Below are positions 1 to 64,000 of a DNA stretch of 64,000 nt, in pieces. A program made the position numbers and the translations under genes. Each line of letters starts with the position of its first letter. Positions within the stretch are counted from its first letter, which is position 1. Origin of the DNA: Prevotella sp. UBA5387 (GTDB lineage Bacteria > Bacteroidota > Bacteroidia > Bacteroidales > Bacteroidaceae); NCBI GenBank assembly GCA_002407775.1, contig DHOP01000009.1, positions 16,457 through 80,456 on the forward strand. Direction: 5' to 3'. The notes beneath the pieces are model-generated. The model worked only from the letters and a program-made list of their open reading frames with translations, did no database searches and was not told where the DNA came from.

Positions 1-111
1 GATAAGTACAATAGCGTGGATTTCACTTCAGTGACCACAACAGGACTGCGGATTGTCGCCAAGCTACAAGGGAGCGAGTCTGGAGGGGTGATCGAATGGA
101 AGGTAAACTAA
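1..111 (+). CDS. 3' end of an upstream CDS entering from the window edge (partial, product unknown)
   Basis: Frame 1 is open from nt 1 to TAA at 109-111 (...TGLRIVAKLQGSESGGVIEWKVN*). It ends 37 nt before the SusC start. Too short to assign a family. Confidence 0.35.
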   Translation, partial: DKYNSVDFTSVTTTGLRIVAKLQGSESGGVIEWKVN

Positions 112-148
112 CTAATATTATCATCAAAAAATCTTTTAAAAAACTATC

Positions 149-3100
149 ATGAACAGAACTGAGAAACCATTATGTCTTGTTAGCAATCGTGTTGCCATCA
201 AGACAGTAGCGTGCTTTCTTCTGACTGCAGGAACCGCTATTCCAACATTTGCAGCCATGGAGCACACTGACATCACATCGCTGGATATCGTTCAGCAAAA
301 CGGAGTGACTGCTAAGGGGACAGTAACGGATGCCAACGGAGAGCCTATCATTGGGGCAACTGTAATGGAAACGGGTACACGTAACGGCACAGTGACTGAT
401 ATCGATGGACGATTCTCTCTTACTACTAATCGAAATGCAATGCTTGAAGTGTCTTATGTGGGATTTAAGACTAAAACAATTAAAGCAGGAGAAAATGTTA
501 AAATCACTCTCGAGGAAGACCTCCGTGATCTAAATGAGGTTGTTGTCATTGGTTATGGAACTCAGAAAAAGGCCGATGTTACAAGTTCTGTTGCAAGTGT
601 GAAAGCGGAAGATTTCAATAAAGGTTCTGTTCTTGATGCTGGTCAGCTTGTGCAAGGGAAGGTTGCGGGTTTGCAAATTTCTCTAGCTTCTGGCGATCCT
701 ACAGCTTCTACATCAGTCATGCTAAGAGGGACCTCGTCTCTGTTGGGATCCAGTACACCACTTATCTTAGTCGATGGAGTTCCAGGCTCATTCTCAACGG
801 TTGCCCCAGAAGAGATACAGACTATTGATGTTCTAAAGGATGGGTCTGCCACTGCCATATATGGGACACGTGGAACTAATGGCGTTATTATTATCACTAC
901 TAAAAGTGGTAATCGAGAAATGCCCACAACGATAGAATACAATGGATACCTTTCAGTGTCAAGCATTGCTCGAAAGGCTGACTTCTTAAGCGCTTCGGAT
1001 CTCCGAGCCCGCTGGGCTGACGGGTATTCCGCTTCAGGAGCCAACGACCAGGACTATGGGGCTACGACCGATTGGCTGAAGGCAGTAACACGGACCGCAT
1101 TGAGTAACAATCATAATCTCACTTTTAGAGGCGGAAACAAAAAAACCAGTTATGTTGCAACGTTGAACTATTCAGATCGTCAGGGTACAATGAAAAAGAC
1201 GGACATTACCAACATTCGTGCTCGGGCGGAAGTCACCCATCGGATGTTTGACGATAAGTTAACAACGACTTTGGCTATTATTGCAAACGAAAGTCAGTAT
1301 CCTTATGGCTACAGTCCTGGTACCACTTATCGCGATGCATGCATTCAAAATCCCACGCAACCAATCTATAATGATGATGGTTCTTATGTGGAAAGGCAGG
1401 TTTACTTCTATGATAACCCGGTCTCTCTTCAACAAGAGAATATCGGTAGTAGCCGAAACCGTAACGTTAGGTTTACTGGTACTATGATCTATAGGCCCAT
1501 AGAGGAACTCAGCTTTAAGGCTATGTATACAAGAAAGGGACAAAATTCTATAAGCGGTTATTATCAGACCAAGAAGCATCCTTCTACCACAGAAAGTGGA
1601 ATCAACGGTTATGCCTCAAGGTCTGCTAGTGATTACATTTATAATTCTATAGAGCTCACTGCTGATTGGCATAAGAAAATCGCCAAGCATTCTATTGAGG
1701 CAATTGTCGGCTACAGCTACGAGGATAATGTTTGGGAGTCCTTTAACGCTAATAATCGTAATTTCCCAACTGACAGCTATACTTACAACTTCCTAGAATC
1801 TGGCAAAGGTCTTCAGCAGGGAACAGCTGGTATGAGTTCTGATAAGTCGGCAACTAAACTTATAGGTCTCTTTGGCCGTGCAACCTATAACTATGATGAT
1901 AGGTATTTGCTGATGGTTTCTGTTCGACATGAAGGCAGCACAAAGTTTGGGCAAGATCATAAATGGGGTAACTTCCCCGGTGTTTCTGCGGGTTGGCGTA
2001 TCAATAATGAGCATTTCATGAGTGACTATAAATGGATTGATAATTTAAAACTGCGTGCAGGTTTTGGAATTACTGGTATTGATGCAGGATCTCCATATAT
2101 GAGTCTTGCTTCCTTAGGCTACTCCGGATATTTCCTTTATAACAACGAATGGATTAAAATCTTGACCCCTACTCGTAATGCAAACGAAAACCTTAGATGG
2201 GAGAAAAAGTACGAATATAATATGGGTGTTGATTTCGAATTCTTTGGAGGAAGATTAGGAGGAGCTTTAGATCTCTATCTTCGTGATACCAAAGATGCTC
2301 TATGGGACTATTCTGTGCCAGTGCCTCCGTATCAGTATAGTGGTATCAGAGCTAACGTTGGTAAAATTCGCAATAAGGGATTCGAAGTGCTTATCAATGC
2401 TATTCCTATTAAAACAAAGAACTTTGAATGGAGCACAAACATTTCTTATTCAACGAATAGCAATGAGCTTCGCTCTATTAGCAATGATGAATTCCAGATG
2501 TCAACTGATTGGTTTGTCACTGGATATACAGGAGAACCTATACAGACTGAGACGCATCGCGTAAAAGTTGGTGACCCAATTGGCAATTTCTTCGGTTTAA
2601 AGAGCATAGGAGTTAACAGTGAAGGAAAATGGATAGTGGAACGTTTGGAACGCGATGCAGATGGAAAGCTAACAGGAAACAAATACTATGATCTTGCTGA
2701 AAATGCCACAACAGAAGATCGACAAGTTCTAGGCAATGGTGTACCAAAGCATTTTCTCAACTTCAACAATTCCCTTCGATATAAAAATTGGGATTTAAGT
2801 GTAAATATGCGTGGACAGTTTGGATATCAAATACTTAACTTCCAAAGTATGTTCTATGCTAATCCAACAATACAATATAATGTATTGAATAGCGCCTTCG
2901 ATGCTCATCCTGTGTACACCATTTCATCAGACACCAAGTCAATAACCTCGATAGGGGAGTCGGTTAGACTTAATGATTCACAGCGATACCTCAGCGAATA
3001 TATAGAAAACGGAGACTTCTGGAAAATCGATAATATCACATTGGGCTATTCTTTCAACGTCAAAAAAGTTAAATGGCTTCATAACCTAAGAGTCTACGTT

Positions 3101-3244
3101 AGCTGCCTCAACCTTTGTACCATTACAAGTTATTCGGGAATCGACCCCGAAGTTGATATCACAGGGTTGACGGCGGGAACCGATGACCGTGACAAATACC
3201 CTACTACACGATCTTTCACGTGTGGCCTTAATGTAACATTCTAA
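149..3244 (+). CDS. SusC/RagA-family TonB-dependent outer membrane receptor
   Basis: 1031 aa. N-terminal signal, carboxypeptidase-regulatory-like domain (GTVTDANGEPIIGATV), plug region (VVVIGYGTQKK). Long beta-barrel ending ...CGLNVTF. Followed 16 nt later by a SusD-like gene. Confidence 0.9.
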   Translation: MNRTEKPLCLVSNRVAIKTVACFLLTAGTAIPTFAAMEHTDITSLDIVQQNGVTAKGTVTDANGEPIIGATVMETGTRNGTVTDIDGRFSLTTNRNAMLEVSYVGFKTKTIKAGENVKITLEEDLRDLNEVVVIGYGTQKKADVTSSVASVKAEDFNKGSVLDAGQLVQGKVAGLQISLASGDPTASTSVMLRGTSSLLGSSTPLILVDGVPGSFSTVAPEEIQTIDVLKDGSATAIYGTRGTNGVIIITTKSGNREMPTTIEYNGYLSVSSIARKADFLSASDLRARWADGYSASGANDQDYGATTDWLKAVTRTALSNNHNLTFRGGNKKTSYVATLNYSDRQGTMKKTDITNIRARAEVTHRMFDDKLTTTLAIIANESQYPYGYSPGTTYRDACIQNPTQPIYNDDGSYVERQVYFYDNPVSLQQENIGSSRNRNVRFTGTMIYRPIEELSFKAMYTRKGQNSISGYYQTKKHPSTTESGINGYASRSASDYIYNSIELTADWHKKIAKHSIEAIVGYSYEDNVWESFNANNRNFPTDSYTYNFLESGKGLQQGTAGMSSDKSATKLIGLFGRATYNYDDRYLLMVSVRHEGSTKFGQDHKWGNFPGVSAGWRINNEHFMSDYKWIDNLKLRAGFGITGIDAGSPYMSLASLGYSGYFLYNNEWIKILTPTRNANENLRWEKKYEYNMGVDFEFFGGRLGGALDLYLRDTKDALWDYSVPVPPYQYSGIRANVGKIRNKGFEVLINAIPIKTKNFEWSTNISYSTNSNELRSISNDEFQMSTDWFVTGYTGEPIQTETHRVKVGDPIGNFFGLKSIGVNSEGKWIVERLERDADGKLTGNKYYDLAENATTEDRQVLGNGVPKHFLNFNNSLRYKNWDLSVNMRGQFGYQILNFQSMFYANPTIQYNVLNSAFDAHPVYTISSDTKSITSIGESVRLNDSQRYLSEYIENGDFWKIDNITLGYSFNVKKVKWLHNLRVYVSCLNLCTITSYSGIDPEVDITGLTAGTDDRDKYPTTRSFTCGLNVTF

Positions 3245-3260
3245 CCAAAAATAAGATATT

Positions 3261-4877
3261 ATGAAGTTATTTAATATAAAGGCGATGGTGTTATTAGCCA
3301 GCTCTGCGCTCACATTTACATCATGCTTCAACTTAGACGAGGAAGTCTTCTCTGAGGTCACAGAATCCACATTTGTTCCTACCGAGCAAGATGTTGCTAG
3401 TCTAATGGCCAGTGCTTATAATCCATTGACATATATTATGGATTGGCAAGGATTGTTTGATGCCCAGGAAGAAAGTGGAGATGTAGTCATTACACCTACT
3501 CGCCCAAATGGCTGGGACGATGGTGGTACTTATCGTCGAATGCACCAACACCAGTGGAATTCAGAATCATGGCAGCCTGAAAACTGCTATGACACACCAT
3601 ATGGAGCCATTGGTAATGCTAATAGAATTCTCGATCAGGTAAAAAGTGACAAGCTTCCTACGGGAGATTTAAAAACCAGTACTATTGCAGAATTGCGTGC
3701 TATTCGCGCGTTATGGTATATGATGTTGCTGGATACTCATGGAAATGTGCCTATTGTAACTGCATTTAATGACTCTGTCCCCATGCAGTCCACTCGATCA
3801 GAGGTGTACAAATTCGTTGTCAAAGAACTGAAAGACGTTATTCCAGATTTGTCCGAAGAGGTATCAGCAGTAACATATGGTCGCATGACTAAGTGGGCTG
3901 CGCTCACTGCACTTGCACGTGTTTACCTTAATGCGGAGGTTTATACTGGGACACCTCAATGGCAGGAATGTCTAAATTGCTGTAACGAAATTATTAATAG
4001 TGGTAAATTCTCATTGGCTGAAGACTACAAGTCGATTTTTGCATATAACAACGGACCAAGTAACCCGGAAATCATTTTTGCGGTTCCTTATGACAGTAAA
4101 TACACGGCATTCAATATGCAACATAAATGGTTTCCACCCGTTGCGAAGAAGGTTTTTGGAGTCTCTTCAGATTATTTCTGGGGTGGAAGCTGTGCAAACC
4201 CACAATTTATCGCGTCATATCAGGATGGTGACAAGCGTTTGAAAGAGACTTGGCTTATAGGCCCACAATATGATACAAAAGGGAATCTTATTTGGACATG
4301 TAATAATTATCTTCCCTCTTTGACTTGTATGAAAGATGGAATTAATTACACATCTATAGACTATGGATATAGAATATGGAAATATGGTAATGACCCCCAA
4401 ACGACTAATGGTGGTTGGGGCAATGATTTTCCATTCTTCCGTTATGCAGAAGTGCTCCTTGACAAGGCAGAGTGTCTTCTAAGAATTGGTCAAAACAAAG
4501 AAGAAGCAGCACAAATTGTTACCCAGTTAAGGCAACGTGACTTTGATGATAAAGCTAAAGCTGCTGTGTCTGTTACCGATTTGGAAGGTGACTCTCGCAT
4601 TAATTACGGCACTCTTGACTGGGATAACAAAATAGATGTTCCTGGGGATCAGACAGCTATTAAGTTAGGAGGACTCTATGATGAATGGGGAATTGAATTT
4701 GCTTGTGAAGCTCAACGGCGTACTCAAATGATTCGTTTTGGTACTTTTTCAACTAAGAACTGGTTTAATCACACTGCTGTTACTGATGGCCATACAGTTT
4801 TATTCCCTATTCCATTATCTGCATTGGAAACAAACAGTAATCTTCAACAGAACAGGGGCTATGACTCTAACCGCTAG
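3261..4877 (+). CDS. SusD/RagB-family nutrient-binding outer membrane lipoprotein
   Basis: 538 aa. Lipoprotein signal ending ...LTFTSC. SusD-like helical-repeat sequence (RALWYMMLLD, FPFFRYAEVLLDKAE). Directly follows SusC. Confidence 0.85.
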   Translation: MKLFNIKAMVLLASSALTFTSCFNLDEEVFSEVTESTFVPTEQDVASLMASAYNPLTYIMDWQGLFDAQEESGDVVITPTRPNGWDDGGTYRRMHQHQWNSESWQPENCYDTPYGAIGNANRILDQVKSDKLPTGDLKTSTIAELRAIRALWYMMLLDTHGNVPIVTAFNDSVPMQSTRSEVYKFVVKELKDVIPDLSEEVSAVTYGRMTKWAALTALARVYLNAEVYTGTPQWQECLNCCNEIINSGKFSLAEDYKSIFAYNNGPSNPEIIFAVPYDSKYTAFNMQHKWFPPVAKKVFGVSSDYFWGGSCANPQFIASYQDGDKRLKETWLIGPQYDTKGNLIWTCNNYLPSLTCMKDGINYTSIDYGYRIWKYGNDPQTTNGGWGNDFPFFRYAEVLLDKAECLLRIGQNKEEAAQIVTQLRQRDFDDKAKAAVSVTDLEGDSRINYGTLDWDNKIDVPGDQTAIKLGGLYDEWGIEFACEAQRRTQMIRFGTFSTKNWFNHTAVTDGHTVLFPIPLSALETNSNLQQNRGYDSNR

Positions 4878-4980
4878 CAAAGGACAGTTCGATGATTGTC
4901 AGTTCTATCTCTTCCTAATGCATATAAGCATAACTATGAAAGTAAGTTGATAAGATAGAATGTCTCAATACTAATACAAC

Positions 4981-5021
4981 GACCCGACCAAATCTGTTAT
5001 TTGGTCGGGTCTTCATTTTTT
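4981..5021 (+). terminator. Rho-independent terminator after the SusC/SusD pair
   Basis: Perfect 13-bp stem GACCCGACCAAAT / ATTTGGTCGGGTC (4981-4993 and 4999-5011) with a 5-nt loop, followed by TTCATTTTTTG. Confidence 0.75.
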
Positions 5022-5042
5022 GGGAAATCCAATTGTTTATCC

Positions 5043-6863
5043 TTAAGACTCCGCGGCATGGTAGGAGGAACGGACAAGTGGGCCGCTCTCTACATGAAGA
5101 AAGCCTTTGGAAAGGGCGATGTGCTTGTATTCAACGAACTGCTCAGGTGTAATATAGGCAGCTACAGGGAGGTGCTGAGCAGTGGGTTGTAAGTATTGTC
5201 CGATAGTAAGGCGCTTACAGCCAGTGGCGATGATATCATCCATAAGTTCAAGTATCTGCTGATGGGTCTCGCCCAAGCCCAACATGAAACCAGTCTTGGC
5301 CTCGAATCCTGCTTCGCTGATGATACGAAGCACGTTCAAACTACGGTCATATCGTGCGACACTTCGAACTGATGGCGTGAGTTCACGCACAGTCTCCATG
5401 TTGTGTCCGACTACGTTGGGTTGTGTTTCGAGTACTTCTTCTATGAGATCCTCGCGCCCCATGAAGTCCGGAATGAGAAGTTCTATTCGCACATTAGGGT
5501 TCATTGCTTTGACGGCTTCAACCGTTTTCACCCAGTGTTCTGCCCCAAAGTCAGGAAGATCGTCACGATCAACGGAGGTAATCACGGCATAGCGCAAGCC
5601 TAATTCCTTGATAGTCTCCGCCACATGTTGTGATTCGTTAGGGTCCAACGGAAGAGGTCTCCCCGAGTCTGTATTGCAAAATCGACAGTGACGTGTGCAC
5701 ACTGTACCGCCTATCATCAGCGTAGCTGTGCGTGCCGCCCAGCAATCAGCACGGTTGGGACACAGTCCGCTCGTGCAAATGGTGTTCATGTGATGCCCCT
5801 TCAGAATGTCGGCCGTCTCGCCTGTCTTCGACTTTGTAGTGAGATCGATTTTCAACCAGTCAGGCTTTTGGACATGAGGCTTGCGTCCAAAGAGCAGTCT
5901 AAGAAATTGTGAAAGTTGCAAACCACGCACCACTGAAGAAAGATCCTTGTCGAGCAACCGCTCTTCCACAGCTTCGCGAGTGAACTCTGTACCCCGCAAA
6001 GGTTGCAAGAGTTCATGATCAATGTCACCAAGCAGGAAATAATCACCTATTAGATTGATATTGGCTATTACCCCATTTTTGAGTTCTATGTGTGCTTCGA
6101 GTGTTCCCACATCTGCAAAACGATGTCTGCGCACTTCCGTATATTTCGGATTTTTGCCGTAGACGAAGTCGTCTGAGGCCAGTTCTCGCTCAATGTTGGC
6201 AACGGACTCGAGGTCAGTTTGAGAAAGCTCTAAGACCTTGTCCCCACACATGTAGCGTCGTGTGTAATCTGTGAATTCTTGAATATCCAACTGCGTATAT
6301 TGTCCAACATTGTTCACATGCTGGCTCACTGAAGCCACCCCCTTACTCTGCAACTTCTCTTGTGAGGGTGTGAGTGCTTTAGACAGATGGGCAAGTTGAG
6401 TATTAAAGAGCAGTGAATTGTGCAATACACTACGTCCCTGCAAGCCATAAAAAGCACTCCCAGCCACCTTCCGCCCCTCTACGAGGATGTCGTTTCGCCC
6501 AGACTTCTCGGCATTTATGCCAAGGCTGCACAGTAGGTCGGCAATGTGTTGCATATACTTTGAGAATGCCTCATTGACGTTTTGTGCAGCTGAGATATAT
6601 GAAAACTGCAGGCAACCGAGATCCGAATAGATGCATCCACCGCCACTCTTACGCCTAAAGATATGCACGTTGTTAGACTTGCAATATTCTACATCCACCT
6701 CATTTTCGATGAGTTGGTTTCGCCCGAGCATTACGGTAGGTTTTACACGCCAAATGAAGAAATATTCGTCGTCCACATATTGGCGAGCCACATATTCCTC
6801 AACAGCAAAATAAAATGGCAATTGTCTTATTTTCTCGGGAGTGGGAATAATTATATATTTCAT
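5043..6863 (-). CDS. lipA: Fusion protein: lipoate-protein ligase (LplA family) N-terminal half plus lipoyl synthase (LipA, radical SAM) C-terminal half
   Basis: One uninterrupted ORF. The N-terminal ~330 aa are LplA-like (FYFAVEEY, RRKSGGGCIY, GRKVAGSAF, then an LplA C-terminal-like domain). After about nt 5880 come LipA hallmarks: KPDWLK, CPNRADCW and the radical-SAM CTRHCRFC. Start moved to ATG 6863 (MKYIII) because a TAnnTTTG box lies inside the longer ORF-track version. Confidence 0.85.
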   Translation of the reverse strand: MKYIIIPTPEKIRQLPFYFAVEEYVARQYVDDEYFFIWRVKPTVMLGRNQLIENEVDVEYCKSNNVHIFRRKSGGGCIYSDLGCLQFSYISAAQNVNEAFSKYMQHIADLLCSLGINAEKSGRNDILVEGRKVAGSAFYGLQGRSVLHNSLLFNTQLAHLSKALTPSQEKLQSKGVASVSQHVNNVGQYTQLDIQEFTDYTRRYMCGDKVLELSQTDLESVANIERELASDDFVYGKNPKYTEVRRHRFADVGTLEAHIELKNGVIANINLIGDYFLLGDIDHELLQPLRGTEFTREAVEERLLDKDLSSVVRGLQLSQFLRLLFGRKPHVQKPDWLKIDLTTKSKTGETADILKGHHMNTICTSGLCPNRADCWAARTATLMIGGTVCTRHCRFCNTDSGRPLPLDPNESQHVAETIKELGLRYAVITSVDRDDLPDFGAEHWVKTVEAVKAMNPNVRIELLIPDFMGREDLIEEVLETQPNVVGHNMETVRELTPSVRSVARYDRSLNVLRIISEAGFEAKTGFMLGLGETHQQILELMDDIIATGCKRLTIGQYLQPTAQHLPVAAYITPEQFVEYKHIALSKGFLHVESGPLVRSSYHAAES

Positions 6864-6887
6864 CTTTTTGTCTCTCTTCTTGATATG

Positions 6888-6895
6888 CAAATGTA
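6888..6895 (-). promoter_or_regulatory. Bacteroidetes-type -7 promoter box (TAnnTTTG) for the lplA-lipA fusion gene
   Basis: The minus strand reads TACATTTG, 25 nt upstream of ATG 6863. Confidence 0.45.
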
Positions 6896-7224
6896 CGAAG
6901 AAAACATAAGCCATTAGATGCTTTCTGCCTAGTTTTTAGAGTTATGTTTGAATTATAGCAGAGTAAAATACCATATGTGAATATGGCTAATCATAGCAGT
7001 AGCATTGTGCTCAATGCTATTCCAGACTGCCAAAGCGGTGCCGATATGGACATCACTGCCAACGTCACTAGCATCAAGTCGTTGCAAGCGCAGCAAGATT
7101 CCAATTCGCTTCGCTAACCTTGTGACATATATTACTTACTAGGGATGGCCTTGCGGGAGGAGTCCCAGCGCAGAGTGTATATTCGTGACGGACGAATAGT
7201 ATTACGGTAAGGATTGCCAAGTCA

Positions 7225-7268
7225 ACAGAAAAGCGAAGGGGCGGTATCCGTTTGGATACCACCCCTTC
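7225..7268 (-). terminator. Rho-independent terminator of the OMP gene
   Basis: 15-bp stem (GAAGGGGYGGTATCC / GGATACCRCCCCTTC, one G-U on the minus-strand RNA) with a 4-nt loop. Followed on the minus strand by GCTTTTCTGTT. Lies 65 nt after the stop at 7333. Confidence 0.7.
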
Positions 7269-7332
7269 TATTGATAGCTGTAATTAATACTTCCTAAAAC
7301 TCATTTTCTGTCACAATGATAATTCTGTAGAA

Positions 7333-7965
7333 TTAGAAATTCACACCGAAGTTAGCAAAGAATGCTCCATTGTGTGCAGAAAAATCTTCAGACTTAGAGA
7401 TGTTGCTCAAGCCAAACTGATAGCCTAGCTCCAAATAAAGCATATTATATTCCATACCACAACCAAGCTTAAAACCAACATCCGAACGCTTGAAGTACCC
7501 TTCGTTGAAGGCACTATGCTTAGCAGTCTTACCACCGATGGCCACATCGAAGTAGGGTCCAAAGAATGGAAGCAGAGCTATGTCATCGTTAGCCTTAAAT
7601 CCATACTTTACTAAAACAGGGATTTCAAGGTAGTTTAAACTCGTCGTCGTGTTCATCTTCTCACTCCCTTGCTTTGTATCGTCGCCCTTTCCACCTTTCT
7701 CAGTATAGTATAGGCCACTCTCAAGGAAGATTGGCGTTGTATCAGACAAGCGAAGACCGATAACACCACCAAGTGTCATGCCAGCCTTTGTTCCATCACT
7801 TGTAAAATATTGTGTATCTCCATTGATAGTCGATACGTTCATGCCAATTCGTACACCATAGTATAAATTCTCCTCATCGAGTCTGAAACCACCGCTACTA
7901 TACTGTGCGAATGTTGGTACTGCAACCATGATGGCGACAATAACTGCAAGTAATTTTCTTTTCAT
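7333..7965 (-). CDS. Small outer membrane beta-barrel protein (porin-family/OmpW-like)
   Basis: 210 aa. Signal peptide MKRKLLAVIVAIMVAVPTFAQ, alternating beta-strand pattern, C-terminal ...FFANFGVNF with terminal Phe. Confidence 0.7.
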   Translation of the reverse strand: MKRKLLAVIVAIMVAVPTFAQYSSGGFRLDEENLYYGVRIGMNVSTINGDTQYFTSDGTKAGMTLGGVIGLRLSDTTPIFLESGLYYTEKGGKGDDTKQGSEKMNTTTSLNYLEIPVLVKYGFKANDDIALLPFFGPYFDVAIGGKTAKHSAFNEGYFKRSDVGFKLGCGMEYNMLYLELGYQFGLSNISKSEDFSAHNGAFFANFGVNF

Positions 7966-8381
7966 CTTATTCTCTTTTAATGGTTAAATGTTTGCCGTTA
8001 TTAACTATTTATTGCAAAGAAACTACTTTTTTTTGACATCTACAAATATTTTTGGCTACGAATTAATGATATGATGATGCATTAAACCTACATATCTACT
8101 TCTATATTATGCAGATTACTAATCCTCGCAACATATCTTTGTGCTGAGTTACATTAGATTAATACTACTCCAAAAGCATTACTAATTGGCAAATGCCTTT
8201 CCCTTAATTAATCAGCCCATTCAATCCCTCGAATTGGTTAAAATAGTCAAAACACTCTCAAAAACTTTGCTTGCAGATGAGTTTTCACGCTGATTTCCAT
8301 TATCTTTGCTAATGTGAAATAGACATGGAATACTTGCCTTAAAGAGCACTTATCATACTCGACCCTATCTAACTTAATTCT

Positions 8382-9176
8382 ATGGATGCAATCACTATTA
8401 GTCCCGAGTTGGAAAAACTGCATGCTGAGATCGAGTCTCTTCGCAAAGATTTTTTGCGTCTATATACGCAGAAAGACGAACTAATCAATATTGAACGAGA
8501 TGATTTGGAAGTGAAATACACCAAACTTATAGGTCAACAGCAGTACGAGAACTTCAGTTTAGAAGTGGAAGTAAGAGCTTTAAAGATGAAGGTTGAATTA
8601 GCTCAAGCAGCCCTTAACCGAGGACAACAACCCAAATTATTAGATATAGAGGAAGAGGTAAATCGTCAACTGAAGCAATATTATGACCAGCTGAGAGCTC
8701 AAGCGGAAATAATAGAAGCTGCCCAAGCTGCCCAAACCGTAGATCCATACGACTTAACGGAGATGCACGACCTCTTCCGGTTACTTGTTAAAAGGTTACA
8801 TCCAGATCTACACCCCGACCTTCCCGAAAACATGAAAGACCTTTTTATTCAAGGGCAGACGGCCTATCGCACATTCAATATACCACTGTTGCGAGAGATC
8901 ATCATGCGTCTCGACATAGAGGATGATTCCAAAGATTTCCTCCATAAGGGAGAGGAAAGCCTGCAGCAGATTCGTGACCGTCTTCGCGATCAAGTTGACT
9001 CTTTAAAGGACGACATCGACATCATAGAATCATCTTTCCCTTTCAATATGCGCACTAATATTCTTGACGAGGACTGGGTGAAAGCTCAGCAAGAATCGAT
9101 GCGTGCAGAGCATGAGCAGCTTGAGGCTTTGAGACAGAAATATGCTGATCGATTATCATTGATAACAGACATGTAA
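8382..9176 (+). CDS. Coiled-coil protein with an internal J-domain-like segment
   Basis: 264 aa, rich in heptad-like E/K/Q/L segments. The central segment LFRLLVKRLHPDLHPDLPENMKDLFIQGQTAYRTF resembles J-domain helices II-III with an HPD tripeptide. Confidence 0.55.
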   Translation: MDAITISPELEKLHAEIESLRKDFLRLYTQKDELINIERDDLEVKYTKLIGQQQYENFSLEVEVRALKMKVELAQAALNRGQQPKLLDIEEEVNRQLKQYYDQLRAQAEIIEAAQAAQTVDPYDLTEMHDLFRLLVKRLHPDLHPDLPENMKDLFIQGQTAYRTFNIPLLREIIMRLDIEDDSKDFLHKGEESLQQIRDRLRDQVDSLKDDIDIIESSFPFNMRTNILDEDWVKAQQESMRAEHEQLEALRQKYADRLSLITDM

Positions 9177-9297
9177 ACTGGCAAGATCTGTTCCCTTTAG
9201 CCATGCCGCGGTTATACTTAGCAGAAGTATAAAGGTTGAAAGCGCATGGACTTTGTTATTTTCTTCAATAAAATCATTTAGAAGAAAGGCCATCTAT

Positions 9298-9684
9298 ATG
9301 GACCATCAGATTATCCCTATCAGTCCCGCTCTTCTTTCGTTGCTTAGTGGCGAAAAAGGTGGACTAGTGCCATTTACTCGCGAAATATTCCTACTAGACA
9401 TCGTCGTTGCAGGCACTACTTTCTGTGAAAATATCGAAGAATTGGCGCCCAAGATCATCGAGGGAACAGTGTTACGGATGCTTCGCGACCCCAAAAACGA
9501 GCATGACAGCATGGCCATCGGCATTTACCTCGATAAGGAAAGGGTCGGTTGGGTTCCCAGAGAGCTCAATCTCATCATCTCACGCCTTATGGATGCTGGC
9601 AAGGCCTTTGTGTGTAGAGTCACGAAAACCGAGTGGAAAAATCAGTGGTTCCGCATCGAGGCAAAAGTCTCCATGATAGAATGA
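9298..9684 (+). CDS. Stand-alone HIRAN domain protein
   Basis: 128 aa from ATG 9298 (the ORF track starts at an upstream TTG). VAGTTFCENIEE...GTVLRMLRDPKNEHDSMAIGIYLDKERVGWVPRELNLIISRLMDAG matches the HIRAN pattern (L.L.R.P.N..D.nAI.v....G..lGyvPr..a..l..lld.G). Confidence 0.6.
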   Translation: MDHQIIPISPALLSLLSGEKGGLVPFTREIFLLDIVVAGTTFCENIEELAPKIIEGTVLRMLRDPKNEHDSMAIGIYLDKERVGWVPRELNLIISRLMDAGKAFVCRVTKTEWKNQWFRIEAKVSMIE

Positions 9685-9877
9685 CAAAATGGTTAAATCA
9701 TTATTGATTTAGCATGTCAAGTCTTTGACAGATAAAAAAACAATTTTTACTTGGGCATTTATTAAACGATACCATGAGGAAACTTACATTTTACGCATAC
9801 GAAAGTGGCCTGGTGGGACTCGTCCAATATATTTCTAGCAGAAAGATAAAGTAAGTGTGAACAATAGTCTATTACTA

Positions 9878-11512
9878 CTATAAATCCATAACCAAGGTCT
9901 CAAAATTGTCGCGGTCTATTGCTTTTTTCTTCATTCGCGAGCGATACGTGTAAATTGTGGTAATGGAAGAACGCAGAATGTCCGCTATCTCTTGATTATC
10001 ATTAATTCCTAGGCGGATAAGCGCATATATACGCATCTCTGTCGTGAGCGCTCCATTGTCTGCGAAATGGACTTGTTCCTCTGGCTGAAGCAGGCAATTA
10101 AAGCCTTCTACAAAATTTGGATAAATGTTTAAAAAAGCCTCATCGAAGTTCTTGAAGAATATAGTAGTAAGTTCGTCAACGTATTTCTGCGACTTCAAGG
10201 CTTGAGAAAGTTGCTCCATATCCTTGTTTTTCGCCAACCGATTAATCTGTTGTTGATAGATCTTGCTGGAGTCTATCATCTTAGAATATAACTGCATGAA
10301 CCGAGAAACATATTCCTCTTTCACTGAATTACTCTCGTCAAGTTCCTGTAGGGTTTGCTGTTGTTGCTCGTTAACAGTAGCCAATTGTTCCATGGCTTGT
10401 TGCTGCAAACGATTGGATTCTTTGACCCTTCGATTGCTGTAACTTAGACGACGCGAAAGGAGAAGAATATAGACAAAACCAGCAACAAGACACAAGAAGA
10501 TGCCTGAAAGTACTATAGCGAAGATAGTTAGTCGGCTATGGGACTTATGTTGCTCCATTTCATAAGCATCGATGATTTTTGGCATTAGCCTCGCTGATTG
10601 TATCATACGAATACGGGCGTTATAGAATGTAGCATCGTTTACGCTCGCTCGTAGATATTTAAAAGCCTTGTCCGTCTCCTGACGGTCGTAAAGCAGAGCA
10701 GCTAAAGAATGAAGAGACGAGTTCTCACGTATACAACCCTTAATATCGCTTATAGCACTGAGTAGATACATTCTCTCCTCCAGTTGCTTGTCGCCTTGCA
10801 GACCAAAGTAGAAAGCCAGTGTGGAGGCAATAATAGAATATGACCTATCACCAGAAACCAAGGTTTTAAAGTAGTCAGAAAGTAAAGTGATAGCTCCATC
10901 AATATCCTTGTCAAAGCCAATAGTCTTTGCTTTGACAGTAATGTATTCAAATGACGAGTGAGGTGCGCGACTTAACAATAGTGTACGCCATTGCTTACCC
11001 TCAGCGTTGAAAAAGTCCGAATACTTCGTGTCATAGCTTATCTCTGAGTTGTAGAGTGACAAGTCATCCTGCACCCGATAATACATCATCTTGTCTTCAT
11101 AGCTAAGCTTCGAGGTGTCAACTTCTGCTATAGTTTGTATAGCAGGAACGAGTAATCCTGACACAGATAGCAGATCTGCCTTTTCTGTAAGTGCACGATA
11201 ATAATGTTGGCTATTCTTCATGCGCCTTGCCAAATCTATGCATCTGTCAATATAGACGCTAGCAGAATCAAAGCGAAAGGCCTGATATTCTTGAAAGATT
11301 CGATGGCAAATTTCCCATTGGTCGGCTTTTGACAACCCACTTTGCCGCAGTCCTGCCTTTATATTGGATATACGAAGATCTTTGGACCTAGATAGTTCCG
11401 ACTGCAACTCGATAAGACTATCAAGCGTCTGGTAGAGTTGTTGGAGAGATGGGTTCGACCAACTCGAAAGAACATTTATTAGGAATATAGTAAGAAATAG
11501 GTATCTTTTCAT
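9878..11512 (-). CDS. Membrane-anchored one-component transcriptional regulator, DUF6377-type (periplasmic TPR-like sensor, one TM helix, coiled coil, C-terminal HTH)
   Basis: 544 aa. N-terminal signal, helical-repeat region, TM segment LTIFAIVLSGIFLCLVAGFVYILLL, Q-rich coiled coil. C-terminal TTEMRIYALIRLGINDNQEIADILRSSITTIYTYRSRMKKKA. Divergent from the starch PUL. Family name is from memory, not from a search. Confidence 0.6.
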   Translation of the reverse strand: MKRYLFLTIFLINVLSSWSNPSLQQLYQTLDSLIELQSELSRSKDLRISNIKAGLRQSGLSKADQWEICHRIFQEYQAFRFDSASVYIDRCIDLARRMKNSQHYYRALTEKADLLSVSGLLVPAIQTIAEVDTSKLSYEDKMMYYRVQDDLSLYNSEISYDTKYSDFFNAEGKQWRTLLLSRAPHSSFEYITVKAKTIGFDKDIDGAITLLSDYFKTLVSGDRSYSIIASTLAFYFGLQGDKQLEERMYLLSAISDIKGCIRENSSLHSLAALLYDRQETDKAFKYLRASVNDATFYNARIRMIQSARLMPKIIDAYEMEQHKSHSRLTIFAIVLSGIFLCLVAGFVYILLLSRRLSYSNRRVKESNRLQQQAMEQLATVNEQQQQTLQELDESNSVKEEYVSRFMQLYSKMIDSSKIYQQQINRLAKNKDMEQLSQALKSQKYVDELTTIFFKNFDEAFLNIYPNFVEGFNCLLQPEEQVHFADNGALTTEMRIYALIRLGINDNQEIADILRSSITTIYTYRSRMKKKAIDRDNFETLVMDL

Positions 11513-11591
11513 TGCTCAAGGCATTTGGTCATAGGCCATATTATCTTGGAGTGAATATCGCCTAATGGTTGGTATCCTTTCCGTTAATTTG

Positions 11592-11599
11592 CAAAGATA
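11592..11599 (-). promoter_or_regulatory. Candidate -7 box (TATCTTTG) for the regulator gene
   Basis: The minus strand reads TATCTTTG, 80 nt upstream of ATG 11512. Confidence 0.35.
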
Positions 11600-11623
11600 A
11601 TAAAATTGTTGATTTCCGAGAGT

Positions 11624-11730
11624 ATAATTCAATTTGTTTTACGTTGTGATTCAATTTGATTCACGTTGTGTTTCAATTTGATTCATGCGGTGATTCAATT
11701 TGTTTTACTGAGTGATTCAATTTGAATCAC
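11624..11730 (+). repeat. Array A of the 22-bp-periodic near-palindrome repeat family (5 units)
   Basis: Units start at 11624, 11646, 11668, 11690 and 11712. Sequences: ATAATTCAATTTGTTTTAC, GTGATTCAATTTGATTCAC, GTGTTTCAATTTGATTCAT, GTGATTCAATTTGTTTTAC, GTGATTCAATTTGAATCAC. Spacers are 3 nt. Confidence 0.95.
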
Positions 11731-11936
11731 GATCCGACTACTATGTAACCATGCCTACAATGGTTAATTTTGGGCAGCTTTCTTACTGCTTTTGCGTTTC
11801 TAAAGTCCGTTTTTGTCGAATAAGGTTTAGATTATTCTCATTCAAAAATATGATAAATCATTTATAATCAGCTAATTGATATTTTGATTAACTTTGATTT
11901 ATCATTGATAGACTTGTACTCTCCCATCCTTTGATC

Positions 11937-11944
11937 TATCTTTG
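11937..11944 (+). promoter_or_regulatory. Candidate -7 box (TATCTTTG) for the starch-PUL susC
   Basis: TATCTTTG lies 38 nt upstream of ATG 11982 and inside the TTG-extended ORF-track version, which supports the 11982 start. Confidence 0.45.
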
Positions 11945-11981
11945 CAACATTATACTACTAATATTAACTATAGAAAAAAGT

Positions 11982-14975
11982 ATGAGCAAACAATTCTTGA
12001 AACATGCAGTCTTGTGCTGCGTGTCCCTATTGATGGCTACGGCAATGCAAGCCCAAACCGCTATCAGCGGTAAGGTTGTGGATAGCGCCGGAGAACCACT
12101 CATCGGTGCTTCAGTAACGCTAAAAAGCAATACCAATCAAGGCACAGTTTCCGACTTAGACGGAAAATTCACACTACAAGCCAGAGCAGGCTCCACACTC
12201 GTCGTGAGTTACATTGGGTTTTTATCTAAAGAGGTGCAAGCATCTCAAGATATGACCGTGGTACTGCAAGAAGAAAACAACACGCTTAATGACGTGGTAG
12301 TCATTGGTTATGGCTCCGTAAAGCGCAAGGATGCCACTGGATCTTTGGAGACACTCACTGCTGACCCGAAATTAAAAGGTGTAGCTCCCAATGCCACTGA
12401 CATGCTTGTGGGCAAGATTGCCGGCGTAAACATCACGACTTCAGGCGGTTCGGCCACAGGAGGTGCCAGCATCCGCATTCGCGGAGGTTCGTCACTATCT
12501 GCCAGCAACACCCCATTGATCATCATCGACGGCGTCTATCTTGATGGCGGAGGTGTCGGGGGCGTGGGCAACGTGCTTAGTTCTATCAACCCGAACGATA
12601 TAGAGGACTTCACGGTCCTCAAGGATGCATCAGCCACTGCCATCTATGGTAGCCGTGCTTCCAATGGTGTCATTCTCATCACAACCAAGAAAGGCAAGAG
12701 CGGTAAAATCAAAGTCACCTATGACGGAAATGTCAGCGTTGCCAATAAGAAGAAGACTGTCGACGTGCTCAATGGCGACGAGTTCCGAAATCTCATTCAG
12801 ACTACCTTTGCAGGACTAAGCAACGAGGCAGCGGCAGTAGGCAAACTTGGTACAGAGAACACCGATTGGCAGGGGCAACTCTTCCGTAGCGCCGTCACAA
12901 CGGATCATGCAGTGAGCGTATACGGAGCCGTAAAGGACTTCATGCCCTACCGTGTTTCCATGGGCTATACCGACAATAACGGTATCCTGAAGACTGACCA
13001 CATGGAACGCTACACCGCTGGTTTCTCCACCACTCCATCATTCTTCGACAATCACCTGCGTCTCAACATCAATGCAAAGTATATGCATTCCAAAAGCCGC
13101 TTTGCCAATGCAGGAGCTATCGGAACCGCTATCGTGATGGATCCAACGCAGCCAGTCTATGCCGACCCATCCACCCCACAAGGGCAGTATGGTGGCTACT
13201 GGGCTTGGATAGGCGATGACAACAAGCTTATCGGTGTGTCCACCAAGAATCCTGTGTCTATGCTTATGCAGCATAATGACTTGGCTGATGCCGACAACTT
13301 CATTGGAAACGCACAGTTTGACTATGACTTCTTCTATATAAAGGGGCTTCGCGCAACACTAAATCTGTCACTTGACTATTCTCATTCCAGTGGCACGACA
13401 GATGATCCATATGACGCTCAGATATCTGCCTATACCTTAGGCTATCACAATGACTGGACACAGACACGTCGCAATCAGATGCTCGACTTCTATATGACAT
13501 ATGCACGCGACCTCAAAAGCATCCGTAGCCACTTCGATGTAATGGGCGGTTATTCATGGCAGAGATACTGGATGCATAGCCCTTTCCATCGTATCGCTCA
13601 ATTCCAATATGATAATTCCGGTGCACTTGTGCCTTTCCAGGAGGTTTCTGGGGACTATCCAACCCAGCATTACATCGTGTCATTCTTCGGACGCTTCAAC
13701 TATTCGTTGATGGATCGTTATCTTCTGACATTCACTATCCGCGATGACGGTAGCTCTAGATTCTCCAAACAGAACCACTGGGGTGTCTTCCCATCAGTTG
13801 CTTTCGCCTGGCGCATCATCGAAGAGTCATGGCTTAAAGAGCAAAATGTGCTGAGTAACCTCAAGCTACGTTTGGGTTGGGGTAAGACTGGACAACAAGA
13901 CATCAATCAAGGAGACTATCCTTTCCTCGGCTCTTACTACTTTAACATCAACAGTCAGTCCATGTATTACCGCAATGGTGCATGGAGTTATTTGCTGCAA
14001 CCTAACGCTTACAACCCCGATTTGAAGTGGGAGACCACTTCGACTTACAACATCGGTTTGGACTTCGGATTCCTGAAGAACCGCATCACGGGTAGTATCG
14101 ACGCTTATTGGCGCAAGACAACTGACCTTATCAATGCCGAGGCAAAGCAACCTGCAGGAGCAAACTTTGCAGAATATGTCGCTGCCAACATTGGCGACTT
14201 GGAGAACAAGGGTATTGAACTTTCACTCAACACTGTTCCTGTACAGACCAGAGACTGGACTTGGGAACTCGGTGCAAATGTTTCTTGGAATCAGAACAAG
14301 ATCCTAAAGCTCAACAATGGTGATGGCACAGAGGCCACCCAGCGCCGATTCTTCGGCACTGCGGGCGACGGTTCACAGAACCTCAAGGTACACATGGTTG
14401 GCCAACCAGCTGGAATGTGGTACATGTATGAGCAGGTATATGACAAGGCTGGCAAGCCCATCGAGGGTGTCTTTGTTGACCAAAACAATGATGGCGTCAT
14501 TAATGAAAAGGATCTTCACCTCTATCACAAGTCGACCCCAGACGTTACTGTCGGCCTGAATTCGAAACTACAGTGGCGCAATTGGGATTTTGATATTGCC
14601 GGTCACGGTGCCTTTGGTAACTGGATTTACAACAGTATGGGCGGTGGCGAGATGTCCCCTGCACGTCTTTTTGCCAACCTTTTCCTCACCAACCGTACGG
14701 TAGAGTCACTCTATAGTAACTTCCAAACCAACAAAGTGCTATCCGACTACTATGTAAGGAATGCGTCCTACTTCCGTATTGACAATATCACTTTGGGTTA
14801 TTCGTTCCCGAGCATCGGCTCATTGAAGACTTCGGGACGTGTCTATGCCACCGTGCAGAATCCGTTTGTGATAACCTCTTACTCCGGATTGGACCCAGAA
14901 ATCGATGGCGGTTACGACAACAGTTTCTATCCACGGCCAATCACTTTCTTACTTGGCGTGAACCTAAACTTCTAA
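11982..14975 (+). CDS. susC: SusC-family TonB-dependent receptor of the starch/alpha-glucan PUL
   Basis: Signal peptide, carboxypeptidase-regulatory-like domain (GKVVDSAGEPLIGASV), plug (VVVIGYGSVKRKD), barrel ending ...LLGVNLNF. Followed by SusD, a CBM26-repeat lipoprotein and a GH13 amylase. Confidence 0.9.
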   Translation: MSKQFLKHAVLCCVSLLMATAMQAQTAISGKVVDSAGEPLIGASVTLKSNTNQGTVSDLDGKFTLQARAGSTLVVSYIGFLSKEVQASQDMTVVLQEENNTLNDVVVIGYGSVKRKDATGSLETLTADPKLKGVAPNATDMLVGKIAGVNITTSGGSATGGASIRIRGGSSLSASNTPLIIIDGVYLDGGGVGGVGNVLSSINPNDIEDFTVLKDASATAIYGSRASNGVILITTKKGKSGKIKVTYDGNVSVANKKKTVDVLNGDEFRNLIQTTFAGLSNEAAAVGKLGTENTDWQGQLFRSAVTTDHAVSVYGAVKDFMPYRVSMGYTDNNGILKTDHMERYTAGFSTTPSFFDNHLRLNINAKYMHSKSRFANAGAIGTAIVMDPTQPVYADPSTPQGQYGGYWAWIGDDNKLIGVSTKNPVSMLMQHNDLADADNFIGNAQFDYDFFYIKGLRATLNLSLDYSHSSGTTDDPYDAQISAYTLGYHNDWTQTRRNQMLDFYMTYARDLKSIRSHFDVMGGYSWQRYWMHSPFHRIAQFQYDNSGALVPFQEVSGDYPTQHYIVSFFGRFNYSLMDRYLLTFTIRDDGSSRFSKQNHWGVFPSVAFAWRIIEESWLKEQNVLSNLKLRLGWGKTGQQDINQGDYPFLGSYYFNINSQSMYYRNGAWSYLLQPNAYNPDLKWETTSTYNIGLDFGFLKNRITGSIDAYWRKTTDLINAEAKQPAGANFAEYVAANIGDLENKGIELSLNTVPVQTRDWTWELGANVSWNQNKILKLNNGDGTEATQRRFFGTAGDGSQNLKVHMVGQPAGMWYMYEQVYDKAGKPIEGVFVDQNNDGVINEKDLHLYHKSTPDVTVGLNSKLQWRNWDFDIAGHGAFGNWIYNSMGGGEMSPARLFANLFLTNRTVESLYSNFQTNKVLSDYYVRNASYFRIDNITLGYSFPSIGSLKTSGRVYATVQNPFVITSYSGLDPEIDGGYDNSFYPRPITFLLGVNLNF

Positions 14976-14987
14976 TGACAAACAACG

Positions 14988-16592
14988 ATGATTATGAAAT
15001 CTATATATAGCAAGATAGCAGCGGTAGTACTCCTCAGCATTACTGGACTGACCGCCTGCACCAATGACCTGAACCAGGAGCCGCTGGCCGACACTACTTT
15101 GACGGCTGAGAAGGCATGGATTCAGCCTGGTTCATACGACAAATACATGTCCAAGCTTTACAGTGCACTGGCCATTTCGGGCAACGATGGCCCAGGGTCA
15201 GGCGACATTGTGGGTTCAGACCAGGGCGAAGCAACGCTGATTCGCTCTTATTTCAACCTTCAGGAGCTACCCACTGACGAAGCAGCCATTGCATGGGGCG
15301 ACGATGGTCTGAATAGCTTGACATTCAACTCATGGAGTGCCACCAACCGATTCATCATGCTGTCTTATGACCGTTGCGAACTTATCAATGCCTGGGTCAA
15401 TGAGTTTCTCATCCAGACGACTGACGAAAAGCTCAGTGCTCGCGGTGCCAGCACTGCTTTGATCGACTCTGTGAAGCTTATGCGCAACGAGGCTCGCGTC
15501 ATCCGTGCTTTCTCTTACAGCCTGCTTATGGACCTTTATGCCAATGTTCCTTTTGTGGATGAAAACACTGGCGTAGGTGCGTTCTTGCCCGAGCAGAAAG
15601 GCCGTGACTTCCTGTTCCCTTACATAGAAAGCGAACTTAAGGCTGCCATTGCCAATCTTCCAGAGAAGAGCGACCGTCATTACGGCATGGCAAACAAGTT
15701 CGTAGCCGATATGATTTTGGCCAATCTCTACATGAATGCAGAGGTTTACGGACAAGGAAACCGCTACAACGATGCCATCGCTTGCCTTAATGACATTATC
15801 GACAACGGTGGTTATACGTTGGAACAAAAGTATGGTTACAACTTCAATGCTGACAATTACAAGTCCAAGGAAATTATCTTCCCAATCATTTACGATAGCC
15901 AATATGCACAGAGCTATGGTGGAACGATGTACCTCATGGCAGGAACGTTTGGCACAGACATGGCTCCTTCCGACAACTATGGTCTCAATGGGTCTTGGTC
16001 AGGACTACGTGTGAAGGAAGATATTGTGAACCTTTTCAGCGAGGGAGATCAGCGCGCGATGTTCTTTACAGGTGAGGGCACCGATAAACCACGCACCAAA
16101 TCCATCTCTAACACATCCGATTACTATCAGGGTTATCCTTCTATCAAGTATCAAAACCTAAACCGCGACGGCTCGGCTGCAGTCAACAAGAACTTCTCTG
16201 ACGTGGACTTCCCATTCTACAGATTGGCCGATGCATATTTGCTTTACATAGAGGCTGTAAAGCGTGGAGGCAATGGAGACGCTGCGAAGGCTGTACGCTT
16301 GTGGAATGCTTTGCAACTAAGGGCATTTGGAAATAACAACCATGATATCGCAAGTTTGTCAGACATTACACTCAATGATATCCTTGACGAACGTGGTCGT
16401 GAACTCTATTGGGAGGCTCATCGCAGAACAGACCTTATCCGGTTCAATAACTTTACCGACAACAAGAACTGGTCTTGGAAGGGTGGATCACAAGCTGGCG
16501 TGCAGAAGATAGACGACAAATACAAGATCTATCCATTGCCATCGACCGACCTTTCGGCCAATCCAAACCTCAAGCAGAACCCCGGTTACTAA
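14988..16592 (+). CDS. susD: SusD-family glycan-binding lipoprotein
   Basis: 534 aa. Lipoprotein signal ...SITGLTAC. SusD-like motifs (RVIRAFSYSLLMDLYANVPF, FPFYRLADAYLLYIEA). Confidence 0.85.
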   Translation: MIMKSIYSKIAAVVLLSITGLTACTNDLNQEPLADTTLTAEKAWIQPGSYDKYMSKLYSALAISGNDGPGSGDIVGSDQGEATLIRSYFNLQELPTDEAAIAWGDDGLNSLTFNSWSATNRFIMLSYDRCELINAWVNEFLIQTTDEKLSARGASTALIDSVKLMRNEARVIRAFSYSLLMDLYANVPFVDENTGVGAFLPEQKGRDFLFPYIESELKAAIANLPEKSDRHYGMANKFVADMILANLYMNAEVYGQGNRYNDAIACLNDIIDNGGYTLEQKYGYNFNADNYKSKEIIFPIIYDSQYAQSYGGTMYLMAGTFGTDMAPSDNYGLNGSWSGLRVKEDIVNLFSEGDQRAMFFTGEGTDKPRTKSISNTSDYYQGYPSIKYQNLNRDGSAAVNKNFSDVDFPFYRLADAYLLYIEAVKRGGNGDAAKAVRLWNALQLRAFGNNNHDIASLSDITLNDILDERGRELYWEAHRRTDLIRFNNFTDNKNWSWKGGSQAGVQKIDDKYKIYPLPSTDLSANPNLKQNPGY

Positions 16593-16612
16593 TCCATAAT
16601 AATGATTTCGCA

Positions 16613-18055
16613 ATGAAAAAGATAAAATATTTAGCCCTCATGATGTTGGGATTGCTTTCCCTTGCATCATGTAGCGATGACGATTCTCCCATACTTGACT
16701 TCAGTCGAACAGAGCTTCCTAAGCTCAATTCACTGGGACAGAACGTGATGTATGTCTATAACAATCAGAACACTAAGTACGTTTTCACTTGGAGTCAGGC
16801 CCGTTTCTTCTTCAAAGATGCCTATGCATCAACCTCAATTGGTGGTTATGAGAAAGGTGGAGTTACCTATGAGTTGCAATGCGACACTGTAGGCAACAAC
16901 TTCGCCACCCCTATTAGCGCCGGCAGTGTGACTTCCTTGAACTCCCTGACCATTGATGCGGCTGAGTTGGCAAAGACTATAGAAGCTACCTATCCTCAAC
17001 CAGACAGCATCGTTCCGCTAGAGTTCAGAATCAAAGCACAATTTGGTTCGACCGATACCACGATCATCTATAGTTCAAATGTGCTGCCCGTGACGCTCAA
17101 TTACGCCGGCAAACCTGCTGCTCCAGCGCCTGATCATGCACCTTACAAAGTATATGTGGACGACCAAACTGGGTGGGATGCTACCACGCTTTATATTTGG
17201 AATGATGGTGGTAAGGTGAAGGACGGATGGCCAGGTGTAGCTCCTACAAGCACAGAGAAGATAGGAAATACAACCTATAAGGTATGGGAGCTCGACGAAG
17301 CCTATCAGAAAGCCAAAGGCATGCACTTCATTTTCAACAACAATGGAGGCGGAACACAAATCGATGATGTACTTAGTGGCTTTGAATTCACAGGCAATGT
17401 TTACCTTCGTCTCAATGCCGACAAGACGTTCCAGCAACTTCCTGACCCATTCGCAAAGACCATTAGGCTCTATGTGAAGAATACTACGGGCTGGTCAGAC
17501 ACTTATCTCTACATGTGGAGCAACGGTGGAGATGTCGCCGACCCATGGCCAGGACTAAGGCTCGATGGTGGCAACAAGGTGACGCTCAATGGCGTAGAGT
17601 ACACCGAATATTACTTACCACAGGCTTATGTGGGCAAGACGGGTGCCAACTTCATCTTCAATAACAACGCCGGCTCACAGTTTGACGGTCCTCAGAACGT
17701 GAATCTCGATCACGATCTCGGTGTTACACTGAGTAGCACAGGTGCCAACGAGGAGAATTTACCTGCACGTATCTTTGTTCTTGACGGCAGTGGTTGGGGC
17801 GACCTTAGTCTGTACGCATGGAATGAGACAGGTAATATGGTCGGATGGCCAGGCGTACACTACAGCTTCACTGAGAATATCAACGGTTTAGAATGGAAAG
17901 TCTTTGTTATGCCAAGTGACTATGCCGCCAATGCAGTGAACTATATCTTCAACAACAATGGAGGTGGAAGTCAGTTTGATGCCATGAGTGGTTACACCAT
18001 CAAGGGTGAGACTTTTGTCAGCATCACATCGAAATCGTACACAGTAATTGAATAA
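16613..18055 (+). CDS. SusE/SusF-like surface lipoprotein with three CBM26-like starch-binding repeats
   Basis: Start set at ATG 16613 (MKKIKYLALMMLGLLSLASC lipobox); the ORF-track start overlaps susD. Three repeats of (Y/F)V.D.(T/S)GW....LY.W...G....WPG, each followed by FIFNNNGGG(T/S)Q.D. The same module heads the downstream amylase. Confidence 0.7.
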   Translation: MKKIKYLALMMLGLLSLASCSDDDSPILDFSRTELPKLNSLGQNVMYVYNNQNTKYVFTWSQARFFFKDAYASTSIGGYEKGGVTYELQCDTVGNNFATPISAGSVTSLNSLTIDAAELAKTIEATYPQPDSIVPLEFRIKAQFGSTDTTIIYSSNVLPVTLNYAGKPAAPAPDHAPYKVYVDDQTGWDATTLYIWNDGGKVKDGWPGVAPTSTEKIGNTTYKVWELDEAYQKAKGMHFIFNNNGGGTQIDDVLSGFEFTGNVYLRLNADKTFQQLPDPFAKTIRLYVKNTTGWSDTYLYMWSNGGDVADPWPGLRLDGGNKVTLNGVEYTEYYLPQAYVGKTGANFIFNNNAGSQFDGPQNVNLDHDLGVTLSSTGANEENLPARIFVLDGSGWGDLSLYAWNETGNMVGWPGVHYSFTENINGLEWKVFVMPSDYAANAVNYIFNNNGGGSQFDAMSGYTIKGETFVSITSKSYTVIE

Positions 18056-18093
18056 AAAACTTGCACCAAAAACATATAGATGTATTGTGTTTT

Positions 18094-18549
18094 ATGAGAA
18101 ATCTAATGTTAGTTCTACTTATGCAAGCTTGGTCTGTCTGCGCTTCGGCGCAGGCAGATCTTATTCACCTTGCCGCAGACAAGTTCACCAATGCCCAAGC
18201 GGGCAATGTGTTGACTGTCGAACCGACGTTCTTCCGTAATGCCGTACAGCAGTTGGAAATGAATGGCAACATACTTGCCACTTCTAAAACCACAGCTGGA
18301 AGCATTGTCTACACACTTACACAAGTTGATATTGACAAGTTAAAGGCTACCGGGATGGACATGAAGCTTACTAATGGCACTATCATTTATATATTCCTCA
18401 ATGATGCCACCACAGGGATATCCAACCCCATTAGTGCCGACATATCAGCACCCCCTGGACTTATATACTCATTAGACGGCCGTCGCCTCAACCAGGCTCC
18501 AAGCCAAGGAATATACATCACGAACGGCAAGAAACATCTTGCCCACTAA
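18094..18549 (+). CDS. Small secreted protein with a T9SS C-terminal sorting-domain-like tail (function unknown)
   Basis: Start at ATG 18094 (MRNLMLVLLMQAWSVCASAQ signal). C-terminus ...LIYSLDGRRLNQAPSQGIYITNGKKHLAH resembles a type A T9SS CTD. Confidence 0.5.
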   Translation: MRNLMLVLLMQAWSVCASAQADLIHLAADKFTNAQAGNVLTVEPTFFRNAVQQLEMNGNILATSKTTAGSIVYTLTQVDIDKLKATGMDMKLTNGTIIYIFLNDATTGISNPISADISAPPGLIYSLDGRRLNQAPSQGIYITNGKKHLAH

Positions 18550-18551
18550 TC

Positions 18552-20366
18552 ATGATTATGAACAGCATGAAAAAAACGATATTATCACTTCTCGCTTTAA
18601 TCATGGCCTGCACTCTACAGGCTCAAAGCACACAGACTCTTTATAAGGCTACTCCGAGAGCTAACTCAAAGATTTACGTACAGGACAACACTGGATGGAA
18701 TGACCTTTCGCTTTATGCATGGATTGGATCTGGCGAGAATGGAAACATGAAGCCCTGGCCAGGAATCCATTATACTGGTGTTACAACCATTGCAGGGAAC
18801 CCATATAAGGTACTCGAAATGACCTCAAGCTATGAGGGACAACCACTCAACTGGATATTCAACAACAACAATGGGGGAAAGCAATTTGATGCAATGAAAA
18901 ACTTCACGCTCACTGACGACCTCTATATGCGTATCACTGCCACAGGCTACGAGTTGCTTGCCGACCCTGATCCGATACCCGCCGTTGCGCCTGTTTACGG
19001 CACTTCTACAGCTTACGACAACGTTGGAACCAAGCCACTGAGCGATAACCATCGTGTCATCTACCAGATCAACCTGTACGACTTCACCGCCGAAGGTACC
19101 TTTGCAGCTGCCCAAGCACGTCTCGATGAGCTGCAAAAGCTTGGCATAGACATAGTATGGCTGATGCCTATCTTCCCCAGAAGCAATGTCAACAAGTGGG
19201 GCACGCTTGGCTCTCCATATGCACCCAAGAGCTATTACAAGACCAATCCTGACCATGGTACGATGGAAGACTTCAAGGCTTTCGTTATTGCAGCACATCA
19301 GCGGGGCATGAAAGTGTGGCTCGATTGGGTTCCCAACCATACCGCCATGGACGCAGACTGGATAACAGAGCACCCAGAATACTACTACAAAGAGAATGGC
19401 AACTTTTACCATCCCAGTAGTGGTTCGATCTTATACGGAGATGTTTATCAGCTCGATATGCGCGACACCAACCCCGCTACACAGCAGGCTATGACAGATG
19501 CCATGTGCTTTTGGGTGGACAACACTGACGTAGACGGCTTCCGTTGCGACTTCATTTCGAGCCCTTTTATACCCACAAGCTTTTGGCTAAATGTGATTCC
19601 AGAGCTGCGCAAGCATAAGCCCAGCGTGGAAGTAATGGCTGAAGCGGATCTATCTGGTTCTGTACCAAGGCTGCTTCCAGCCGATTGGGACTTCGATTAT
19701 GCCTGGGGTTTCGAGGAGAACTTGGAGCAAGCAGCCAAGCTTTCGACCGGCGAGGGCATCACGGTTAAGAGTTATCTTGCAAGTCTTTGGAACAACACGG
19801 ACTATGGCAATGGCATAGACCGCATGGTTTACCTTGACAATCACGACCGGAATGCCGATCATGGCACAGTGAAGACGCGCTTCGGAAATAAGCTCGGAGC
19901 TTATTACACGTTGCAATTCACTGCTTACGGCATGCCGCTCATCTACAATGGAGACGAGACTGGTTACGATAAGGTCATGCCTATCGTGGAGATATTACCC
20001 ATTGACTGGACTTATGCCGATCCACAAATCAAGAACACTGTCTCTACCCTTGTGGCTCTGAAGCACACTGTTCCTGCTTTTGCCAATGGCAATGTAAGCG
20101 AGCGCGGAAGCATCAGATACCTGAGTACGGACAACGGCAATGTACTTGCTTATGAGCGTAGCAACGGTGATAGCCGTGCTTTGGTTATCCTTAACTTCGG
20201 TAGTCAGAGTGCAACGGTAGCAGTGAATGGCGTGTATGCAGGTAACTATACGCAGCTATTAAATAGCGAGACCATCTCCCAAGGCGCATCTCAACGTACT
20301 GCGACTCTTAGCGAGAGTACTCGTTTCTCCATTCCTGCCTATGGCTATCATGTTTATGTGAAGTGA
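18552..20366 (+). CDS. GH13 alpha-amylase with N-terminal CBM26-like module (SusG-like)
   Basis: Signal peptide. N-terminal KIYVQDNTGWNDLSLYAW...WPG...WIFNNNNGGKQFD. GH13 conserved regions: LDWVPNHT, DGFRCDFISS, EVMAEAD, VYLDNHDRN. Confidence 0.9.
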   Translation: MIMNSMKKTILSLLALIMACTLQAQSTQTLYKATPRANSKIYVQDNTGWNDLSLYAWIGSGENGNMKPWPGIHYTGVTTIAGNPYKVLEMTSSYEGQPLNWIFNNNNGGKQFDAMKNFTLTDDLYMRITATGYELLADPDPIPAVAPVYGTSTAYDNVGTKPLSDNHRVIYQINLYDFTAEGTFAAAQARLDELQKLGIDIVWLMPIFPRSNVNKWGTLGSPYAPKSYYKTNPDHGTMEDFKAFVIAAHQRGMKVWLDWVPNHTAMDADWITEHPEYYYKENGNFYHPSSGSILYGDVYQLDMRDTNPATQQAMTDAMCFWVDNTDVDGFRCDFISSPFIPTSFWLNVIPELRKHKPSVEVMAEADLSGSVPRLLPADWDFDYAWGFEENLEQAAKLSTGEGITVKSYLASLWNNTDYGNGIDRMVYLDNHDRNADHGTVKTRFGNKLGAYYTLQFTAYGMPLIYNGDETGYDKVMPIVEILPIDWTYADPQIKNTVSTLVALKHTVPAFANGNVSERGSIRYLSTDNGNVLAYERSNGDSRALVILNFGSQSATVAVNGVYAGNYTQLLNSETISQGASQRTATLSESTRFSIPAYGYHVYVK

Positions 20367-20463
20367 TGGAGCAAAGCCTTGGCAATACTGGATGTTAGCC
20401 AGATTGAATATTTAGGATAACTATTGCCGTATGCTTGCTTTTCCGCACAAGGGCAATTATCTG

Positions 20464-20570
20464 TTCAGTATAATTGATTCATATCGTGATTCAATTTGAT
20501 TTATGGTGTGATTCAATTTGATTCACTCTCTGATTCAATTTGATTCACTCTCTGATTCAATTTGATTCAC
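20464..20570 (+). repeat. Array B of the repeat family (1 degenerate + 4 full units)
   Basis: Degenerate unit at 20464 (TTCAGTATAATTGATTCAT). Full units start at 20486, 20508, 20530 and 20552: GTGATTCAATTTGATTTAT, GTGATTCAATTTGATTCAC, CTGATTCAATTTGATTCAC, CTGATTCAATTTGATTCAC. Exact 22-bp period. Confidence 0.95.
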
Positions 20571-20839
20571 AACCCGAATGGAGCCTTCTTGCATGATGAC
20601 AAGGACAAGCTGAGAAAATCAACAACGCCAGTTGGGCAACTCCAAAGCATGATAATGCCTGATGTGAGGAAGATTAGCTTTATGGATTATTATGTCCATA
20701 AGGATTGATCCTGATGCATTTGCTTGTCTGCAATATAAGCAGTCGTGCCCAAAAGCATAGGTGCTTGCTTATACCTTCCTTTCATTATCTCTTACCATAT
20801 CATCCTTTTTGATTTGAACGATAGATTTTCAGCATCTTA

Positions 20840-22186
20840 TTAAAGAAAGTGATTGATTATGATTTGACCATTATGTATCCAAAGCGTAATAGTTATTGCA
20901 AAGACAACACTTCTCCAAGGATAAACCATTTTGGAGGGTAATGACTTAAACAAATAGCCAAAAGCAACAGGGATAACAAACATCCAACCAGACGCCATGA
21001 TGTATACCTCGTTTATTGCAAAGCCCAAAATCAGGTTAAGCATGATGTCGATGCCTAGCCAACAAAGCAACATTTGCAGAAGTTTTTGCCTTCGTCCAAC
21101 CCATATTCCGGCAAAAAAGATGAGCGTCACAACAGCCACTAAAGCATAAGGAAACCAGGACCGATAATGAACAATCATTGGGCGATCTTTCAATGTATCT
21201 TTTAACGCGTAGTCTTTGTGGAGCATCATTGACTCGCCAAGGAAATTTTCGATGATGGTTGGAATGCGTGGTGTAGCAAAATCCATCATATAAAGTAGTC
21301 CACTTGGGCGGAAATGCTTTGGACCGTTTTGTGCAATCCATTTAGCTTGGGCGTCGATCTGCTGTTGGGTTAAACCATTTTTCTTTTCGTTAGCTTTGGC
21401 AATGGTTTCATATTTCTTCTTCTGAGGCACCTCATAGACTTGATATTGATATTGTCTAATGGCCATAAGAGCTATCAAAGGCAAAACTACACCTAAAAGA
21501 AAGAACTTTGGTCTGAAAGCTTTTCGGCCATTACAGAACCCACCGGCAACGATGGTTTTCAAACCGTTTGACGTGGCAATTCCAGACGTAAAGAAGAGCA
21601 GAATCATTGATTGCCATGATTTCAGCATCCGTCCTTGTTGCATACACTTGCCCACAATGTAGGCTGTCATCGTAAGCAGCATCATAGAAATGGCAAAATG
21701 CTCAGGCACCATTGTCGCAAGTAGTACATGACCAAAGGAAAAGAGCAAGGCAACCAATAGCAGTGCATCAAGCCGACGCAGACCTAAAAGTTCGTGTAGT
21801 ATGCGATATACGAAGATAACAGTATAGACTGCGGAAAAGATAATGATTATACCTACAAAGATAACGGCAAAATTTACATCTATTACCTTCATCAACCAAC
21901 TGTTCAACAGATACATCGGATACAGGAAAGTGTAGTATAGCGGATGCCGAATTGACCTGAAGATGATACGACCTTCTGAAATGACATACCACGAAGTGCA
22001 GTCGTATCCAGATACGTTATATCGAGTAGAGAATATTGTCCAAAATCCCCCTGATGCGCCATCTGTGTATGCCTTCCAATGTACGCCAACAAGAAGGGCG
22101 TTGAGCGCAAAAAAAACTAATAAGGCGACGAGTGCCAATCCCCGTTCCCCACGCTTGATGCAAAATATCTTTAGCGGATTCGTCAT
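20840..22186 (-). CDS. Polytopic inner-membrane protein, paralog 2 of a GT-C-like pair (possibly DUF6080-type)
   Basis: 448 aa with many hydrophobic helices. Clearly paralogous to 22223-23662: shared VP(D/E)HF..SM, IENFLGES..LH.DY.LKD, GIW.GRR, LGF.INE.YIM, GYLFK. Family label is from memory only. Confidence 0.6.
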   Translation of the reverse strand: MTNPLKIFCIKRGERGLALVALLVFFALNALLVGVHWKAYTDGASGGFWTIFSTRYNVSGYDCTSWYVISEGRIIFRSIRHPLYYTFLYPMYLLNSWLMKVIDVNFAVIFVGIIIIFSAVYTVIFVYRILHELLGLRRLDALLLVALLFSFGHVLLATMVPEHFAISMMLLTMTAYIVGKCMQQGRMLKSWQSMILLFFTSGIATSNGLKTIVAGGFCNGRKAFRPKFFLLGVVLPLIALMAIRQYQYQVYEVPQKKKYETIAKANEKKNGLTQQQIDAQAKWIAQNGPKHFRPSGLLYMMDFATPRIPTIIENFLGESMMLHKDYALKDTLKDRPMIVHYRSWFPYALVAVVTLIFFAGIWVGRRQKLLQMLLCWLGIDIMLNLILGFAINEVYIMASGWMFVIPVAFGYLFKSLPSKMVYPWRSVVFAITITLWIHNGQIIINHFL

Positions 22187-22222
22187 TTTGAATAACTGAA
22201 GCTAAGTGATGAGTATTAATTA

Positions 22223-23662
22223 TTAATTGAGTAAATATCCGACAAACAAAGAGCCATTCCATGCCATGAGGAATAGAACTATCGTTAGTACGGTAAGCCT
22301 TAATGGGATGTGAAGTTTACCATTTGAAACCTTCTTGAACAAGTAACCCATAGCAATTGGAAAAACAAAGAGCCAGTGGGCAGACATAATATATATCTCG
22401 TTGATTCCAAAACCAAGTACAACATGAATAAGCATATCAAAGGCGAGGAAGCTCAATGCCAACCATAGAAAGCGGCTGCGACGACCACACCATATACCGA
22501 CAAGGAAAAGAACCACAAGCAGCGCCTCTATAATATAGTTGATGGCAAACCGATATTTCACAATGACAGGACGACTAACGAGGTTGTCCTTCAGTAGGTA
22601 ATCGGAATGGAGCTGAATGGATTCGCCTAAAAGATTCTCTACAATCGATGGCCATCGTGCAGTGGTGACATCAGTCCACTGAGAGAATTCGCCATGAGCA
22701 ATAGGCTTACCAATATTCTTACGCCAGGGTTTCTTGTTATTTCGGGCTTGGCGTGCAGCCACCTGTTTGTTGAGAACTCGTTGTATTCCTGCTTGGATAG
22801 CTGCCGAATCCTTTAGTCTTGTAGTGTCACGGAAAGCCTTTGCAACACGTGCTTGTCTAATGCTATCGACCTCAGCGCGCTTTTGTTGGCGGGCTGCATA
22901 CTTTGGCTTTTCATAGATTTTCCATTCCCATCTGGCCGTCCCCCAAATTATTGCACACGGTAACAATACTACCAAAAGTATGTTTACAGGATGCCAGAAA
23001 CGCTTGCCATTGACAAAAAGATTCGCCAAGAGCACCTTTATGCCGTTGTTTAGCGAGATACCTGCAGTGATAAAGAATAAAAGAATAGTTTGCCAACGGG
23101 AGAGAGAATTCTTGGATTGAATCTTTCGTCCTGCCACATAGAGCGTGAGAACAAGCATGAACATTGACAGAATGAAGTGGTCGGGAACGCATGACGAAAG
23201 CATAATGAGGGCAAAACTATAGGTCAATGCGCCAAGCAACCACGAGTCTATCCATGGTAAATGGATAATATCGCGGAAGATACGACATAGGAAAATAAAC
23301 GCATAGAAGGCACAAAAGACCAAGACAAAGGCCACAATAAACTGTACAAAGTTATACCCTGTCAGAGCCATTAGACCTCTGTTGAGCTGTGCTGGAAGCC
23401 ACCAGAAGAAGGCAAGAAGCGGATGCCGATAGATATTATAATAAGCGTCCCAATCAGATACTACGGCATAAGTTAGTGGATCAAAGCCTGATATATGGAA
23501 TGTGCGTGTGAAAAGGCGCTTATAATTGTCGCTCGAATTGATAAACTGCTGTATGTACTGCGCAATGACCATGGCATTGAGAGCTACGATATAGAGCATT
23601 GCTACAAGTGCTGCCCACCGCTCTTCATGTCTGATTTTGAAGATTCCTATTATTCTTTTCAT
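22223..23662 (-). CDS. Polytopic inner-membrane protein, paralog 1 of a GT-C-like pair (possibly DUF6080-type)
   Basis: 479 aa. First loop HISGFDPLTY...RHPLL; multiple TM helices. Basic ~70-aa insert (KPKYAARQQKRAEVDSIRQARVAKAF...). Operonic with GtrA and a UbiA-family phosphoribosyltransferase. Confidence 0.6.
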   Translation of the reverse strand: MKRIIGIFKIRHEERWAALVAMLYIVALNAMVIAQYIQQFINSSDNYKRLFTRTFHISGFDPLTYAVVSDWDAYYNIYRHPLLAFFWWLPAQLNRGLMALTGYNFVQFIVAFVLVFCAFYAFIFLCRIFRDIIHLPWIDSWLLGALTYSFALIMLSSCVPDHFILSMFMLVLTLYVAGRKIQSKNSLSRWQTILLFFITAGISLNNGIKVLLANLFVNGKRFWHPVNILLVVLLPCAIIWGTARWEWKIYEKPKYAARQQKRAEVDSIRQARVAKAFRDTTRLKDSAAIQAGIQRVLNKQVAARQARNNKKPWRKNIGKPIAHGEFSQWTDVTTARWPSIVENLLGESIQLHSDYLLKDNLVSRPVIVKYRFAINYIIEALLVVLFLVGIWCGRRSRFLWLALSFLAFDMLIHVVLGFGINEIYIMSAHWLFVFPIAMGYLFKKVSNGKLHIPLRLTVLTIVLFLMAWNGSLFVGYLLN

Positions 23663-23665
23663 CGT

Positions 23666-24070
23666 TTACCGCTTCAAAAAGAACCTCACCAAGAGGAAAT
23701 TAATAGGCACACAGATGGCAAACATAGGTATTGGAGCAAGTGGTTTGGACACGCCTACCTTGATGAAAAGCCATAGCAGAAGCATCTGTAGGCAATAGTT
23801 GATGACGTGGCTCAATGCAAATCCTGCCCCCCGACGGGCGTTAGGCCTGACCCGAAAGGTAAAATGGGTGCTAGCAAAGAAGTTGAACAGGAAACTCAGG
23901 GCGTAGCCAACGGTGTTGGCAATCCCCGCATTGACCCAACGAAGCATAAGCAGATAGATGCCGTATTGTAGCAAAGTGGCTACCACTCCTACAATTCCGA
24001 AGCGAACAACCTCACCTAATCGTTGCATCTTCTCGCTATCTAAATGGCTTATAATGGGCTTCATCTGCAT
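23666..24070 (-). CDS. GtrA-family small membrane protein (lipid-linked sugar translocation-associated)
   Basis: 134 aa with four hydrophobic segments. RFGIVGVVATLLQYGIYLLML...NTVGYALSFLFNFFASTHFTFR is typical GtrA-like. The start may instead be the internal ATG at 24028, which would remove the 35-nt overlap with the HAD gene. Confidence 0.75.
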   Translation of the reverse strand: MQMKPIISHLDSEKMQRLGEVVRFGIVGVVATLLQYGIYLLMLRWVNAGIANTVGYALSFLFNFFASTHFTFRVRPNARRGAGFALSHVINYCLQMLLLWLFIKVGVSKPLAPIPMFAICVPINFLLVRFFLKR

Positions 24071-24641
24071 AACTTAACATCTCTTTGTCGCCACGGCTAT
24101 CGCCGAATGCTGCAATATAATAGGTAGAACGAGGTTGAGGAAGTAAGGCTTTGATACGTCGAACCTTCTCTGCTCCAAAACAGTTGGGGGTAAGAAAGCG
24201 CCCCGTTACAACACCTTCTTTTGTCTCTATCTGTGTGCCTACAACGTGAGGAGAACCTTGTGGCAAGGTCTCGAAGAACGGGCAGACCCAGTTATCGATG
24301 CTAGCGCTCACTACAAAAACATGCGCACCGTCCTCCAATGCATGTTGCATTTCTGCTAATCCAAGCGGACGCAACAATCGTTCACGATGGTCTTGAGCAA
24401 AGGAGTGGCATAGTTGGTCAAACTTCTCAATATCAATACCCTTGAAGAAGTGAGCAAATACTTTTTGCTTTGCCTTGCCATTGGAGTATAAATGCAGCTT
24501 CATCATTACTAGCAGAGGGGAATAAAGCAACAGTCCTAGCCAGAAACGACATGCTCCCTTGGCATAGATGATAAAGGCCAAGAGTGTATCACGTGTGGTC
24601 AACGTACCATCGAAGTCAAAAAGATATACTTTATTGCCCAT
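24036..24641 (-). CDS. HAD-superfamily (subfamily IB-like) phosphatase
   Basis: 201 aa. Motif I FDFDGTLT; later VVSAS and GDSRGDKEML (motifs II-IV). Confidence 0.75.
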   Translation of the reverse strand: MGNKVYLFDFDGTLTTRDTLLAFIIYAKGACRFWLGLLLYSPLLVMMKLHLYSNGKAKQKVFAHFFKGIDIEKFDQLCHSFAQDHRERLLRPLGLAEMQHALEDGAHVFVVSASIDNWVCPFFETLPQGSPHVVGTQIETKEGVVTGRFLTPNCFGAEKVRRIKALLPQPRSTYYIAAFGDSRGDKEMLSYADEAHYKPFR

Positions 24642-24658
24642 AACTTCTAGCTTTTAAC

Positions 24659-25549
24659 TCACTTAGCATAGATAATCAGCAAGAATGAAATGAGCCATGC
24701 CAAACCGTCCAACTGTATGAAACGGTCGCGCAAAATGACCTTGGTCGGATTACCACTCTTCTTTTCTACCACTGCAATTTGGATATAACGTAACAATCCC
24801 ACAAGCACAAAGACGCTCGTAAGGTAGAGGTAATCGTTATGAAATTGAGCGATTACTTCAGGGCTGACGGTATACATGATGTAACAAACAAGTGTTACCG
24901 CTGCCGTGATGGTGATTGCCTGATTGATGAATGTGAGGTTATAATGAATGGTATTTCTACGTGGAGCCTCGCCTGTTGCCTCCATTCGAAGCACGTCATC
25001 ACGTCTTTTGGCAAAGCTCATGAATAGCGTTAGGAGGAACGTCATGAGCACAATCCACTTACTTAGCATAATATCAGTGGCTTGGCCACCGGCAAACAAT
25101 CTCAGTACAAACCCGAAAGCAACGATGCAAACGTCAATAATGGCATATTGCTTGAGTCGCGCACAATAGGCAAGATTTAGCAACCAATAGAACAGAACGA
25201 TGCCGGCGACATGCAGCATAGCCGTCTTCCCTACCCAATAAAGCAATCCTACAGATAACAATGATAGTACAAACATCAATCCCATAAGTCCGTAAGCTTG
25301 CGCTACAGACACCGCACCTGAAGCTATCGGGCGGCTTTTCTTTTCAGGATGACGCCTGTCATCAGCTAAGTCATAGATATCATTGAAGCAATATACGCTT
25401 GATGCGGCAAAACAAAAAGCTAAGAAAGTGATGATGCCGGCTGTTAACGCTTTGCCGTTGAGCAGTTCGCCTCCAAAGACAATTGGACCAAAAACGAAAA
25501 GATTCTTGATCCATTGTGCCGGTCTTATGAGTTTTATGAGATGTTTCAT
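24659..25549 (-). CDS. UbiA-family polyprenyl-phosphate 5-phosphoribosyltransferase (decaprenyl-phosphate phosphoribosyltransferase-like)
   Basis: 296 aa, about 8 TM helices. RPAQWIKNLFVF and NDIYDLADDRRHPEKKSRPIASG match the signature of the Rv3806c-type DPPR synthase branch of the UbiA family (ND..D...D..HP.K..RPIA.G). Confidence 0.75.
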   Translation of the reverse strand: MKHLIKLIRPAQWIKNLFVFGPIVFGGELLNGKALTAGIITFLAFCFAASSVYCFNDIYDLADDRRHPEKKSRPIASGAVSVAQAYGLMGLMFVLSLLSVGLLYWVGKTAMLHVAGIVLFYWLLNLAYCARLKQYAIIDVCIVAFGFVLRLFAGGQATDIMLSKWIVLMTFLLTLFMSFAKRRDDVLRMEATGEAPRRNTIHYNLTFINQAITITAAVTLVCYIMYTVSPEVIAQFHNDYLYLTSVFVLVGLLRYIQIAVVEKKSGNPTKVILRDRFIQLDGLAWLISFLLIIYAK

Positions 25550-26574
25550 TTAGGCAAACACTTAGATAATTGGGCTGAAATCCAATCTGCGGCTTTGCTC
25601 AACAACCATGCCAAAGGAACGGAAATGATGGCCATTACCACAAACTTGGACCAATAACCCCAATGCTTTGGAAGATATAGAAGTACGAATTGGACATGGA
25701 TAAGATAGATTTCCAAACTGACTGTTCCCAAAAAACGGAAGCACTGTTTCAGTCTATTCGCAGTACGACGGATAAGGAAATTAAGGAGCAAAATTGCCGA
25801 AATTGTCAGTGGAATATACACCAAGCGCTCAATGAAAAGTGGGAATTGGCCATGCTTTACTTGTTCAAGATAAAGGCTCAAAGTCAATCCCGCTAAGAAA
25901 ACGAGCAGTATCAGCCAAATACTCATGCCGTCCATGCGTCTACCTTGACGCACCATTTCCCCCATGTTAATGCCGATAAAGAAAATGGGAACACGACTCC
26001 AAAAGATTTCCAAATGTCCAACGGCATCATTGATAGGTGCCACCCACTGAACGGCAACACACCACAAGATCATCAAGATGGGTATCCAACGGTAGGCCGG
26101 ATGGCGCTTAATCAACTCCATATAGGCAGGAGCAAAGATATAAAGCATCATTGTGGCAGGGACATACCAAAACGTCAACTCACCATTAAGCCAAAAATCC
26201 CAGTTAATCAGGATGTCGCCAGCCAAGTCGATCCATGCCAAGGCATCTCCGCCACGAAATCGTGGAATATAATAAAGGCAGGAGACAATGAGCCATGCCG
26301 GATAGATTCGTAGGTAACGACGACTGAAAAAATGCTTCATACTTGGCATCTTCATCCACGAAAACCACAAACCGATGCCACTAAGGAACAAGAATATGTC
26401 AACGCCAATATTGCCCAGACGCATTAATCCAAAGAATGTGTCGTAGCGAGGTAAGCCGATATGGAAGAACATAATAAACACCATAGCCAGTCCCATCAGC
26501 TCTCCGCGATAGCGGCTGATGTCACCCAGATCAATTTCGGGAATGGTTCGGAGTTTTTGTTGTTGCTCTGCCAT
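25546..26574 (-). CDS. Acyltransferase family 3 membrane protein (O-acyl/acetyl transferase)
   Basis: Multi-TM protein with an acyltransferase-3-like N-terminus (...RGELMGLAMVFIMFFH...). Start set at ATG 26574 (MAEQQQ) to avoid a 59-nt overlap. Its TGA overlaps the ATG of the next gene (ATGA at 25546-25549). Confidence 0.65.
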   Translation of the reverse strand: MAEQQQKLRTIPEIDLGDISRYRGELMGLAMVFIMFFHIGLPRYDTFFGLMRLGNIGVDIFLFLSGIGLWFSWMKMPSMKHFFSRRYLRIYPAWLIVSCLYYIPRFRGGDALAWIDLAGDILINWDFWLNGELTFWYVPATMMLYIFAPAYMELIKRHPAYRWIPILMILWCVAVQWVAPINDAVGHLEIFWSRVPIFFIGINMGEMVRQGRRMDGMSIWLILLVFLAGLTLSLYLEQVKHGQFPLFIERLVYIPLTISAILLLNFLIRRTANRLKQCFRFLGTVSLEIYLIHVQFVLLYLPKHWGYWSKFVVMAIISVPLAWLLSKAADWISAQLSKCLPK

Positions 26575-26584
26575 TGTGATATTT

Positions 26585-27781
26585 CTACTTTTTGTCACTG
26601 GTATTAGTTGCTTCTGATATATCAACAATCTTGTTGGGCTCAAGCTTAGGGTTAGGAATATGCTTCATTAACTCGTTGATTACCCAAGCAAAAAAAATGG
26701 AAGAGGCAATGTAAAGGAGCAATCCAGCATACATATTTCCATCTCGCGATAAAGGAATAAATACCTTGCGAGTAACGGGATGAATAACAAACAATGCGGC
26801 AGAGAGCCGACCCATCCACACCAAGAAATCATAAATGGAAGTCATGAATGAACCTTTGATGTAGCGGAAAAGCTTTATGAAGTATATGCATGCAAGACAA
26901 ACCACAACCGGAACAAATGCCCATGCGTAAAAGTTGTTACTCATACTGACTACCAAAAACGTCGTAAACACCATTGACATCAATGTACCGAGTCCTCCGA
27001 TTCGTAATAAAATGATTCGTTCTCCGTAACGAGCAAAGAGCAATCCAAAGCCAAAGGGTAGCATTCCACCCATGAAATTGTAGCGATAACGATTGAGCAC
27101 CTCGCCCTCAGGCGCCATGAACAGTTGTAAGACGACACAAATCACCATCAGCCCCACGGTCCAGCCCCAGTGTCGCCGGTAAAGGAAGAGTCGATAAACA
27201 ATATATAATTGAAGCATCAACCCGAAGAACCAATAGGGCCCAGGCCATATATTGCGGTCGGGTTCAGGCAGAACATTATTGAACATTCCAAGCTGGCCGA
27301 TAACTTGCATCACCGTATAATGCCAGCGTCCTGCAGTTATCTGATCGACGAAAGTGAAGCATACGAAGCCCACAATCATCATCTTGAAGAGCTTGAGGAA
27401 ATGGTATCGGATAAAGGATAGAATTCCAACACCACGAGAAAAAGCCCCCTTACTACCCTTCTCCTTGGGAGATGGAACGGCCATTCCATATTTCCGCTCC
27501 AACCCAAAGGCACTCAGGAAAAGGAAGATGGGCACACCATAATGTCCAAAGTATGACAGCAAATGCATTGGCAATAGTCCATCGGGAGCTGCCAGAACTT
27601 GAGAAAACCAGTCCACATTGTGTTGGAAAAACTGATATTCGTTTTCCTTGACGATGGGGCCAAGCCAGTGACAGTAGTTATGAAGAACGATACCAAGTAT
27701 CGCCAAACCCCTCAGGGCATTGCATTCTGTGCGTGTCAGTAAGTCGTTATTGAGATTATGTTCCATGGAAGTGTCATTCAT
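26585..27781 (-). CDS. Acyltransferase family 3 membrane protein
   Basis: 398 aa. NALRGLAILGIVLHNY... and about 10 hydrophobic helices, as in acyltransferase-3 (OafA/NolL-like) proteins. Confidence 0.65.
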   Translation of the reverse strand: MNDTSMEHNLNNDLLTRTECNALRGLAILGIVLHNYCHWLGPIVKENEYQFFQHNVDWFSQVLAAPDGLLPMHLLSYFGHYGVPIFLFLSAFGLERKYGMAVPSPKEKGSKGAFSRGVGILSFIRYHFLKLFKMMIVGFVCFTFVDQITAGRWHYTVMQVIGQLGMFNNVLPEPDRNIWPGPYWFFGLMLQLYIVYRLFLYRRHWGWTVGLMVICVVLQLFMAPEGEVLNRYRYNFMGGMLPFGFGLLFARYGERIILLRIGGLGTLMSMVFTTFLVVSMSNNFYAWAFVPVVVCLACIYFIKLFRYIKGSFMTSIYDFLVWMGRLSAALFVIHPVTRKVFIPLSRDGNMYAGLLLYIASSIFFAWVINELMKHIPNPKLEPNKIVDISEATNTSDKK

Positions 27782-29637
27782 TGTTTTTTCATTGCTGCCT
27801 CACGAAGCTTATCATAGTCCACTGAGTTCTTCAGTATACGTGGCCTTAGCTCGTCGTAGTCGGGAGAAAGGATATTGAACTTTGCACGATAGTCTTTTGT
27901 ATGGATGCCGGCCAACCATACCATGAGGTGAGGCAAAGCGTCCGTCATAAATCGTTTGTCTTTTGCATCCTTGATCATTTTAAATACCTCAGGGTGCTTC
28001 ACTGCGTAACTATGAGAACAGTAGATCCAGAAAGGTACCTCGAATTCATAGTGCGCCAACGGCCAGTCAACCGCCGAACTATGGTTACGTCCGATAAAGT
28101 GTCGGCCCGGTTCGTAGATTTCCTCGCCATGGTCGGGCATATAAATGACAATGGCGTTTTCATTCTCAAAGCGCTGAACAATCTGATCGACAATGGAGTC
28201 ATTATATAAAACAGCATTGTCGTAATCGGCAATCATCTGTCTAGCCCTTGGCCCCAACTCGGGTCGAGCTTCCTTGTAGTCGTCTGCCTTGAACACCTGA
28301 CGGTCACTCGGATAACGCGTACGATAACTTACATGCTGGCCGATGAGGTGGAAGATAATCAGGTTATGCCCTTTGAGGTTGATAGTGCCTTTCTTTAGGA
28401 AGTTATCATAGTCATTCAGCAGACCGTCATCATAGCGATGCAGTTCTGTATTGCGTGTGTCAAACTGAGCCTTATTGAGTGTGGGATCATTAAGAAAGAA
28501 CCCTCCTGAAAAATCGTATACAGCCTCCTGTGCTTTCGGAAGGAATTGGTTAGTCATGAAGGTAACTTTATATCCTGCTTTGCGGAACAACTCAGGAAAT
28601 AGCGGATAGTCACACCACTCCCCCTTATCTCCTATCACATACATCGAAAGAAAGAGCTTGAAAACGAAGCTTGTGAGATTCCACCCACTCACCACATCAG
28701 TGAAAGACGTAAGCAATCCTTTGTCCTCGAGAAGCAACTGATGAGGAGCAGTCTTCAAACGATACCCATAAAGTTGTGAGTGAGCCTTGCTATAGCTTTC
28801 TCCTATGATAAACACGATGTTGGGTGAACGATAGGAGCAAGAATCCACTTTTGCTCGTTCGGCGGCTATTATACATCTATCAATCTGTTTGGCAGCCAAC
28901 ATATTGCTATAAACTGAGAAAGCTAGACGATATATGGGCAGGTAAAACTCAGCATGGTCCTTCTCGGTAAGCAAATGCTCCACGTTACCAATTGTGGGTG
29001 CTGTCATCATGCGCGTCATCTGACGCTTGTTTTGCCAGCTATCAATGATACCAAAAACAAGTAGCACAAGCACCAACATGCCACCCAAGACATCTATTCT
29101 TTGTTGTCGCAACCTAACGGCAAAGCGTCTTAATTTACCCCGAATGAGCAAGCCTTGACGGGGGTCTAGAAAGCGCAGAATAGTGTGTCTTGACTTCCAT
29201 GCAAGATGCAAGAGCATGAGCAGGAATATCCAGAAAAGGGGTGAAAACAAAACATCGGAAGAAAGATAGGTTTGCAAAAATTCTCCCGCCTCACGGCTGT
29301 CCGTCTCGCTAACGAGCAACAGCATTGTGGGATTTAGCGTTGAACCAAACTTCCAGAAGCAGTATACATCCACTATGGCCACGGCATATAGCACGGCATA
29401 CAACAACATCCGAATCCACGAACGAATGTGACGAGGAAAGATGGCTAATACAACACAAACAAAATAGATATCGACAAAAAGCTCCAGAAACAGATTGTCA
29501 TAGAGCTTCGCACTCCTTGTTTCGGGAAGTGTGAGCACAGCACAAAGCACCCCAAGGATGTACATCGTCACGAAGAATGTACGGTTCTTCGCGATAGGCA
29601 TTAGCAACCAACGTGCTATACGTCTCAATCGCTTCAT
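27778..29637 (-). CDS. Membrane-anchored alkaline-phosphatase-superfamily transferase (EptA/LtaS/OpgB-like; phosphoethanolamine or phosphoglycerol transferase-like)
   Basis: 619 aa. N-terminal TM bundle, then a sulfatase-like domain (NIVFIIGESYSKAHSQLYGY, IFHLIGQH, VIYMPDHGEE). Substrate cannot be determined from the sequence. Confidence 0.6.
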   Translation of the reverse strand: MKRLRRIARWLLMPIAKNRTFFVTMYILGVLCAVLTLPETRSAKLYDNLFLELFVDIYFVCVVLAIFPRHIRSWIRMLLYAVLYAVAIVDVYCFWKFGSTLNPTMLLLVSETDSREAGEFLQTYLSSDVLFSPLFWIFLLMLLHLAWKSRHTILRFLDPRQGLLIRGKLRRFAVRLRQQRIDVLGGMLVLVLLVFGIIDSWQNKRQMTRMMTAPTIGNVEHLLTEKDHAEFYLPIYRLAFSVYSNMLAAKQIDRCIIAAERAKVDSCSYRSPNIVFIIGESYSKAHSQLYGYRLKTAPHQLLLEDKGLLTSFTDVVSGWNLTSFVFKLFLSMYVIGDKGEWCDYPLFPELFRKAGYKVTFMTNQFLPKAQEAVYDFSGGFFLNDPTLNKAQFDTRNTELHRYDDGLLNDYDNFLKKGTINLKGHNLIIFHLIGQHVSYRTRYPSDRQVFKADDYKEARPELGPRARQMIADYDNAVLYNDSIVDQIVQRFENENAIVIYMPDHGEEIYEPGRHFIGRNHSSAVDWPLAHYEFEVPFWIYCSHSYAVKHPEVFKMIKDAKDKRFMTDALPHLMVWLAGIHTKDYRAKFNILSPDYDELRPRILKNSVDYDKLREAAMKKQ

Positions 29638-29660
29638 TGTTTACAAATACTTCCCTTTTG

Positions 29661-29668
29661 CAAAAGTA
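29661..29668 (-). promoter_or_regulatory. Candidate -7 box (TACTTTTG) for the 8-gene envelope-decoration operon
   Basis: The minus strand reads TACTTTTG, 24 nt upstream of ATG 29637. Downstream genes are separated by 36 nt or less, or overlap. Confidence 0.45.
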
Positions 29669-29725
29669 GTATAAAATCTGTAAAAAGTCACGTTAATACG
29701 CTAAATTAACGCTTCTACTTTACTG

Positions 29726-30418
29726 TCATCGATAGTAGGTCATTACCATGTCCCGAATACTTGGTGGTACAAGCCCATCAATAGGCTGACCAGACCTCAC
29801 ACGCCTTCGAATATCAGTGCTACTCACTTCATATAGCTTGGTATCGAGAAGATGCACTGAAGGCGGAAGGATCGTGTCGTCAACCGAGTAATTCCTACGA
29901 GGATAGACAACGATTTCATAATGGGCAAGGATGTCGCTGGGATGCGCCCAACGATCGAATGCCAGCCAGTTGTCGGCACCAATAAGTAGTACAAAGGTAC
30001 GGTCGGGATAGTCGTTGGTCAGGTTTTGCAGCGTATTCCAGGTGTATGAAGGCTTCGGCAAATGAAATTCATAGTCGGAAGCAATCATATTTGGCTCATC
30101 GGCCAAACCCACTCGTGTCATCTCCAAGCGCAAATCGTCGTCAATAAGATCCGTGGCATTTGTCTTGAAAGGATTTAGTGGTGTGACCACAAACCATATT
30201 TCGTCGAGCTGTGCCTTACTCAGTAGCTGCCTTGCCAATGCAATGTGGCCTGCATGCAAAGGATTGAAACTACCGCCGAAAAAACCTGTACGTTTGGTAG
30301 CGGAGCCTTGGTTTTGTAAGGACTGAGCACTATTTTCCTCACCTATGACTGTGTTTGCTTGGGAAGCAGAGTGCAACTCTGCTCTGTTGGCGGATGATTT
30401 GAATGATGAGGAGGACAT
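29726..30418 (-). CDS. nadD: Nicotinate-nucleotide adenylyltransferase
   Basis: GGSFNPLHAGHIALA (HxGH-type nucleotidyltransferase motif) and the rest is NadD-like. Carries a ~45-aa S/N/Q-rich N-terminal extension. ATG 30418 chosen over the GTG at 30442, which overlaps gmk. Confidence 0.8.
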   Translation of the reverse strand: MSSSSFKSSANRAELHSASQANTVIGEENSAQSLQNQGSATKRTGFFGGSFNPLHAGHIALARQLLSKAQLDEIWFVVTPLNPFKTNATDLIDDDLRLEMTRVGLADEPNMIASDYEFHLPKPSYTWNTLQNLTNDYPDRTFVLLIGADNWLAFDRWAHPSDILAHYEIVVYPRRNYSVDDTILPPSVHLLDTKLYEVSSTDIRRRVRSGQPIDGLVPPSIRDMVMTYYR

Positions 30419-30422
30419 TTGA

Positions 30423-31055
30423 TTAAGCTTTAAGAAACTCACTTACCACACGATAGGCTTCTGCTTCGGCTTTTACAAGGTCGTCATTGATGATCACATG
30501 ATCAAATTTTGAGGCGAAAGTCAACTCGTAAGCGGCTTTTGCCAAACGCTCTTCGATGACTTCTGGAGCATCAGTGGCACGACTCACCAATCTTCGTCTG
30601 AGCTCATCAATAGATGGGGGTTGTATGAAAAGGCTTAATGCCCTGTCTCCATAATACTGCTTAATATTGCAGCCACCCTTGACATCAACATCAAAAACTA
30701 CATTTTGGCCTGCCTCACACTGGCTCTCTACCTGCGACTTGAGCGTGCCATAGAAGCGGTCAGGATATACTTCCTCATACTCCAAGAACTCCTCTGCCGC
30801 TATCTTTGACCTAAAATCCTCAGGAGAAATAAAAAAATATTCCACTCCACTGCGCTCCATTCCACGAGGTTGGCGGCTGGTACACGAAATGGAAAAAGCC
30901 AAGTGCAACTCGGGATGCTCCTTCATCAAGTAGTTCACAATAGTACTCTTGCCACTACCACTGGGTGCGCTGAAGATGATGAGACGAGCTCGTCCCTTGT
31001 CCTTGCAGACCTTTTTGTCGGGGTTTGATGGTTGTATATCGTTGTTATTTTGCAT
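30423..31055 (-). CDS. gmk: Guanylate kinase
   Basis: P-loop SAPSGSGKST, TSRQPRGMERSGVEYFF and a typical Gmk length. Confidence 0.9.
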   Translation of the reverse strand: MQNNNDIQPSNPDKKVCKDKGRARLIIFSAPSGSGKSTIVNYLMKEHPELHLAFSISCTSRQPRGMERSGVEYFFISPEDFRSKIAAEEFLEYEEVYPDRFYGTLKSQVESQCEAGQNVVFDVDVKGGCNIKQYYGDRALSLFIQPPSIDELRRRLVSRATDAPEVIEERLAKAAYELTFASKFDHVIINDDLVKAEAEAYRVVSEFLKA

Positions 31056-31109
31056 AGTCTAGCATGTCGTTAATTCAAGTATTGACCGCGATTGAAGTCT
31101 TTCGAGGTT

Positions 31110-31194
31110 GTGATTCAAATTGATTCATGCTGTGTTTCAAATTGAATCACACTGTGAATCAATTTGATTTACTCAGTGAAACAAATTGATTCAC
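31110..31194 (-). repeat. Array C of the repeat family (4 units, inverted relative to A/B/E)
   Basis: Plus-strand units start at 31110, 31132, 31154 and 31176: GTGATTCAAATTGATTCAT, GTGTTTCAAATTGAATCAC, GTGAATCAATTTGATTTAC, GTGAAACAAATTGATTCAC. Exact 22-bp period. Three of four cores read CAAATTG. Confidence 0.95.
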
Positions 31195-31268
31195 GACACC
31201 GAAGCTATCACTTGTTGCCCTGAAAGGGCTTTTCTGTTAATCCGAAAGGGGAGATTTATGCTTTTCTA

Positions 31269-32144
31269 TCAAAGTGCATTGAGCACCTGTTCCTTGATTT
31301 GCTCCAACTCGTCCTTCATCTGCACCACGATATTCTGCATCTCAGCTTGGTTGCTCTTGGAACCAGTGGTATTTATTTCACGTCCCATCTCTTGGGCGAT
31401 GAATCCAAGTTTCTTACCCACAGGTTGGTCTTCAGCCATTGTTTCGCGGAAATACTTCAGGTGATTAGTCAAGCGCTGCTTCTCCTCGCTGATATCAAGC
31501 TTCTCGATATAGTATATGAGTTCTTGCTCCAAGCGGTTCTTATTATAATCGACTTCGGGTATCTGTTCCAATCCTTTGACAATAGTATCCTTGATTTTGG
31601 GCACCCTACTAGCCTCGAATGGTTCGATTTCATGGAGCAAACGCTCAATATTGTCCACCTTTTCATGGAACTTCTTTTCGAGGGCCGCGCCTTCTTGATG
31701 GCGGAATTTGAGGAGTTCCTCGATAGCTTGGTCTATCGCCCCATCGGCAACTTCCCACTCCTCCTCATTAAGTTGTTCAACATCCGTCTTCAAAAGTACA
31801 TCGGGTAGTCCTAACAATGTAGAATACCAGTCCTGAGGTTCGGGAATACCCGTACTTGCAGAGATTTCCTTAATTTGTCGGTAATAGTTCTCCATGAGAG
31901 TCGCGTTGATTGGCGTGGCATCCTGAAGGTTGTTCTTTTCTATCCAAATGGCAAAATCTACCTTACCGCGTTGCATTGTTTTGGAAAGCTTAAGACGTAT
32001 CTCCATTTCCTTCTCACGGTAGAGAGGGGCAATGCGAGCAGATAGATCGAGGTTCTTGCTATTGAGCGATTTAATCTCGACATTGATTTTTTTGTCCTTG
32101 TAATTGGCAACAGCTTTGCCAAAACCTGTCATGGATTGTATCAT
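31269..32144 (-). CDS. yicC: YicC-family stress-induced protein
   Basis: 291 aa. MTGFGKA N-terminus, YicC-like C-terminal region (EMGREINTTGSKS). Confidence 0.85.
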   Translation of the reverse strand: MIQSMTGFGKAVANYKDKKINVEIKSLNSKNLDLSARIAPLYREKEMEIRLKLSKTMQRGKVDFAIWIEKNNLQDATPINATLMENYYRQIKEISASTGIPEPQDWYSTLLGLPDVLLKTDVEQLNEEEWEVADGAIDQAIEELLKFRHQEGAALEKKFHEKVDNIERLLHEIEPFEASRVPKIKDTIVKGLEQIPEVDYNKNRLEQELIYYIEKLDISEEKQRLTNHLKYFRETMAEDQPVGKKLGFIAQEMGREINTTGSKSNQAEMQNIVVQMKDELEQIKEQVLNAL

Positions 32145-32167
32145 AGTCTGTATCAGTTAAATTTATG

Positions 32168-32175
32168 CAAAAGTA
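32168..32175 (-). promoter_or_regulatory. Candidate -7 box (TACTTTTG) for yicC
   Basis: The minus strand reads TACTTTTG, 24 nt upstream of ATG 32144. Confidence 0.45.
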
Positions 32176-32197
32176 CATATTTTGTAGGAAAAAAGCG

Positions 32198-32205
32198 TAA
32201 ATTTG
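32198..32205 (+). promoter_or_regulatory. Candidate -7 box (TAAATTTG) for tsaB
   Basis: TAAATTTG lies 41 nt upstream of ATG 32246, divergent from the yicC box. Confidence 0.4.
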
Positions 32206-32245
32206 CGATTTATTATGACAACCGCATAAGCACAACAGGAAGATT

Positions 32246-32938
32246 ATGTCTTGCATTTTGAATATAGAGACGAGCACTGACGTGTGCTCGGTAGCCGTCA
32301 GCGATGACGGAGCATGCATCTTTGATAAACAGGACCATAGTGGGTCAAACCATGCCGAGCGTCTCGGCACATTCGTAGACGAGGCTCTCTCCTTTGCAGA
32401 CAGCCATGCTATACCCCTTGACGCGGTGGCTGTGAGTTGTGGTCCAGGATCTTATACTGGCTTGCGCATTGGCGTTTCCATGGCCAAGGGTGTGTGTTAC
32501 GGACGTGGCGTAAAGCTCATCGGTGTGCCTACGTTAGAGTTACTCTGTGTTCCTGTACTGCTTCATGAGATGATAGTCGAGCCCGACGCTTTGCTCTGCC
32601 CTATGCTTGATGCCCGAAGGATGGAGGTTTATGCACAGGTTTTCGATCGCTCTCTGAAGGAAGTTCATTCTATTCACGCAACTGTGGTGGAGGAAGATAC
32701 CTACAAAGAATATTTGGATAAATACCCTGTTTATTTCTTTGGCAATGGTGCCAAGAAGTGCCGCGAGATTATCCATCACCCCAATGCACATTTTATCGAT
32801 GACATCGAGCCTTTGGCCAAAAACATGTTACCCCTCGCCGAGAAGCGCATTGCTAAAGAGCGATATGAGGATGTGGCTTATTTCGTGCCCTTTTACCTTA
32901 AGGATTTCGTGGCCAAAATGCCACGCAAGTTGCTATAA
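32246..32938 (+). CDS. tsaB: tRNA threonylcarbamoyladenosine biosynthesis protein TsaB
   Basis: ILNIETSTDVCSVAV and GPGSYTGLRIG motifs; 230 aa. Confidence 0.85.
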   Translation: MSCILNIETSTDVCSVAVSDDGACIFDKQDHSGSNHAERLGTFVDEALSFADSHAIPLDAVAVSCGPGSYTGLRIGVSMAKGVCYGRGVKLIGVPTLELLCVPVLLHEMIVEPDALLCPMLDARRMEVYAQVFDRSLKEVHSIHATVVEEDTYKEYLDKYPVYFFGNGAKKCREIIHHPNAHFIDDIEPLAKNMLPLAEKRIAKERYEDVAYFVPFYLKDFVAKMPRKLL

Positions 32939-33003
32939 ATCAAACATAACGTTTTGCTGAGGGCAATGTCTCTCACTAACTTTCATTTTTAACAACACAA
33001 TTT

Positions 33004-33594
33004 ATGAACATCGACGGATTAGACTATAACACTCAGCGAGAAACTCTAGTGCTACCCGAATATGGACGTGAGGTACAGCGCATGGTCGACTATGCACTAT
33101 CATTAACTGACCGTGCTGAACGACAGAGGTGCGCAGAAACCATCGTTACGACAATGGAGCGCATGTTTCCACAGAGCAAGGCTAACGCCGACAGCAAACA
33201 GAAGTTCTGGGATCACCTTGCCATTATGAGTGATTTCAAGCTTGATATTGATTGGCCTTACGACATTTCCCAGGCCAAGACCATCAACTCCAAACCGGAA
33301 TCGATGGGCTATCCTATGCAAAGGATACCTATAAGGCATTATGGAAGACTGATTTTCGAGAGCTTTGAAAAGCTCAAGACCATGGAACCAGGAGAGGAAC
33401 GCGAGGCTCTTGCGAGACTGACAGCCAACCAAATGAAGCGCGACCTCATGCAATGGAGTCATAGCTATAGCGACGACAAAGTCGCAGATGACCTTGCGCG
33501 CTACACCGATGGCAAGATTCAGTTGAATCTCGATACCTTCAAGTTTGAAAAAATAGTCATTCCCACACCCGAGAAAAAGCGTAAACGCAAGTAA
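33004..33594 (+). CDS. DUF4290-like conserved Bacteroidetes protein
   Basis: 196 aa. LVLPEYGREVQRMVDY resembles the DUF4290 family, which usually precedes murA in Bacteroidetes. Assignment is from memory. Confidence 0.5.
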   Translation: MNIDGLDYNTQRETLVLPEYGREVQRMVDYALSLTDRAERQRCAETIVTTMERMFPQSKANADSKQKFWDHLAIMSDFKLDIDWPYDISQAKTINSKPESMGYPMQRIPIRHYGRLIFESFEKLKTMEPGEEREALARLTANQMKRDLMQWSHSYSDDKVADDLARYTDGKIQLNLDTFKFEKIVIPTPEKKRKRK

Positions 33595-33596
33595 GC

Positions 33597-34919
33597 ATGG
33601 AGTCATTCATTATTGAAGGCGGGCATCAGCTCTGCGGCGAGATCACACCACAGGGTGCCAAGAACGAGGCGCTTGAGGTCATCAGTGCAACAATGCTGAC
33701 CACCGAAAAGGTGCGTATCAGCAACATCCCAGACATTCTTGACGTAAACAACCTCATCCAATTATTGCGCGACATCGGCGTGAAGGTCGAGTGCAACGGT
33801 CGAGGCGACTATACGTTCCAGGCCGATGACTTGAACCTCGACTATCTCGACAGCCTTGAATTTGTCAAGAAATGCTCCTCACTTCGCGGCTCAGTGCTGA
33901 TGATAGGACCGTTACTTGGTCGCTTCGGAAGAGCCATTATTGCTAAGCCCGGAGGCGACAAGATAGGACGTAGACGTCTAGATACTCACTTCCTAGGTTT
34001 CAGAAATCTCGGTGCAAGATTCATCAAGGACGAGCAACGAGACGTTTATCTCATAGAGGCAAAGCGCTTGAAGGGTACCTATATGTTGCTCGACGAGGCT
34101 TCGGTTACAGGTACTGCCAACATCATTATGGCCGCCGTGATGGCCAAAGGTGTGACAACGATTTACAATGCAGCCTCTGAACCATATATCCAACAGCTGT
34201 GCCACTTGCTCAATGCCATGGGGGCGAGCATATCAGGTATCGGTAGTAACCTGCTGACTATTGTGGGGGTGGATAGCCTCCACGGTGCAACCCACAGGCT
34301 ATTGCCCGATATGATTGAGGTCGGTTCATTCATAGGCATGGCGGCAATGGTAGGTAACGGCGTGCGAATCAAGGACGTTTCACTACGCAATCTTGGTATC
34401 ATTCCCGATGCCTTTAGGCGCATCGGTGTGAAGATTAAGGAGGAAGGAGATGACCTTTACATACCTCATCAGCCACATTATCAAGTCGAATCGTTCATCG
34501 ATGGTACGATTATGACTCTTTCAGACGCACCTTGGCCAGGACTGACTCCTGACCTCTTGTCAGTGCTTCTCGTTGTCGGTACACAGGCTAGAGGGACCGT
34601 TCTCATTCACCAAAAGATGTTTGAGAGCCGTCTCTTCTTTGTTGACAAACTCATAGACATGGGTGCTCAGATTATCCTTTGTGATCCACACAGAGCCGTA
34701 GTCGTTGGCCAGGACCATCGCATAAAGCTTCGTGCTGGTAAGATGACAAGCCCGGATATCCGCGCCGGTATCGCTTTGCTTATTGCTGCAATGAGTGCTG
34801 ACGGCACAAGTCGCATTGATAACATTGCTCAAATAGACCGTGGCTATGAGGATATTGAGCAACGACTCAACAATTTGGGAGCCAAAATTAAGCGCGTCGA
34901 TGATTGTTCGATCGTGTGA
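33597..34919 (+). CDS. murA: UDP-N-acetylglucosamine 1-carboxyvinyltransferase
   Basis: 440 aa. GAKNEAL, GGDKIGRRRLDTH and full-length MurA-like sequence. Confidence 0.9.
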   Translation: MESFIIEGGHQLCGEITPQGAKNEALEVISATMLTTEKVRISNIPDILDVNNLIQLLRDIGVKVECNGRGDYTFQADDLNLDYLDSLEFVKKCSSLRGSVLMIGPLLGRFGRAIIAKPGGDKIGRRRLDTHFLGFRNLGARFIKDEQRDVYLIEAKRLKGTYMLLDEASVTGTANIIMAAVMAKGVTTIYNAASEPYIQQLCHLLNAMGASISGIGSNLLTIVGVDSLHGATHRLLPDMIEVGSFIGMAAMVGNGVRIKDVSLRNLGIIPDAFRRIGVKIKEEGDDLYIPHQPHYQVESFIDGTIMTLSDAPWPGLTPDLLSVLLVVGTQARGTVLIHQKMFESRLFFVDKLIDMGAQIILCDPHRAVVVGQDHRIKLRAGKMTSPDIRAGIALLIAAMSADGTSRIDNIAQIDRGYEDIEQRLNNLGAKIKRVDDCSIV

Positions 34920-34943
34920 TAGTAAAGAATAGCCAATACAAGA

Positions 34944-35465
34944 ATGATTAGACGGGACGAAGTTTACCGCATTGGACGCATAGGAAAACCTCACGGAGTG
35001 AAGGGCGAAATGACGTTCCAGTTCGACGACGATGTCTTTGATCGCGTGGAATCCGACTATCTTTTCATCGAGATTGATGGCATTTTGGTGCCATTTTTCA
35101 TAAGTGAATATCGCTTTCGGAGCAACGAAACAGCATTGGTTACGTTCGAGGACATTGACAGCGAAGAACAAGCCAAAGAGCTGACAGGGTGTGATGTCTA
35201 TTTTCCCAATCAGGAACTTGATGGCGATGAAAACGAGATTTCGTGGGCAGAGCTTATCGGTTATCAGATCGTTGATGCCAATTCAAATGATGTTGTCGGC
35301 ACCATAGATCGCATTGACGACACGACAATCAATACCCTCTTTGAGCTTTCGCAGGCCGATGGAACTGAGTTACTAGTGCCTGCCAGTCCCGAAATCATCA
35401 CCAACATAGATGTAGAACAGCGTATTATAACTATGAACATCCCAGAAGGGTTGCTCAACCTATAA
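34944..35465 (+). CDS. rimM: 16S rRNA processing protein RimM
   Basis: 173 aa. IGRIGKPHGVKGEM N-terminus and PRC-barrel-like C-terminus. Confidence 0.85.
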   Translation: MIRRDEVYRIGRIGKPHGVKGEMTFQFDDDVFDRVESDYLFIEIDGILVPFFISEYRFRSNETALVTFEDIDSEEQAKELTGCDVYFPNQELDGDENEISWAELIGYQIVDANSNDVVGTIDRIDDTTINTLFELSQADGTELLVPASPEIITNIDVEQRIITMNIPEGLLNL

Positions 35466-35567
35466 GCGTGTGCAAAACTCAAAATGAGTAAGTTCACCAT
35501 TTAGGTGAATATTGAAAGGTCCTTAGATGAGACCTTCCAGACTTTAGCGACAAAACAAGGAATTGTA

Positions 35568-36731
35568 ATGAAAAAGCGACAGATATGTATTCTCGGTAGC
35601 ACGGGTTCCATTGGAACACAGGCTTTGGACGTTATCGCCCAACATTCCGACCGCTACGAGGCTTATTGTCTTACAGCAAACAACAACATAGAAAAGCTTG
35701 CAGAGCAGGCACGGAAGTTCAATCCAGCCTGCGTTGTCATTGCCAACGAAGCACTATACGATAATCTTGTGAGTCTTCTTGCAGACCAACCAGGCATTAA
35801 GGTCTATGCGGGCAAGGAGGCATTGGCACAAGTTGTAGAGGCCGACCCAATCGATATCGTTCTTGCTTCGATGGTTGGATTTGCTGGATTGGTACCAACT
35901 ATCCATGCCATTAAAGCTCGCAAGAAGATTGCGTTGGCCAACAAGGAGACACTAGTTGTGGCTGGTGAGCTGATGCTCAACCTCGTGCAACAAAACCATG
36001 TGGATCTATTGCCAGTGGATTCCGAGCATAGCGCCATCTTCCAAAGCCTTGTAGGAGAAGAACAAAACGAGGTAGACAAGATCCTTCTGACCTGTTCGGG
36101 CGGTCCTTTTAGGCTTTTCAGCCATGAGCAACTTGCCAAAGTTACTGCGGCAGATGCCCTCAAGCACCCTACGTGGGACATGGGAGCGAAGATCACCATC
36201 GACTCTGCCACACTGATGAACAAGGGGTTTGAAGTAATGGAAGCTAAGTGGTTATTTGGCGTTCCTGCCGACCACATCGAAGTATTAATACATCCTCAGA
36301 GTATCGTCCATAGCGGGGTTCAGTTCAAAGACGGTGCGGTGAAGGCTCAACTTGGTGTGCCCGACATGCGTTTGCCTATCCAATATGCCTTTTCATACCC
36401 CGAAAGACTGCCTCTAAATGGTGATTTTCTTGACCTTTTCAAAGCCCAACAGTTAGAGTTCTTCAAGCCCGACATGGAAAAATTCCCGTGTCTCGCCCTT
36501 GCTTATGATGCCATCCGTCAAGGCGGAAACATGCCCTGTATTCTCAATGCAGCCAACGAAGTGGCCAACGCAGCGTTCAGACGGGGAGAATGTTCATTCC
36601 TTGGCATAGCAGAAATCATCAGCAAGACTATGACAAAAACGACTTTTGACGCCATCCCCGACCTTGACATTTATCTGCAAACAGACAGCGAGGCTCGTGC
36701 CATCGCCACTGAAATATTGAGAAACAAGTAA
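35568..36731 (+). CDS. dxr: 1-deoxy-D-xylulose-5-phosphate reductoisomerase
   Basis: Start at ATG 35568 (MKKRQICILGSTGSIGTQALDV NADPH-binding motif). LANKETLV, DSEHSAIFQ, NKGFEVMEA. Confidence 0.9.
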   Translation: MKKRQICILGSTGSIGTQALDVIAQHSDRYEAYCLTANNNIEKLAEQARKFNPACVVIANEALYDNLVSLLADQPGIKVYAGKEALAQVVEADPIDIVLASMVGFAGLVPTIHAIKARKKIALANKETLVVAGELMLNLVQQNHVDLLPVDSEHSAIFQSLVGEEQNEVDKILLTCSGGPFRLFSHEQLAKVTAADALKHPTWDMGAKITIDSATLMNKGFEVMEAKWLFGVPADHIEVLIHPQSIVHSGVQFKDGAVKAQLGVPDMRLPIQYAFSYPERLPLNGDFLDLFKAQQLEFFKPDMEKFPCLALAYDAIRQGGNMPCILNAANEVANAAFRRGECSFLGIAEIISKTMTKTTFDAIPDLDIYLQTDSEARAIATEILRNK

Positions 36732-36766
36732 TTTATAACATACAAACACAAGCGACAAATTTGCTC

Positions 36767-38200
36767 ATGGAAATATTTTTGATAAAGCTACTACAATTCA
36801 TTCTGTCTATCTCTCTTCTCGTTTTGCTCCACGAGGGCGGCCATGCGCTTGCCTCAAAACTCTTCGGAGTGAAGGTCGAAAAGTTTTTTATCTTCTTCGA
36901 TGTCTCTATAGGCAAGTGGTCAGGTAAACTCTTTAGCTTCAAACCTAAGGGCAGTGCTACTGAATACGGCATGGGTTGGCTACCACTTGGAGGCTATTGC
37001 AAGATTGCCGGAATGATTGACGAGAGCATGGATACCGAACAGATGAAGAACGATCCACAGCCTTGGGAATTTCGCACGAAACCGGCTTGGCAGCGCCTCA
37101 TCATCATGGTAGGTGGCGTAACAGTCAACTTCCTGCTCGCTCTCTTTATCTATTCGATGATCATGTTCCATTGGGGCGAGAGCTACATCGCCGTGTCCGA
37201 CATGGACATGGGTATGAAATTCAATAGCGAGGCTAAAGCTCTGGGCTTTCAAGATCATGATATTATCGTTGGTACAGACAAGGGTACTTTCCGTGATTTC
37301 AATGTGGACGTCTATCGAGATCTGTCCGAAGCTACATACGCTGACGTGATTCGCGCTGGCAAGAAAGTTCGTATTCCATTACCAGGTGATCTCAATCTTC
37401 TTGATATGCTAAAGGCCACTCCAAGGTTCCTATCACCTTTCACGCCAGCAATCATCGACAGTGTACCAGCAACCATTCCCTTGGCAGACAATGAGAATGT
37501 CACTATTCCTTCCCCAGCTCATCAAATAGGGCTTGCTAAGGGTGATAAAATACTCTCGATCAATGGCAAGGCCGTGGACTCTTACAACACATTTGTTGAC
37601 GAGATAGGACGCTTGGATGACCAGCTAACCGAAGGAACAACACACCAAGACAGTATTAGGCTACGAACGATATCGCTCATTGTGGCGAAGGCCGGCACTT
37701 CAAAGGTAGACTCACTTCAGACCATCCTTACTCCCGATCTAAAGTTAGGATTTACCGCTCCCTCCTTCTTCAAGCTATATGAGAAGAAGACTACACACCT
37801 CACCTACGGCTTCTGGGAGAGCTTCCCTGCTGGTGTAACCTATGGATGGAACGTCCTTAAGGGTTACGTTAGTGACATGAAGTATGTGTTTACAGCTGAT
37901 GGCGCTAAGAGCCTTGGTGGTTTCGGTGCCATCGGAAGCCTATTCCCAAGCAGTTGGAACTGGTATTTGTTCTGGAAAATGACCGCCTTTCTGAGCATTA
38001 TCCTTGCCTTTATGAACATCCTTCCCATCCCCGCGCTCGATGGAGGACACGTGCTTTTCCTACTTTATGAGATCGTTACGCGACGTAAGCCTTCAGAAAA
38101 ATTCATGATTCGAGCCGAGTATATTGGTATCAGTATATTGATTTTGCTCATGATTGTGGCCAACTTGAATGACATCCTAAGGTGGCTTGGCGTGATGTAA
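36767..38200 (+). CDS. rseP: RIP (site-2) zinc metalloprotease RseP
   Basis: HEGGHAL (HExxH) in TM1, a PDZ-like middle region, NILPIPALDGGH near the C-terminus. Confidence 0.85.
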   Translation: MEIFLIKLLQFILSISLLVLLHEGGHALASKLFGVKVEKFFIFFDVSIGKWSGKLFSFKPKGSATEYGMGWLPLGGYCKIAGMIDESMDTEQMKNDPQPWEFRTKPAWQRLIIMVGGVTVNFLLALFIYSMIMFHWGESYIAVSDMDMGMKFNSEAKALGFQDHDIIVGTDKGTFRDFNVDVYRDLSEATYADVIRAGKKVRIPLPGDLNLLDMLKATPRFLSPFTPAIIDSVPATIPLADNENVTIPSPAHQIGLAKGDKILSINGKAVDSYNTFVDEIGRLDDQLTEGTTHQDSIRLRTISLIVAKAGTSKVDSLQTILTPDLKLGFTAPSFFKLYEKKTTHLTYGFWESFPAGVTYGWNVLKGYVSDMKYVFTADGAKSLGGFGAIGSLFPSSWNWYLFWKMTAFLSIILAFMNILPIPALDGGHVLFLLYEIVTRRKPSEKFMIRAEYIGISILILLMIVANLNDILRWLGVM

Positions 38201-38238
38201 ACATGCTATTGCCGGTTATAAAATAACTGAAAAGATTA

Positions 38239-39219
38239 ATGGATATCATTAGATTTCTCAAGAACTGGACTTTGCCGGTAGCCATTGCTACTGGCATCGT
38301 TGTTTATTTACTATTCCACTTCATACCCTTTCTGCAGCCCATTGGTCAATGGTACGAACCTTACAATGACTCGGTGCTGCCCGTCTTCATGTTTTTCATG
38401 CTCTTCGTAACTTTCTGTAAGGTAGACTTCCGCATGCTATTGCCAGTCAAGTGGCATCTGTGGATAGGCCTACAGCAAATTGTCTTTGTACTTACCATCA
38501 TGGGAGCAATTGTCGGCTTTGGCATCACAGGCAAGGCATTGATCTTACTTGAGGCCGTTCTCGCTAGTATTATCTGTCCGAGCGCCACTGCCTGTGCAGT
38601 AGTAACGCAGAAGCTCGGAGGCAGTTTGGAACAGACAACAACCTTTACTTTCATCTCCAACATTATCTCCGCGCTGCTCATACCAATCTGTTTTCCCTTA
38701 CTTCCTCAGACCTCAGCAAGCGTTGCTCAAGTGGAATTCATGCCTCTTTTCCTAAGAATTCTTTGGCAGGTAAGCATCGTGCTCCTGCTCCCCATGGTGA
38801 TGGCGTATATTGTGAAGCATTATTTTCATAGTCTGCACCGACGCATCATTAGCATCAAGGACTTTGCCTATTACCTCTGGGCGGGATCACTCGTCATTGT
38901 AACGGGTACCACAATGATGAATATCTTTAAGGCAGAGGAACACTCCACCTTGATTTTCCTCGGTTCCATCGGAATAATGAGCCTCATCCTTTGTATCATA
39001 CAATTTGCCACAGGGCGCTTTATAGGACATTATTTTGGCCATGCCATCGAGGCAGGTCAGAGCCTAGGACAGAAGAATACATCCTTTGCCATTTGGGTAG
39101 CCACTGCCTTTCTGAATCCCCTCTCTTCAGTAGGGCCTGGTTGTTACATCCTTTGGCAAAACATAATCAATTCTGTTGAGATATGGATGGCAAGGAAGAA
39201 CGAAGTGATTAAAACATGA
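38239..39219 (+). CDS. Bile acid:sodium symporter (SBF-like) family transporter
   Basis: 326 aa, about 9-10 TM helices. Sequence resembles YfeH/SBF-like transporters. Assignment is by recollection only. Confidence 0.45.
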   Translation: MDIIRFLKNWTLPVAIATGIVVYLLFHFIPFLQPIGQWYEPYNDSVLPVFMFFMLFVTFCKVDFRMLLPVKWHLWIGLQQIVFVLTIMGAIVGFGITGKALILLEAVLASIICPSATACAVVTQKLGGSLEQTTTFTFISNIISALLIPICFPLLPQTSASVAQVEFMPLFLRILWQVSIVLLLPMVMAYIVKHYFHSLHRRIISIKDFAYYLWAGSLVIVTGTTMMNIFKAEEHSTLIFLGSIGIMSLILCIIQFATGRFIGHYFGHAIEAGQSLGQKNTSFAIWVATAFLNPLSSVGPGCYILWQNIINSVEIWMARKNEVIKT

Positions 39220-39357
39220 TATTTTAGGGTATAACCAATAATTGCGACTTGCTCAAACCGTGCTTTATTTCATCTGTTTTCATGAATCACTAAATTTAGA
39301 TTGATTTTTCGAGATTTTATAATAAACCACCTTTCCTAACATTAACAAGAACTCATA

Positions 39358-40401
39358 ATGAAGAAATTATTTTTTTCTATCCTGATTGCTACTTCAGCAA
39401 CACTCAGTGCCAATGCCCAGAATCCAATAAAGGGCAATTATGGCTATCTCTATTGCCACATGAGCGACCGTGGGGAATATACAGCCTACGCCGTAAGCCG
39501 TGATGGATACCACTATGAGGATATCCTCAACGGAAACCAAATATTTGATCCGGAGATACATGCTCGCATCGAAGGAGGCACACGCGACGCCTATATCACC
39601 CGTAGTTGGAACGGCAAAGGCTACATCATGGTGACAACCGACATGTGCGTACGCAAGAGTCACAAGTGGGACAACTATGGCATCGACCTGCTCAAGAGCA
39701 AAGATCTCATCAACTGGACATCGGTTACCGTCGATTTCCGCAAGGGTATGAGCAACTTTTCAGATGCTGCTACCGCTACACCACCCTACAAAGACTGGTC
39801 CACGATCAATCGTGTGTGGGCTCCGCAGATATTTTGGGACCCCAGCTATCAATGGTCCAATGGCAGCCGAGGAGGCTACATGATCTATTTCTCAATGCTC
39901 AACCGCCCGGAGGAACAATATGATCGCATGTATTATTGCTATGCCAACAAAGACTTTACTCAGCTCACCACTCCACGACTGCTATTCGATTGGGGCTACG
40001 CCACCATTGATGCCGACATCAATCTCCTTGCCGATGGCAAGTATCATATGCTCATCAAGAAGGAGGGAGGACACCCGGGCATCTACACTGCCGTGTCAGA
40101 CCATCTCACATACGGCTGGGGAGAACCTGTGGAACATGACTATGTGAGCTTTGAGGGCGACAAGAAGTGCGAGGGGTCTTCGGCCTTTCAACTCAAAGGC
40201 GATAAGACCTGGCGAGTAGCCTACATTCAGTACAGTGACAATCCCAAGCACTATCGCATCTGCAAGGCCGATGAAAACCTGCGAAACTTCCATGACCCTG
40301 TGGATATCCAAGGCGTTACAGGCCCCCAGCATGGGTCATTCATGCGGATCACTAAGAAAGAGTACAAGCGCTTGCTGGAGCTTAATGAGGAGCAAAAATA
40401 G
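39358..40401 (+). CDS. Secreted GH43-like (five-bladed beta-propeller) glycoside hydrolase
   Basis: Signal peptide. YAVSRDGYHYEDILNG, GTRDAYITR, MVTTDM, LLKSKDLINWT and VWAPQIFWDP resemble GH43-clan propeller blades with acidic catalytic candidates. Confidence 0.5.
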   Translation: MKKLFFSILIATSATLSANAQNPIKGNYGYLYCHMSDRGEYTAYAVSRDGYHYEDILNGNQIFDPEIHARIEGGTRDAYITRSWNGKGYIMVTTDMCVRKSHKWDNYGIDLLKSKDLINWTSVTVDFRKGMSNFSDAATATPPYKDWSTINRVWAPQIFWDPSYQWSNGSRGGYMIYFSMLNRPEEQYDRMYYCYANKDFTQLTTPRLLFDWGYATIDADINLLADGKYHMLIKKEGGHPGIYTAVSDHLTYGWGEPVEHDYVSFEGDKKCEGSSAFQLKGDKTWRVAYIQYSDNPKHYRICKADENLRNFHDPVDIQGVTGPQHGSFMRITKKEYKRLLELNEEQK

Positions 40402-40470
40402 TCAGTTAAACAACTAACAAAAGAACTAACAGATTACTCAATCACCTCAAAGACAGGTAATCATAGTCAC

Positions 40471-40518
40471 TAAAAAAGAGCCATTTCTATTATCATGACG
40501 ATAATTGAAATGGCTCTT
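40471..40518 (-). terminator. Rho-independent terminator (mainly for fabI; sits between convergent genes)
   Basis: 12-bp stem AAGAGCCATTTC / GAAATGGCTCTT (40476-40487 and 40507-40518), with further inner pairing. On the minus strand it is followed by TTTTTTAG. Confidence 0.7.
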
Positions 40519-40557
40519 CTAAATGTTTCGACAACACTAACGATTGTCTATTACTTC

Positions 40558-41415
40558 TTATCCATAAATGACATTACCTTCTTCGTCCATATATTCATCA
40601 AGTCCCTTTTCATAGGTAGCCATGGCACGGAGACTCATACCGATGCTGGAGAAACCACCATCATGGTAGAGATTTTGCATCGTAACCTTGCGAGTGAGAT
40701 CTGAGAACATCACCATGCAATAGTCGGCACACTCTTCTGCAGAGGCGTTGCCTAAAGGAGACATACGCTCTCCGAAGTGATAGAGCTTATCCATACCCTT
40801 CACACCTTGCCCAGCTGTAGTAAGAGTAGGTGACTGTGAAATCGTATTGATGCGGACATGACGCTCGCGTCCATAGATGTAACCAAAGCTACGTGCGATG
40901 CTTTCTAGCAACGCTTTGGCATCGGCCATATCATTGTAGCCATAGAATGTGCGTTGAGCTGCTATATAAGACAAAGCTACTACTGAACCATAATCAGCAA
41001 TTGCGTCTAGCTTCTTGGCAGACTGCAGCATCTTGTGGAATGAAATAGCAGAGATGTCAAGTGTCTTGTCGAGCATATTATAGTCGAGATCATCGTATGT
41101 GCGATGCTTACGGACATTAGGAGACATGCCAATTGCATGAAGCACAAAGTCAATCTTTCCGCCCAAAATTTCCATTGAGCGTTTGAAGACCTGCTCCAAA
41201 TCCTCCAAGCTTGTTGCGTCAGCCGGTACAACTTCACAATGCAATTTTTCAGCAAGAGCATCGATCGTTCCCATACGTACAGCTATAGCCGTGTTAGATA
41301 AGGTGATGGTTGCACCCTCCTCAACGGCACGCTCAGCCACCTTCCAGGCAATGGATTTGTCATTGAGAGCACCGAAAATAATGCCCCTCTTTCCCTTTAA
41401 TAAGTTATTACCCAT
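40558..41415 (-). CDS. fabI: Enoyl-[acyl-carrier-protein] reductase (NADH), FabI
   Basis: LKGKRGIIFGALNDKSIAW dinucleotide-binding region; SYIAAQRTFYGYNDMADAKA (Y..Y...K catalytic region). Start at ATG 41415, supported by a -7 box at 41440-41447. Confidence 0.85.
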   Translation of the reverse strand: MGNNLLKGKRGIIFGALNDKSIAWKVAERAVEEGATITLSNTAIAVRMGTIDALAEKLHCEVVPADATSLEDLEQVFKRSMEILGGKIDFVLHAIGMSPNVRKHRTYDDLDYNMLDKTLDISAISFHKMLQSAKKLDAIADYGSVVALSYIAAQRTFYGYNDMADAKALLESIARSFGYIYGRERHVRINTISQSPTLTTAGQGVKGMDKLYHFGERMSPLGNASAEECADYCMVMFSDLTRKVTMQNLYHDGGFSSIGMSLRAMATYEKGLDEYMDEEGNVIYG

Positions 41416-41439
41416 AATTTTTTTTCTGATTTGTGGCGA

Positions 41440-41447
41440 CAAAGGTA
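41440..41447 (-). promoter_or_regulatory. Candidate -7 box (TACCTTTG) for fabI
   Basis: The minus strand reads TACCTTTG, 25 nt upstream of ATG 41415. Confidence 0.45.
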
Positions 41448-41623
41448 ATCATTAAATCAGAAATTATGAACAATTTATCGAAAAAACAGACCAATTTTGA
41501 ATCCTTCAGGATCTTTAACTCTTTGTTTAATAGCCTAATTACACCTGTCAGTAATATTCGTCGTAACTCTTTTAAGCCTAAGTAGCTTTCCTATTCGCCC
41601 CATTATATCTATGAGATGGGATT

Positions 41624-41708
41624 GTGATTCAAATTGATTCACCGAGTGATTCAAATTGAATTACCGTGTGAAACAAATTGATTCACTAAGTGATTCAAAT
41701 TGATTCAC
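41624..41708 (-). repeat. Array D of the repeat family (4 units, inverted orientation)
   Basis: Plus-strand units start at 41624, 41646, 41668 and 41690: GTGATTCAAATTGATTCAC, GTGATTCAAATTGAATTAC, GTGAAACAAATTGATTCAC, GTGATTCAAATTGATTCAC. Exact 22-bp period. Confidence 0.95.
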
Positions 41709-41965
41709 ATACTCATATGGCACGCAATCATGTTAGATAAGAATGGAATTGCCAATCGAAAAACTACTTCTAACCACAATAAAACAATGAGAATGAATAG
41801 GGATAATTTCAATTATATAAAGTATTAAAAAGAAATCACAGCGTAGAATAGTCAATTTTTACGCTATGAAAATTATCTTTATTATTTAAACATTGCTCGA
41901 AAATCCAATATTTATTGGTAAATATCGATAGTGTTCCCGATTGATATAATACTTTTTCTAACGAG

Positions 41966-43486
41966 TTATCGCCCTATCACCTTTATCGTCCTATTACCTT
42001 GCCGCACAATGTAAACCTGACCAGAGTGCATGGAATCCATCCGCTGACCTTGAAGATTGTAGATCGACATTGCAGTCGCGGCATTATCTAAAGGAACTCC
42101 AATATTTGTCACAGCACCAGAAATATTGATGGTATAGGTCTTGAATATTTTAAGATCCTGAGATGCAACTGTGACGTGAGCAATTCCTCCGTTGGTCGTC
42201 TGCTCCATGGTAGTTACGATTTTTGCACTGTTTGTATTCACTGATATATCGTCAACGGTAACGGGCAAGCTAGTGTTATTTACATAAGTCATGGTGTCTG
42301 CAAGGACCAAAGGTTGGTCTTTTATCTTCATTTCGCTCACACTAATATCCTGATTGTAAATCAAGCCAAGGTCGTCAACATAGAGAGAGTCGATACTCCC
42401 CTGGCCTGGAGCAGCATTGGTGGACAGTGTTACGAGAATAGCACGGGGCTGTAGACTAGTATTATTGTAACTAAAGGGCACGCTGATGCGTTGCCATTGA
42501 TAGTCCTTTGATACGATACTCGGATACTTGGCCGAGCCAAGCACGTTATTATAAGCCTTATCCTGCGGTTCTTGATAATATGTGCCATCAGTGACTGAAG
42601 CACTTACGGTGGCATAAGGATAGGCTGTACTTGGTGTGCCTTGCTTGAATTTCACCCACACTGCGAGCGAGTCAGGTTGGCCGTTCATCAATGAATAAAA
42701 GGGATCCCCATTGCTATCTTTAGCGGTTTTACCCATATCCAGTTCCGCATGGTTGCCTGGGTCTGTAGCCGTAATTGCACCGGCTACCATTCGACCAGTG
42801 GTCAATGTGCCGTTGGCAGTGATGCCAAAAACCTTCGCAGAGGTAAGCAATACACTCTGCTTGCCCAAGCTACCCGGGCGTATCACCGAAGACACGAAGG
42901 TATGCGGAGTACCCGAGACGAAGCTGGCAAAGTCTCCTGTACAACTGGCGAAAGAGTGCCAATGATTTGGTTCGTCTATCGTCCCTTCCTCATGAAAGGC
43001 TTCAAAGCCACTGTTTGGTATCTGATAGCCTCCGTTACCAAACGTCACAGCTATGAATTGCCCTAATGTTTTCCGCATGTCAATGTTGATCACGGCATAC
43101 AGCTGGTCTCCACGAAGCTCAGCCATGAGTCTCACTGGCACGTCGCCAATCAACGGTCCTGTCCAAGTACCGGATGGTGAAGCAATGTCTCCCTCCTTGA
43201 TTTGAATAATCTGATTGGCGACAAAAGTGGTCATGCCATTGTTAGGGACACCAACAACATTGCTAATATCAATGGTACCAACGCCCATCTGTTGACCTTC
43301 CAAGGTCAAGATGAAGTTTTTTAGTATGAATGAATAAGTGCCGTCAGTCTGCTTGTTGAGACTGGTAGTGGTCGTTTGGGTACTAATGCTGCCATTGATA
43401 TTTACTTCCAAAACATCGGTGTAGTCATTGGCGGAAGCCATGAAGACACTTGCAGCTAGTGCAAAGAGTGTAAAGAGAATTCTCAT
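41966..43486 (-). CDS. Secreted protein: calycin-like N-domain + PCMD-like domain + T9SS C-terminal sorting domain
   Basis: 506 aa. Signal peptide. N-terminal YTDVLEVNINGS...YSFILKNFIL, central IPNSGFEAFHEEGTIDEPNHWHSF (PCMD-like), C-terminal ...MSIYNLQGQRMDSMHSGQVYIVRQGNRTIKVIGR. Domain names are from memory. Confidence 0.5.
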   Translation of the reverse strand: MRILFTLFALAASVFMASANDYTDVLEVNINGSISTQTTTTSLNKQTDGTYSFILKNFILTLEGQQMGVGTIDISNVVGVPNNGMTTFVANQIIQIKEGDIASPSGTWTGPLIGDVPVRLMAELRGDQLYAVINIDMRKTLGQFIAVTFGNGGYQIPNSGFEAFHEEGTIDEPNHWHSFASCTGDFASFVSGTPHTFVSSVIRPGSLGKQSVLLTSAKVFGITANGTLTTGRMVAGAITATDPGNHAELDMGKTAKDSNGDPFYSLMNGQPDSLAVWVKFKQGTPSTAYPYATVSASVTDGTYYQEPQDKAYNNVLGSAKYPSIVSKDYQWQRISVPFSYNNTSLQPRAILVTLSTNAAPGQGSIDSLYVDDLGLIYNQDISVSEMKIKDQPLVLADTMTYVNNTSLPVTVDDISVNTNSAKIVTTMEQTTNGGIAHVTVASQDLKIFKTYTINISGAVTNIGVPLDNAATAMSIYNLQGQRMDSMHSGQVYIVRQGNRTIKVIGR

Positions 43487-43521
43487 ATCGAATTATGTTT
43501 AATTGTTTATTTCTACCCTAA

Positions 43522-44277
43522 TTATTTGATAGTGTAAGTGAGACCAATTGTTCCAAAGATGGGGTATAAAGTTTGTTCGATAACCTTGAAGTCGCCATTG
43601 TGAACTCCACTGAGCCCCCAACTTAGATCAGCGTATGCACCGAGACGGTCGCGCAAATGCAGATCAGCACCAAGAGCGACACCACACTGCATTCGACGCA
43701 TATTGTCTGAAAAGTCGTAACTGCCCCGATTTTCCACATCATTGCCTAGAATTACCTTGGGGCCTGTGGGGTCTCCCACCCGCAGATAGCCGTTATGAGC
43801 ATATCCAGTAAATGACTTACTAGTGAGATAAGATACGTATGGACCTACTCGCAAGTTGAGATGAGCATTGGCATGCCACACTGCCTGCAATGGAACAGTG
43901 AACATCCATTCGCGCACAATGGTCGTCACGTCACCCGTAAAGCGACCTTCAAGACGCTCACTTCCTCGCTCAATTTGCTCGTAATAGTTCTTTACACGAG
44001 CATCCTCGTTCATTCCCTTGTTCTCAAAATGAAGTCCAAGAAGCAGGCTCCACTGTCCTTTTATCGGCTTAGCTGCATCAACTCCAATACTCAAGTTAGG
44101 CTGTAGACGATAGTTGTTTAGCCCACGGATTGTGGCAGGAAGGCCCACCGGAGCAACACCACCGATGCTATACCCCAAACGACCCTTCCAACCGACATCG
44201 TCGAAGATGTCGCTTGCCGATGCAGTCAGACTCAGAAGAGTGAGACATATACTAAATATGATATTACGGACAGGCAT
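43522..44277 (-). CDS. Outer membrane beta-barrel protein
   Basis: 251 aa. Signal peptide and alternating amphipathic strands (GVDAAKPI, LLLGLHFENKG, GVALGADLHL, AYADLSWGL). Confidence 0.55.
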   Translation of the reverse strand: MPVRNIIFSICLTLLSLTASASDIFDDVGWKGRLGYSIGGVAPVGLPATIRGLNNYRLQPNLSIGVDAAKPIKGQWSLLLGLHFENKGMNEDARVKNYYEQIERGSERLEGRFTGDVTTIVREWMFTVPLQAVWHANAHLNLRVGPYVSYLTSKSFTGYAHNGYLRVGDPTGPKVILGNDVENRGSYDFSDNMRRMQCGVALGADLHLRDRLGAYADLSWGLSGVHNGDFKVIEQTLYPIFGTIGLTYTIK

Positions 44278-44337
44278 AACAATAACTGAATTCTTATAAT
44301 TCCATATAACAGGAAGGCATTGACGGTGAAGACAATG

Positions 44338-45492
44338 CTACTCCTCTTTCTTGCAAATGACACGCACCTTGTCTATGCAAAGTTGCGAACCGACAGCCCC
44401 TTCGAACTTATCGCCTTCGCTGCTTGAGGAGAAAACAAGGGTAAGATTATAACCCCGTTCTGCCAAAAGCTCATAGTCTATGGTAGACTTATATTGGAAG
44501 ACCAGCGAAAAGGCTGTCCATTCTGCCTTTGTAGGCACATCTGCCATATCGGCAATAGCCACAATAAGTGGATTGGACTTTACATCGTCGCCATGTAAAA
44601 TGACCTCATTGCCTTTGTCATCATGGTTCCGATAAAGTACGGCATATATGGCGGCCTGATCGGTACGCCCCTCAACGGTATTGCCATTGAAGTCTTGGTA
44701 AGTGCGTCCTGGCTGGTATTTGTAGTAGCCTGTGATTGTTATCGGCTCGCGGTCAAAGACAACACCGAAGCTCGTTGCTCTGAGAGGATATTGCAAAGCA
44801 TTGGTCACATTGAATGTTCCAAGATAGAAATTGCCGGCAGCAAGGCGCTTGCCAGCTAACACACCGAACGGACCCGTACTACGAGTAGTGAGTTGAATAG
44901 CATGGCCGTCAAAACCATCGATGAGTGGAACAGTAGGATATTGCTCAGGGGTGGCACTTCCCATACTCAACTGAAATCCTGGATTTCCATTTGCCCAGTC
45001 ATTGCCGAGAGTGCCATCCGGAAGCAGATTATACCAAATAAAATATTTCTGTTTTTGAGATTCTAGCTCAAAATGTTCAAAATCAAATGCAACTGTATCC
45101 TCGATAGTTCGAACAACAGGGATGAGCTGTAGTGAATAGTCGCGGTGCCATTGTCCATCTTCAGAAGTGACACGGTATGTCTGGCGGCCGCCTTCGATTG
45201 GATCGATTTCCCCACCAAGTTTACTTAGGGTCGCGCCTGGGGTAAGGACAAAACGAGGTTGTAGCGTTTCGAGATTAGCCTCATGGTTGCGACGAACATT
45301 AAATGTGACGGTATTGTCCGTAGAATTTACGGTCTGTAGTGTGTCAGTAAGGCTAAAGAAAGTACCCAAGGGATTCTCAAGCTGAAACGACACTTGTGTA
45401 ATGTCGCACTCCGCATTGAGGGGTTCTTCCTTGAAACAAGAAGAAAGTGCAAGGCACAAAAGCAAAATAGCCAATACTCTTAATGCTTTCAT
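44338..45492 (-). CDS. PCMD-domain-like surface lipoprotein
   Basis: 384 aa. Lipobox LALSSC. FDFEHFELES...WANGNPGFQL resembles the putative carbohydrate metabolism domain (PCMD). Confidence 0.5.
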   Translation of the reverse strand: MKALRVLAILLLCLALSSCFKEEPLNAECDITQVSFQLENPLGTFFSLTDTLQTVNSTDNTVTFNVRRNHEANLETLQPRFVLTPGATLSKLGGEIDPIEGGRQTYRVTSEDGQWHRDYSLQLIPVVRTIEDTVAFDFEHFELESQKQKYFIWYNLLPDGTLGNDWANGNPGFQLSMGSATPEQYPTVPLIDGFDGHAIQLTTRSTGPFGVLAGKRLAAGNFYLGTFNVTNALQYPLRATSFGVVFDREPITITGYYKYQPGRTYQDFNGNTVEGRTDQAAIYAVLYRNHDDKGNEVILHGDDVKSNPLIVAIADMADVPTKAEWTAFSLVFQYKSTIDYELLAERGYNLTLVFSSSSEGDKFEGAVGSQLCIDKVRVICKKEE

Positions 45493-45586
45493 ACAATTTA
45501 GGATGTGTTACCTGCATGGCCAATGATGTAAAATTGTCATTCACGCAAACGACTGTGTCATAAAGTTGCAGGTTGATAATAGATTA

Positions 45587-45617
45587 CAAATCTACGTCTT
45601 TTATTTTGGGGAGCAAA
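45587..45617 (-). promoter_or_regulatory. Bacteroidetes promoter (-33 TTTG, 19-nt spacer, -7 TAGATTTG) for the PCMD/OMP/T9SS-cargo operon
   Basis: The minus strand reads TTTG-N19-TAGATTTG, matching the Bacteroides sigma-ABfr consensus (TTTG ... TAnnTTTG). About 95 nt upstream of ATG 45492. Confidence 0.55.
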
Positions 45618-45710
45618 GTTTTTATCCCTATTTTGTCGACAAAAAATCATGAAATAGGAGCAATTTTAATTATTTAAGTCTGTGAAACAGCGTCTTTCAT
45701 AGATTTTAGT

Positions 45711-45718
45711 TACTTTTG
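45711..45718 (+). promoter_or_regulatory. Candidate -7 box (TACTTTTG) for dapB
   Basis: TACTTTTG lies 27 nt upstream of ATG 45745. Confidence 0.45.
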
Positions 45719-45744
45719 CAAAAACGAACAAATCAGGTACAAAG

Positions 45745-46500
45745 ATGAAAATTGCATTGATTGGCTACGGTAAGATGGGACACATGGTAGAGGAAATTGC
45801 CATTGCCCGTGGTCATGAAATTGTCTGCATAATAGACGTAGACAACTTTCAAGACTTCGAAAGCGAGGGCTTCGCTTCTGCCGATGTGGCTATAGAATTT
45901 ACTAATCCTACAGCTGCCTATGATAACTATCTACGCGCTTTCAAGCAAAATGTGAAGGTGGTAAGCGGCTCAACAGGCTGGATGAAGGATCACAAAGCTG
46001 AGGTAGAAGCCTTGACACATGACGGCAAGCAGACACTTTTCTGGGCATCCAACTTCTCAATTGGTGTGGCCATCTTTGCAGCAGTCAATAAATATTTGGC
46101 AAAAATCATGAACCAATTTCCACAATATGATGTGGAGATGGAAGAGACTCATCATATTCATAAGCTCGATGCACCCAGCGGGACTGCCATCACTCTGGCC
46201 GAGGATCTCGTAGAACGGATTGACCGTAAGAGCGCTTGGAAGGCTGGGACGGTGAAATGGGACGATAATCACGTAGATGGTTCTGATGAGCATAAGCCTG
46301 AGGAACTACTCGTTAACAGTATTCGCCACGACGAGGTGCCTGGCATTCATAGCATCTGTTACGACTCCGAGGCTGACAAAATCACCATTACTCATGACGC
46401 CCACTCACGTCAGGGATTTGCCCTTGGAGCAGTGCTAGCAGCTGAATACACTAACACGCATACCGGATTGTTGACTACTGACGATCTATTTAAGTTCTAA
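45745..46500 (+). CDS. dapB: 4-hydroxy-tetrahydrodipicolinate reductase
   Basis: MKIALIGYGKMG NAD(P)-binding N-terminus; EETHHIHKLDAPSGTA signature. Confidence 0.9.
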   Translation: MKIALIGYGKMGHMVEEIAIARGHEIVCIIDVDNFQDFESEGFASADVAIEFTNPTAAYDNYLRAFKQNVKVVSGSTGWMKDHKAEVEALTHDGKQTLFWASNFSIGVAIFAAVNKYLAKIMNQFPQYDVEMEETHHIHKLDAPSGTAITLAEDLVERIDRKSAWKAGTVKWDDNHVDGSDEHKPEELLVNSIRHDEVPGIHSICYDSEADKITITHDAHSRQGFALGAVLAAEYTNTHTGLLTTDDLFKF

Positions 46501-46604
46501 TTGCTTTATTAAAAAAAGATAAAGATTCATCCGAAAGGAAGATTTGAATCGTCAAAAAGCCATTAACGAATTGTCCATAAATTGGAACGAATCATCTATA
46601 CACT

Positions 46605-48053
46605 ATGATTGATAAAGAAAAAGCTAAGTTGAACATGAAAAAGCAATGGACAAAGTTCTTGATTGTCCTTGCTCTTTATCTGCTGTTTCTGCTCTGGGTG
46701 AAGAGTTGGTGGGGCTTGTTGGTCGTGCCATTCATCTATGATATTTACATCTCAAAGAAGATAAGGTGGCAGTGGTGGAAGGATTCCGAAGGCCCTATAC
46801 GGTTTTTAATGAGCTGGGTCGATGCCTTAGTGTTCGCACTTGTGGCCGTCTATTTCATCAATCTATTCTTCTTCCAGAACTATGTTATACCCTCTAGCTC
46901 TTTGGAGAAGAGTCTACTGACAGGCGATTACCTTTTCGTTTCTAAGCTCAGTTATGGTCCTCGCATACCCCAGACACCGCTGACCATGCCGTTGACACAG
47001 CATACCTTGCCTATCATCAAGACAAAGAGCTATATAGAATTCCCACATTGGGACTATCGTAGGGTCAAGGGATTGGGCAATGTCAAGCTCAATGACATCG
47101 TTGTCTTCAATTACCCATCAGGTGATACCATCGTTACAGAGGAGCGCTATCAGGCGGCCGACTATTACACGATGGTGTATAGTTTCGGTCAACAGATATT
47201 CCAGGAGCAGTCACGGCAACAGGTTAATCCAGCCAACTTGAATCGGCAAGAACAGCTTGACTACTTCAAGACCATTTATAACATTGGTAGAAGCTATATC
47301 GTCAACAACCCCAACGAGTATGGATCTATCGATAGTCGTCCTACTGACAGGCGTGAAAACTACGTCAAGAGATGCGTTGGACTACCAGGCCAGACAATCC
47401 AAATCAAGAACAGAACTGTCTATCTGGATGGCAAAGCCAATAAAGAGCCAGACAACGTACAGTACACTTATTACGTAAAATTGAAGCAAAATCTTCCCGA
47501 TGACGTGCTCAAAGACCTTGGCATCTCTATGGAAGACATGACGAGTCTGAACCAAAATGGTTTCATGCCGCTTACCAAGGCAGCAGCAAAAACACTATCT
47601 GGCCGTAAGGATTTGGTCGAAAGCATCCGGCTCAACACCGATGCCACCACTGGAGACCTCTATCCACTCAATGCCGTGACAGGCTGGACACGTGACAACT
47701 ACGGTCCTGTGTGGATACCAAAGAAGGGCAAGACTTTAAAGCTTACAATGGATAATATCGCTGTTTATGAGCGTCCTATCCGTGTATATGAGGGCAATGA
47801 CCTTGAAGTAAAGCACGGACAGATATATATCAACGGCAAGTTGGCTAATAGATACACATTCAAAATGGACTATTATTGGATGATGGGTGACAACCGTCAC
47901 AACTCTGCCGACTCACGCTATTGGGGGTTTGTACCCGAGGATCATATCGTGGGCAAACCTGTCTTTATCTGGTGGAGCTCGGATCCTGACCGTCGCGGCT
48001 TCAATGGAGTTCGTTGGAACCGACTCTTCAGATGGGTTGACAATATCAAATAA
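46605..48053 (+). CDS. lepB: Signal peptidase I (long Bacteroidetes form)
   Basis: 482 aa. IPSSSLEKSLLTGDYLFVSK (Ser box), YVKRCVGLPGQ (Lys box), GDNRHNSADSRYWGFVPEDHIVGKP. Confidence 0.85.
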   Translation: MIDKEKAKLNMKKQWTKFLIVLALYLLFLLWVKSWWGLLVVPFIYDIYISKKIRWQWWKDSEGPIRFLMSWVDALVFALVAVYFINLFFFQNYVIPSSSLEKSLLTGDYLFVSKLSYGPRIPQTPLTMPLTQHTLPIIKTKSYIEFPHWDYRRVKGLGNVKLNDIVVFNYPSGDTIVTEERYQAADYYTMVYSFGQQIFQEQSRQQVNPANLNRQEQLDYFKTIYNIGRSYIVNNPNEYGSIDSRPTDRRENYVKRCVGLPGQTIQIKNRTVYLDGKANKEPDNVQYTYYVKLKQNLPDDVLKDLGISMEDMTSLNQNGFMPLTKAAAKTLSGRKDLVESIRLNTDATTGDLYPLNAVTGWTRDNYGPVWIPKKGKTLKLTMDNIAVYERPIRVYEGNDLEVKHGQIYINGKLANRYTFKMDYYWMMGDNRHNSADSRYWGFVPEDHIVGKPVFIWWSSDPDRRGFNGVRWNRLFRWVDNIK

Positions 48054-48120
48054 AGCCTCCTCTACCTCTCAATATTGAGAGATGAGGCATAGTCCTGCAT
48101 GACGATGTAGGACTCTATCT

Positions 48121-48525
48121 ATGAAACAAGCACTCAAGGCCTTCATCGCGCTCGGCATTGCGCTGCTTATTATGCTAGTAATACGAGCCTTCGCATTCAC
48201 CGTTTACACAGTGCCCTCCGACATCAATGGAATGTTAAGACAGGGCGACAGAGTAATGGTGAATAGGCTTTCACGCACTGAACTCAAAGTGGGAGACCTT
48301 GTGGTGTATCAAAAAAATGCCGATTTTATCGGAAAAATTGAAGGACTACCAGGTGACACCGTTAAGCTAGGCAGTAGCCGATACGTAATTCCGAAAGGTT
48401 CCTGCGAGCCTTGCACCACTCCCGATAGTCGCATGTATATGGTCAATATAGGCAACACCTATGCGTTGATGTGTGGCTACCAAGTCATCGGCAAAGCTTA
48501 TCGGCTATTTCATTTGCCCTTTTAA
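48121..48525 (+). CDS. Short S26-family signal-peptidase-I-like protein
   Basis: 134 aa. N-terminal TM helix, VPSDINGMLRQGDRVMVNRL and IGKIEGLPGDTV resemble boxes B and D, but the large insert and the GDN..S.DSR box are missing. Confidence 0.5.
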   Translation: MKQALKAFIALGIALLIMLVIRAFAFTVYTVPSDINGMLRQGDRVMVNRLSRTELKVGDLVVYQKNADFIGKIEGLPGDTVKLGSSRYVIPKGSCEPCTTPDSRMYMVNIGNTYALMCGYQVIGKAYRLFHLPF

Positions 48526-48551
48526 GCATTTGATTCTCCTCTTTTTCATCC

Positions 48552-49181
48552 ATGAATAATTTATCTTCGGACACAGCGCTATTATCCTCTACATATTTCG
48601 GTCCAGTGCAATGGTACCAAAAACTTAACCGTTTCGGCACGTGCAGGATAGAGAAATATGACCATTTCATCAAGCAAACATATCGCAACCGTTGCATCAT
48701 AGCAACAACAAATGGGACGCAGGCATTATCCATACCTGTGGAAAAGTGTGACATGGACCATTGCGATATGCATGAAATACGCATCAGCGACCATGGCAAT
48801 TGGCGCCATCTTCATTGGAATGCTTTGCAGTCGGCCTATGGTGAAAGTCCATTCTTCGAGTTTTTAGCCGATGATATACGTCCATTCTTTGAGAAAAGAT
48901 GGACATTTCTCTTTGATTTCAATCTTGAAATAACCCATAAAATATGCGAATTGATCGATATTCGGCCAAACATAACTACAACGACAGAATATCAGTCAGC
49001 AGATTCCGTGTCTAATTTTGACTTTCGAGACGCTATTAGACCAAAGCATCCACTCTCCGATCCTGACTTCTCGCTTCGTCCTTATCATCAGGTCTACGAG
49101 CAAAAATACGGCTTTTTGACCAATCTTTCCATCCTTGACCTTGTATTTAACTTAGGCAATGAGGCTGTGCTTTATCTGTGA
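48552..49181 (+). CDS. WbqC-family protein
   Basis: 209 aa. LSSTYFGPVQWYQKL...KQTYRNRCIIATTNGTQALSIPV matches the WbqC-like family pattern. Confidence 0.65.
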   Translation: MNNLSSDTALLSSTYFGPVQWYQKLNRFGTCRIEKYDHFIKQTYRNRCIIATTNGTQALSIPVEKCDMDHCDMHEIRISDHGNWRHLHWNALQSAYGESPFFEFLADDIRPFFEKRWTFLFDFNLEITHKICELIDIRPNITTTTEYQSADSVSNFDFRDAIRPKHPLSDPDFSLRPYHQVYEQKYGFLTNLSILDLVFNLGNEAVLYL

Positions 49182-49314
49182 CAAATTCCCAAGTCCCCTC
49201 TTAATCCCTCGCCATTCCCTTAGATTCACTGCTTGAACCCAATGTAACGACGAACTCATTGGGTGGTTAAGATGTCTATTAACGAATTCCATTTCGATGA
49301 AATGGGCAAAAAGC

Positions 49315-49358
49315 AATCCACCGACAAGAGCCATATGATATGGGCTTGTCGGTGGATT
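49315..49358. terminator. Long hairpin between convergent genes (bidirectional terminator candidate)
   Basis: 14-bp stem AATCCACCGACAAG / CTTGTCGGTGGATT. A T-run follows on the minus strand (GCTTTTTGCCC), 42 nt after the tlpA-like stop. T-rich sequence follows on the plus strand (TCTATTATTTGT). Confidence 0.6.
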
Positions 49359-49400
49359 TCTATTATTTGTCGCACAAAGCAGTGCGAAAGACACTACAGA

Positions 49401-50549
49401 TTACTTCCCAAAAGTTTCGTCAAGGAAAGAATAGAAGGCTGGATCTTCGCCAACGATGGTCTTCACAATCTTACCATCAGGACCAACAATAATCTTCGTA
49501 GGGAAACCTTGGATACCATAATCCTCTAGCACTTTACTATCGCGAGGATTGTAAACATGGAGCCACGGCAGCTCATACTTCTTCACTGCGTCTTTCCATT
49601 TCTGATCCGTATCATTGCAGTCCACACCCAATATCTCGAACTTGCCCTTGTATTTCTCATAGTAGTTCTTCATCTCGGGTATGCCCTTGATGCACCACGA
49701 GCACCAACTACCCCAGAAATCAAGTACTACATACTTTCCGCGAAGTGAAGAAAGCGCAAATGGCTTGCCATTGATATCAGTGAGCGTAAAGTCAGGAGCC
49801 ATCAGTCCAGCAGCCTGTTTCTTAGCTGCAAGAGCCTCTTGCTGATTGTATTGTTCCATCTGATCAATTGGCTCCTGATAGACAGGTTTCATTCGTCCTT
49901 CGCGCACGGCAGGCGAAAGAAGCGCTACAGCTTCTTTCATCTTGTCCAAGTCACCAAGTTGCGAGATGATAGTAGCACTTGCCTCATAGCCAGGATGCTG
50001 GCGGATAAAGTTCATCACGCCATCAACAAACTGCTTCTGCAAAGCAGGACCTTTGGCTTGATATTCCTTCGAAAGACTGTCTCGGGATACCCCTGCGGCC
50101 AATCTTGCATCAAGACTTTTGGTCAGTTCGCGTAGCGGTTGAACTGCTTTGTCCATCGCACGTTCTACTTCGTTATACTCTTGATAGAACTTTGAACCTG
50201 AGAAATAGTAATCACTGCCCAGGTCGCCAGTGACTTCAGCACTTTCTCCAGGAACCGCAATTAATGTAAATCCGACGGCTTCAATTTTTCGAATTGTACC
50301 CGGTGTATACACTTGAATGGTCGTTGGTTGCTTCACATTTACGGTGAAGTCGAACTTTCCATTGTTTACGAGAACTGTATCGAGCTTGTATCGTCTTGTC
50401 TCTCCCGGTGAAATCACGATTAATGAGTCCTTTATTCCCTTGAGATCTCCTTTGACATGTACGTCTCCCTCAGCAGCAAAAACTGTTGTTGAAACCATGG
50501 ATGAAGCCATGACAGCCAATCCAAAAAGAAACTTTTTCATATTATGCAT
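49401..50549 (-). CDS. TlpA/redoxin-family thiol:disulfide oxidoreductase with N-terminal DUF4369-like domain
   Basis: 382 aa. Signal peptide. C-terminal thioredoxin fold with FWGSWCSWC (CxxC) and GFPTKIIVGPDGKIV. Confidence 0.75.
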   Translation of the reverse strand: MHNMKKFLFGLAVMASSMVSTTVFAAEGDVHVKGDLKGIKDSLIVISPGETRRYKLDTVLVNNGKFDFTVNVKQPTTIQVYTPGTIRKIEAVGFTLIAVPGESAEVTGDLGSDYYFSGSKFYQEYNEVERAMDKAVQPLRELTKSLDARLAAGVSRDSLSKEYQAKGPALQKQFVDGVMNFIRQHPGYEASATIISQLGDLDKMKEAVALLSPAVREGRMKPVYQEPIDQMEQYNQQEALAAKKQAAGLMAPDFTLTDINGKPFALSSLRGKYVVLDFWGSWCSWCIKGIPEMKNYYEKYKGKFEILGVDCNDTDQKWKDAVKKYELPWLHVYNPRDSKVLEDYGIQGFPTKIIVGPDGKIVKTIVGEDPAFYSFLDETFGK

Positions 50550-50576
50550 TATAATGTTAATACTTCATTGACATAT

Positions 50577-50584
50577 CAAAGATA
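50577..50584 (-). promoter_or_regulatory. Candidate -7 box (TATCTTTG) for the tlpA-like gene
   Basis: The minus strand reads TATCTTTG, 28 nt upstream of ATG 50549. Confidence 0.45.
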
Positions 50585-50629
50585 CGTAAAGCTCTATGAA
50601 AGTGTTGCTAAAGTTAAGTATTTATAACT

Positions 50630-52582
50630 TTATTGTCTGGACTTCCTTGGCTTACGGCGTGCCCAACCCTCTTCAGAGAAGTCAGGAGTCTCACCTTTTA
50701 GCTTGGGTGAACCGCCATTCATAAGACCTTTCCAGTCCTCTTTGCCATGGCGACGACTATTGTCAGAACTTTGGGGTGCACTATAAGAGCTGTCCTCACG
50801 GCGGCCTCTGCGGCCACCCCTGTCACTCTTTGCGCCATATTTATCAGTCTTACTGCCATATCGGTCTGGCCTTGCACCGCGACCTCTACTGCTATCAAAC
50901 CTACGTTCACGACTGCTACCGCCTTCGCTTCGACCACGACCGCCTTCCTCAGCATCATTGCATCGCACCTCACGACCATGGAAACTAGTACCAGTGAGCG
51001 ATTCCATCACGTTCTGGGCATCGCCTTCAGGAACTTCGATATAGCTCTGATGCTGTAGCAAATCAATATGTCCCACTTTCTGCTTGCCAGCTATGTGTTG
51101 GTTTATGTATTGCATCAACACTCCTGGATAAAAGCCGTCTTGCTTGCCCAAATTAAGGTAAAGACGACGGAATCCGCTTTCTACGCTATGGCTACCACGA
51201 CTTCTTGTCCTGCCGCCTTCAGCATTATCTCCACGGCCTTCGCTACGTTTCCCAGTTGGTTTTTCAATCTCAGGAGCATGGTTATAATAGTCAAGGAATC
51301 TTCCGAAGGTATTGCTTACCATCTTCTTGATGATATCTTCCTTGTCAACATACTCGAACTGACGGTTAATTTCGGCTACATAAGGCTCGATAAGCTCTTC
51401 ATCTACGTCTGTCTTCATAATGTCATCCATCACTTTGTAGAGCTGCTTCTTGCAGATTTCCTCGGCAGAAGGCAATGTTCCATCTACGAAATCCTTGCCC
51501 AACACCTTCTCAAGTGCGCGAACCTTATTCTTCTCACGTGAGTGGATGATGCTGATCGAAGTTCCCTTCTTTCCTGCACGACCAGTACGTCCGGAACGGT
51601 GGGTATAGTTCTCGGTATCGTCTGGCATTCCGTAGTTGATGACATGTGTCAAATCGTCCACGTCCAAACCACGTGCAGCTACGTCCGTTGCTATTAGCAA
51701 CTGGGTTAGATGCTTACGAAACTTCTGCATTGTCAAGTCACGTTGCTGTTGCGACAAGTCGCCATGCAACGCCTCTGCATTGTAGCCATCCCTAATAAGC
51801 TTATCGGCAATCTCCTGCGTTTCTATCTTGGTACGGCAGAAAACAATGGCGAAAATATGTGGGTGGAAGTCCACGATACGCTTCAATGCAAGATATTTGT
51901 CACGTGCATTAACCATATAATATACATGGTTTACATTCTCAGCACCCTCGTTGCGAGATCCCACCACAATTTCTTTGTAGTCGTGCAAATAACTCTTGGC
52001 GATCTTTTCTATCTCCTTACTCATCGTTGCGGAGAAGAATAAAGTGTTCCTATCAGTAGGAACATCCTCAAGAATGGTATTAATACTATCAGAGAAACCC
52101 ATGTTGAGCATCTCGTCTGCCTCATCGAGGACAACATTATTCACATGTTCCAACTTGGCCACACCACGCTTCATCAGGTCAATAAGACGACCTGGGGTAG
52201 CAACAATAATCTGTACACCATGGCGCAGGGAGCGTATTTGGGTCTCTATCGAGGCACCTCCATAGACTGGAACAATATGCATTCCGTCGATGTACTTGGC
52301 AAAACCGTTGAGATCATCGGCAATTTGCAAGCATAGTTCACGTGTCGGACTCAGTATAAGTGCCTGCGTTTCCTTGCTTGTCGGATCTGTTTTCTGCAAC
52401 ACGGGAATACCATATGCTGCTGTTTTTCCAGTGCCTGTTTGTGCCAATGCAATTACATCGTTACCCTGACCTAATAAATACGGAATTACTTCTTCTTGTA
52501 CGGGCATCGGTGATACAAAGCCCAACTCATCAATAGCGCGACGAATCCCTTCGTTAACGCCTAACTCTTCAAATGTCTTCAA
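50630..52582 (-). CDS. DEAD-box ATP-dependent RNA helicase (DeaD/CsdA-like) with DbpA-like RNA-binding domain and R/G/S-rich tail
   Basis: AQTGTGKT, VLDEADEMLNMGF, SAT, HRSGRTGRAG. C-terminal ~110 aa is arginine/glycine/serine-rich and low complexity. Confidence 0.9.
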   Translation of the reverse strand: MKTFEELGVNEGIRRAIDELGFVSPMPVQEEVIPYLLGQGNDVIALAQTGTGKTAAYGIPVLQKTDPTSKETQALILSPTRELCLQIADDLNGFAKYIDGMHIVPVYGGASIETQIRSLRHGVQIIVATPGRLIDLMKRGVAKLEHVNNVVLDEADEMLNMGFSDSINTILEDVPTDRNTLFFSATMSKEIEKIAKSYLHDYKEIVVGSRNEGAENVNHVYYMVNARDKYLALKRIVDFHPHIFAIVFCRTKIETQEIADKLIRDGYNAEALHGDLSQQQRDLTMQKFRKHLTQLLIATDVAARGLDVDDLTHVINYGMPDDTENYTHRSGRTGRAGKKGTSISIIHSREKNKVRALEKVLGKDFVDGTLPSAEEICKKQLYKVMDDIMKTDVDEELIEPYVAEINRQFEYVDKEDIIKKMVSNTFGRFLDYYNHAPEIEKPTGKRSEGRGDNAEGGRTRSRGSHSVESGFRRLYLNLGKQDGFYPGVLMQYINQHIAGKQKVGHIDLLQHQSYIEVPEGDAQNVMESLTGTSFHGREVRCNDAEEGGRGRSEGGSSRERRFDSSRGRGARPDRYGSKTDKYGAKSDRGGRRGRREDSSYSAPQSSDNSRRHGKEDWKGLMNGGSPKLKGETPDFSEEGWARRKPRKSRQ

Positions 52583-52670
52583 AAAATAAAAATTAATGTA
52601 AATTTACAGTAGGGACTACTTCAAAACGCCCTACCGTTCTGATCGAATCCTCTTTCAGGGCACAAAGGTA

Positions 52671-52705
52671 CAAAAAAAATGCCGACTCCATCATGTTGTC
52701 GGCAT
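52671..52705 (-). terminator. Rho-independent terminator of the PL11 lyase gene
   Basis: The minus strand reads ATGCCGAC-N12-GTCGGCAT followed by TTTTTTTTG, about 70 nt after the stop at 52778. Confidence 0.75.
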
Positions 52706-52777
52706 TTATTTATGCATATTTTATTTAAAAGCTATATTTATGGCAAACTTAGGCAAAATTTGTTGTATTCTTGGGCA

Positions 52778-55189
52778 TTATAGTTTTACCACCTTAGTCG
52801 TTGCGTCCCCACGTTTCACAATGTACGTACCCATGGGTAAGGTGTCCAAGTCATATGGTAGTCTCACACCAGCAAGATTGTATACTTCTTCTGTGCTGTG
52901 TGTTTTATAATTAATGTCAGCAACACCTGTCGAAGCATCAACAACGTGAATCTTTATATACTCATAGGAGTCACTTCCGTCCACCACATTGCTCGCTCCA
53001 CGTACCAGGATAGTGTAGTTTCCAACAGCTGTTGGTTTGCCACTAAACGTGAACACGCTTTCAGCATAGTTCTTTGTGAGTTTAAATTGGGTGTCAAGAG
53101 AATTGAGAGAGCTACCATCTGGTAGATAGGTTGAATCTACCTTTGAAGAATAGACATTGCAGTTCTGCAATTTCAGCACTAGCGGAGCGATTGAGTCTCC
53201 AAGATTTACCGTCTGTTCTAAACCTACATTAGTCTGAGGTTGAAACTTTGTAGCGAAGCGACCGGGCAGATAGTAGCCAAGGTGAGGTGGCTGGTTGTAA
53301 GCTGCATTTTGCCAAGTGATGCCCATGCGATACACATGATCATGCATCAGAGTAGGCACTCTAAATTTTGTCGGTATGTTGGTGGCAAAGATCGTAAGCA
53401 TTGAAGGATCTTGAGTATTCCATAGAATCACTTCCTCCCTCCAGTCACCAAAGAGGTCGCAAGAGAGGTTTGGAGTAGACTTTGTACTATTGCACGTTGA
53501 TGAATAGTTCACCTCATAAGGGCTGTAGAGTCTTGAGGTGCCGTTGCCATTCCACTTGTCTATCTTACCGCCATCAAAGAGTTCATCCTGCAAATCGCCA
53601 TCCCAATACATGCGAAAGTTCACTGAAACACCTGTAGACTTGACTACATTACCGGTTTGTGCACTGCGTATTTGACGGTCATTGGATGACCAAAACTCAA
53701 ATCCTCTGTTAGAGGCATCGATGTCTGCGGACAATCCTCGTCCGTTATCAGTGTCACCAGACGCATGGAGTAATATTTTTCCTGTGGCTGCATCATGGAT
53801 ATCCCAACCATAAGGCTCAGTACCATCCTCATGCACTGTGAACACTTCGAGACCCGAATGATCAGGGTCCAAGTCGCTCACATGCATGGCGTCGCCATGC
53901 CCTAATCCAACGCAATAAAGCAAACTTCCATCATCATCAATGGCCGCACTGCTATAAATAATCTCGTCCTTGCCATCTCCGTCTACGTCAGCACAACTCA
54001 AATTGTGGTTACCGTCTCCGAAAGCAGTGTGGCGCGAACCCTTACCACTTGTATTAGTAGAGTAAGTTTTCATTGTGAGCTTTCCATTGGCATCCCAACT
54101 TGTCACAGTATTATTATCAACAGAGCCATGCAACCATTTTGTCGACAACACCTTGCCATCGAAGTTCACCGCCCAAAGATATGCACGTGTATAGTATCCT
54201 CGGCACATTACAGCCGAGGGACGAGCATCCGGTCCGTCAAGATAAGCCACCGTAGCAAGGAACCTATCCCCACGGTTTCCATAAGTATCACCCCAATCCC
54301 CTGAGTAGTTGGCACTGCCAGAGCTACCAAATGCACGATTAGGACGGTAAAAAATGGTATGCTCTGCACTTCCGGTTTGACCATTGAAAACTGTGAGATA
54401 CTCAGGGCCGGAGAGAATATACCCTCCACTATTGCGATAGTCTTTTGTGTTGTCCTCAGAAGTAATGCGTGTATCAGTTGCCGCCGCAGTCACATATTTT
54501 CCCATTCCATCGATGCTTCCAGGAGCAGTCTTACAAACGAGTTCTGCTTTTCCATCTCCATCGAAGTCAAAGACAAGGAATTGAGTATAATGAGCTCCGG
54601 CACGTATATTACATCCCAAGTCAATACGCCACAGTTTCGTTCCATCAAACTTATAGGCATCAAGATAGACGTTACCAGTGATTCCGGACTGAGAGTTATC
54701 CTTGGAATTAGAGGGATCCCACTTCACGATGAGCTCGTATTCACCGTCTCCATCTACATCAGCCGCACTGCAATCGTTAGGGGAGTAAGTATAGTCGACA
54801 CCCGCAGAGGGGCGATCAAGCTTAAGTGTCGTATATTGATTAGCCCAAGGCGCAACTGCTACTGTGGTGTCGACGGGTTCACCATCAAGAAGAGTTACCA
54901 CTTGATATTGTGCGCTAGAAGTGCCAGCCTGATCAACATAACAAGTGGCATTGGATATCGTTCCTGATACATTCACACCATTGCGAAGTACAGCAAAAGC
55001 TGTGCGGGTATCGTCATCAGTGCCGAAAAACCGCCAACTCACAAGCTCGCCACCCGTGTTTGCAGGCACTGCTACAACACCACGTGTGAGCTTTTCCATC
55101 TGTGCTACAGGAGTGTTTTGTGCTTGAGCAGTTATCCCAAAGCCACCAAGCATAGTGGATAAAAGAGAAAAGTAGATACGTTTATTCAT
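52778..55189 (-). CDS. Rhamnogalacturonan lyase, PL11 family (YesW-like beta-propeller), with T9SS C-terminal sorting domain
   Basis: 803 aa. Signal peptide. ADVDGDGEYELIVKWDPSNSKDNS and YLDAYKFDGTKLWRIDLGCNIRAGAHYTQFLVFDFDGDGKAELVCKTAPG closely resemble YesW/YesX. C-terminal EVYNLAGVRLP...GTYIVKRGDATTKVVKL resembles a T9SS CTD. Confidence 0.75.
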   Translation of the reverse strand: MNKRIYFSLLSTMLGGFGITAQAQNTPVAQMEKLTRGVVAVPANTGGELVSWRFFGTDDDTRTAFAVLRNGVNVSGTISNATCYVDQAGTSSAQYQVVTLLDGEPVDTTVAVAPWANQYTTLKLDRPSAGVDYTYSPNDCSAADVDGDGEYELIVKWDPSNSKDNSQSGITGNVYLDAYKFDGTKLWRIDLGCNIRAGAHYTQFLVFDFDGDGKAELVCKTAPGSIDGMGKYVTAAATDTRITSEDNTKDYRNSGGYILSGPEYLTVFNGQTGSAEHTIFYRPNRAFGSSGSANYSGDWGDTYGNRGDRFLATVAYLDGPDARPSAVMCRGYYTRAYLWAVNFDGKVLSTKWLHGSVDNNTVTSWDANGKLTMKTYSTNTSGKGSRHTAFGDGNHNLSCADVDGDGKDEIIYSSAAIDDDGSLLYCVGLGHGDAMHVSDLDPDHSGLEVFTVHEDGTEPYGWDIHDAATGKILLHASGDTDNGRGLSADIDASNRGFEFWSSNDRQIRSAQTGNVVKSTGVSVNFRMYWDGDLQDELFDGGKIDKWNGNGTSRLYSPYEVNYSSTCNSTKSTPNLSCDLFGDWREEVILWNTQDPSMLTIFATNIPTKFRVPTLMHDHVYRMGITWQNAAYNQPPHLGYYLPGRFATKFQPQTNVGLEQTVNLGDSIAPLVLKLQNCNVYSSKVDSTYLPDGSSLNSLDTQFKLTKNYAESVFTFSGKPTAVGNYTILVRGASNVVDGSDSYEYIKIHVVDASTGVADINYKTHSTEEVYNLAGVRLPYDLDTLPMGTYIVKRGDATTKVVKL

Positions 55190-55277
55190 AAGTGTAGTTC
55201 TAATTGATTTGTCTTTGGCTAAGAAAAAGCCAAGGCATAAAATTAATAAAATATTTGGTATAGCCCTCTAAAATGCC

Positions 55278-55285
55278 TAATTTTG
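55278..55285 (+). promoter_or_regulatory. Candidate -7 box (TAATTTTG) for the LOG-family gene
   Basis: TAATTTTG lies 19 nt upstream of ATG 55304 and overlaps the TTG start used in the ORF track, which supports the 55304 start. Confidence 0.4.
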
Positions 55286-55303
55286 AAGGTTAACTATCAA
55301 AAA

Positions 55304-55837
55304 ATGATGAAAATAGCAGTTTTTTGTTCAGCCAACGAGGCTATCGACCCCGACTTTTTCAAACTTACTGAAGAGTTGGGGCAATGGATTGCGGAGAATG
55401 GTTTTGAACTTGTTTATGGCGGTTGTAACCTCGGTCTCATGGAAAGCATTGGTAAAGCGGTGCACAAAGCTGGTGGACGCACCATCGGAATGATACCCAC
55501 CATCATAGAGCAGAACGGTCAAGTATCTGACTATGTGGATGTCAACATACCCTGCGCTGATCTTTCGGACCGCAAGGAAATCATGTTGGCGCAGGCAGAT
55601 GCCATCATAGCCCTACCTGGAGGAATTGGTACTCTTGATGAGATTTTTACGGTTGCAGCCGGCCGTACCATCGGTTACCACCGCAAACCAATCATTCTCT
55701 ACAACATGAAAGGGTTCTGGTCTTCGCTTATTGACCTTCTGGATGACATGCAAGAACGTGGGGTCATCCGCGGACATTGGTCCGATTATCTTACCGTAGC
55801 TAATTCGCTCGACGACATTAAGTCGATTATGGCATAG
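55304..55837 (+). CDS. LOG-family (TIGR00730) nucleotide 5'-monophosphate nucleosidase / cytokinin riboside 5'-monophosphate phosphoribohydrolase-like
   Basis: YGGCNLGLMESIG and PGGIGTLDEIF motifs. Confidence 0.8.
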   Translation: MMKIAVFCSANEAIDPDFFKLTEELGQWIAENGFELVYGGCNLGLMESIGKAVHKAGGRTIGMIPTIIEQNGQVSDYVDVNIPCADLSDRKEIMLAQADAIIALPGGIGTLDEIFTVAAGRTIGYHRKPIILYNMKGFWSSLIDLLDDMQERGVIRGHWSDYLTVANSLDDIKSIMA

Positions 55838-55880
55838 CCAACGGCGCATCCTCGCAAGGTGATTCCAGTTTTCCGGTATC

Positions 55881-55965
55881 TTGATTCAATTTGTTTTACC
55901 ACGTGTTTCAATTTGTTTTACCGCATAAATCAATTTGAATCACGCCATGAATCAAATTGAAACAC
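55881..55965 (+). repeat. Array E of the repeat family (4 units)
   Basis: Units start at 55881, 55903, 55925 and 55947: TTGATTCAATTTGTTTTAC, GTGTTTCAATTTGTTTTAC, ATAAATCAATTTGAATCAC, ATGAATCAAATTGAAACAC. Exact 22-bp period. Confidence 0.95.
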
Positions 55966-56135
55966 AACCCCGATACGGCACAAAGCCAAACGGACAAAGG
56001 GCGTATGGCAGGACAAGAAGCATGGCCGCGGCTATGCACTGTTTCTCTGGCGGTGCGTAGAGCAGACTGATATAGTCGGTAGCCGACGAATTATAAACCA
56101 TCAAAAAAAACAGTCCCTGCCTATAACACATTTCG
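55952..56135 (-). pseudogene. Remnant of a GT-C-like gene (internal fragment homologous to 57083-58498)
   Basis: Nt 56066-56087 (ACTGATATAGTCGGTAGCCGAC) match 57737-57758 at 21 of 22 positions, with weaker similarity on both sides. A residual 49-codon frame (56101 down to 55952) reads MVYNSSATDYISLLYAPPEKQCIAAAMLLVLPY..., compared with MAYTWSATDYISILHAPSRNLWLAAATFFLSSPF in the intact gene. That frame terminates inside repeat array E. Confidence 0.6.
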
Positions 56136-56150
56136 TCCTATAATGCCAAG

Positions 56151-57086
56151 TCATTCGTCCATCCCTTCCTTTTCTTGGATGAAATAGCTTGGGCGGTGCT
56201 TGGTCTCGTGGAAGATTCGTCCGAGATACTCGCCAATAATGCCAAGCGAGATGAGCTGAACACCTCCAAGAAAGAGCAGAACGATGATTAACGTTGGGAA
56301 GCCCTGCACCGGTTCGCCTACGATGATGGTCTTAAAGAAGACGTAGCACATATATATAAAGGCAAAAAGGGACACTAGAAGTCCCAAGATCGTAGAGATG
56401 CGAAGCGGAGCCGTGGTATAGGTGGTGATGCCTTCGATGGCAAGACCGAAGAGTTTACGATAGTTGAATGATGACGTGCCTCCGTGCCTAGATTCCTGGT
56501 TGAAGCGTATCTCTTTCTTCCTAAAGCCTATCCAGCCATAGAGCGCCTTTGTGTAGCGTTGGCTTTCGCGTAGTTGGCGCAGGGCATCTACGCATTTTCG
56601 GTCGAGCAGCCTGAAGTCGCCCACATTGGGAAGGATGTCCACATTGGCCACCCTTTGCAGGAATCGGTAGTAGGCCAAGGTCAAAATCCGTCTCATAGGA
56701 CTTTCCTTTCCTCGGCTATCGCGCTTGCCATACACGTCGTCATAGCCCTGTTCCCAAAGCGCTATCATCTGTGGAATGATATCCACAGGGTGTTGCAGGT
56801 CGGCATCCATGACAATGGCGCAATCGCCGGTGACATGGTCGAACCCTGCAAGCATGGCTTGTTCCTTGCCGAAATTGCGTGAGAGCGCAATGTAAGAGAA
56901 TCTCCTATCCTGCGCCCTAACAGCCTTTATGTTAGTCAGAGTCTGGTCGCTACTCCCATCATCGATGAGCATGATTTCCCATTCATAGGTGCTTTCCTGT
57001 TGCATAAGCCGCGTAATCGACTCCTGCAAGGATTGGATATTGGATTCCTCATTATAACAAGGAACGATGATTGAGACTTTTTTCAT
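56151..57086 (-). CDS. GT2-family polyprenyl-phosphate glycosyltransferase (GtrB/ArnC/Dpm1-like)
   Basis: 311 aa. VSIIVPCYNEE, LIDDGSSD, NFGKEQA, MDADLQHP. Two C-terminal TM helices ending GEYLGRIF. Confidence 0.85.
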   Translation of the reverse strand: MKKVSIIVPCYNEESNIQSLQESITRLMQQESTYEWEIMLIDDGSSDQTLTNIKAVRAQDRRFSYIALSRNFGKEQAMLAGFDHVTGDCAIVMDADLQHPVDIIPQMIALWEQGYDDVYGKRDSRGKESPMRRILTLAYYRFLQRVANVDILPNVGDFRLLDRKCVDALRQLRESQRYTKALYGWIGFRKKEIRFNQESRHGGTSSFNYRKLFGLAIEGITTYTTAPLRISTILGLLVSLFAFIYMCYVFFKTIIVGEPVQGFPTLIIVLLFLGGVQLISLGIIGEYLGRIFHETKHRPSYFIQEKEGMDE

Positions 57087-58498
57087 TGCATTACATCTAC
57101 TTTATCTTTGTCGACTATCCATACGCAACCATAGCCGTTACTTAGTGCCGACCGACCCAGCATTCGAGCCTCAGCCTGTGCCGATGGCGTTCTGGCTATG
57201 GTAGTGTCGTTGATTGTTTGGGGCCATACATACCCCGTAGCCTGCCATACGCACCTTCCCCAGCCGATAGCTTCGTCTATGGGCACACAGAATGAGGAGT
57301 ATTTAGGGTAATCGTCATGCACTATGATACAATAGGCACGTTCTACAGAATGCTTGGTCTTGCTCACTATGTCACGGGATATTTGTTTCGAAGGCAGGGA
57401 AGTCTGCCATGCGGAGTACCAGTGATGGACGTTGACAAACGTCGCCGAAACCATGTACAGGGTAAACAACATCATCAGCCACCTACGGCTGAGGGGACTT
57501 TCCGAGCTAAGCCACCCCACAATGAGGGCGGCAATGCCCAAGGAGGCATACGCGTTCATGATGCTCAGGCTGATGAGCAGGTTGGGTAAAGCAACAGTGA
57601 CAAGGCAGGCCAGCAGAACCCAAAGCGTACGCTGCCTCCATGGTTGCTTCCTAAAAAACAAGGCGACGATAAATGGCGACGATAGGAAAAAAGTGGCCGC
57701 CGCCAACCATAGATTTCTTGACGGCGCATGAAGTATACTGATATAGTCGGTGGCCGACCAAGTGTATGCCATCCAAATGGCCAGTCCTTTCACTCGGCTA
57801 TGCAGACTTGTCACGTCCTCCACATAGCTTCCATTATGGATATCCGTCGTAGGAAGCAAGAAACGAACGATGAAATAGGCCACCGCAATGAGCAGCCCTA
57901 CGAGGAAATGACGTTTGAGTGTAACATGATTTATTCGGCCAAAAGCGAAGGAGAGCATGGGAGGAACTACCGCCCACGCAATGCCGTTGTCCTTAGACCA
58001 TGCAGAAAGCAACACAAAGACTACCCAACCCACATACCGTTGCTTGCCACTCTTTGCGAGATACCACCATACCGCCATGATGCCCCATAAGTGGGAAAAA
58101 CTCTGATTGAGAGCATCGCAACTCAAAACCGTGCCCAATATGCATGGCGACCAATAGAAGAACAAGGTGGCAAAAGCCTGTGCACCAGGTTTGAAACCAA
58201 ACATCCGGCTGAGCCAATATATCACGATGGTACTGCCGACATGGGCCGAAAGAATGAGGATATGGTTGAGTGCAGGGAAGAGCCTGTAGTCTATGGAGTT
58301 GACATAACCCATGATGGCATCGCCAGGCCGCCATGTCATGCCAAAGGGCAAGACATATTTCATGAAATCAGGGTCGTAGTTTGGTGACGACAATGTGGTC
58401 CAATCGTCGAACGTTGGAAGGATAAGCAGGATGCCCCAAAGCACAAAAGGGATGCTACAACCAATGATTACGAAAATCGGGTTAAACGTCCTGCCCAT
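57083..58498 (-). CDS. Polytopic GT-C-type glycosyltransferase-like membrane protein (GtrC/ArnT-like role)
   Basis: Start set at ATG 58498 (MGRTFNPIF...), 4 nt after the upstream stop; the ORF-track start overlaps the upstream gene. About 12 hydrophobic helices. First loop has PTFDDWTT (acidic pair). ATGA overlap with the GT2 gene at 57083-57086. Confidence 0.6.
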   Translation of the reverse strand: MGRTFNPIFVIIGCSIPFVLWGILLILPTFDDWTTLSSPNYDPDFMKYVLPFGMTWRPGDAIMGYVNSIDYRLFPALNHILILSAHVGSTIVIYWLSRMFGFKPGAQAFATLFFYWSPCILGTVLSCDALNQSFSHLWGIMAVWWYLAKSGKQRYVGWVVFVLLSAWSKDNGIAWAVVPPMLSFAFGRINHVTLKRHFLVGLLIAVAYFIVRFLLPTTDIHNGSYVEDVTSLHSRVKGLAIWMAYTWSATDYISILHAPSRNLWLAAATFFLSSPFIVALFFRKQPWRQRTLWVLLACLVTVALPNLLISLSIMNAYASLGIAALIVGWLSSESPLSRRWLMMLFTLYMVSATFVNVHHWYSAWQTSLPSKQISRDIVSKTKHSVERAYCIIVHDDYPKYSSFCVPIDEAIGWGRCVWQATGYVWPQTINDTTIARTPSAQAEARMLGRSALSNGYGCVWIVDKDKVDVMQ

Positions 58499-58502
58499 AA
58501 GA

Positions 58503-60515
58503 TTAATTGATAATGGCAATCTTACAAACCACGCCCTTGTCACCTTCGGCGGTGGCCACCTCGACCATATACACGCCAGAGGCCACGCGATGGCCGCTGT
58601 TATCGAGTCCATACCATTTGAATTGGCCTCCCGAAGCCCTTCCTTCGGCCACAAGTGAACCGTTCGCCGTGGCTATCTTCACGTCGGCATTCTCATCCAG
58701 TCCGGTAATGGTGATTGGCCCCAGATAGTCAGGACGCACAGGGTTGGGATAGGCATACACGTTCTCCTGGGTCATGCCTTCACTAGCGGTTGTGGCGTTG
58801 CTCATGTAGGAACACAGTCCAAGGTCGGTGCCAAAGTATACCTCTCCCGTGGCTTCGTTTATGGCGACGGCCTCAATATTGTTGGAAATAAGTGGGCTAT
58901 TGGTCTTGGTATAATGGGCGAGCTGCATCATGTTGTCGGCACTGATAAGGTAAATGCCACTACCGTTTGTTCCGAACCATTTACGATTAGCCTTGTCAAC
59001 AGCCATGCAAGTAATATCTACGTTAGCCAGAAGATAGTCTGCATAGTTGCTCCCATCATTGCGAGGCACCTTCACTTGGGTAAAGATAGGATTAGGAGCG
59101 TTAAACTCCGATGGTGGCAGGAGCAACGGACCAACGTCCGTGCCTACCCAAATATTTCCGTCGCGGTCCTCCGAAACGCATCGAACATACTTGACCGCCA
59201 CAGGCGTGGCATCCTCGTTGATAAACTTGACGTAGGACTTTAGCGAGTCATTACCTGTGCGATAGGCATAAAGCGAAGGCAGAAACCAGTTGGCATTGAC
59301 AAACCACATAATGCCTCGGCTATCTAACATCATACCCCTAAGATCACCAAGACTCTTGTTCTTAAACCCATTGTCATCGAGTTTCATCAGTTCTGACTGA
59401 GGGTAAGCCTTGAATTGAAAGTCAGTATTATAGGACAACAGTGACTGCGTCGGTGCCTGACTGTTGAGCAACCAAAGGTTTCCCGTGGGATCAAACTTAA
59501 CCCCTGTAACCAACTCGTACTCCTTATCTATAAGTGTGTACGACTCTATCGGTGAGTTAACACTATTGTAAAACTTAACGAATTTCCCCTCATTGAATTC
59601 ATAGATACCATTTCTTCCACCCGCAATAAGACGCTTGGGATTGTTTGGATCGATATCCAACGCGTAAATATTCTCATATTTAACACCGGTGACCTGAGAG
59701 ATGCCATTGTCCTGATAGATTTCCCAACCGTTTGGATCGAGCACCTGTACGCAAGCCTCCTGGATTTTTCCAGACTCGCCTCCACAAGTATAGAGCCGTC
59801 CCCCATGCATCTTCAGGAAGCCGAAATAGTTGTATTTAGGCCCCCCTGGGGAAAGCGTCTTGAGCAGAGCGAGGGTTTCTGGGCTAATGACCTTGGGACG
59901 ACTTGTAAACCCTCCAGCATTCGACCATTTGGCCTTGTCAAGTAGATTGTCAGCGAGCAAACCACGATGAAGTCCACTGGAGGCACTGGCGGCATAGAGA
60001 TAATTGCCCTCAATATAGGTGTAATCCACCGAGAAGTCCAACTGATAAGTGTCACTAATCTCCGCTTTGGCAACGTTCAGCTTCACAATGCCAAAGGCTG
60101 TTGAGAGATAGGCGTCACTTCCGGCAATATCGATGGTGTTGATGGTCTTTTCCTGTGTCATCGACTTGTTCATGTAGTCGGCGATATTGACGACCTCATC
60201 ATTGGGCGAAAGCAAGTCTATATTGCCGTTATCGTAGATGATAACAAGCCGCTTGGCAGCCTGACACCAAGCGATATGGGCAATACCATAGTCGCTGAGC
60301 AGTGTGGTTTTATCGTAAGTTCGTATACTCTGGTCGTTCTGATTATAGCTATAGAGACCTTTGGAGGCTAGGACATAGAGCATGTTTCCACTTGCCTCAG
60401 CTACCTCCGTAGGCTCATAATAGCTAGGGTAGGCCTTCCATTGTCCCACCTGTGCGTATCCGCCCGCCATGGAAAGGCAAAGCAGCAAAAATGTAAGGAT
60501 ACTCTTTCTCATCAT
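58503..60515 (-). CDS. Secreted double beta-propeller protein (two-component-regulator-propeller repeats) with T9SS C-terminal sorting domain; PorZ-like
   Basis: 670 aa. Signal MMRKSILTFLLLCLSMAGGYAQ. Repeated propeller-blade-like segments (NIWVGT, RKWFGTNGSGIY, GEVYFGTDLGL). C-terminal YAYPNPVRPDY...GVYMVEVATAEGDKGVVCKIAIIN is a typical type A T9SS CTD. The PorZ assignment is an inference from architecture only. Confidence 0.55.
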   Translation of the reverse strand: MMRKSILTFLLLCLSMAGGYAQVGQWKAYPSYYEPTEVAEASGNMLYVLASKGLYSYNQNDQSIRTYDKTTLLSDYGIAHIAWCQAAKRLVIIYDNGNIDLLSPNDEVVNIADYMNKSMTQEKTINTIDIAGSDAYLSTAFGIVKLNVAKAEISDTYQLDFSVDYTYIEGNYLYAASASSGLHRGLLADNLLDKAKWSNAGGFTSRPKVISPETLALLKTLSPGGPKYNYFGFLKMHGGRLYTCGGESGKIQEACVQVLDPNGWEIYQDNGISQVTGVKYENIYALDIDPNNPKRLIAGGRNGIYEFNEGKFVKFYNSVNSPIESYTLIDKEYELVTGVKFDPTGNLWLLNSQAPTQSLLSYNTDFQFKAYPQSELMKLDDNGFKNKSLGDLRGMMLDSRGIMWFVNANWFLPSLYAYRTGNDSLKSYVKFINEDATPVAVKYVRCVSEDRDGNIWVGTDVGPLLLPPSEFNAPNPIFTQVKVPRNDGSNYADYLLANVDITCMAVDKANRKWFGTNGSGIYLISADNMMQLAHYTKTNSPLISNNIEAVAINEATGEVYFGTDLGLCSYMSNATTASEGMTQENVYAYPNPVRPDYLGPITITGLDENADVKIATANGSLVAEGRASGGQFKWYGLDNSGHRVASGVYMVEVATAEGDKGVVCKIAIIN

Positions 60516-60663
60516 ATTATATAATCCTAAAATAGAGTGATTTATTGTAGATTGGGGCCAGAAAAGTTGCTTTCTATGTACTCATGAAACAATCGTTTCT
60601 TGTCTGTAAATCAAGCATTACCATTTTTCAATGACATGAAAATAGTTTGTCGATTATTATTCT

Positions 60664-60671
60664 TAACTTTG
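60664..60671 (+). promoter_or_regulatory. Candidate -7 box (TAACTTTG) for miaB
   Basis: TAACTTTG lies 24 nt upstream of ATG 60695 and inside the TTG-extended ORF-track version. Confidence 0.45.
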
Positions 60672-60694
60672 CAGACTACAAAGATTGCATTTTC

Positions 60695-62074
60695 ATGAAT
60701 AAGAAACTCTATATTGAGACTTACGGATGCCAGATGAACGTGGCTGACTCCGAGGTCGTTGCGTCAATCATGCAGATGGCAGGCTATGAGCTAACCGATA
60801 ACGAAGCCGAGGCCGACGCTATATTTCTCAACACCTGTTCCATCCGTGAGAACGCGGAAAACAAGATATACCATCGTCTCGACACATTGCACGCTGAGCA
60901 AAAGAAACGTGCTGATGCCTCGACTAACACACAGCAAGCGCCACTGATTCTTGGTGTTTTGGGGTGTATGGCGGAACATGTGAAGGATGACCTGGTACAG
61001 AACCATCATGCCAATCTCGTTTGTGGACCTGATGCTTACATGGGCTTGCCAGACATGATCGCTGCTGTCGAGCTCGGACATCCTGCCGTAGATGTGGAGC
61101 TATCAACCACGGAGACCTATCGAGATGTGCTACCGCAACGCATCGGAGGCAATAAAGTGAGTGGCTTTGTGAGCATCATGCGAGGTTGTAACAACTTCTG
61201 CCACTACTGTATCGTGCCCTATACCCGTGGCCGCGAACGTAGCAGGGATCCGGAGAGCATACTCCGTGAAGTGATGGACTTGCATGAGAAAGGATTTAAG
61301 GAGGTAACCCTCCTAGGGCAGAATGTGAATAGTTATGGGTTGTTACCCAACGGCAAACGGCCGGAGAACGGTACCTCATTTGCCGAACTGCTGCGCAAAG
61401 TAGCTCGCTCGGTGCCCGATATGCGAGTACGTTTCACTACTTCCAACCCAGAAGACATGACAGAGGATATCCTCCATGCTATTGCCGAGGAACCGAATCT
61501 ATGCCGACATATCCACTTCCCCGTGCAGAGTGGCTGCGACAAAACACTGAAATTGATGAATCGCAAATATACTCGAGAGGACTATCTGAATAAGGTATCG
61601 GCCATCCGCCGCATCATACCCGATTGCGGATTGACGACCGATGTCTTCGTGGGTTACCACGATGAAACCGAGGAAGACTTTGAGCAGACACTGAGCTTGG
61701 TGCGTGAAGTAGGATTCGACTCTGCCTTCATGTTCAAGTATAGCGAGCGTCCGGGTACCTATGCTGCCAAGTACTTGCCCGATAATGTGCCCGAAGAAGT
61801 AAAGGTTGAAAGGCTCAACAAACTCATTCACCTACAGACAGAGATAAGTGCAGAGCAGAATCGGAAGGATGAGGAAAAGGTGTTTGAAGTACTTTTGGAA
61901 CGTTTTGCCAAGCGTAGTCGTGCCCAACTGATGGGTAGAACGGAACAAAACAAAGCAGTGATCATCGACAAAGGCAACCACCATATAGGCGAGCGCATCC
62001 TCGTTCGTATCACAGGATCATCTTCTGCAACGCTCTTCGGCGAAGAAGTAACCGAAGAATCAGCAAAAAACTAA
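60695..62074 (+). CDS. miaB: tRNA-2-methylthio-N6-dimethylallyladenosine synthase
   Basis: LYIETYGCQMN, radical-SAM CNNFCHYCIVPYTRGRERS, C-terminal TRAM-like domain. Confidence 0.9.
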   Translation: MNKKLYIETYGCQMNVADSEVVASIMQMAGYELTDNEAEADAIFLNTCSIRENAENKIYHRLDTLHAEQKKRADASTNTQQAPLILGVLGCMAEHVKDDLVQNHHANLVCGPDAYMGLPDMIAAVELGHPAVDVELSTTETYRDVLPQRIGGNKVSGFVSIMRGCNNFCHYCIVPYTRGRERSRDPESILREVMDLHEKGFKEVTLLGQNVNSYGLLPNGKRPENGTSFAELLRKVARSVPDMRVRFTTSNPEDMTEDILHAIAEEPNLCRHIHFPVQSGCDKTLKLMNRKYTREDYLNKVSAIRRIIPDCGLTTDVFVGYHDETEEDFEQTLSLVREVGFDSAFMFKYSERPGTYAAKYLPDNVPEEVKVERLNKLIHLQTEISAEQNRKDEEKVFEVLLERFAKRSRAQLMGRTEQNKAVIIDKGNHHIGERILVRITGSSSATLFGEEVTEESAKN

Positions 62075-62087
62075 AAACCCATCGATT

Positions 62088-63917
62088 ATGAAGGAATTCT
62101 TTCAGGTCTTGCGGAGATTTCTCCCTCCCTATAAGAAGTATTTAGCATTATCCATCGTGTTCAATATCTTGTCTGCGGTATTGAACATTTTTTCTTTTGC
62201 GGCAATTATCCCCATCCTACAGATTCTCTTTAAATCGGGTGGACAACAAGTCGCCACTCAAATGATGATGTTGGGTGACGGTGATATAAAGGAGGTGCTC
62301 AGCAACGATGCCAACTACCTTGTCCAACAATTGATCGGCAACTATGGTGCAACAACCACACTGCTATTCATCGGCCTTTTTCTTGCCTTCATGACCTTTT
62401 TGAAGACTGGAGCCTACTTCCTTAGTTCGGCAACGGTGATTCCTATACGCACTGGCGTAGTAAGAGATATCCGCAACCAACTCTATCAGAAGATCACTTC
62501 GCTTCACCTAGGCTTCTTTAGCGAGGAGAGAAAGGGTGATATTATTGCCAGAATGAGTGGCGATGTGCAGGAAGTCGAGAACAGCATCATGGCATCGTTG
62601 GATATGCTCTTCAAGAATCCTGTGCTCATTGTGGCCTACTTCGCCACCTTGATTGTCATATCGTGGCAGCTCACAGTCTTCACCATCGTCTTCGTTCCAA
62701 TCTTCGGTTGGTTCATGGGATATGTAGGGCGAAAGCTTAAACAGAATAGTTTGAAGGCTCAAAGCCTTTGGAGCGACACCATGAGTCAGGTCGAAGAAAC
62801 ACTAGGTGGACTGCGCATCATCAAGGCATTCAATGCTGAAAACAAGATGAACGCCCGCTTCAACAAAATCAACATGGACTACCGCGACAACATCATGCGC
62901 GTGAATGTCCGCCAGCAACTTGCCCACCCCATGAGCGAATTTCTCGGCACTGTTATGATTGTCATCGTGTTATGGTTTGGTGGAACACTCGTTCTTAATA
63001 GCCATACGTTAAGCGGTCCCACTTTCATCTATTACTTGGTAATGCTCTATAGCATCATCAACCCCCTCAAAGAGTTCTCCAAGGCAGGATACAACATTCC
63101 CAAGGGACTGGCATCCATGGAGCGCATTGATAAAATATTGCAAGCCGAAGTGGAAATCAAGGAGCCTGAACACCCTACGCATATCAGCAGCTTTGAGCAC
63201 CAGATCGAATTCCGCAATGTTTCCTTCAAGTATGGAGAGCAGTGGGTACTGAAGAACATTTCTCTTGTTGTGCCCAAGGGAAAGACCGTGGCACTCGTGG
63301 GGCAGAGCGGTAGTGGAAAGTCGACTTTGGTCGACCTGATACCTCGTTACTATGACGTGCAGGAGGGAGAGGTGCTCATAGACGGCATAAACGTCAAGAA
63401 TTTGGGGCTCCACGACTTACGGCAACTCATAGGAAACGTGAATCAGGAGGCCATTCTCTTTAACAACACGTTTTACAACAACATTACTTTTGGGGTTGAG
63501 AATGCCACGAAAGAGGATGTGGTTCGTGCGGCGAAAATAGCCAACGCCTATGATTTCATCAATGAATCCGAACAAGGTTTCGACACCAATATCGGTGATC
63601 GTGGAGGCCGCCTCTCCGGCGGACAGCGTCAGCGTGTGTCGATTGCCCGTGCCATCTTGAAGAATCCTCCTATCCTTATCCTTGACGAGGCAACTTCAGC
63701 GCTTGACACCGAGAGCGAAAGACTGGTGCAAGATGCCCTGACTAAGCTGATGAAGACACGTACTACCGTAGCAATCGCCCATAGACTATCTACTATCCGC
63801 AACTCGGATGAAATTTGCGTGCTTCATGAAGGACAAATTGTGGAGCGTGGGACACATGAAGACTTGATGCAGATGGACGGTTATTATAAGCGCCTACACG
63901 ATATGCAGGAAATATAA
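62088..63917 (+). CDS. ABC transporter, fused permease/ATPase (MsbA-like lipid/drug exporter)
   Basis: 609 aa. Six-TM N-terminal half. Walker A GQSGSGKST, signature LSGGQRQR, Walker B ILILDEATSALD. Confidence 0.85.
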   Translation: MKEFFQVLRRFLPPYKKYLALSIVFNILSAVLNIFSFAAIIPILQILFKSGGQQVATQMMMLGDGDIKEVLSNDANYLVQQLIGNYGATTTLLFIGLFLAFMTFLKTGAYFLSSATVIPIRTGVVRDIRNQLYQKITSLHLGFFSEERKGDIIARMSGDVQEVENSIMASLDMLFKNPVLIVAYFATLIVISWQLTVFTIVFVPIFGWFMGYVGRKLKQNSLKAQSLWSDTMSQVEETLGGLRIIKAFNAENKMNARFNKINMDYRDNIMRVNVRQQLAHPMSEFLGTVMIVIVLWFGGTLVLNSHTLSGPTFIYYLVMLYSIINPLKEFSKAGYNIPKGLASMERIDKILQAEVEIKEPEHPTHISSFEHQIEFRNVSFKYGEQWVLKNISLVVPKGKTVALVGQSGSGKSTLVDLIPRYYDVQEGEVLIDGINVKNLGLHDLRQLIGNVNQEAILFNNTFYNNITFGVENATKEDVVRAAKIANAYDFINESEQGFDTNIGDRGGRLSGGQRQRVSIARAILKNPPILILDEATSALDTESERLVQDALTKLMKTRTTVAIAHRLSTIRNSDEICVLHEGQIVERGTHEDLMQMDGYYKRLHDMQEI

Positions 63918-64000
63918 GAAATATGAAAAATCAGAAATTCAATAAAGCCTTAGCTTCTCCATATGGACCGTTTATAGCTATGGCGCTGAATATCTTGATG

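Follow-up and report, generated by a model that had tools for sequence, protein, structure and literature searches.

An operon of Prevotella that probably encodes extracytoplasmic pentofuranose glycosylation, with DUF6080 proteins as candidate final transferases

Known pathways of pentofuranose addition

A three-component pentofuranose system has been characterised in Citrobacter youngae (Kelly et al., PNAS 2024; PMC11127046). In this system, ORF15 combines a HAD-type phosphoribose phosphatase with a polyprenyl-phosphate 5-phosphoribosyltransferase (PPPRS) and makes polyprenyl-P-Ribf as the donor for a GT-C enzyme, which transfers the sugar. Four residues of the ORF15 catalytic loop (N247, D248, D251, and D255) were required. 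Ribf is the default sugar, but the single GT-C accepts either Ribf or Xylf donors, the epimerases being add-ons (PMC11127046). In the literature searched, no experimentally characterised version of the pathway was found for Bacteroidota, as an earlier, sequence-only reading of the present locus had supposed.

Organization of the operon

Within the 64-kb window (the whole stretch of Prevotella DNA that was analysed), eight co-directional ORFs lie tightly packed on the minus strand from 20840 to 29637 (Table 1), an arrangement already proposed from sequence and borne out both by the ORFs themselves and by a gene order that is conserved across Prevotellaceae. The UbiA and HAD genes are separated by a 17-nt gap, the HAD and GtrA genes overlap by 35 nt, and gaps of 3 and 36 nt, respectively, precede the first and second DUF6080 genes. 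Two reported ATGA overlaps (27778-27781 and 25546-25549) can be read in the sequence. However, callers place the starts of the AT3 genes slightly later on identical metagenome contigs (giving 393 and 342 aa and gaps of ~10 nt); consequently, the overlap at 27778-27781 depends on which of two possible starts gene 2 uses. The single TAnnTTTG box thought to precede the operon (TACTTTTG) is the sole match in the 88-nt gap between nadD and gene 1, but the motif is weak and common (66 matches in the 64-kb window versus 45 expected), and seven more minus-strand matches lie inside the operon. A hydrophobic-segment scan indicates a polytopic membrane protein for each gene of the operon but one, the exception being that of the HAD-IB protein, which has no strong hydrophobic segment and is the sole soluble product of the eight.

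Table 1. Features of the operon and its upstream region
Feature	Position	Strand	Basis or remark
TAnnTTTG (TACTTTTG), candidate Bacteroidota -7 promoter box	29661..29668	-	Read directly; 24 nt before first ATG
Gene 1, EptC/CptA-like phosphoethanolamine transferase, 619 aa	27778..29637	-	Polytopic N-terminal domain plus alkaline-phosphatase-superfamily domain
Gene 2, AT3-family membrane acyltransferase, 398 aa (or 393 aa, ATG at 27766)	26585..27781	-	No SGNH domain
Gene 3, second AT3-family acyltransferase	25546..26643	-	ORF of 365 aa from TTG; likely product 342 aa, ATG at 26574
Gene 4, polyprenyl-phosphate 5-phosphoribosyltransferase (PPPRS, Rv3806c type), 296 aa	24659..25549	-	NCBIfam equivalog and PDB match
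Gene 5, HAD-IB phosphatase, proposed polyprenyl-P-ribose-5-phosphate 5'-phosphatase, 201 aa	24036..24641	-	FDFDGT motif, HAD models
Gene 6, GtrA-family small membrane protein, proposed lipid-linked-sugar flippase, 134 aa	23666..24070	-	Pfam
Gene 7, DUF6080, proposed periplasmic pentofuranosyltransferase, 479 aa	22223..23662	-	Pfam DUF6080 E 8e-188; predicted GT-C fold
Gene 8, second DUF6080 paralogue, 448 aa	20840..22186	-	Pfam DUF6080 E 1.9e-156; predicted GT-C fold

Genes for a lipid-linked ribose donor

Judged by its sequence, gene 4 is a member of the PPPRS family and would have the corresponding activity. It carries the NDIYDLADDRRHPEKKSRPIASG motif, and its residues N56, D57, D60, and D64 are the counterparts of the four required ORF15 residues. 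Membership in the UbiA superfamily would, taken alone, also fit an aromatic, quinone, or haem prenyltransferase in a cluster unrelated to glycans. However, gene 4 scores 225.8 bits with NCBIfam NF008978 (equivalog cut-off, 207) versus ~30 bits for the quinone and haem clades, as the earlier assignment to the DPPR-synthase type predicted; the DPPRS equivalog models give 220-226 bits and the UbiA, MenA-like, CyoE, and ChlG models 22-31 bits. Furthermore, it matches PDB 8j8j (E 2.2e-41, residues 4-288), and among solved relatives Rv3806c comes first (E 2e-41), compared with E 0.006 for 4-HB octaprenyltransferase. These scores and matches effectively refute a quinone or haem prenyltransferase, leaving that reading a vanishingly small probability.

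The earlier assignments of gene 5 to the HAD phosphatases (FDFDGT) and of gene 6 to the GtrA family are right by Pfam and NCBIfam (gene 5, HAD PF12710, E 8e-33, and TIGR01488, 68 bits with a cut-off of 45; gene 6, GtrA_DPMS_TM, E 2.2e-21). Similarity of gene 5 to PgpC is weak, there is no match to PRK08238, and a BLAST comparison with the PRP-type HAD that is fused into an ORF15-like protein detects no similarity (E 0.14). A Lactococcus EPS plasmid carries a DPPRS/HAD-IB/GtrA trio beside a gene for a 533-aa hypothetical membrane protein; gene 5 shares 30% identity with the HAD-IB of this trio, whose gene comes after that for DPPRS. Natural fusions of HAD to DUF6080 (P0136, P0153, P0158, and P0217) and of GtrA to DUF6080 (P0063 and P0152) are orthologues of the genes in the window and occur in the same operon context; gene 5 is 49% identical to the fused HAD domain and gene 6 is 59% identical to the fused GtrA domain. 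Such Rosetta-stone fusions argue that HAD, GtrA, and DUF6080 act in one pathway.

The DUF6080 paralogues

Genes 7 and 8 (34% identical; BLASTP E 3e-86) are both predicted to adopt the GT-C fold and may be transferases. AlphaFold2 models (pLDDT 92.2 and 86.0, respectively; pTM 0.89 for each) were compared with the PDB using Foldseek. The best 24 matches of gene 7 are all GT-C proteins (STT3/PglB/AglB, Pmt, ALG9, EmbA/B, and AftA), and the top matches of gene 8 are STT3, ALG9, GPI-transamidase subunit chains, EmbB, AftA/AftB, and PimE, so that the GT-C-like character first suggested from sequence now rests on structural neighbours that are almost only GT-C glycosyltransferases. TM-scores for these matches are modest (0.41-0.47), with oligosaccharyltransferases, not enzymes that transfer single sugars, at the top; MFS transporters and GPCRs, which are polytopic but unrelated, give a probability of at most 0.2 and a TM-score of at most 0.16. 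In the loop after TM1, gene 7 has an invariant D61 and R79-H80-P81, which gene 8 keeps as D62 and R80-H81-P82. DUF6080 is an uncharacterised, small family (746 clusters at 50% identity) that is apparently restricted to Prevotellaceae, to which every named member seen belongs.

The upstream half

The upstream genes were correctly read as two AT3 proteins and an EptA-like member of the alkaline phosphatase superfamily. Gene 1 matches Pfam Sulfatase (E 2.9e-29) and E. coli EptC (PDB 5zzu, E 3.4e-31), with the GES and DHGEE motifs aligned and hydrophobic segments within residues 19-202; its score with the NCBIfam CptA subfamily (178.5 bits) lies below the cut-off of 404. Genes 2 and 3 match Pfam Acyl_transf_3 (E 1.8e-21 and 3.1e-27, respectively), and similarity of gene 3 to MdoC/OpgC is weak (E 4e-4).

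Conservation and the acceptor

A synteny survey, which the sequence-only reading had suggested, covered those related Prevotellaceae species loci for which 7 kb or more of upstream sequence was available, 54 in all. The EptC-AT3-AT3-UbiA-HAD-GtrA module is complete, in the same order and directly upstream of DUF6080, in 38 of these, partial in 6 more, and missing from the neighbourhood of DUF6080 in 10. Thus, the arrangement is not due to chance. The full order, DUF6080 included, also occurs in Prevotella sp. oral taxon 299.

The proposal of a self-contained decoration cassette holds within the window but is weakened by the relatives, most of which have a Wzx/GT2/LicD cluster adjoining the operon. 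Of 80 related species loci, 52 have a Wzx-like flippase gene no more than 10 kb from DUF6080 and 48 have LicD; a Leloir GT2 gene and genes for headgroup activation are also frequent in this neighbourhood. Our best guess for the acceptor is a surface glycopolymer, Wzx-dependent and LicD-decorated, that this adjoining cluster of most relatives would encode; the LPS core is a less likely one. LPS in general, among the targets named earlier, is not a favoured one: no pentose occurs in the only Segatella LPS that has been solved, the R-LPS of S. copri DSM 18205 (Hex6-Kdo-P-PEtN on lipid A, with PEtN on Kdo O-4; PMC12643348). The P. intermedia O-glycan likewise has no pentose; both are comparisons of published structures, irrespective of the strains' operon content.

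A proposed pathway and its alternatives

Taken together, these results make it probable that the operon specifies a Prevotellaceae variant of extracytoplasmic pentofuranose glycosylation, combined with two other decoration activities at the periplasmic face. In this model, gene 4 would start the lipid-linked ribose donor, and gene 5, given the gene fusions, the synteny, and the ORF15 precedent, would strip the 5'-phosphate to yield polyprenyl-P-ribofuranose. Gene 6 might then flip the lipid-linked sugar into the periplasmic leaflet, an activity that to our knowledge is unproven for any GtrA protein. Genes 7 and 8 would place the pentofuranose on acceptor sites; the likely catalytic base is the Asp that is invariant in DUF6080 and lies in its first periplasmic loop. 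Finally, gene 1 would add phosphoethanolamine from phosphatidylethanolamine, and genes 2 and 3 would O-acylate. Because the gene order is co-conserved, the EptC-like and AT3 proteins probably share one acceptor with DUF6080.

It is unlikely, however, rather than implausible that the two halves are independent, with the EptC-like and AT3 proteins modifying one molecule (for example, adding PEtN to the Kdo of LPS) and genes 4-8 glycosylating another. The pentose-free S. copri LPS with PEtN on its Kdo would fit, as would insertions that separate HAD from GtrA in S. copri strains and the loci of S. oulorum (L046) and Prevotella sp. HJM029 (L050), in which the UbiA gene is missing and EptC-AT3-AT3-HAD-GtrA is kept. 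Against this stand the seven-gene order that is intact in most of the species loci, the very short junctions, and the work of De Simone Carone et al., who assign the addition of PEtN to a different pair of eptA/eptB homologues, both with a full EptA_B_N domain.

Two further possibilities concern the sugar and its transferase. The lipid-linked ribose might be epimerised by a DprE1/E2-like or ORF13-like SDR enzyme encoded elsewhere, so that Araf or Xylf is transferred; the tolerance of the Citrobacter GT-C for two donors is compatible with this, the 64 kb examined is a portion of the genome, and a Chondrinema litorale plasmid has DprE1- and DprE2-like genes directly after its UbiA gene. Yet queries from that Bacteroidota cluster, which has both genes, found no DprE1/DprE2-like sequence in the window or in 88 related Prevotellaceae loci, consistent with the earlier reading, nor among Prevotella-attributed records of a plasmid collection (one replicon), and the characterised and candidate systems have the epimerase linked to other pathway genes. 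This route is therefore quite unlikely, and with no linked epimerase, D-ribofuranose is the default prediction for the transferred sugar. We consider it distinctly improbable that DUF6080 is instead a GT-C ligase or oligosaccharyltransferase using Und-PP-linked oligosaccharides from the neighbouring Wzx/GT2/LicD locus, with the UbiA/HAD/GtrA product going elsewhere. The oligosaccharyltransferase matches would agree with such a role, as would the S. oulorum locus with its missing UbiA gene and the position of DUF6080 beside Wzx-like, GT2, and LicD genes in most relatives, in some of which, such as S. buccae (L009), the UbiA module is absent; moreover, the oligosaccharyltransferase and ligase of Bacteroidota O-glycosylation are still to be found. 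However, that process is phylum-wide, whereas DUF6080 is a small family that is apparently confined to Prevotellaceae; the operon has no other GT-C candidate, and the fusions to HAD and GtrA favour a pathway based on a polyprenyl-monophosphate sugar.

Comparison with known systems

The parallel originally drawn with mycobacterial arabinan synthesis stands as far as the DPPRS, HAD, GtrA, and GT-C assignments are concerned, and the Rv3806c-type UbiA protein is common to both, but the Prevotella loci have no detected DprE1/DprE2-like gene. The closest precedent is the Citrobacter youngae system rather than mycobacterial arabinan alone. Compared with Citrobacter, the Prevotella phosphatase is a separate protein rather than part of an ORF15-like one, the proposed flippase is of the GtrA type, and the GT-C candidate is DUF6080. 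Thus, the pathway type is already known from Citrobacter, and what is new here is the proposal of DUF6080 as its final transferase.

Organization and conservation of the operon

The eight co-directional ORFs of the minus-strand operon lie exactly where a sequence-only reading had placed them, and the ATGA overlaps that it reported are both legible in the sequence. In transcription order, genes 1-8 encode an EptC-like protein, two acyltransferase-3 (AT3) proteins, a UbiA-family polyprenyl-phosphate 5-phosphoribosyltransferase (PPPRS), a HAD-IB phosphatase, GtrA, and two DUF6080 proteins. Besides the two ATGA overlaps, genes overlap by 35 nt at one junction and lie 3, 17, and 36 nt apart at others; on identical metagenome contigs, the AT3 starts are called slightly later, yielding proteins of 393 and 342 aa and gaps of about 10 nt. 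The operon adjoins gmk-nadD on the chromosome and is outside any O-antigen cluster.

The same reading placed all eight genes behind one TAnnTTTG sequence, the -7 promoter box of Bacteroidota. There is indeed such a match 24 nt 5' of the first ATG, but seven further matches lie within the operon on the same strand. In addition, the window contains 66 matches versus 45.2 +/- 6.4 in shuffled sequences, 66 being reached by 0 of 100 shuffles. Given both this density and the internal matches, the box before gene 1 is weak evidence, although the excess itself fits a role as a Bacteroidota promoter element. Some matches are found just 5' of ORF starts (see the table). Scans for sigma-70 promoters and terminators gave nothing informative.

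Scanning one genome per species yielded 250 DUF6080 loci, of which the best 80 all come from Prevotella, Segatella, or Hallella, bar evidently mislabelled bins. Typical Prevotellaceae DUF6080 loci also occur in bins titled Escherichia coli, Lachnospiraceae, Oscillospiraceae, Eggerthellaceae, Paratractidigestivibacter, and Clostridia (loci L026-L028, L031, L033, L038, L048, L074, L080, and L082), which are probably contaminated or mislabelled. Among 1.84 billion proteins, the family is small, with 746 clusters at 50% identity (E <=1e-3); a look-up of cluster members gave hardly any names, and the one member that has a name is from Prevotella sp.

Synteny was counted in the 54 informative Prevotellaceae loci with at least 7 kb of upstream sequence. 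The full EptC-AT3-AT3-UbiA-HAD-GtrA module lies directly 5' of DUF6080 on the same strand in 38 of them (preceded by both gmk and nadD in 23 of the 38), is partial owing to insertions in 6, and is absent from 10. S. buccae, S. salivae, and S. maculosa are among the species whose DUF6080 occurs without the module. The order recurs in Prevotella sp. oral taxon 299, and complete genomes with the operon include those of S. copri HDD04 (NZ_CP152484.1) and Prevotella sp. JUN01a (NZ_CP050883.1). Furthermore, there are natural HAD-DUF6080 and GtrA-DUF6080 fusions, whose HAD and GtrA parts are orthologues of genes 5 and 6 (49% and 59% identical, respectively) and stand in the same operon context. Taken together, the fusions and the synteny indicate that the operon genes belong together.

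Several variants were seen. Segatella oulorum ATCC 43324 and Prevotella sp. HJM029 retain EptC-AT3-AT3-HAD-GtrA in inverted orientation 5 kb from DUF6080; neither locus contains a UbiA gene, and the gap between the second AT3 gene and the HAD gene is about 88 nt. In S. copri loci, HAD and GtrA are separated by an extra AT3 gene, and the two DUF6080 copies flank a GT14 "Branch" gene that lies on the opposite strand. AAA-ATPase (DUF4143-type) insertions occur in the locus in some strains and species. The DUF6080 locus looks like a hot spot of strain-level variation.

Coordinates of features in the window and in related or comparison loci (L-numbers)
Feature	Location	Strand	Remarks
Operon, genes 1-8	window 20840-29637	-	
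TAnnTTTG match before gene 1	window 29668-29661		TACTTTTG
TAnnTTTG matches just 5' of ORF starts	window 11889-11896; 32198-32205		examples
Starch-utilisation-type PUL	window 11931-20366	+	SusC-like TonB receptor, SusD-like, SusE/CBM26-like, small protein, GH13 alpha-amylase; Pfam marks, identical contig
22-bp tandem repeat	window 20474-20570		consensus TTGATTCACTCTCTGATTCAAT; 4.4 copies, 85% matches; convergent gap between alpha-amylase and last DUF6080 gene
ORF, 326 aa	window 38239-39219	+	no Pfam match; among murA, rimM, dxr, rseP, fabI-like housekeeping genes
ORF, 347 aa	window 39358-40401	+	no Pfam match; same surroundings
Inverted module, Segatella oulorum	L046:16801-21434		
Inverted module, Prevotella sp. 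HJM029	L050:16471-21391		
Insertions in S. copri and other loci (extra AT3, GT14 "Branch", AAA-ATPase)	L067:8499-9479, 11444-12319; L058:6714-8135; L008:8790-9989		
Glycan locus downstream of DUF6080	L067:13929-19633; L009:12779-18092; L089:10872-17527		
Conserved 341-342-aa protein between DUF6080 and GT2/Wzx	L089:10872-11900; L008:13461-14486	-; -	no Pfam/NCBIfam match; also in L013, L018, L036, L041
Chondrinema cluster UbiA-DprE1-like-DprE2-like-acyltransferase-GT39	L085, plasmid NZ_CP111066.1, 8989-14854		arabinofuranose-type; flanked by more GT39/DUF2723

A predicted lipid-linked pentose

Gene 4 scores 225.8 bits on NF008978, the decaprenyl-phosphate phosphoribosyltransferase (DPPRS) equivalog (cut-off 207), versus at most 31 bits on the UbiA, CyoE, and ChlG models, which rules out a place among the quinone or haem prenyltransferases. 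Its best solved relative is the mycobacterial enzyme Rv3806c (PDB 8j8j, E 2.2e-41). The N-D-x-x-D-x-x-x-D loop is intact (N56, D57, D60, and D64), and the corresponding residues are necessary for the activity of ORF15 of Citrobacter youngae (Kelly et al., PMC11127046). A phage collection, in which both the Caudoviricetes example of Kelly et al. and phage-borne DUF6080 were sought, yielded one 6.6-kb "phage" fragment, unannotated, that encodes a UbiA homologue but no DUF6080.

Gene 5, which adjoins the synthase gene, belongs to the HAD-IB phosphatase family and has the DxDGT motif, and gene 6 belongs to the GtrA family (Pfam GtrA_DPMS_TM, E 2.2e-21); Pfam and NCBIfam thus uphold both earlier assignments. 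No homology was detected between gene 5 and the PRP domain of the ORF15 type, using the NCBIfam model PRK08238 of HAD-UbiA fusions and an ORF15-like protein of Vibrio. A PgpC-like membrane anchor on the HAD protein was considered and dropped, as its hydropathy profile has no strong hydrophobic segment.

By analogy with the C. youngae pathway, a four-step scheme can be drawn for genes 4-8. In this scheme, gene 4 would make polyprenyl-P-ribose-5-P, which gene 5 would dephosphorylate; gene 6 would then flip the lipid-linked sugar, and genes 7 and 8 would transfer it. In line with the sequence-only reading, no DprE1/DprE2-like sequence was found by tblastn in the window or in 88 related Prevotellaceae loci, the queries being Bacteroidota proteins from the Chondrinema litorale plasmid that bears UbiA-DprE1-DprE2. 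Because of this result, the sugar would by default be ribofuranose (Ribf); an unlinked epimerase may be encoded elsewhere in the genome.

DUF6080 and the GT-C fold

Genes 7 and 8 encode DUF6080 proteins (E 8e-188 and 1.9e-156, respectively) that are 34% identical to each other. Searches of PDB sequences with either a single sequence or a 74-sequence profile found nothing meaningful; only the comparison of folds was informative. With the 74-sequence alignment, AlphaFold2 produced confident models (gene 7, pLDDT 92.2 and pTM 0.89; gene 8, pLDDT 86.0 and pTM 0.89). In the PDB, the 24 best Foldseek matches of gene 7 are all GT-C glycosyltransferases (STT3, PglB, AglB, Pmt, ALG9, EmbA/B, and AftA; probability 0.75-1.0, TMq 0.29-0.46), to which gene 8 adds PimE, AftB, ArnT, and GPI-transamidase subunit chains. 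The top matches of the two models are almost exclusively GT-C (probability 0.96-1.0), while unrelated polytopic proteins reach a probability of at most 0.2 and a TM of about 0.1-0.16. The likeness to EmbA/B, AftA, and AftB is at the level of the fold only (TM 0.33-0.44).

In GT-C enzymes, the catalytic acid lies in the loop after TM1. The long loop after TM1 of DUF6080 contains an R-H-P motif and an Asp that is invariant in the family (D61 of gene 7, D62 of gene 8), and would face the periplasm, with which the basic N-terminus and the hydropathy agree. Other invariant polar residues fall in P-D-H-F and N-G-x-K. Both models consist almost entirely of helices, the last of them a TM helix, and have no counterpart of the C-terminal beta-rich carbohydrate-binding module that follows the last TM of ORF12 in C. 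youngae, where it is dispensable for catalysis (PMC11127046). DUF6080 is predicted to have a GT-C fold, as had been suspected of the two paralogous polytopic proteins, and is proposed to be a GT-C glycosyltransferase, probably a ribofuranosyltransferase. Literature searches found no paper on DUF6080.

Candidate GT-C proteins beside other synthases differ. The 533-aa membrane protein of a Lactococcus cluster has no detectable relationship to DUF6080 (hhalign probability 4.6%), and the neighbours considered in Vibrio and Chondrinema have either no Pfam match or PMT_2.

Genes 1-3

Gene 1 has a polytopic N-terminus followed by a Sulfatase-fold domain (Pfam Sulfatase, E 2.9e-29). Its best NCBIfam family is CptA, at 178.5 and so below the cut-off of 404, and its EptA_B_N score of 19.4 is also below the cut-off (22.3). 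The catalytic domain, in which the metal-binding motifs are retained, aligns with that of Escherichia coli EptC (PDB 5zzu, E 3.4e-31). Genes 2 and 3 are Acyl_transf_3 (AT3) proteins by Pfam and NCBIfam. Together, genes 1-3 would add phosphoethanolamine (PEtN) and acyl groups at the same membrane face as the pentose transfer.

The acceptor

The operon had been read as a self-contained cassette with neither Wzx nor a cytoplasmic glycosyltransferase. This holds within the window, where no Wzx-like, LicD, GT2, or accompanying head-group genes were found; however, among the best 80 of the 250 loci, a Wzx-like flippase lies within 10 kb of DUF6080 in 52, LicD in 48, and a Leloir GT2 in 28. The accompanying genes in relatives encode either an IspD-like cytidylyltransferase plus an SDR or a cytidylyltransferase-PEP-mutase fusion.

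In most relatives, DUF6080 is followed downstream by a 341-342-aa protein, GT2, a Wzx-like protein, LicD, and a variable head-group module. One type of module, with the cytidylyltransferase and SDR, is of the CDP-alditol type; the other, in which the fusion is joined by an OCD-family enzyme, is of the phosphonate type (PEP mutase, 424.8 bits versus a cut-off of 319.55). In the present species, the starch-utilisation-type PUL sits where most relatives have this locus. It was also considered whether the downstream GT2 might be a GtrB-like polyprenyl-P-hexose synthase that feeds one DUF6080 paralogue, but this was rejected: the protein matches soluble Leloir GT2 enzymes, not GtrB/DPMS.

LPS and the O-glycan were considered as acceptors and set aside on published structures. 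The R-LPS of S. copri DSM 18205 is Hex6-Kdo-P-PEtN, with no pentose (PMC12643348), and the published P. intermedia O-glycan has none either. Since the operon is conserved and yet these two structures, the Prevotellaceae glycoconjugates found in the literature, contain no pentose, it argues for a surface structure that was overlooked or is produced only under some conditions. Our best guess is that the neighbouring Wzx/GT2/LicD locus of relatives is the source of the acceptor glycan. A fuller form of this idea, which we advance only tentatively and think rather unlikely, is that Prevotellaceae, S. copri included, make a so far undetected envelope glycoconjugate from that adjacent locus, carrying alditol-phosphate or phosphonate head groups and decorated in the periplasm by the operon with Ribf, PEtN, and O-acyl groups. 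Possibly, the 1-3 DUF6080 paralogues would then build short oligo-ribofuranosyl chains on it. If such a glycoconjugate exists, DUF6080 would be the founder of a new GT-C (CAZy) family of ribofuranosyltransferases. In a bolder variant, DUF6080 may instead be a lineage-specific ligase or oligosaccharyltransferase of Bacteroidota O-glycosylation, a process for which we know of no identified oligosaccharyltransferase or ligase.

Significance

With this assignment, DUF6080 gains a testable function, and the three-component pentofuranose pathway is extended to the Bacteroidota. The operon is conserved in Prevotella, Segatella, and Hallella, genera of major importance in the gut, mouth, and rumen; S. 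copri is abundant in the gut, and a surface structure of this kind could affect how the immune system recognises it, how phages adsorb to it, and how its strains are typed. Acceptor specificity could be dissected with the help of the fusions and of the varying number of paralogues, and the PRPP-dependent step offers a specific starting point that can be assayed.

Comparison with known systems

The sequence-only reading took the mycobacterial decaprenyl-P-arabinose pathway (Rv3806c, Rv3807c, DprE1/DprE2, Rv3789, and Emb/Aft) as its parallel. Its interpretation stands overall, with corrections concerning precedent, self-containment, and LPS as the target. The counterparts do hold: among solved homologues, Rv3806c is closest to gene 4, GtrA corresponds to Rv3789, and here too there are several paralogues, of predicted GT-C fold, that would use a lipid-linked pentofuranose. 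However, Prevotella has no DprE1/DprE2 in the loci searched, its candidate phosphatase is HAD rather than PAP2, its lipid is presumably C55 rather than C50, and DUF6080 shares the fold alone, with no sequence similarity to Emb/Aft (GT53, GT85, GT87, and GT89). Arabinan is not the sole precedent, and the closest characterised system is that of C. youngae.

In the three-component system of C. youngae O1/O2 (ORF15, PPPRS-PRP; ORF14, a MATE flippase; ORF12, GT-C of CAZy family GT136), a HAD(PRP)-PPPRS fusion uses PRPP to produce polyprenyl-P-Ribf, the flippase exports it, and GT136 attaches alpha-Ribf once polymerisation has taken place; epimerases are not obligatory and, where added, give xylofuranose or arabinofuranose (Araf) (Kelly et al., PNAS 2024, PMC11127046). 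The Prevotella operon likewise has a UbiA-family synthase, predicted to depend on PRPP, whose catalytic-loop residues are the same; a putative phosphatase of the HAD superfamily, a small candidate flippase, and a predicted periplasmic GT-C would follow, and the lack of an epimerase implies Ribf. Unlike C. youngae, its HAD-IB is a separate protein with no detectable similarity to the ORF15-like N-domain, its flippase candidate is GtrA rather than MATE, and its predicted GT-C is DUF6080, all-helical, without the carbohydrate-binding module, and present as two paralogues. In addition, these genes share an operon with a PEtN-transferase-like gene and two AT3 genes, and this operon is conserved by gmk-nadD on the chromosome instead of belonging to an O-antigen cluster.

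The GtrA/GtrB/GtrV O-antigen glucosylation systems of Shigella and Salmonella also combine GtrA with a serotype-specific periplasmic GT-C and a polyprenyl-monophosphate sugar. However, none of the eight genes encodes a GtrB-type GT2 synthase; the donor would come instead from PRPP via the UbiA-family enzyme and the phosphatase. Decoration of LPS by EptC/CptA and ArnT resembles the proposed process in drawing on lipid donors at the periplasmic face; yet gene 1 is below both the CptA and EptA family cut-offs, no heptose-phosphate, the target of EptC/CptA, has been reported for the single Segatella core with a solved structure, and DUF6080 is not ArnT-like in sequence.

The Lactococcus EPS plasmid pLLF27D (NZ_PP589792.1) has separate DPPRS, HAD-IB, and GtrA genes in the same order, the HAD-IB being 30% identical to gene 5; the trio is inside a polysaccharide locus and adjoins the hypothetical 533-aa membrane protein. 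Its host, however, is Gram-positive, EptC/AT3 partners are missing, and the 533-aa protein is not detectably related to DUF6080. Within the Bacteroidota, Chondrinema litorale (Cytophagia) has a PPPRS 46% identical to gene 4 that is linked to an acyltransferase and GT-C enzymes. In contrast to Prevotella, its own DprE1/E2-like genes predict Araf, the GT-C enzymes are of the PMT_2/GT39 type, and no HAD or GtrA gene is beside UbiA.

Literature searches found no paper on a Bacteroidota PPPRS pathway. Kelly et al. already point to uncharacterised candidates in other bacteria, and no Bacteroidota are named in their main text or in the supplementary text searched (PMC11127046). The pathway type itself is already known; what is new is the identification of DUF6080 as the predicted GT-C partner, the arrangement of HAD-IB and GtrA as separate genes, the fusions, the coupling to EptC-like and AT3 genes, and the conservation of the whole in Prevotellaceae.

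What the first reader, a model, noticed from the sequence alone, without database searches (positions are those of the whole stretch)
41624..41708. Dispersed family of arrays of a 19-bp near-palindrome at an exact 22-bp period: five copies in 64 kb
**What the sequence shows.** Five intergenic loci each carry 4-5 tandem units of the same 19-mer separated by 3-nt spacers. The loci are 11624-11730, 20464-20570, 31110-31194, 41624-41708 and 55881-55965. There are 21 full units plus 1 degenerate unit.

- The consensus, read in one orientation, is GTGAWTCAATTTGAWTCAC. The core TCAATTTG is almost invariant.
- The unit-to-unit period is exactly 22 bp in every array, with no indels.
- Each unit is both an imperfect inverted repeat (GTGATTCA / TGAATCAC) and, in its commonest form, a direct repeat of TGATTCA.
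- TGATTCA-like half-sites therefore recur at alternating 10- and 12-bp steps. That averages 11 bp, roughly one helical turn, so they would line one face of the DNA.
- None of the arrays overlaps a credible CDS.

**Interpretation.** Five copies in 64 kb suggests a high genomic copy number. The arrays resemble REP/BIME-type or iteron-like elements in principle. Their architecture (short AT-rich palindromes, strict 22-bp phasing, 85-107 bp total) does not match any repeat family I can name, and no RAYT/IS200-like or other transposase gene is in the window. Positions 5 and 15 of the unit vary between A and T without consistent compensation. That argues against a strictly conserved RNA hairpin and leaves a phased protein-binding array as a serious alternative.
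Basis: partly seen in the sequence, partly recalled or inferred. Interest (0 to 1): 0.85.

Follow-up and report, generated by a model that had tools for sequence, protein, structure and literature searches.

The report
Phased palindrome arrays in a Prevotellaceae
An uncultured Prevotella-like bacterium carries many intergenic ~107-bp elements, each built of four strictly 22-bp-spaced 19-bp palindromes that selection preserves as double-stranded DNA, most likely a docking array for an unidentified DNA-binding protein; no catalogued repeat family matches it.

Summary
Five arrays lie at the stated coordinates: 38 motif matches against 0.14 expected, with an exact 22-bp period.

Metagenome contigs of the same species added 85 non-redundant arrays.
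- All are intergenic, at about one per 10-15 kb.
- 65 of 85 have exactly four units.
- Neighbouring units are 22 bp apart in 379 of 380 cases.
- The unit is GTRAWTCAAWTTGAWTYAC plus a random 3-nt spacer, with short inverted caps on both sides.

Selection acts on duplex DNA, not on a hairpin.
- Palindrome positions vary anti-compensatorily.
- There is no G-U over A-C bias on the transcribed strand.
- TpA steps are excluded from the W triplets.
- Between strains, core bases diverge 0.12%, flanks 0.93% and free positions 2.1%.

No feature of a known system was found: no target-site duplications, no recently copied arrays, no presence/absence polymorphism, no linked gene, and no Rfam, plasmid, phage or literature match. 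The family is absent from 185,579 representative genomes and from relatives' orthologous spacers.

Best reading (confidence about 0.5): a lineage-specific dispersed repeat that works as a phased docking array for a dimeric protein still to be identified.

Unexpectedly, other Prevotellaceae carry 22-bp-period palindromic arrays with unrelated unit sequences.

The parts
11624..11730 (.). Array 1: five units at 22-bp period. It lies in the divergent spacer between a DUF6377 regulator-like gene (9878-11512, minus strand) and a SusC-like gene (11931-14975, plus strand).
   Evidence: The orthologous array in a 96.8%-identical strain (L020) has four units, with one 22-bp unit missing.
20464..20570 (.). 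Array 2: one degenerate unit plus four good units. It lies in the convergent spacer between an alpha-amylase gene (18552-20366, plus strand) and a DUF6080 gene (20840-22186, minus strand).
   Evidence: In strains L007 and L020 one unit has a different sequence, which shows unit turnover at constant unit number.
31110..31194 (.). Array 3: four units between yicC (31269-32144, minus strand) and gmk (30423-31055, minus strand), downstream of yicC.
   Evidence: It is conserved in seven other assemblies of the species. Relatives have only a 69-bp or 11-bp yicC-gmk spacer and no array.
41624..41708 (.). Array 4 (the finding): four units, GTGATTCAAATTGATTCAC-type. It lies between a calycin-like gene (41966-43486, minus strand) and a FabI-like gene (40558-41442, minus strand). 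Caps are TGGGATT on the left and ATACTCA on the right.
   Evidence: It is present in L122, which is 99% identical. There is no terminator-like site and no excess of sigma-70-like sites in 41400-42000.
55881..55965 (.). Array 5: four more degenerate units in the convergent spacer between a LOG-family gene (55283-55837, plus strand) and a GT2 glycosyltransferase gene (56151-57086, minus strand).
   Evidence: The orthologous array in L009 (96.8% identity) differs at three positions.

Best explanation
Each locus is one copy of a lineage-specific dispersed intergenic element of about 107 bp. It consists of a cap, four units of [19-bp dyad GTRAWTCAAWTTGAWTYAC plus a 3-nt spacer], and a second cap.

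It most likely functions as double-stranded DNA. Eight TGAWTCA dyad sub-sites, or equivalently alternating CAAWTTG and YAC-NNN-GTR dyad blocks every 11 bp, line one face of about eight helical turns. They would be bound cooperatively by a two-fold-symmetric protein (ribbon-helix-helix or helix-turn-helix type), roughly four dimer-of-dimer equivalents per array. This resembles how iterons or plasmid parC centromeres are bound.

At about one array per 10-15 kb, the arrays would act as genome-wide docking sites, either for nucleoid organisation or for a domesticated mobile-element protein.

**Shown:** the sequence anatomy, the strict phasing, the preference for four units, duplex-level purifying selection, and lineage restriction.

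**Inferred:** that a protein binds, what type it is and what the binding achieves. Also inferred is that the copies were originally spread by some mobility mechanism that is no longer visibly active.
For: - **Spacing is invariant although spacers are random.** 379 of 380 neighbouring units lie exactly 22 bp apart. Spacer information content is only 0.05-0.16 bits.
- **Core bases are nearly fixed.** T2, C7, A8, A9, T11, T12, G13 and A18 are at least 97% conserved across 358 units from unlinked loci.
- **Core bases are conserved between strains.** Core divergence is 1/824 (0.12%), against flanks 0.93% and free positions 2.1%.
- **Variation is anti-compensatory.** Positions 5/15 are the same base in 240 units and complementary in 118. 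Positions 3/17 show A-T only 14 times. Pairs 4/16 and 6/14 show almost no double changes. The four-hairpin model is beaten by 500 of 500 shuffles. A whole-array hairpin shows no covariation either. On the transcribed strand there is no preference for G-U over A-C (41 against 38, and 21 against 18).
- **The variable positions sit on local dyad centres.** Positions 5, 10 and 15 are where a symmetric dimer cannot tell A from T. The W4-6 triplet is only ATT, AAT, AAA or TTT. TpA steps are excluded: 0 and 1 observed against about 22 and 15 expected. This fits a minor-groove or DNA-shape constraint.
- **Four units is the stable state.** 65 of 85 arrays have four units. Unit number nevertheless changes between strains in 6 of 59 orthologous pairs. 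Longer arrays are recent duplications: 44% of their adjacent units are at least 95% identical, against 2% in four-unit arrays.
- **There is no decay series.** PWM scores are bimodal and isolated units are essentially absent.
Against: - No binding protein was identified, and no gene family is enriched next to arrays.
- The family exists in one species-level lineage only. That is more typical of selfish repeats than of a host chromosome-organising system.
- How identical units reached many loci is unexplained.
- Ascertainment (a pattern search, then at most 4 mismatches per unit) inflates apparent conservation somewhat.
- The strain comparison rests on few substitutions: 1 at core, 9 at semi-constrained and 13 at free positions.
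- Arrays sit preferentially nearer the upstream gene's stop codon (32 against 15). An RNA-level or insertion-tolerance explanation also predicts this.
Confidence: 0.5

Rival explanations
1. The arrays are a selfish non-autonomous mobile element (MITE- or REP-like). Its units are the binding sites of a transposase or recombinase encoded elsewhere in the genome. Conservation would then reflect what that enzyme recognises, not host function.
For: - The family is lineage-specific, high-copy and strictly intergenic.
- It is biased towards gene 3' ends: 32 arrays lie nearer the upstream stop and 15 nearer the next start. Convergent spacers hold 21% of arrays against 13% of background spacers.
- The element has defined inverted caps and overall dyad symmetry.
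- Arrayed 19-22-bp transposase-binding sites are known at Tn7, Mu and Tn402 ends (my own knowledge, not tested here).
- Some dispersal mechanism must have existed.
Against: - There are no target-site duplications at any offset from 0 to 12, for k of 3 to 6.
- No pair of arrays at different loci is more alike than shuffled-unit controls. The maximum is 77 of 85 identical positions, against 74-77 in the null.
- There is no presence/absence polymorphism among 59 orthologous pairs.
- No transposase was found in the window proteins scanned or recurrently next to arrays.
- In-situ purifying selection on core bases between strains, and stabilisation at four units, are not expected of dead copies.
Confidence: 0.25
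2. The arrays act at the RNA or single-stranded-DNA level. Each would form four hairpins in 3' untranslated regions that stabilise transcripts or terminate transcription, as proposed for REP elements.
For: - Single strands are predicted to fold strongly, with z-scores from -4.1 to -7.1.
- Arrays lie mostly downstream of genes.
- REP elements and BrickBuilt have been discussed in this way (PMC3733652, PMC4596501).
Against: - Predicted folds differ from array to array.
- Pair variation is anti-compensatory.
- Two thirds of units carry a W-W mismatch in mid-stem.
- There is no strand bias for G-U over A-C, and no orientation bias relative to flanking genes.
- 7 of 70 arrays lie in divergent promoter spacers.
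- No terminator-like T-runs were found at array 4, and Rfam has no match.
Confidence: 0.08
3. The arrays are operator arrays of a transcription factor that regulates the neighbouring genes, in other words a regulon.
For: The units are dyad-symmetric, operator-like sites. Some arrays lie upstream of genes, for example array 1 between a regulator-like gene and a SusC-like gene.
Against: - 15 of 70 arrays lie between convergent genes, and most lie nearer a stop codon than a start.
- The neighbouring genes have no common function or paralogy.
- About one array per 10-15 kb is far more than a regulon would need.
- Single operators do not occur.
Confidence: 0.07
4. The arrays are neutral minisatellites produced by slippage, with no recognition or function.
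For: - Unit number varies between strains, and long arrays are recent duplications.
- 22-bp tandem repeats of many unrelated sequences occur across Prevotellaceae.
Against: - Slippage cannot place the same unit at many unlinked loci.
- Core bases and spacing are conserved while spacers are randomised.
- The unit-number distribution peaks sharply at four.
Confidence: 0.05

Closest known systems
BrickBuilt minisatellite-MITE of Porphyromonas gingivalis (PMC4596501)
   Same: It belongs to the same order (Bacteroidales). It is a dispersed, strictly intergenic, species-restricted family whose core is a tandem array of dyad-symmetric units of about 22-23 nt. Copy number varies between strains, and Rfam has no match.
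   Different: - BrickBuilt has 23-nt units without spacers, in 1 to 22.8 copies. Here the period is a strict 22 bp and the mode is four units.
- BrickBuilt has 200-300-nt leader and tail segments ending in IS5-type terminal inverted repeats. Here there are only caps of about 11 nt.
- BrickBuilt has 19 copies per genome. Here the density is about one per 10-15 kb.
- The sequences are unrelated.
REP/BIME elements and their RAYT transposases (PMC3733652, PMC2817692)
   Same: These are high-copy, short, palindromic, extragenic repeats. They lie mostly downstream of genes, are lineage-specific, and are often clustered.
   Different: - REPs carry an unpaired GTAG or CGTC tag.
- REP stems are G+C-rich, with complementary sub-family variation.
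- REPs occur mainly as head-to-head or tail-to-tail dimers at variable distances, and head-to-tail tandems are rare.
- Here the units are A+T-rich, symmetric end to end, always head-to-tail at exactly 22 bp, and without compensatory variation.
- No RAYT gene was seen.
Plasmid iterons and type Ib/II partition centromeres, for example four 22-bp iterons of pPS10 or four 20-bp repeats of pSK41 parC (recalled from my own knowledge)
   Same: The architecture is alike: four to seven tandem 17-22-bp sites phased at about two helical turns. These are bound cooperatively on one DNA face by dimeric winged-helix or ribbon-helix-helix proteins. This is the best model for how the arrays may work.
   Different: - Those arrays occur once per replicon, next to rep or par genes and A+T-rich or DnaA-box regions.
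- Here the arrays are many chromosomal copies with no linked gene.
- BLAST found no similarity to 72,556 plasmids.
BOX elements of Streptococcus pneumoniae (PMC3049150)
   Same: They are modular dispersed intergenic repeats in which a middle module (boxB) is tandemly repeated a variable number of times between two end modules.
   Different: BOX modules are 45-59 bp and are thought to act as RNA structures. There is no strict helical phasing, and the units are not palindromic.

Membership tests
REP/BIME (RAYT-associated) | Imperfect palindrome whose stem pairing is maintained, with complementary sub-family substitutions | tested here: not met
   Paired cells are 81.4% against 83.6% in shuffles (500 of 500 shuffles at least as high). 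Cells changed on both sides number 56 against 79.5 expected.
REP/BIME (RAYT-associated) | Unpaired GTAG or CGTC tag at one end of the palindrome | tested here: not met
   Units start with GTR, but this is mirrored by YAC at the other end, so there is no asymmetric tag.
REP/BIME (RAYT-associated) | A RAYT (IS200-like Y1 transposase) gene flanked by the repeats | tested here: inconclusive
   None was found among 30 window proteins, and no recurrent gene family lies next to 85 arrays. The whole genome was not available.
MITE | Target-site duplications flanking the element | tested here: not met
   There is no excess of direct repeats for k of 3 to 6 at any offset from 0 to 12.
MITE | Terminal inverted repeats matching an autonomous IS in the same genome | tested here: inconclusive
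   The ends are inverted (caps), but this is trivial for a palindromic array. No IS was found in the window or next to arrays.
MITE | Evidence of mobility: near-identical copies at different loci, or presence/absence between strains | tested here: not met
   Inter-locus similarity equals the shuffled-unit null. All 59 orthologous pairs carry the array.
BrickBuilt | 23-nt spacer-less repeat flanked by leader and tail segments with IS5-type terminal inverted repeats (GAGACCTTTGCA) | tested here: not met
   The period is 22 bp in 379 of 380 cases. Flanks are conserved for only about 11 nt.
Plasmid iterons / partition centromere | Location at a replicon origin or par operon, next to rep or par genes | tested here: not met
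   Arrays lie between housekeeping chromosomal genes. There was no plasmid or phage similarity.
Plasmid iterons / partition centromere | Tandem sites phased at about two helical turns and bound cooperatively by a dimeric protein | tested here: inconclusive
   The phasing is met. Binding cannot be tested with these tools.
CRISPR array | Repeats of 23-55 bp separated by unique spacers of similar length | tested here: not met
   Spacers are 3 nt.
Any Rfam RNA family | Score at or above the family's gathering threshold | tested here: not met
   0 hits in the window. Only an L13 leader was found in relatives' loci.
Chromosomal parS | 16-bp palindrome TGTTNCACGTGNAACA | tested here: not met
   The junction between units resembles parS split by 3 bp (TGTTTCAC NNN GTGAAACA in a minority of units). 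No canonical parS occurs in the window or loci.

The most novel reading that the evidence does not exclude
Prevotellaceae may possess an unrecognised machinery with a 22-bp ruler. It could be a DNA-binding or recombination system that creates or stabilises tandem arrays of dyad-symmetric 22-bp units.

In most species the arrays have locus-specific sequences. In this lineage one unit type was amplified to a few hundred chromosomal loci. It is maintained by selection at four units per locus as a genome-wide docking array for an abundant, nucleoid-associated-like protein, which would be a new kind of bacterial chromosome-organising element.
Probability: 0.3. Interest if true: 0.85.

Novelty: new variant of a known kind. 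Interest (0 to 1): 0.68.

Why it matters
Small dispersed repeats such as REP, BOX, Correia and BrickBuilt elements are usually read as RNA hairpins or decaying mobile DNA. Here the population of copies itself shows selection on duplex features: exact helical phasing, fixed core bases, shape-restricted A/T triplets and a fixed number of sites.

That makes a concrete, testable prediction of an abundant sequence-specific binder in a gut or fermenter Prevotellaceae. It would also give a natural system for studying cooperative protein-DNA filaments on a chromosome.

The side observation could matter beyond this species. Unrelated 22-bp-period palindromic arrays recur across Prevotella, Hallella and Segatella. 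This hints at a family-wide mechanism that has not been described, and it affects the assembly and annotation of these abundant gut bacteria.

Tried and rejected
- **Restriction-site avoidance of TGAWTCA/GAWTC outside arrays.** 3 observed against 5.6 expected under a Markov model; not significant.
- **Arrays inserted into locus-specific hairpins or terminators.** Left-right flank duplex energy is -8.66 kcal/mol, against -8.79 for permuted pairs.
- **Whole-array long hairpin.** 1200 complementary cells against 1238 expected.
- **Target-site duplications.** None.
- **Polarity relative to flanking genes.** None.
- **A gene family recurrently next to arrays.** Only SusC-like paralogues, as expected for this group.
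- **Canonical parS nearby.** None.
- **Similarity to plasmids, phages or viral contigs.** None. One 33-bp chance hit in a Microcystis phage.
- **Literature search for the unit sequence and for Prevotella repeat families.** Nothing found.
- **The three genome-collection hits (Christensenella, Bacillus, Devosia).** They are isolated single palindromes, not arrays.
- **Look-up of the FabI-like protein.** Not on record.
- **Density estimate from arrays per fetched locus.** Abandoned, because loci from one contig are split between hits. Contigs with several hits and the window give about one array per 10-15 kb.

Full report
**1. Observation**

The sequence at 41624-41708 is four tandem units, GTGATTCAAATTGATTCAC-like, each followed by three variable bases. 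The same design occurs at 11624, 20464, 31110 and 55881.

- The 19-mer GTGAWTCAAWTTGAWTCAC with up to 3 mismatches matches 38 times on both strands. Dinucleotide shuffles give 0.14.
- Tandem Repeats Finder reports period 22 with 0% indels in four of the five arrays and 2% for array 2, whose first unit is degenerate.
- A pattern spanning two adjacent units matches 18 times against 0 expected.
- All six reading frames of every array contain stops.
- No ORF of 100 aa or more overlaps an array.
- Rfam finds nothing in the window, and there are no tRNAs.

The only correction is that the centre of the unit is W, giving CAAWTTG.

**2. Source organism and distribution**

The flanking genes are ordinary chromosomal genes of a Bacteroidota. 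They include SusC-like, DUF6377, alpha-amylase, DUF6080, YicC, Gmk, FabI-like, LOG, GT2, PorZ, MiaB, DapB and signal peptidase genes. No transposase was found among the 30 proteins scanned.

- The nearest YicC homologues, apart from an identical protein seen in 17 contigs, are 81-82% identical. They are named Prevotella sp. or Hallella.
- The nearest MiaB is 85% identical, from Hallella bergensis and a Prevotella MAG.
- The source is therefore an uncultured, rather isolated Prevotellaceae lineage with 45% G+C.

An exact two-unit pattern was scanned over one genome from each of 185,579 species. It returned only three isolated palindromes, in Christensenella, Bacillus and Devosia. Viral contigs returned nothing.

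Three of those stretches overlap the window at 96.8-98.3% identity. The rest are other parts of what appears to be the same species. Contigs carrying several hits, and the window itself, give about one array per 10-15 kb.

**3. Anatomy from 85 non-redundant arrays (358 units)**

*Unit number.* Four units in 65 arrays, five in 8, three in 6, six in 3, seven in 2 and eight in 1.

*Consensus.* G(.83) T(1.0) R A W T C A A W T T G A W T Y A(.99) C(.83), followed by three positions with 0.05-0.16 bits of information.

*Spacing.* Neighbouring units scoring at least 14 bits are 22 bp apart in 379 of 380 cases. The one exception is 44 bp.

*No decay series.* PWM scores are bimodal, mostly 22-31 bits, and isolated units are essentially absent.

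*Sub-structure.* The unit contains two 7-bp dyads, TGAWTCA, 10 bp apart. The next pair follows 12 bp later. Equivalently, dyad blocks CAAWTTG and YAC-NNN-GTR alternate every 11 bp.

*Variable positions.* The three variable W positions (5, 10, 15) sit exactly on local dyad centres.

*W4-6 triplet.* It is only ATT, AAT, AAA or TTT. TpA steps occur 0 and 1 times against about 22 and 15 expected.

*Caps.* Outside the array there is a weaker inverted consensus..T-S-R-G-N-T-T [array] A-A-N-C-Y-S-A... Read outward it is AAYSCSAAWRG. It places a different small dyad (CC-AAA-GG-like) in phase with the TGAWTCA series. The whole element is therefore about 107 bp and dyad-symmetric overall. The central W is A in 74% of first units and T in 63% of last units.

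**4. Duplex DNA or hairpin?**

Single strands are predicted to fold well (z from -4.1 to -7.1). The predicted folds differ from array to array. Every covariation test argues against a selected structure.

- Positions 5 and 15 prefer the same base: AA 122 and TT 118, against AT 64 and TA 54 (p=9e-11).
- Positions 3 and 17 give G-C 185, G-T 82, A-C 69 and A-T 14.
- Pairs 4/16 and 6/14 show 0 and 3 double changes.
- The count of structure pairs on 65 four-unit arrays gives 81.4% paired cells against 83.6% in shuffles. Cells changed on both sides number 56 against 79.5. All 500 shuffles do at least as well.
- A whole-array hairpin has 1200 complementary cells against 1238 expected.
- In arrays lying between co-directional genes, G-U is no commoner than A-C on the transcribed strand: 41 against 38, and 21 against 18.
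- Array polarity does not follow gene direction.
- Adjacent 7-mers prefer the same central base. This is strongest across the spacer (odds ratio 8.6), where a perfect inverted repeat would make the most stable hairpin. That looks like avoidance of perfect palindromes.

**5. Evidence for ongoing selection**

25 distinct orthologous array pairs from different strains were compared, covering 103 units.

| Position class | Differences | Divergence |
|---|---|---|
| Core positions | 1/824 | 0.12% |
| Semi-constrained positions | 9/824 | 1.1% |
| Free positions | 13/618 | 2.1% |
| 60-nt flanks | – | 0.93% |

Unit number differs in 6 of 59 orthologous pairs: 4/5 twice, 6/7, 5/7, 2/4 and 3/5. Unit gain and loss is therefore frequent, yet 76% of arrays have exactly four units.

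Arrays with five or more units are recent duplications. 44% of their adjacent units are at least 95% identical, against 2% in four-unit arrays. Four diverged units is thus the long-term stable state.

Spacers have randomised in sequence but never changed in length.

**6. Evidence bearing on mobility**

- All 85 arrays are intergenic.
- They occur in co-directional (48), convergent (15) and divergent (7) spacers, roughly in proportion to the background. There is a mild convergent excess.
- In co-directional spacers they lie nearer the upstream stop in 32 cases and nearer the next start in 15.
- There are no target-site duplications.
- There is no locus-specific flank complementarity.
- No pair of arrays at different loci is more similar than arrays built from shuffled units.
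- There is no presence/absence polymorphism.
- No gene family recurs next to arrays.
- In relatives, the orthologous yicC-gmk spacer is 69 or 11 bp and lacks the array. No unit with up to 4 mismatches occurs in about 250 kb of relatives' DNA.

The family was therefore spread within this lineage by an unknown route, and is not visibly moving now.

**7. Interpretation**

The following features all point to recognition of duplex DNA by a two-fold-symmetric protein that assembles cooperatively along one face of about eight helical turns:

- invariant spacing with random spacers;
- fixed bases arranged as nested dyads;
- free bases only at dyad centres;
- an A-tract-like restriction that fits minor-groove shape readout;
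- a preferred number of units;
- in-phase caps.

This is how iterons and ribbon-helix-helix partition centromeres are organised. That comparison rests on my own knowledge and is architectural only.

I commit to this reading at about 0.5. The protein, and the purpose of binding, are not known. Possible purposes are nucleoid organisation, a domesticated mobile-element function, or a roadblock or insulator.

The main rival, at 0.25, is a selfish non-autonomous element whose conservation reflects its mobilising enzyme. The two readings overlap, because both require a specific binder. RNA hairpins, a regulon and neutral minisatellites are each unlikely, for the reasons given above.

**8. Comparison with known families**

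- **REP/BIME.** Not a member: no unpaired tag, no compensatory stems, strictly head-to-tail arrangement, and no RAYT seen (PMC3733652).
- **MITE.** Defining features are not met: no target-site duplications, no autonomous partner, no mobility signal.
- **BrickBuilt of P. gingivalis.** This is the closest described relative in kind: a Bacteroidales, intergenic, dyad-symmetric tandem core of about 23 nt. It differs in having long leader and tail segments with IS5-type ends, highly variable copy number and a different period.
- **CRISPR, iterons, parS and Rfam families.** All excluded.
- **Literature.** No paper in the searchable library contains the unit sequence.

I rate it a new variant of a known kind, namely small dispersed intergenic repeats, with an unusual and well-defined architecture.

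**9. Unexpected wider pattern**

Most 20-kb loci fetched from other Prevotellaceae contain tandem arrays with a period of exactly 22 bp. They have 2 to 6 copies, usually with a palindromic core, and unrelated sequences.

| Source | Locus and coordinates | Unit | Copies |
|---|---|---|---|
| Hallella multisaccharivorax | L133 12084-12191 | TCCTGCACGTGCCAGACGATGC | 4.9 |
| Hallella multisaccharivorax | L133 18072-18157 | GTAGAGGCARTGCCATTAC+ACT (19+3 layout, GTR..YAC ends) | 3.9 |
| Prevotella GCA_019973395.1 | L134 11588-11679 | TGCGAAACGG-W-CCGTTTCGCA+T | 4.2 |
| Gut Prevotella MAG | L135 3359-3486 | GGAGGTTCGGCGAAAGGTCGAT | 5.8 |
| GCA_902469445.1 | L132 3756-3838 | ATCCGTGGCAAATGCCAGCGAT | 3.8 |

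Weaker examples occur in L130, L138 and L139.

Of about 19 independent TRF hits with period 12 or more in these loci, 9 have period 22. The window species also has non-family 22-bp arrays (L084, L062, L051, L032).

I could not explain what sets this 22-bp ruler. It suggests that the window family is one amplified instance of a family-wide phenomenon.

Noticed in passing
L133:12084-12191, L133:18072-18157, L134:11588-11679, L135:3359-3486, L132:3756-3838, L130:9085-9153, L130:19160-19201, L138:3868-3930, L139:5089-5131: Other Prevotellaceae (Hallella multisaccharivorax, several Prevotella and Segatella genomes) carry intergenic tandem arrays with a period of exactly 22 bp. They have 2-6 copies, mostly with palindromic cores, and unit sequences unrelated to the window family and to each other. 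Period 22 is by far the commonest long period: 9 of about 19 independent TRF hits with period 12 or more.
   Followed up: partly
L084:2250-2380, L062:4485-4546, L051:14114-14173, L032:9606-9653: The window species itself has further 22-bp-period tandem repeats with different units. One example is GTATCAAATCGCAATGCGATTA, which contains a 17-bp palindrome. The 22-bp preference is therefore not tied to one sequence.
   Followed up: partly
L130:19160-19201 and L138:3868-3930 (both from GCA_016901395.1): Two 22-bp arrays from different contigs of one relative share the core TATCGAATCG. That genome may have its own small dispersed family.
   Followed up: no
L014:3319 vs L108:3368; L024:9860 vs L117:1808: Between strains, the central W of a perfectly palindromic unit flips A<->T (CAAATTG <-> CAATTTG). 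This is equivalent to inverting the unit. It could be an ordinary transversion or a palindrome-mediated template switch.
   Followed up: no
L053:3980-4020 vs L093:5059-5143: At one locus, strains 99.3% identical carry two units and four units respectively. This is a clean 44-bp deletion between units.
   Followed up: yes
window 9253-9684 (+): A small 143-aa protein with a HIRAN domain (E=5e-10), a module that binds DNA 3' ends and is uncommon as a stand-alone bacterial protein. It lies about 2 kb from array 1, and no link to the arrays was shown.
   Followed up: no
window 149-4877 and 9878-20366: Two SusC/SusD-like pairs. The second forms a starch-type polysaccharide utilisation locus with a DUF6377 regulator-like gene and an alpha-amylase carrying CBM26. 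Arrays 1 and 2 bracket this locus.
   Followed up: no
L131:12016-12198 and L132:12014-12213: A dense patch of different short tandem repeats (7/14-bp GTGTTAGGTGATAG, 18-bp CTTTTACCTTCTCTTGCA, 8-bp TTTTTACT) lies downstream of the nadD-like gene in a Prevotella relative.
   Followed up: no
L137:9322-9489: Hallella bergensis, the closest named relative by MiaB, has a 14-bp tandem repeat (CAAAATTCATAATT x5.5) upstream of miaB, instead of any 22-bp array in that 21-kb locus.
   Followed up: no
L103:3426-3931: A long 21/42/66-bp periodic repeat in the window species. From its multiple-of-three period and GGCTATCAGCC-type unit it looks like a coding Gly/Tyr/Gln/Pro-rich protein repeat.
   Followed up: no
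L133:17852-17928 (-): An L13-Bacteroidia ribosomal-protein leader (Rfam RF03127, 60.8 bits) lies about 150 bp from the 22-bp array at 18072-18157. That array therefore sits in the rplM promoter region.
   Followed up: no
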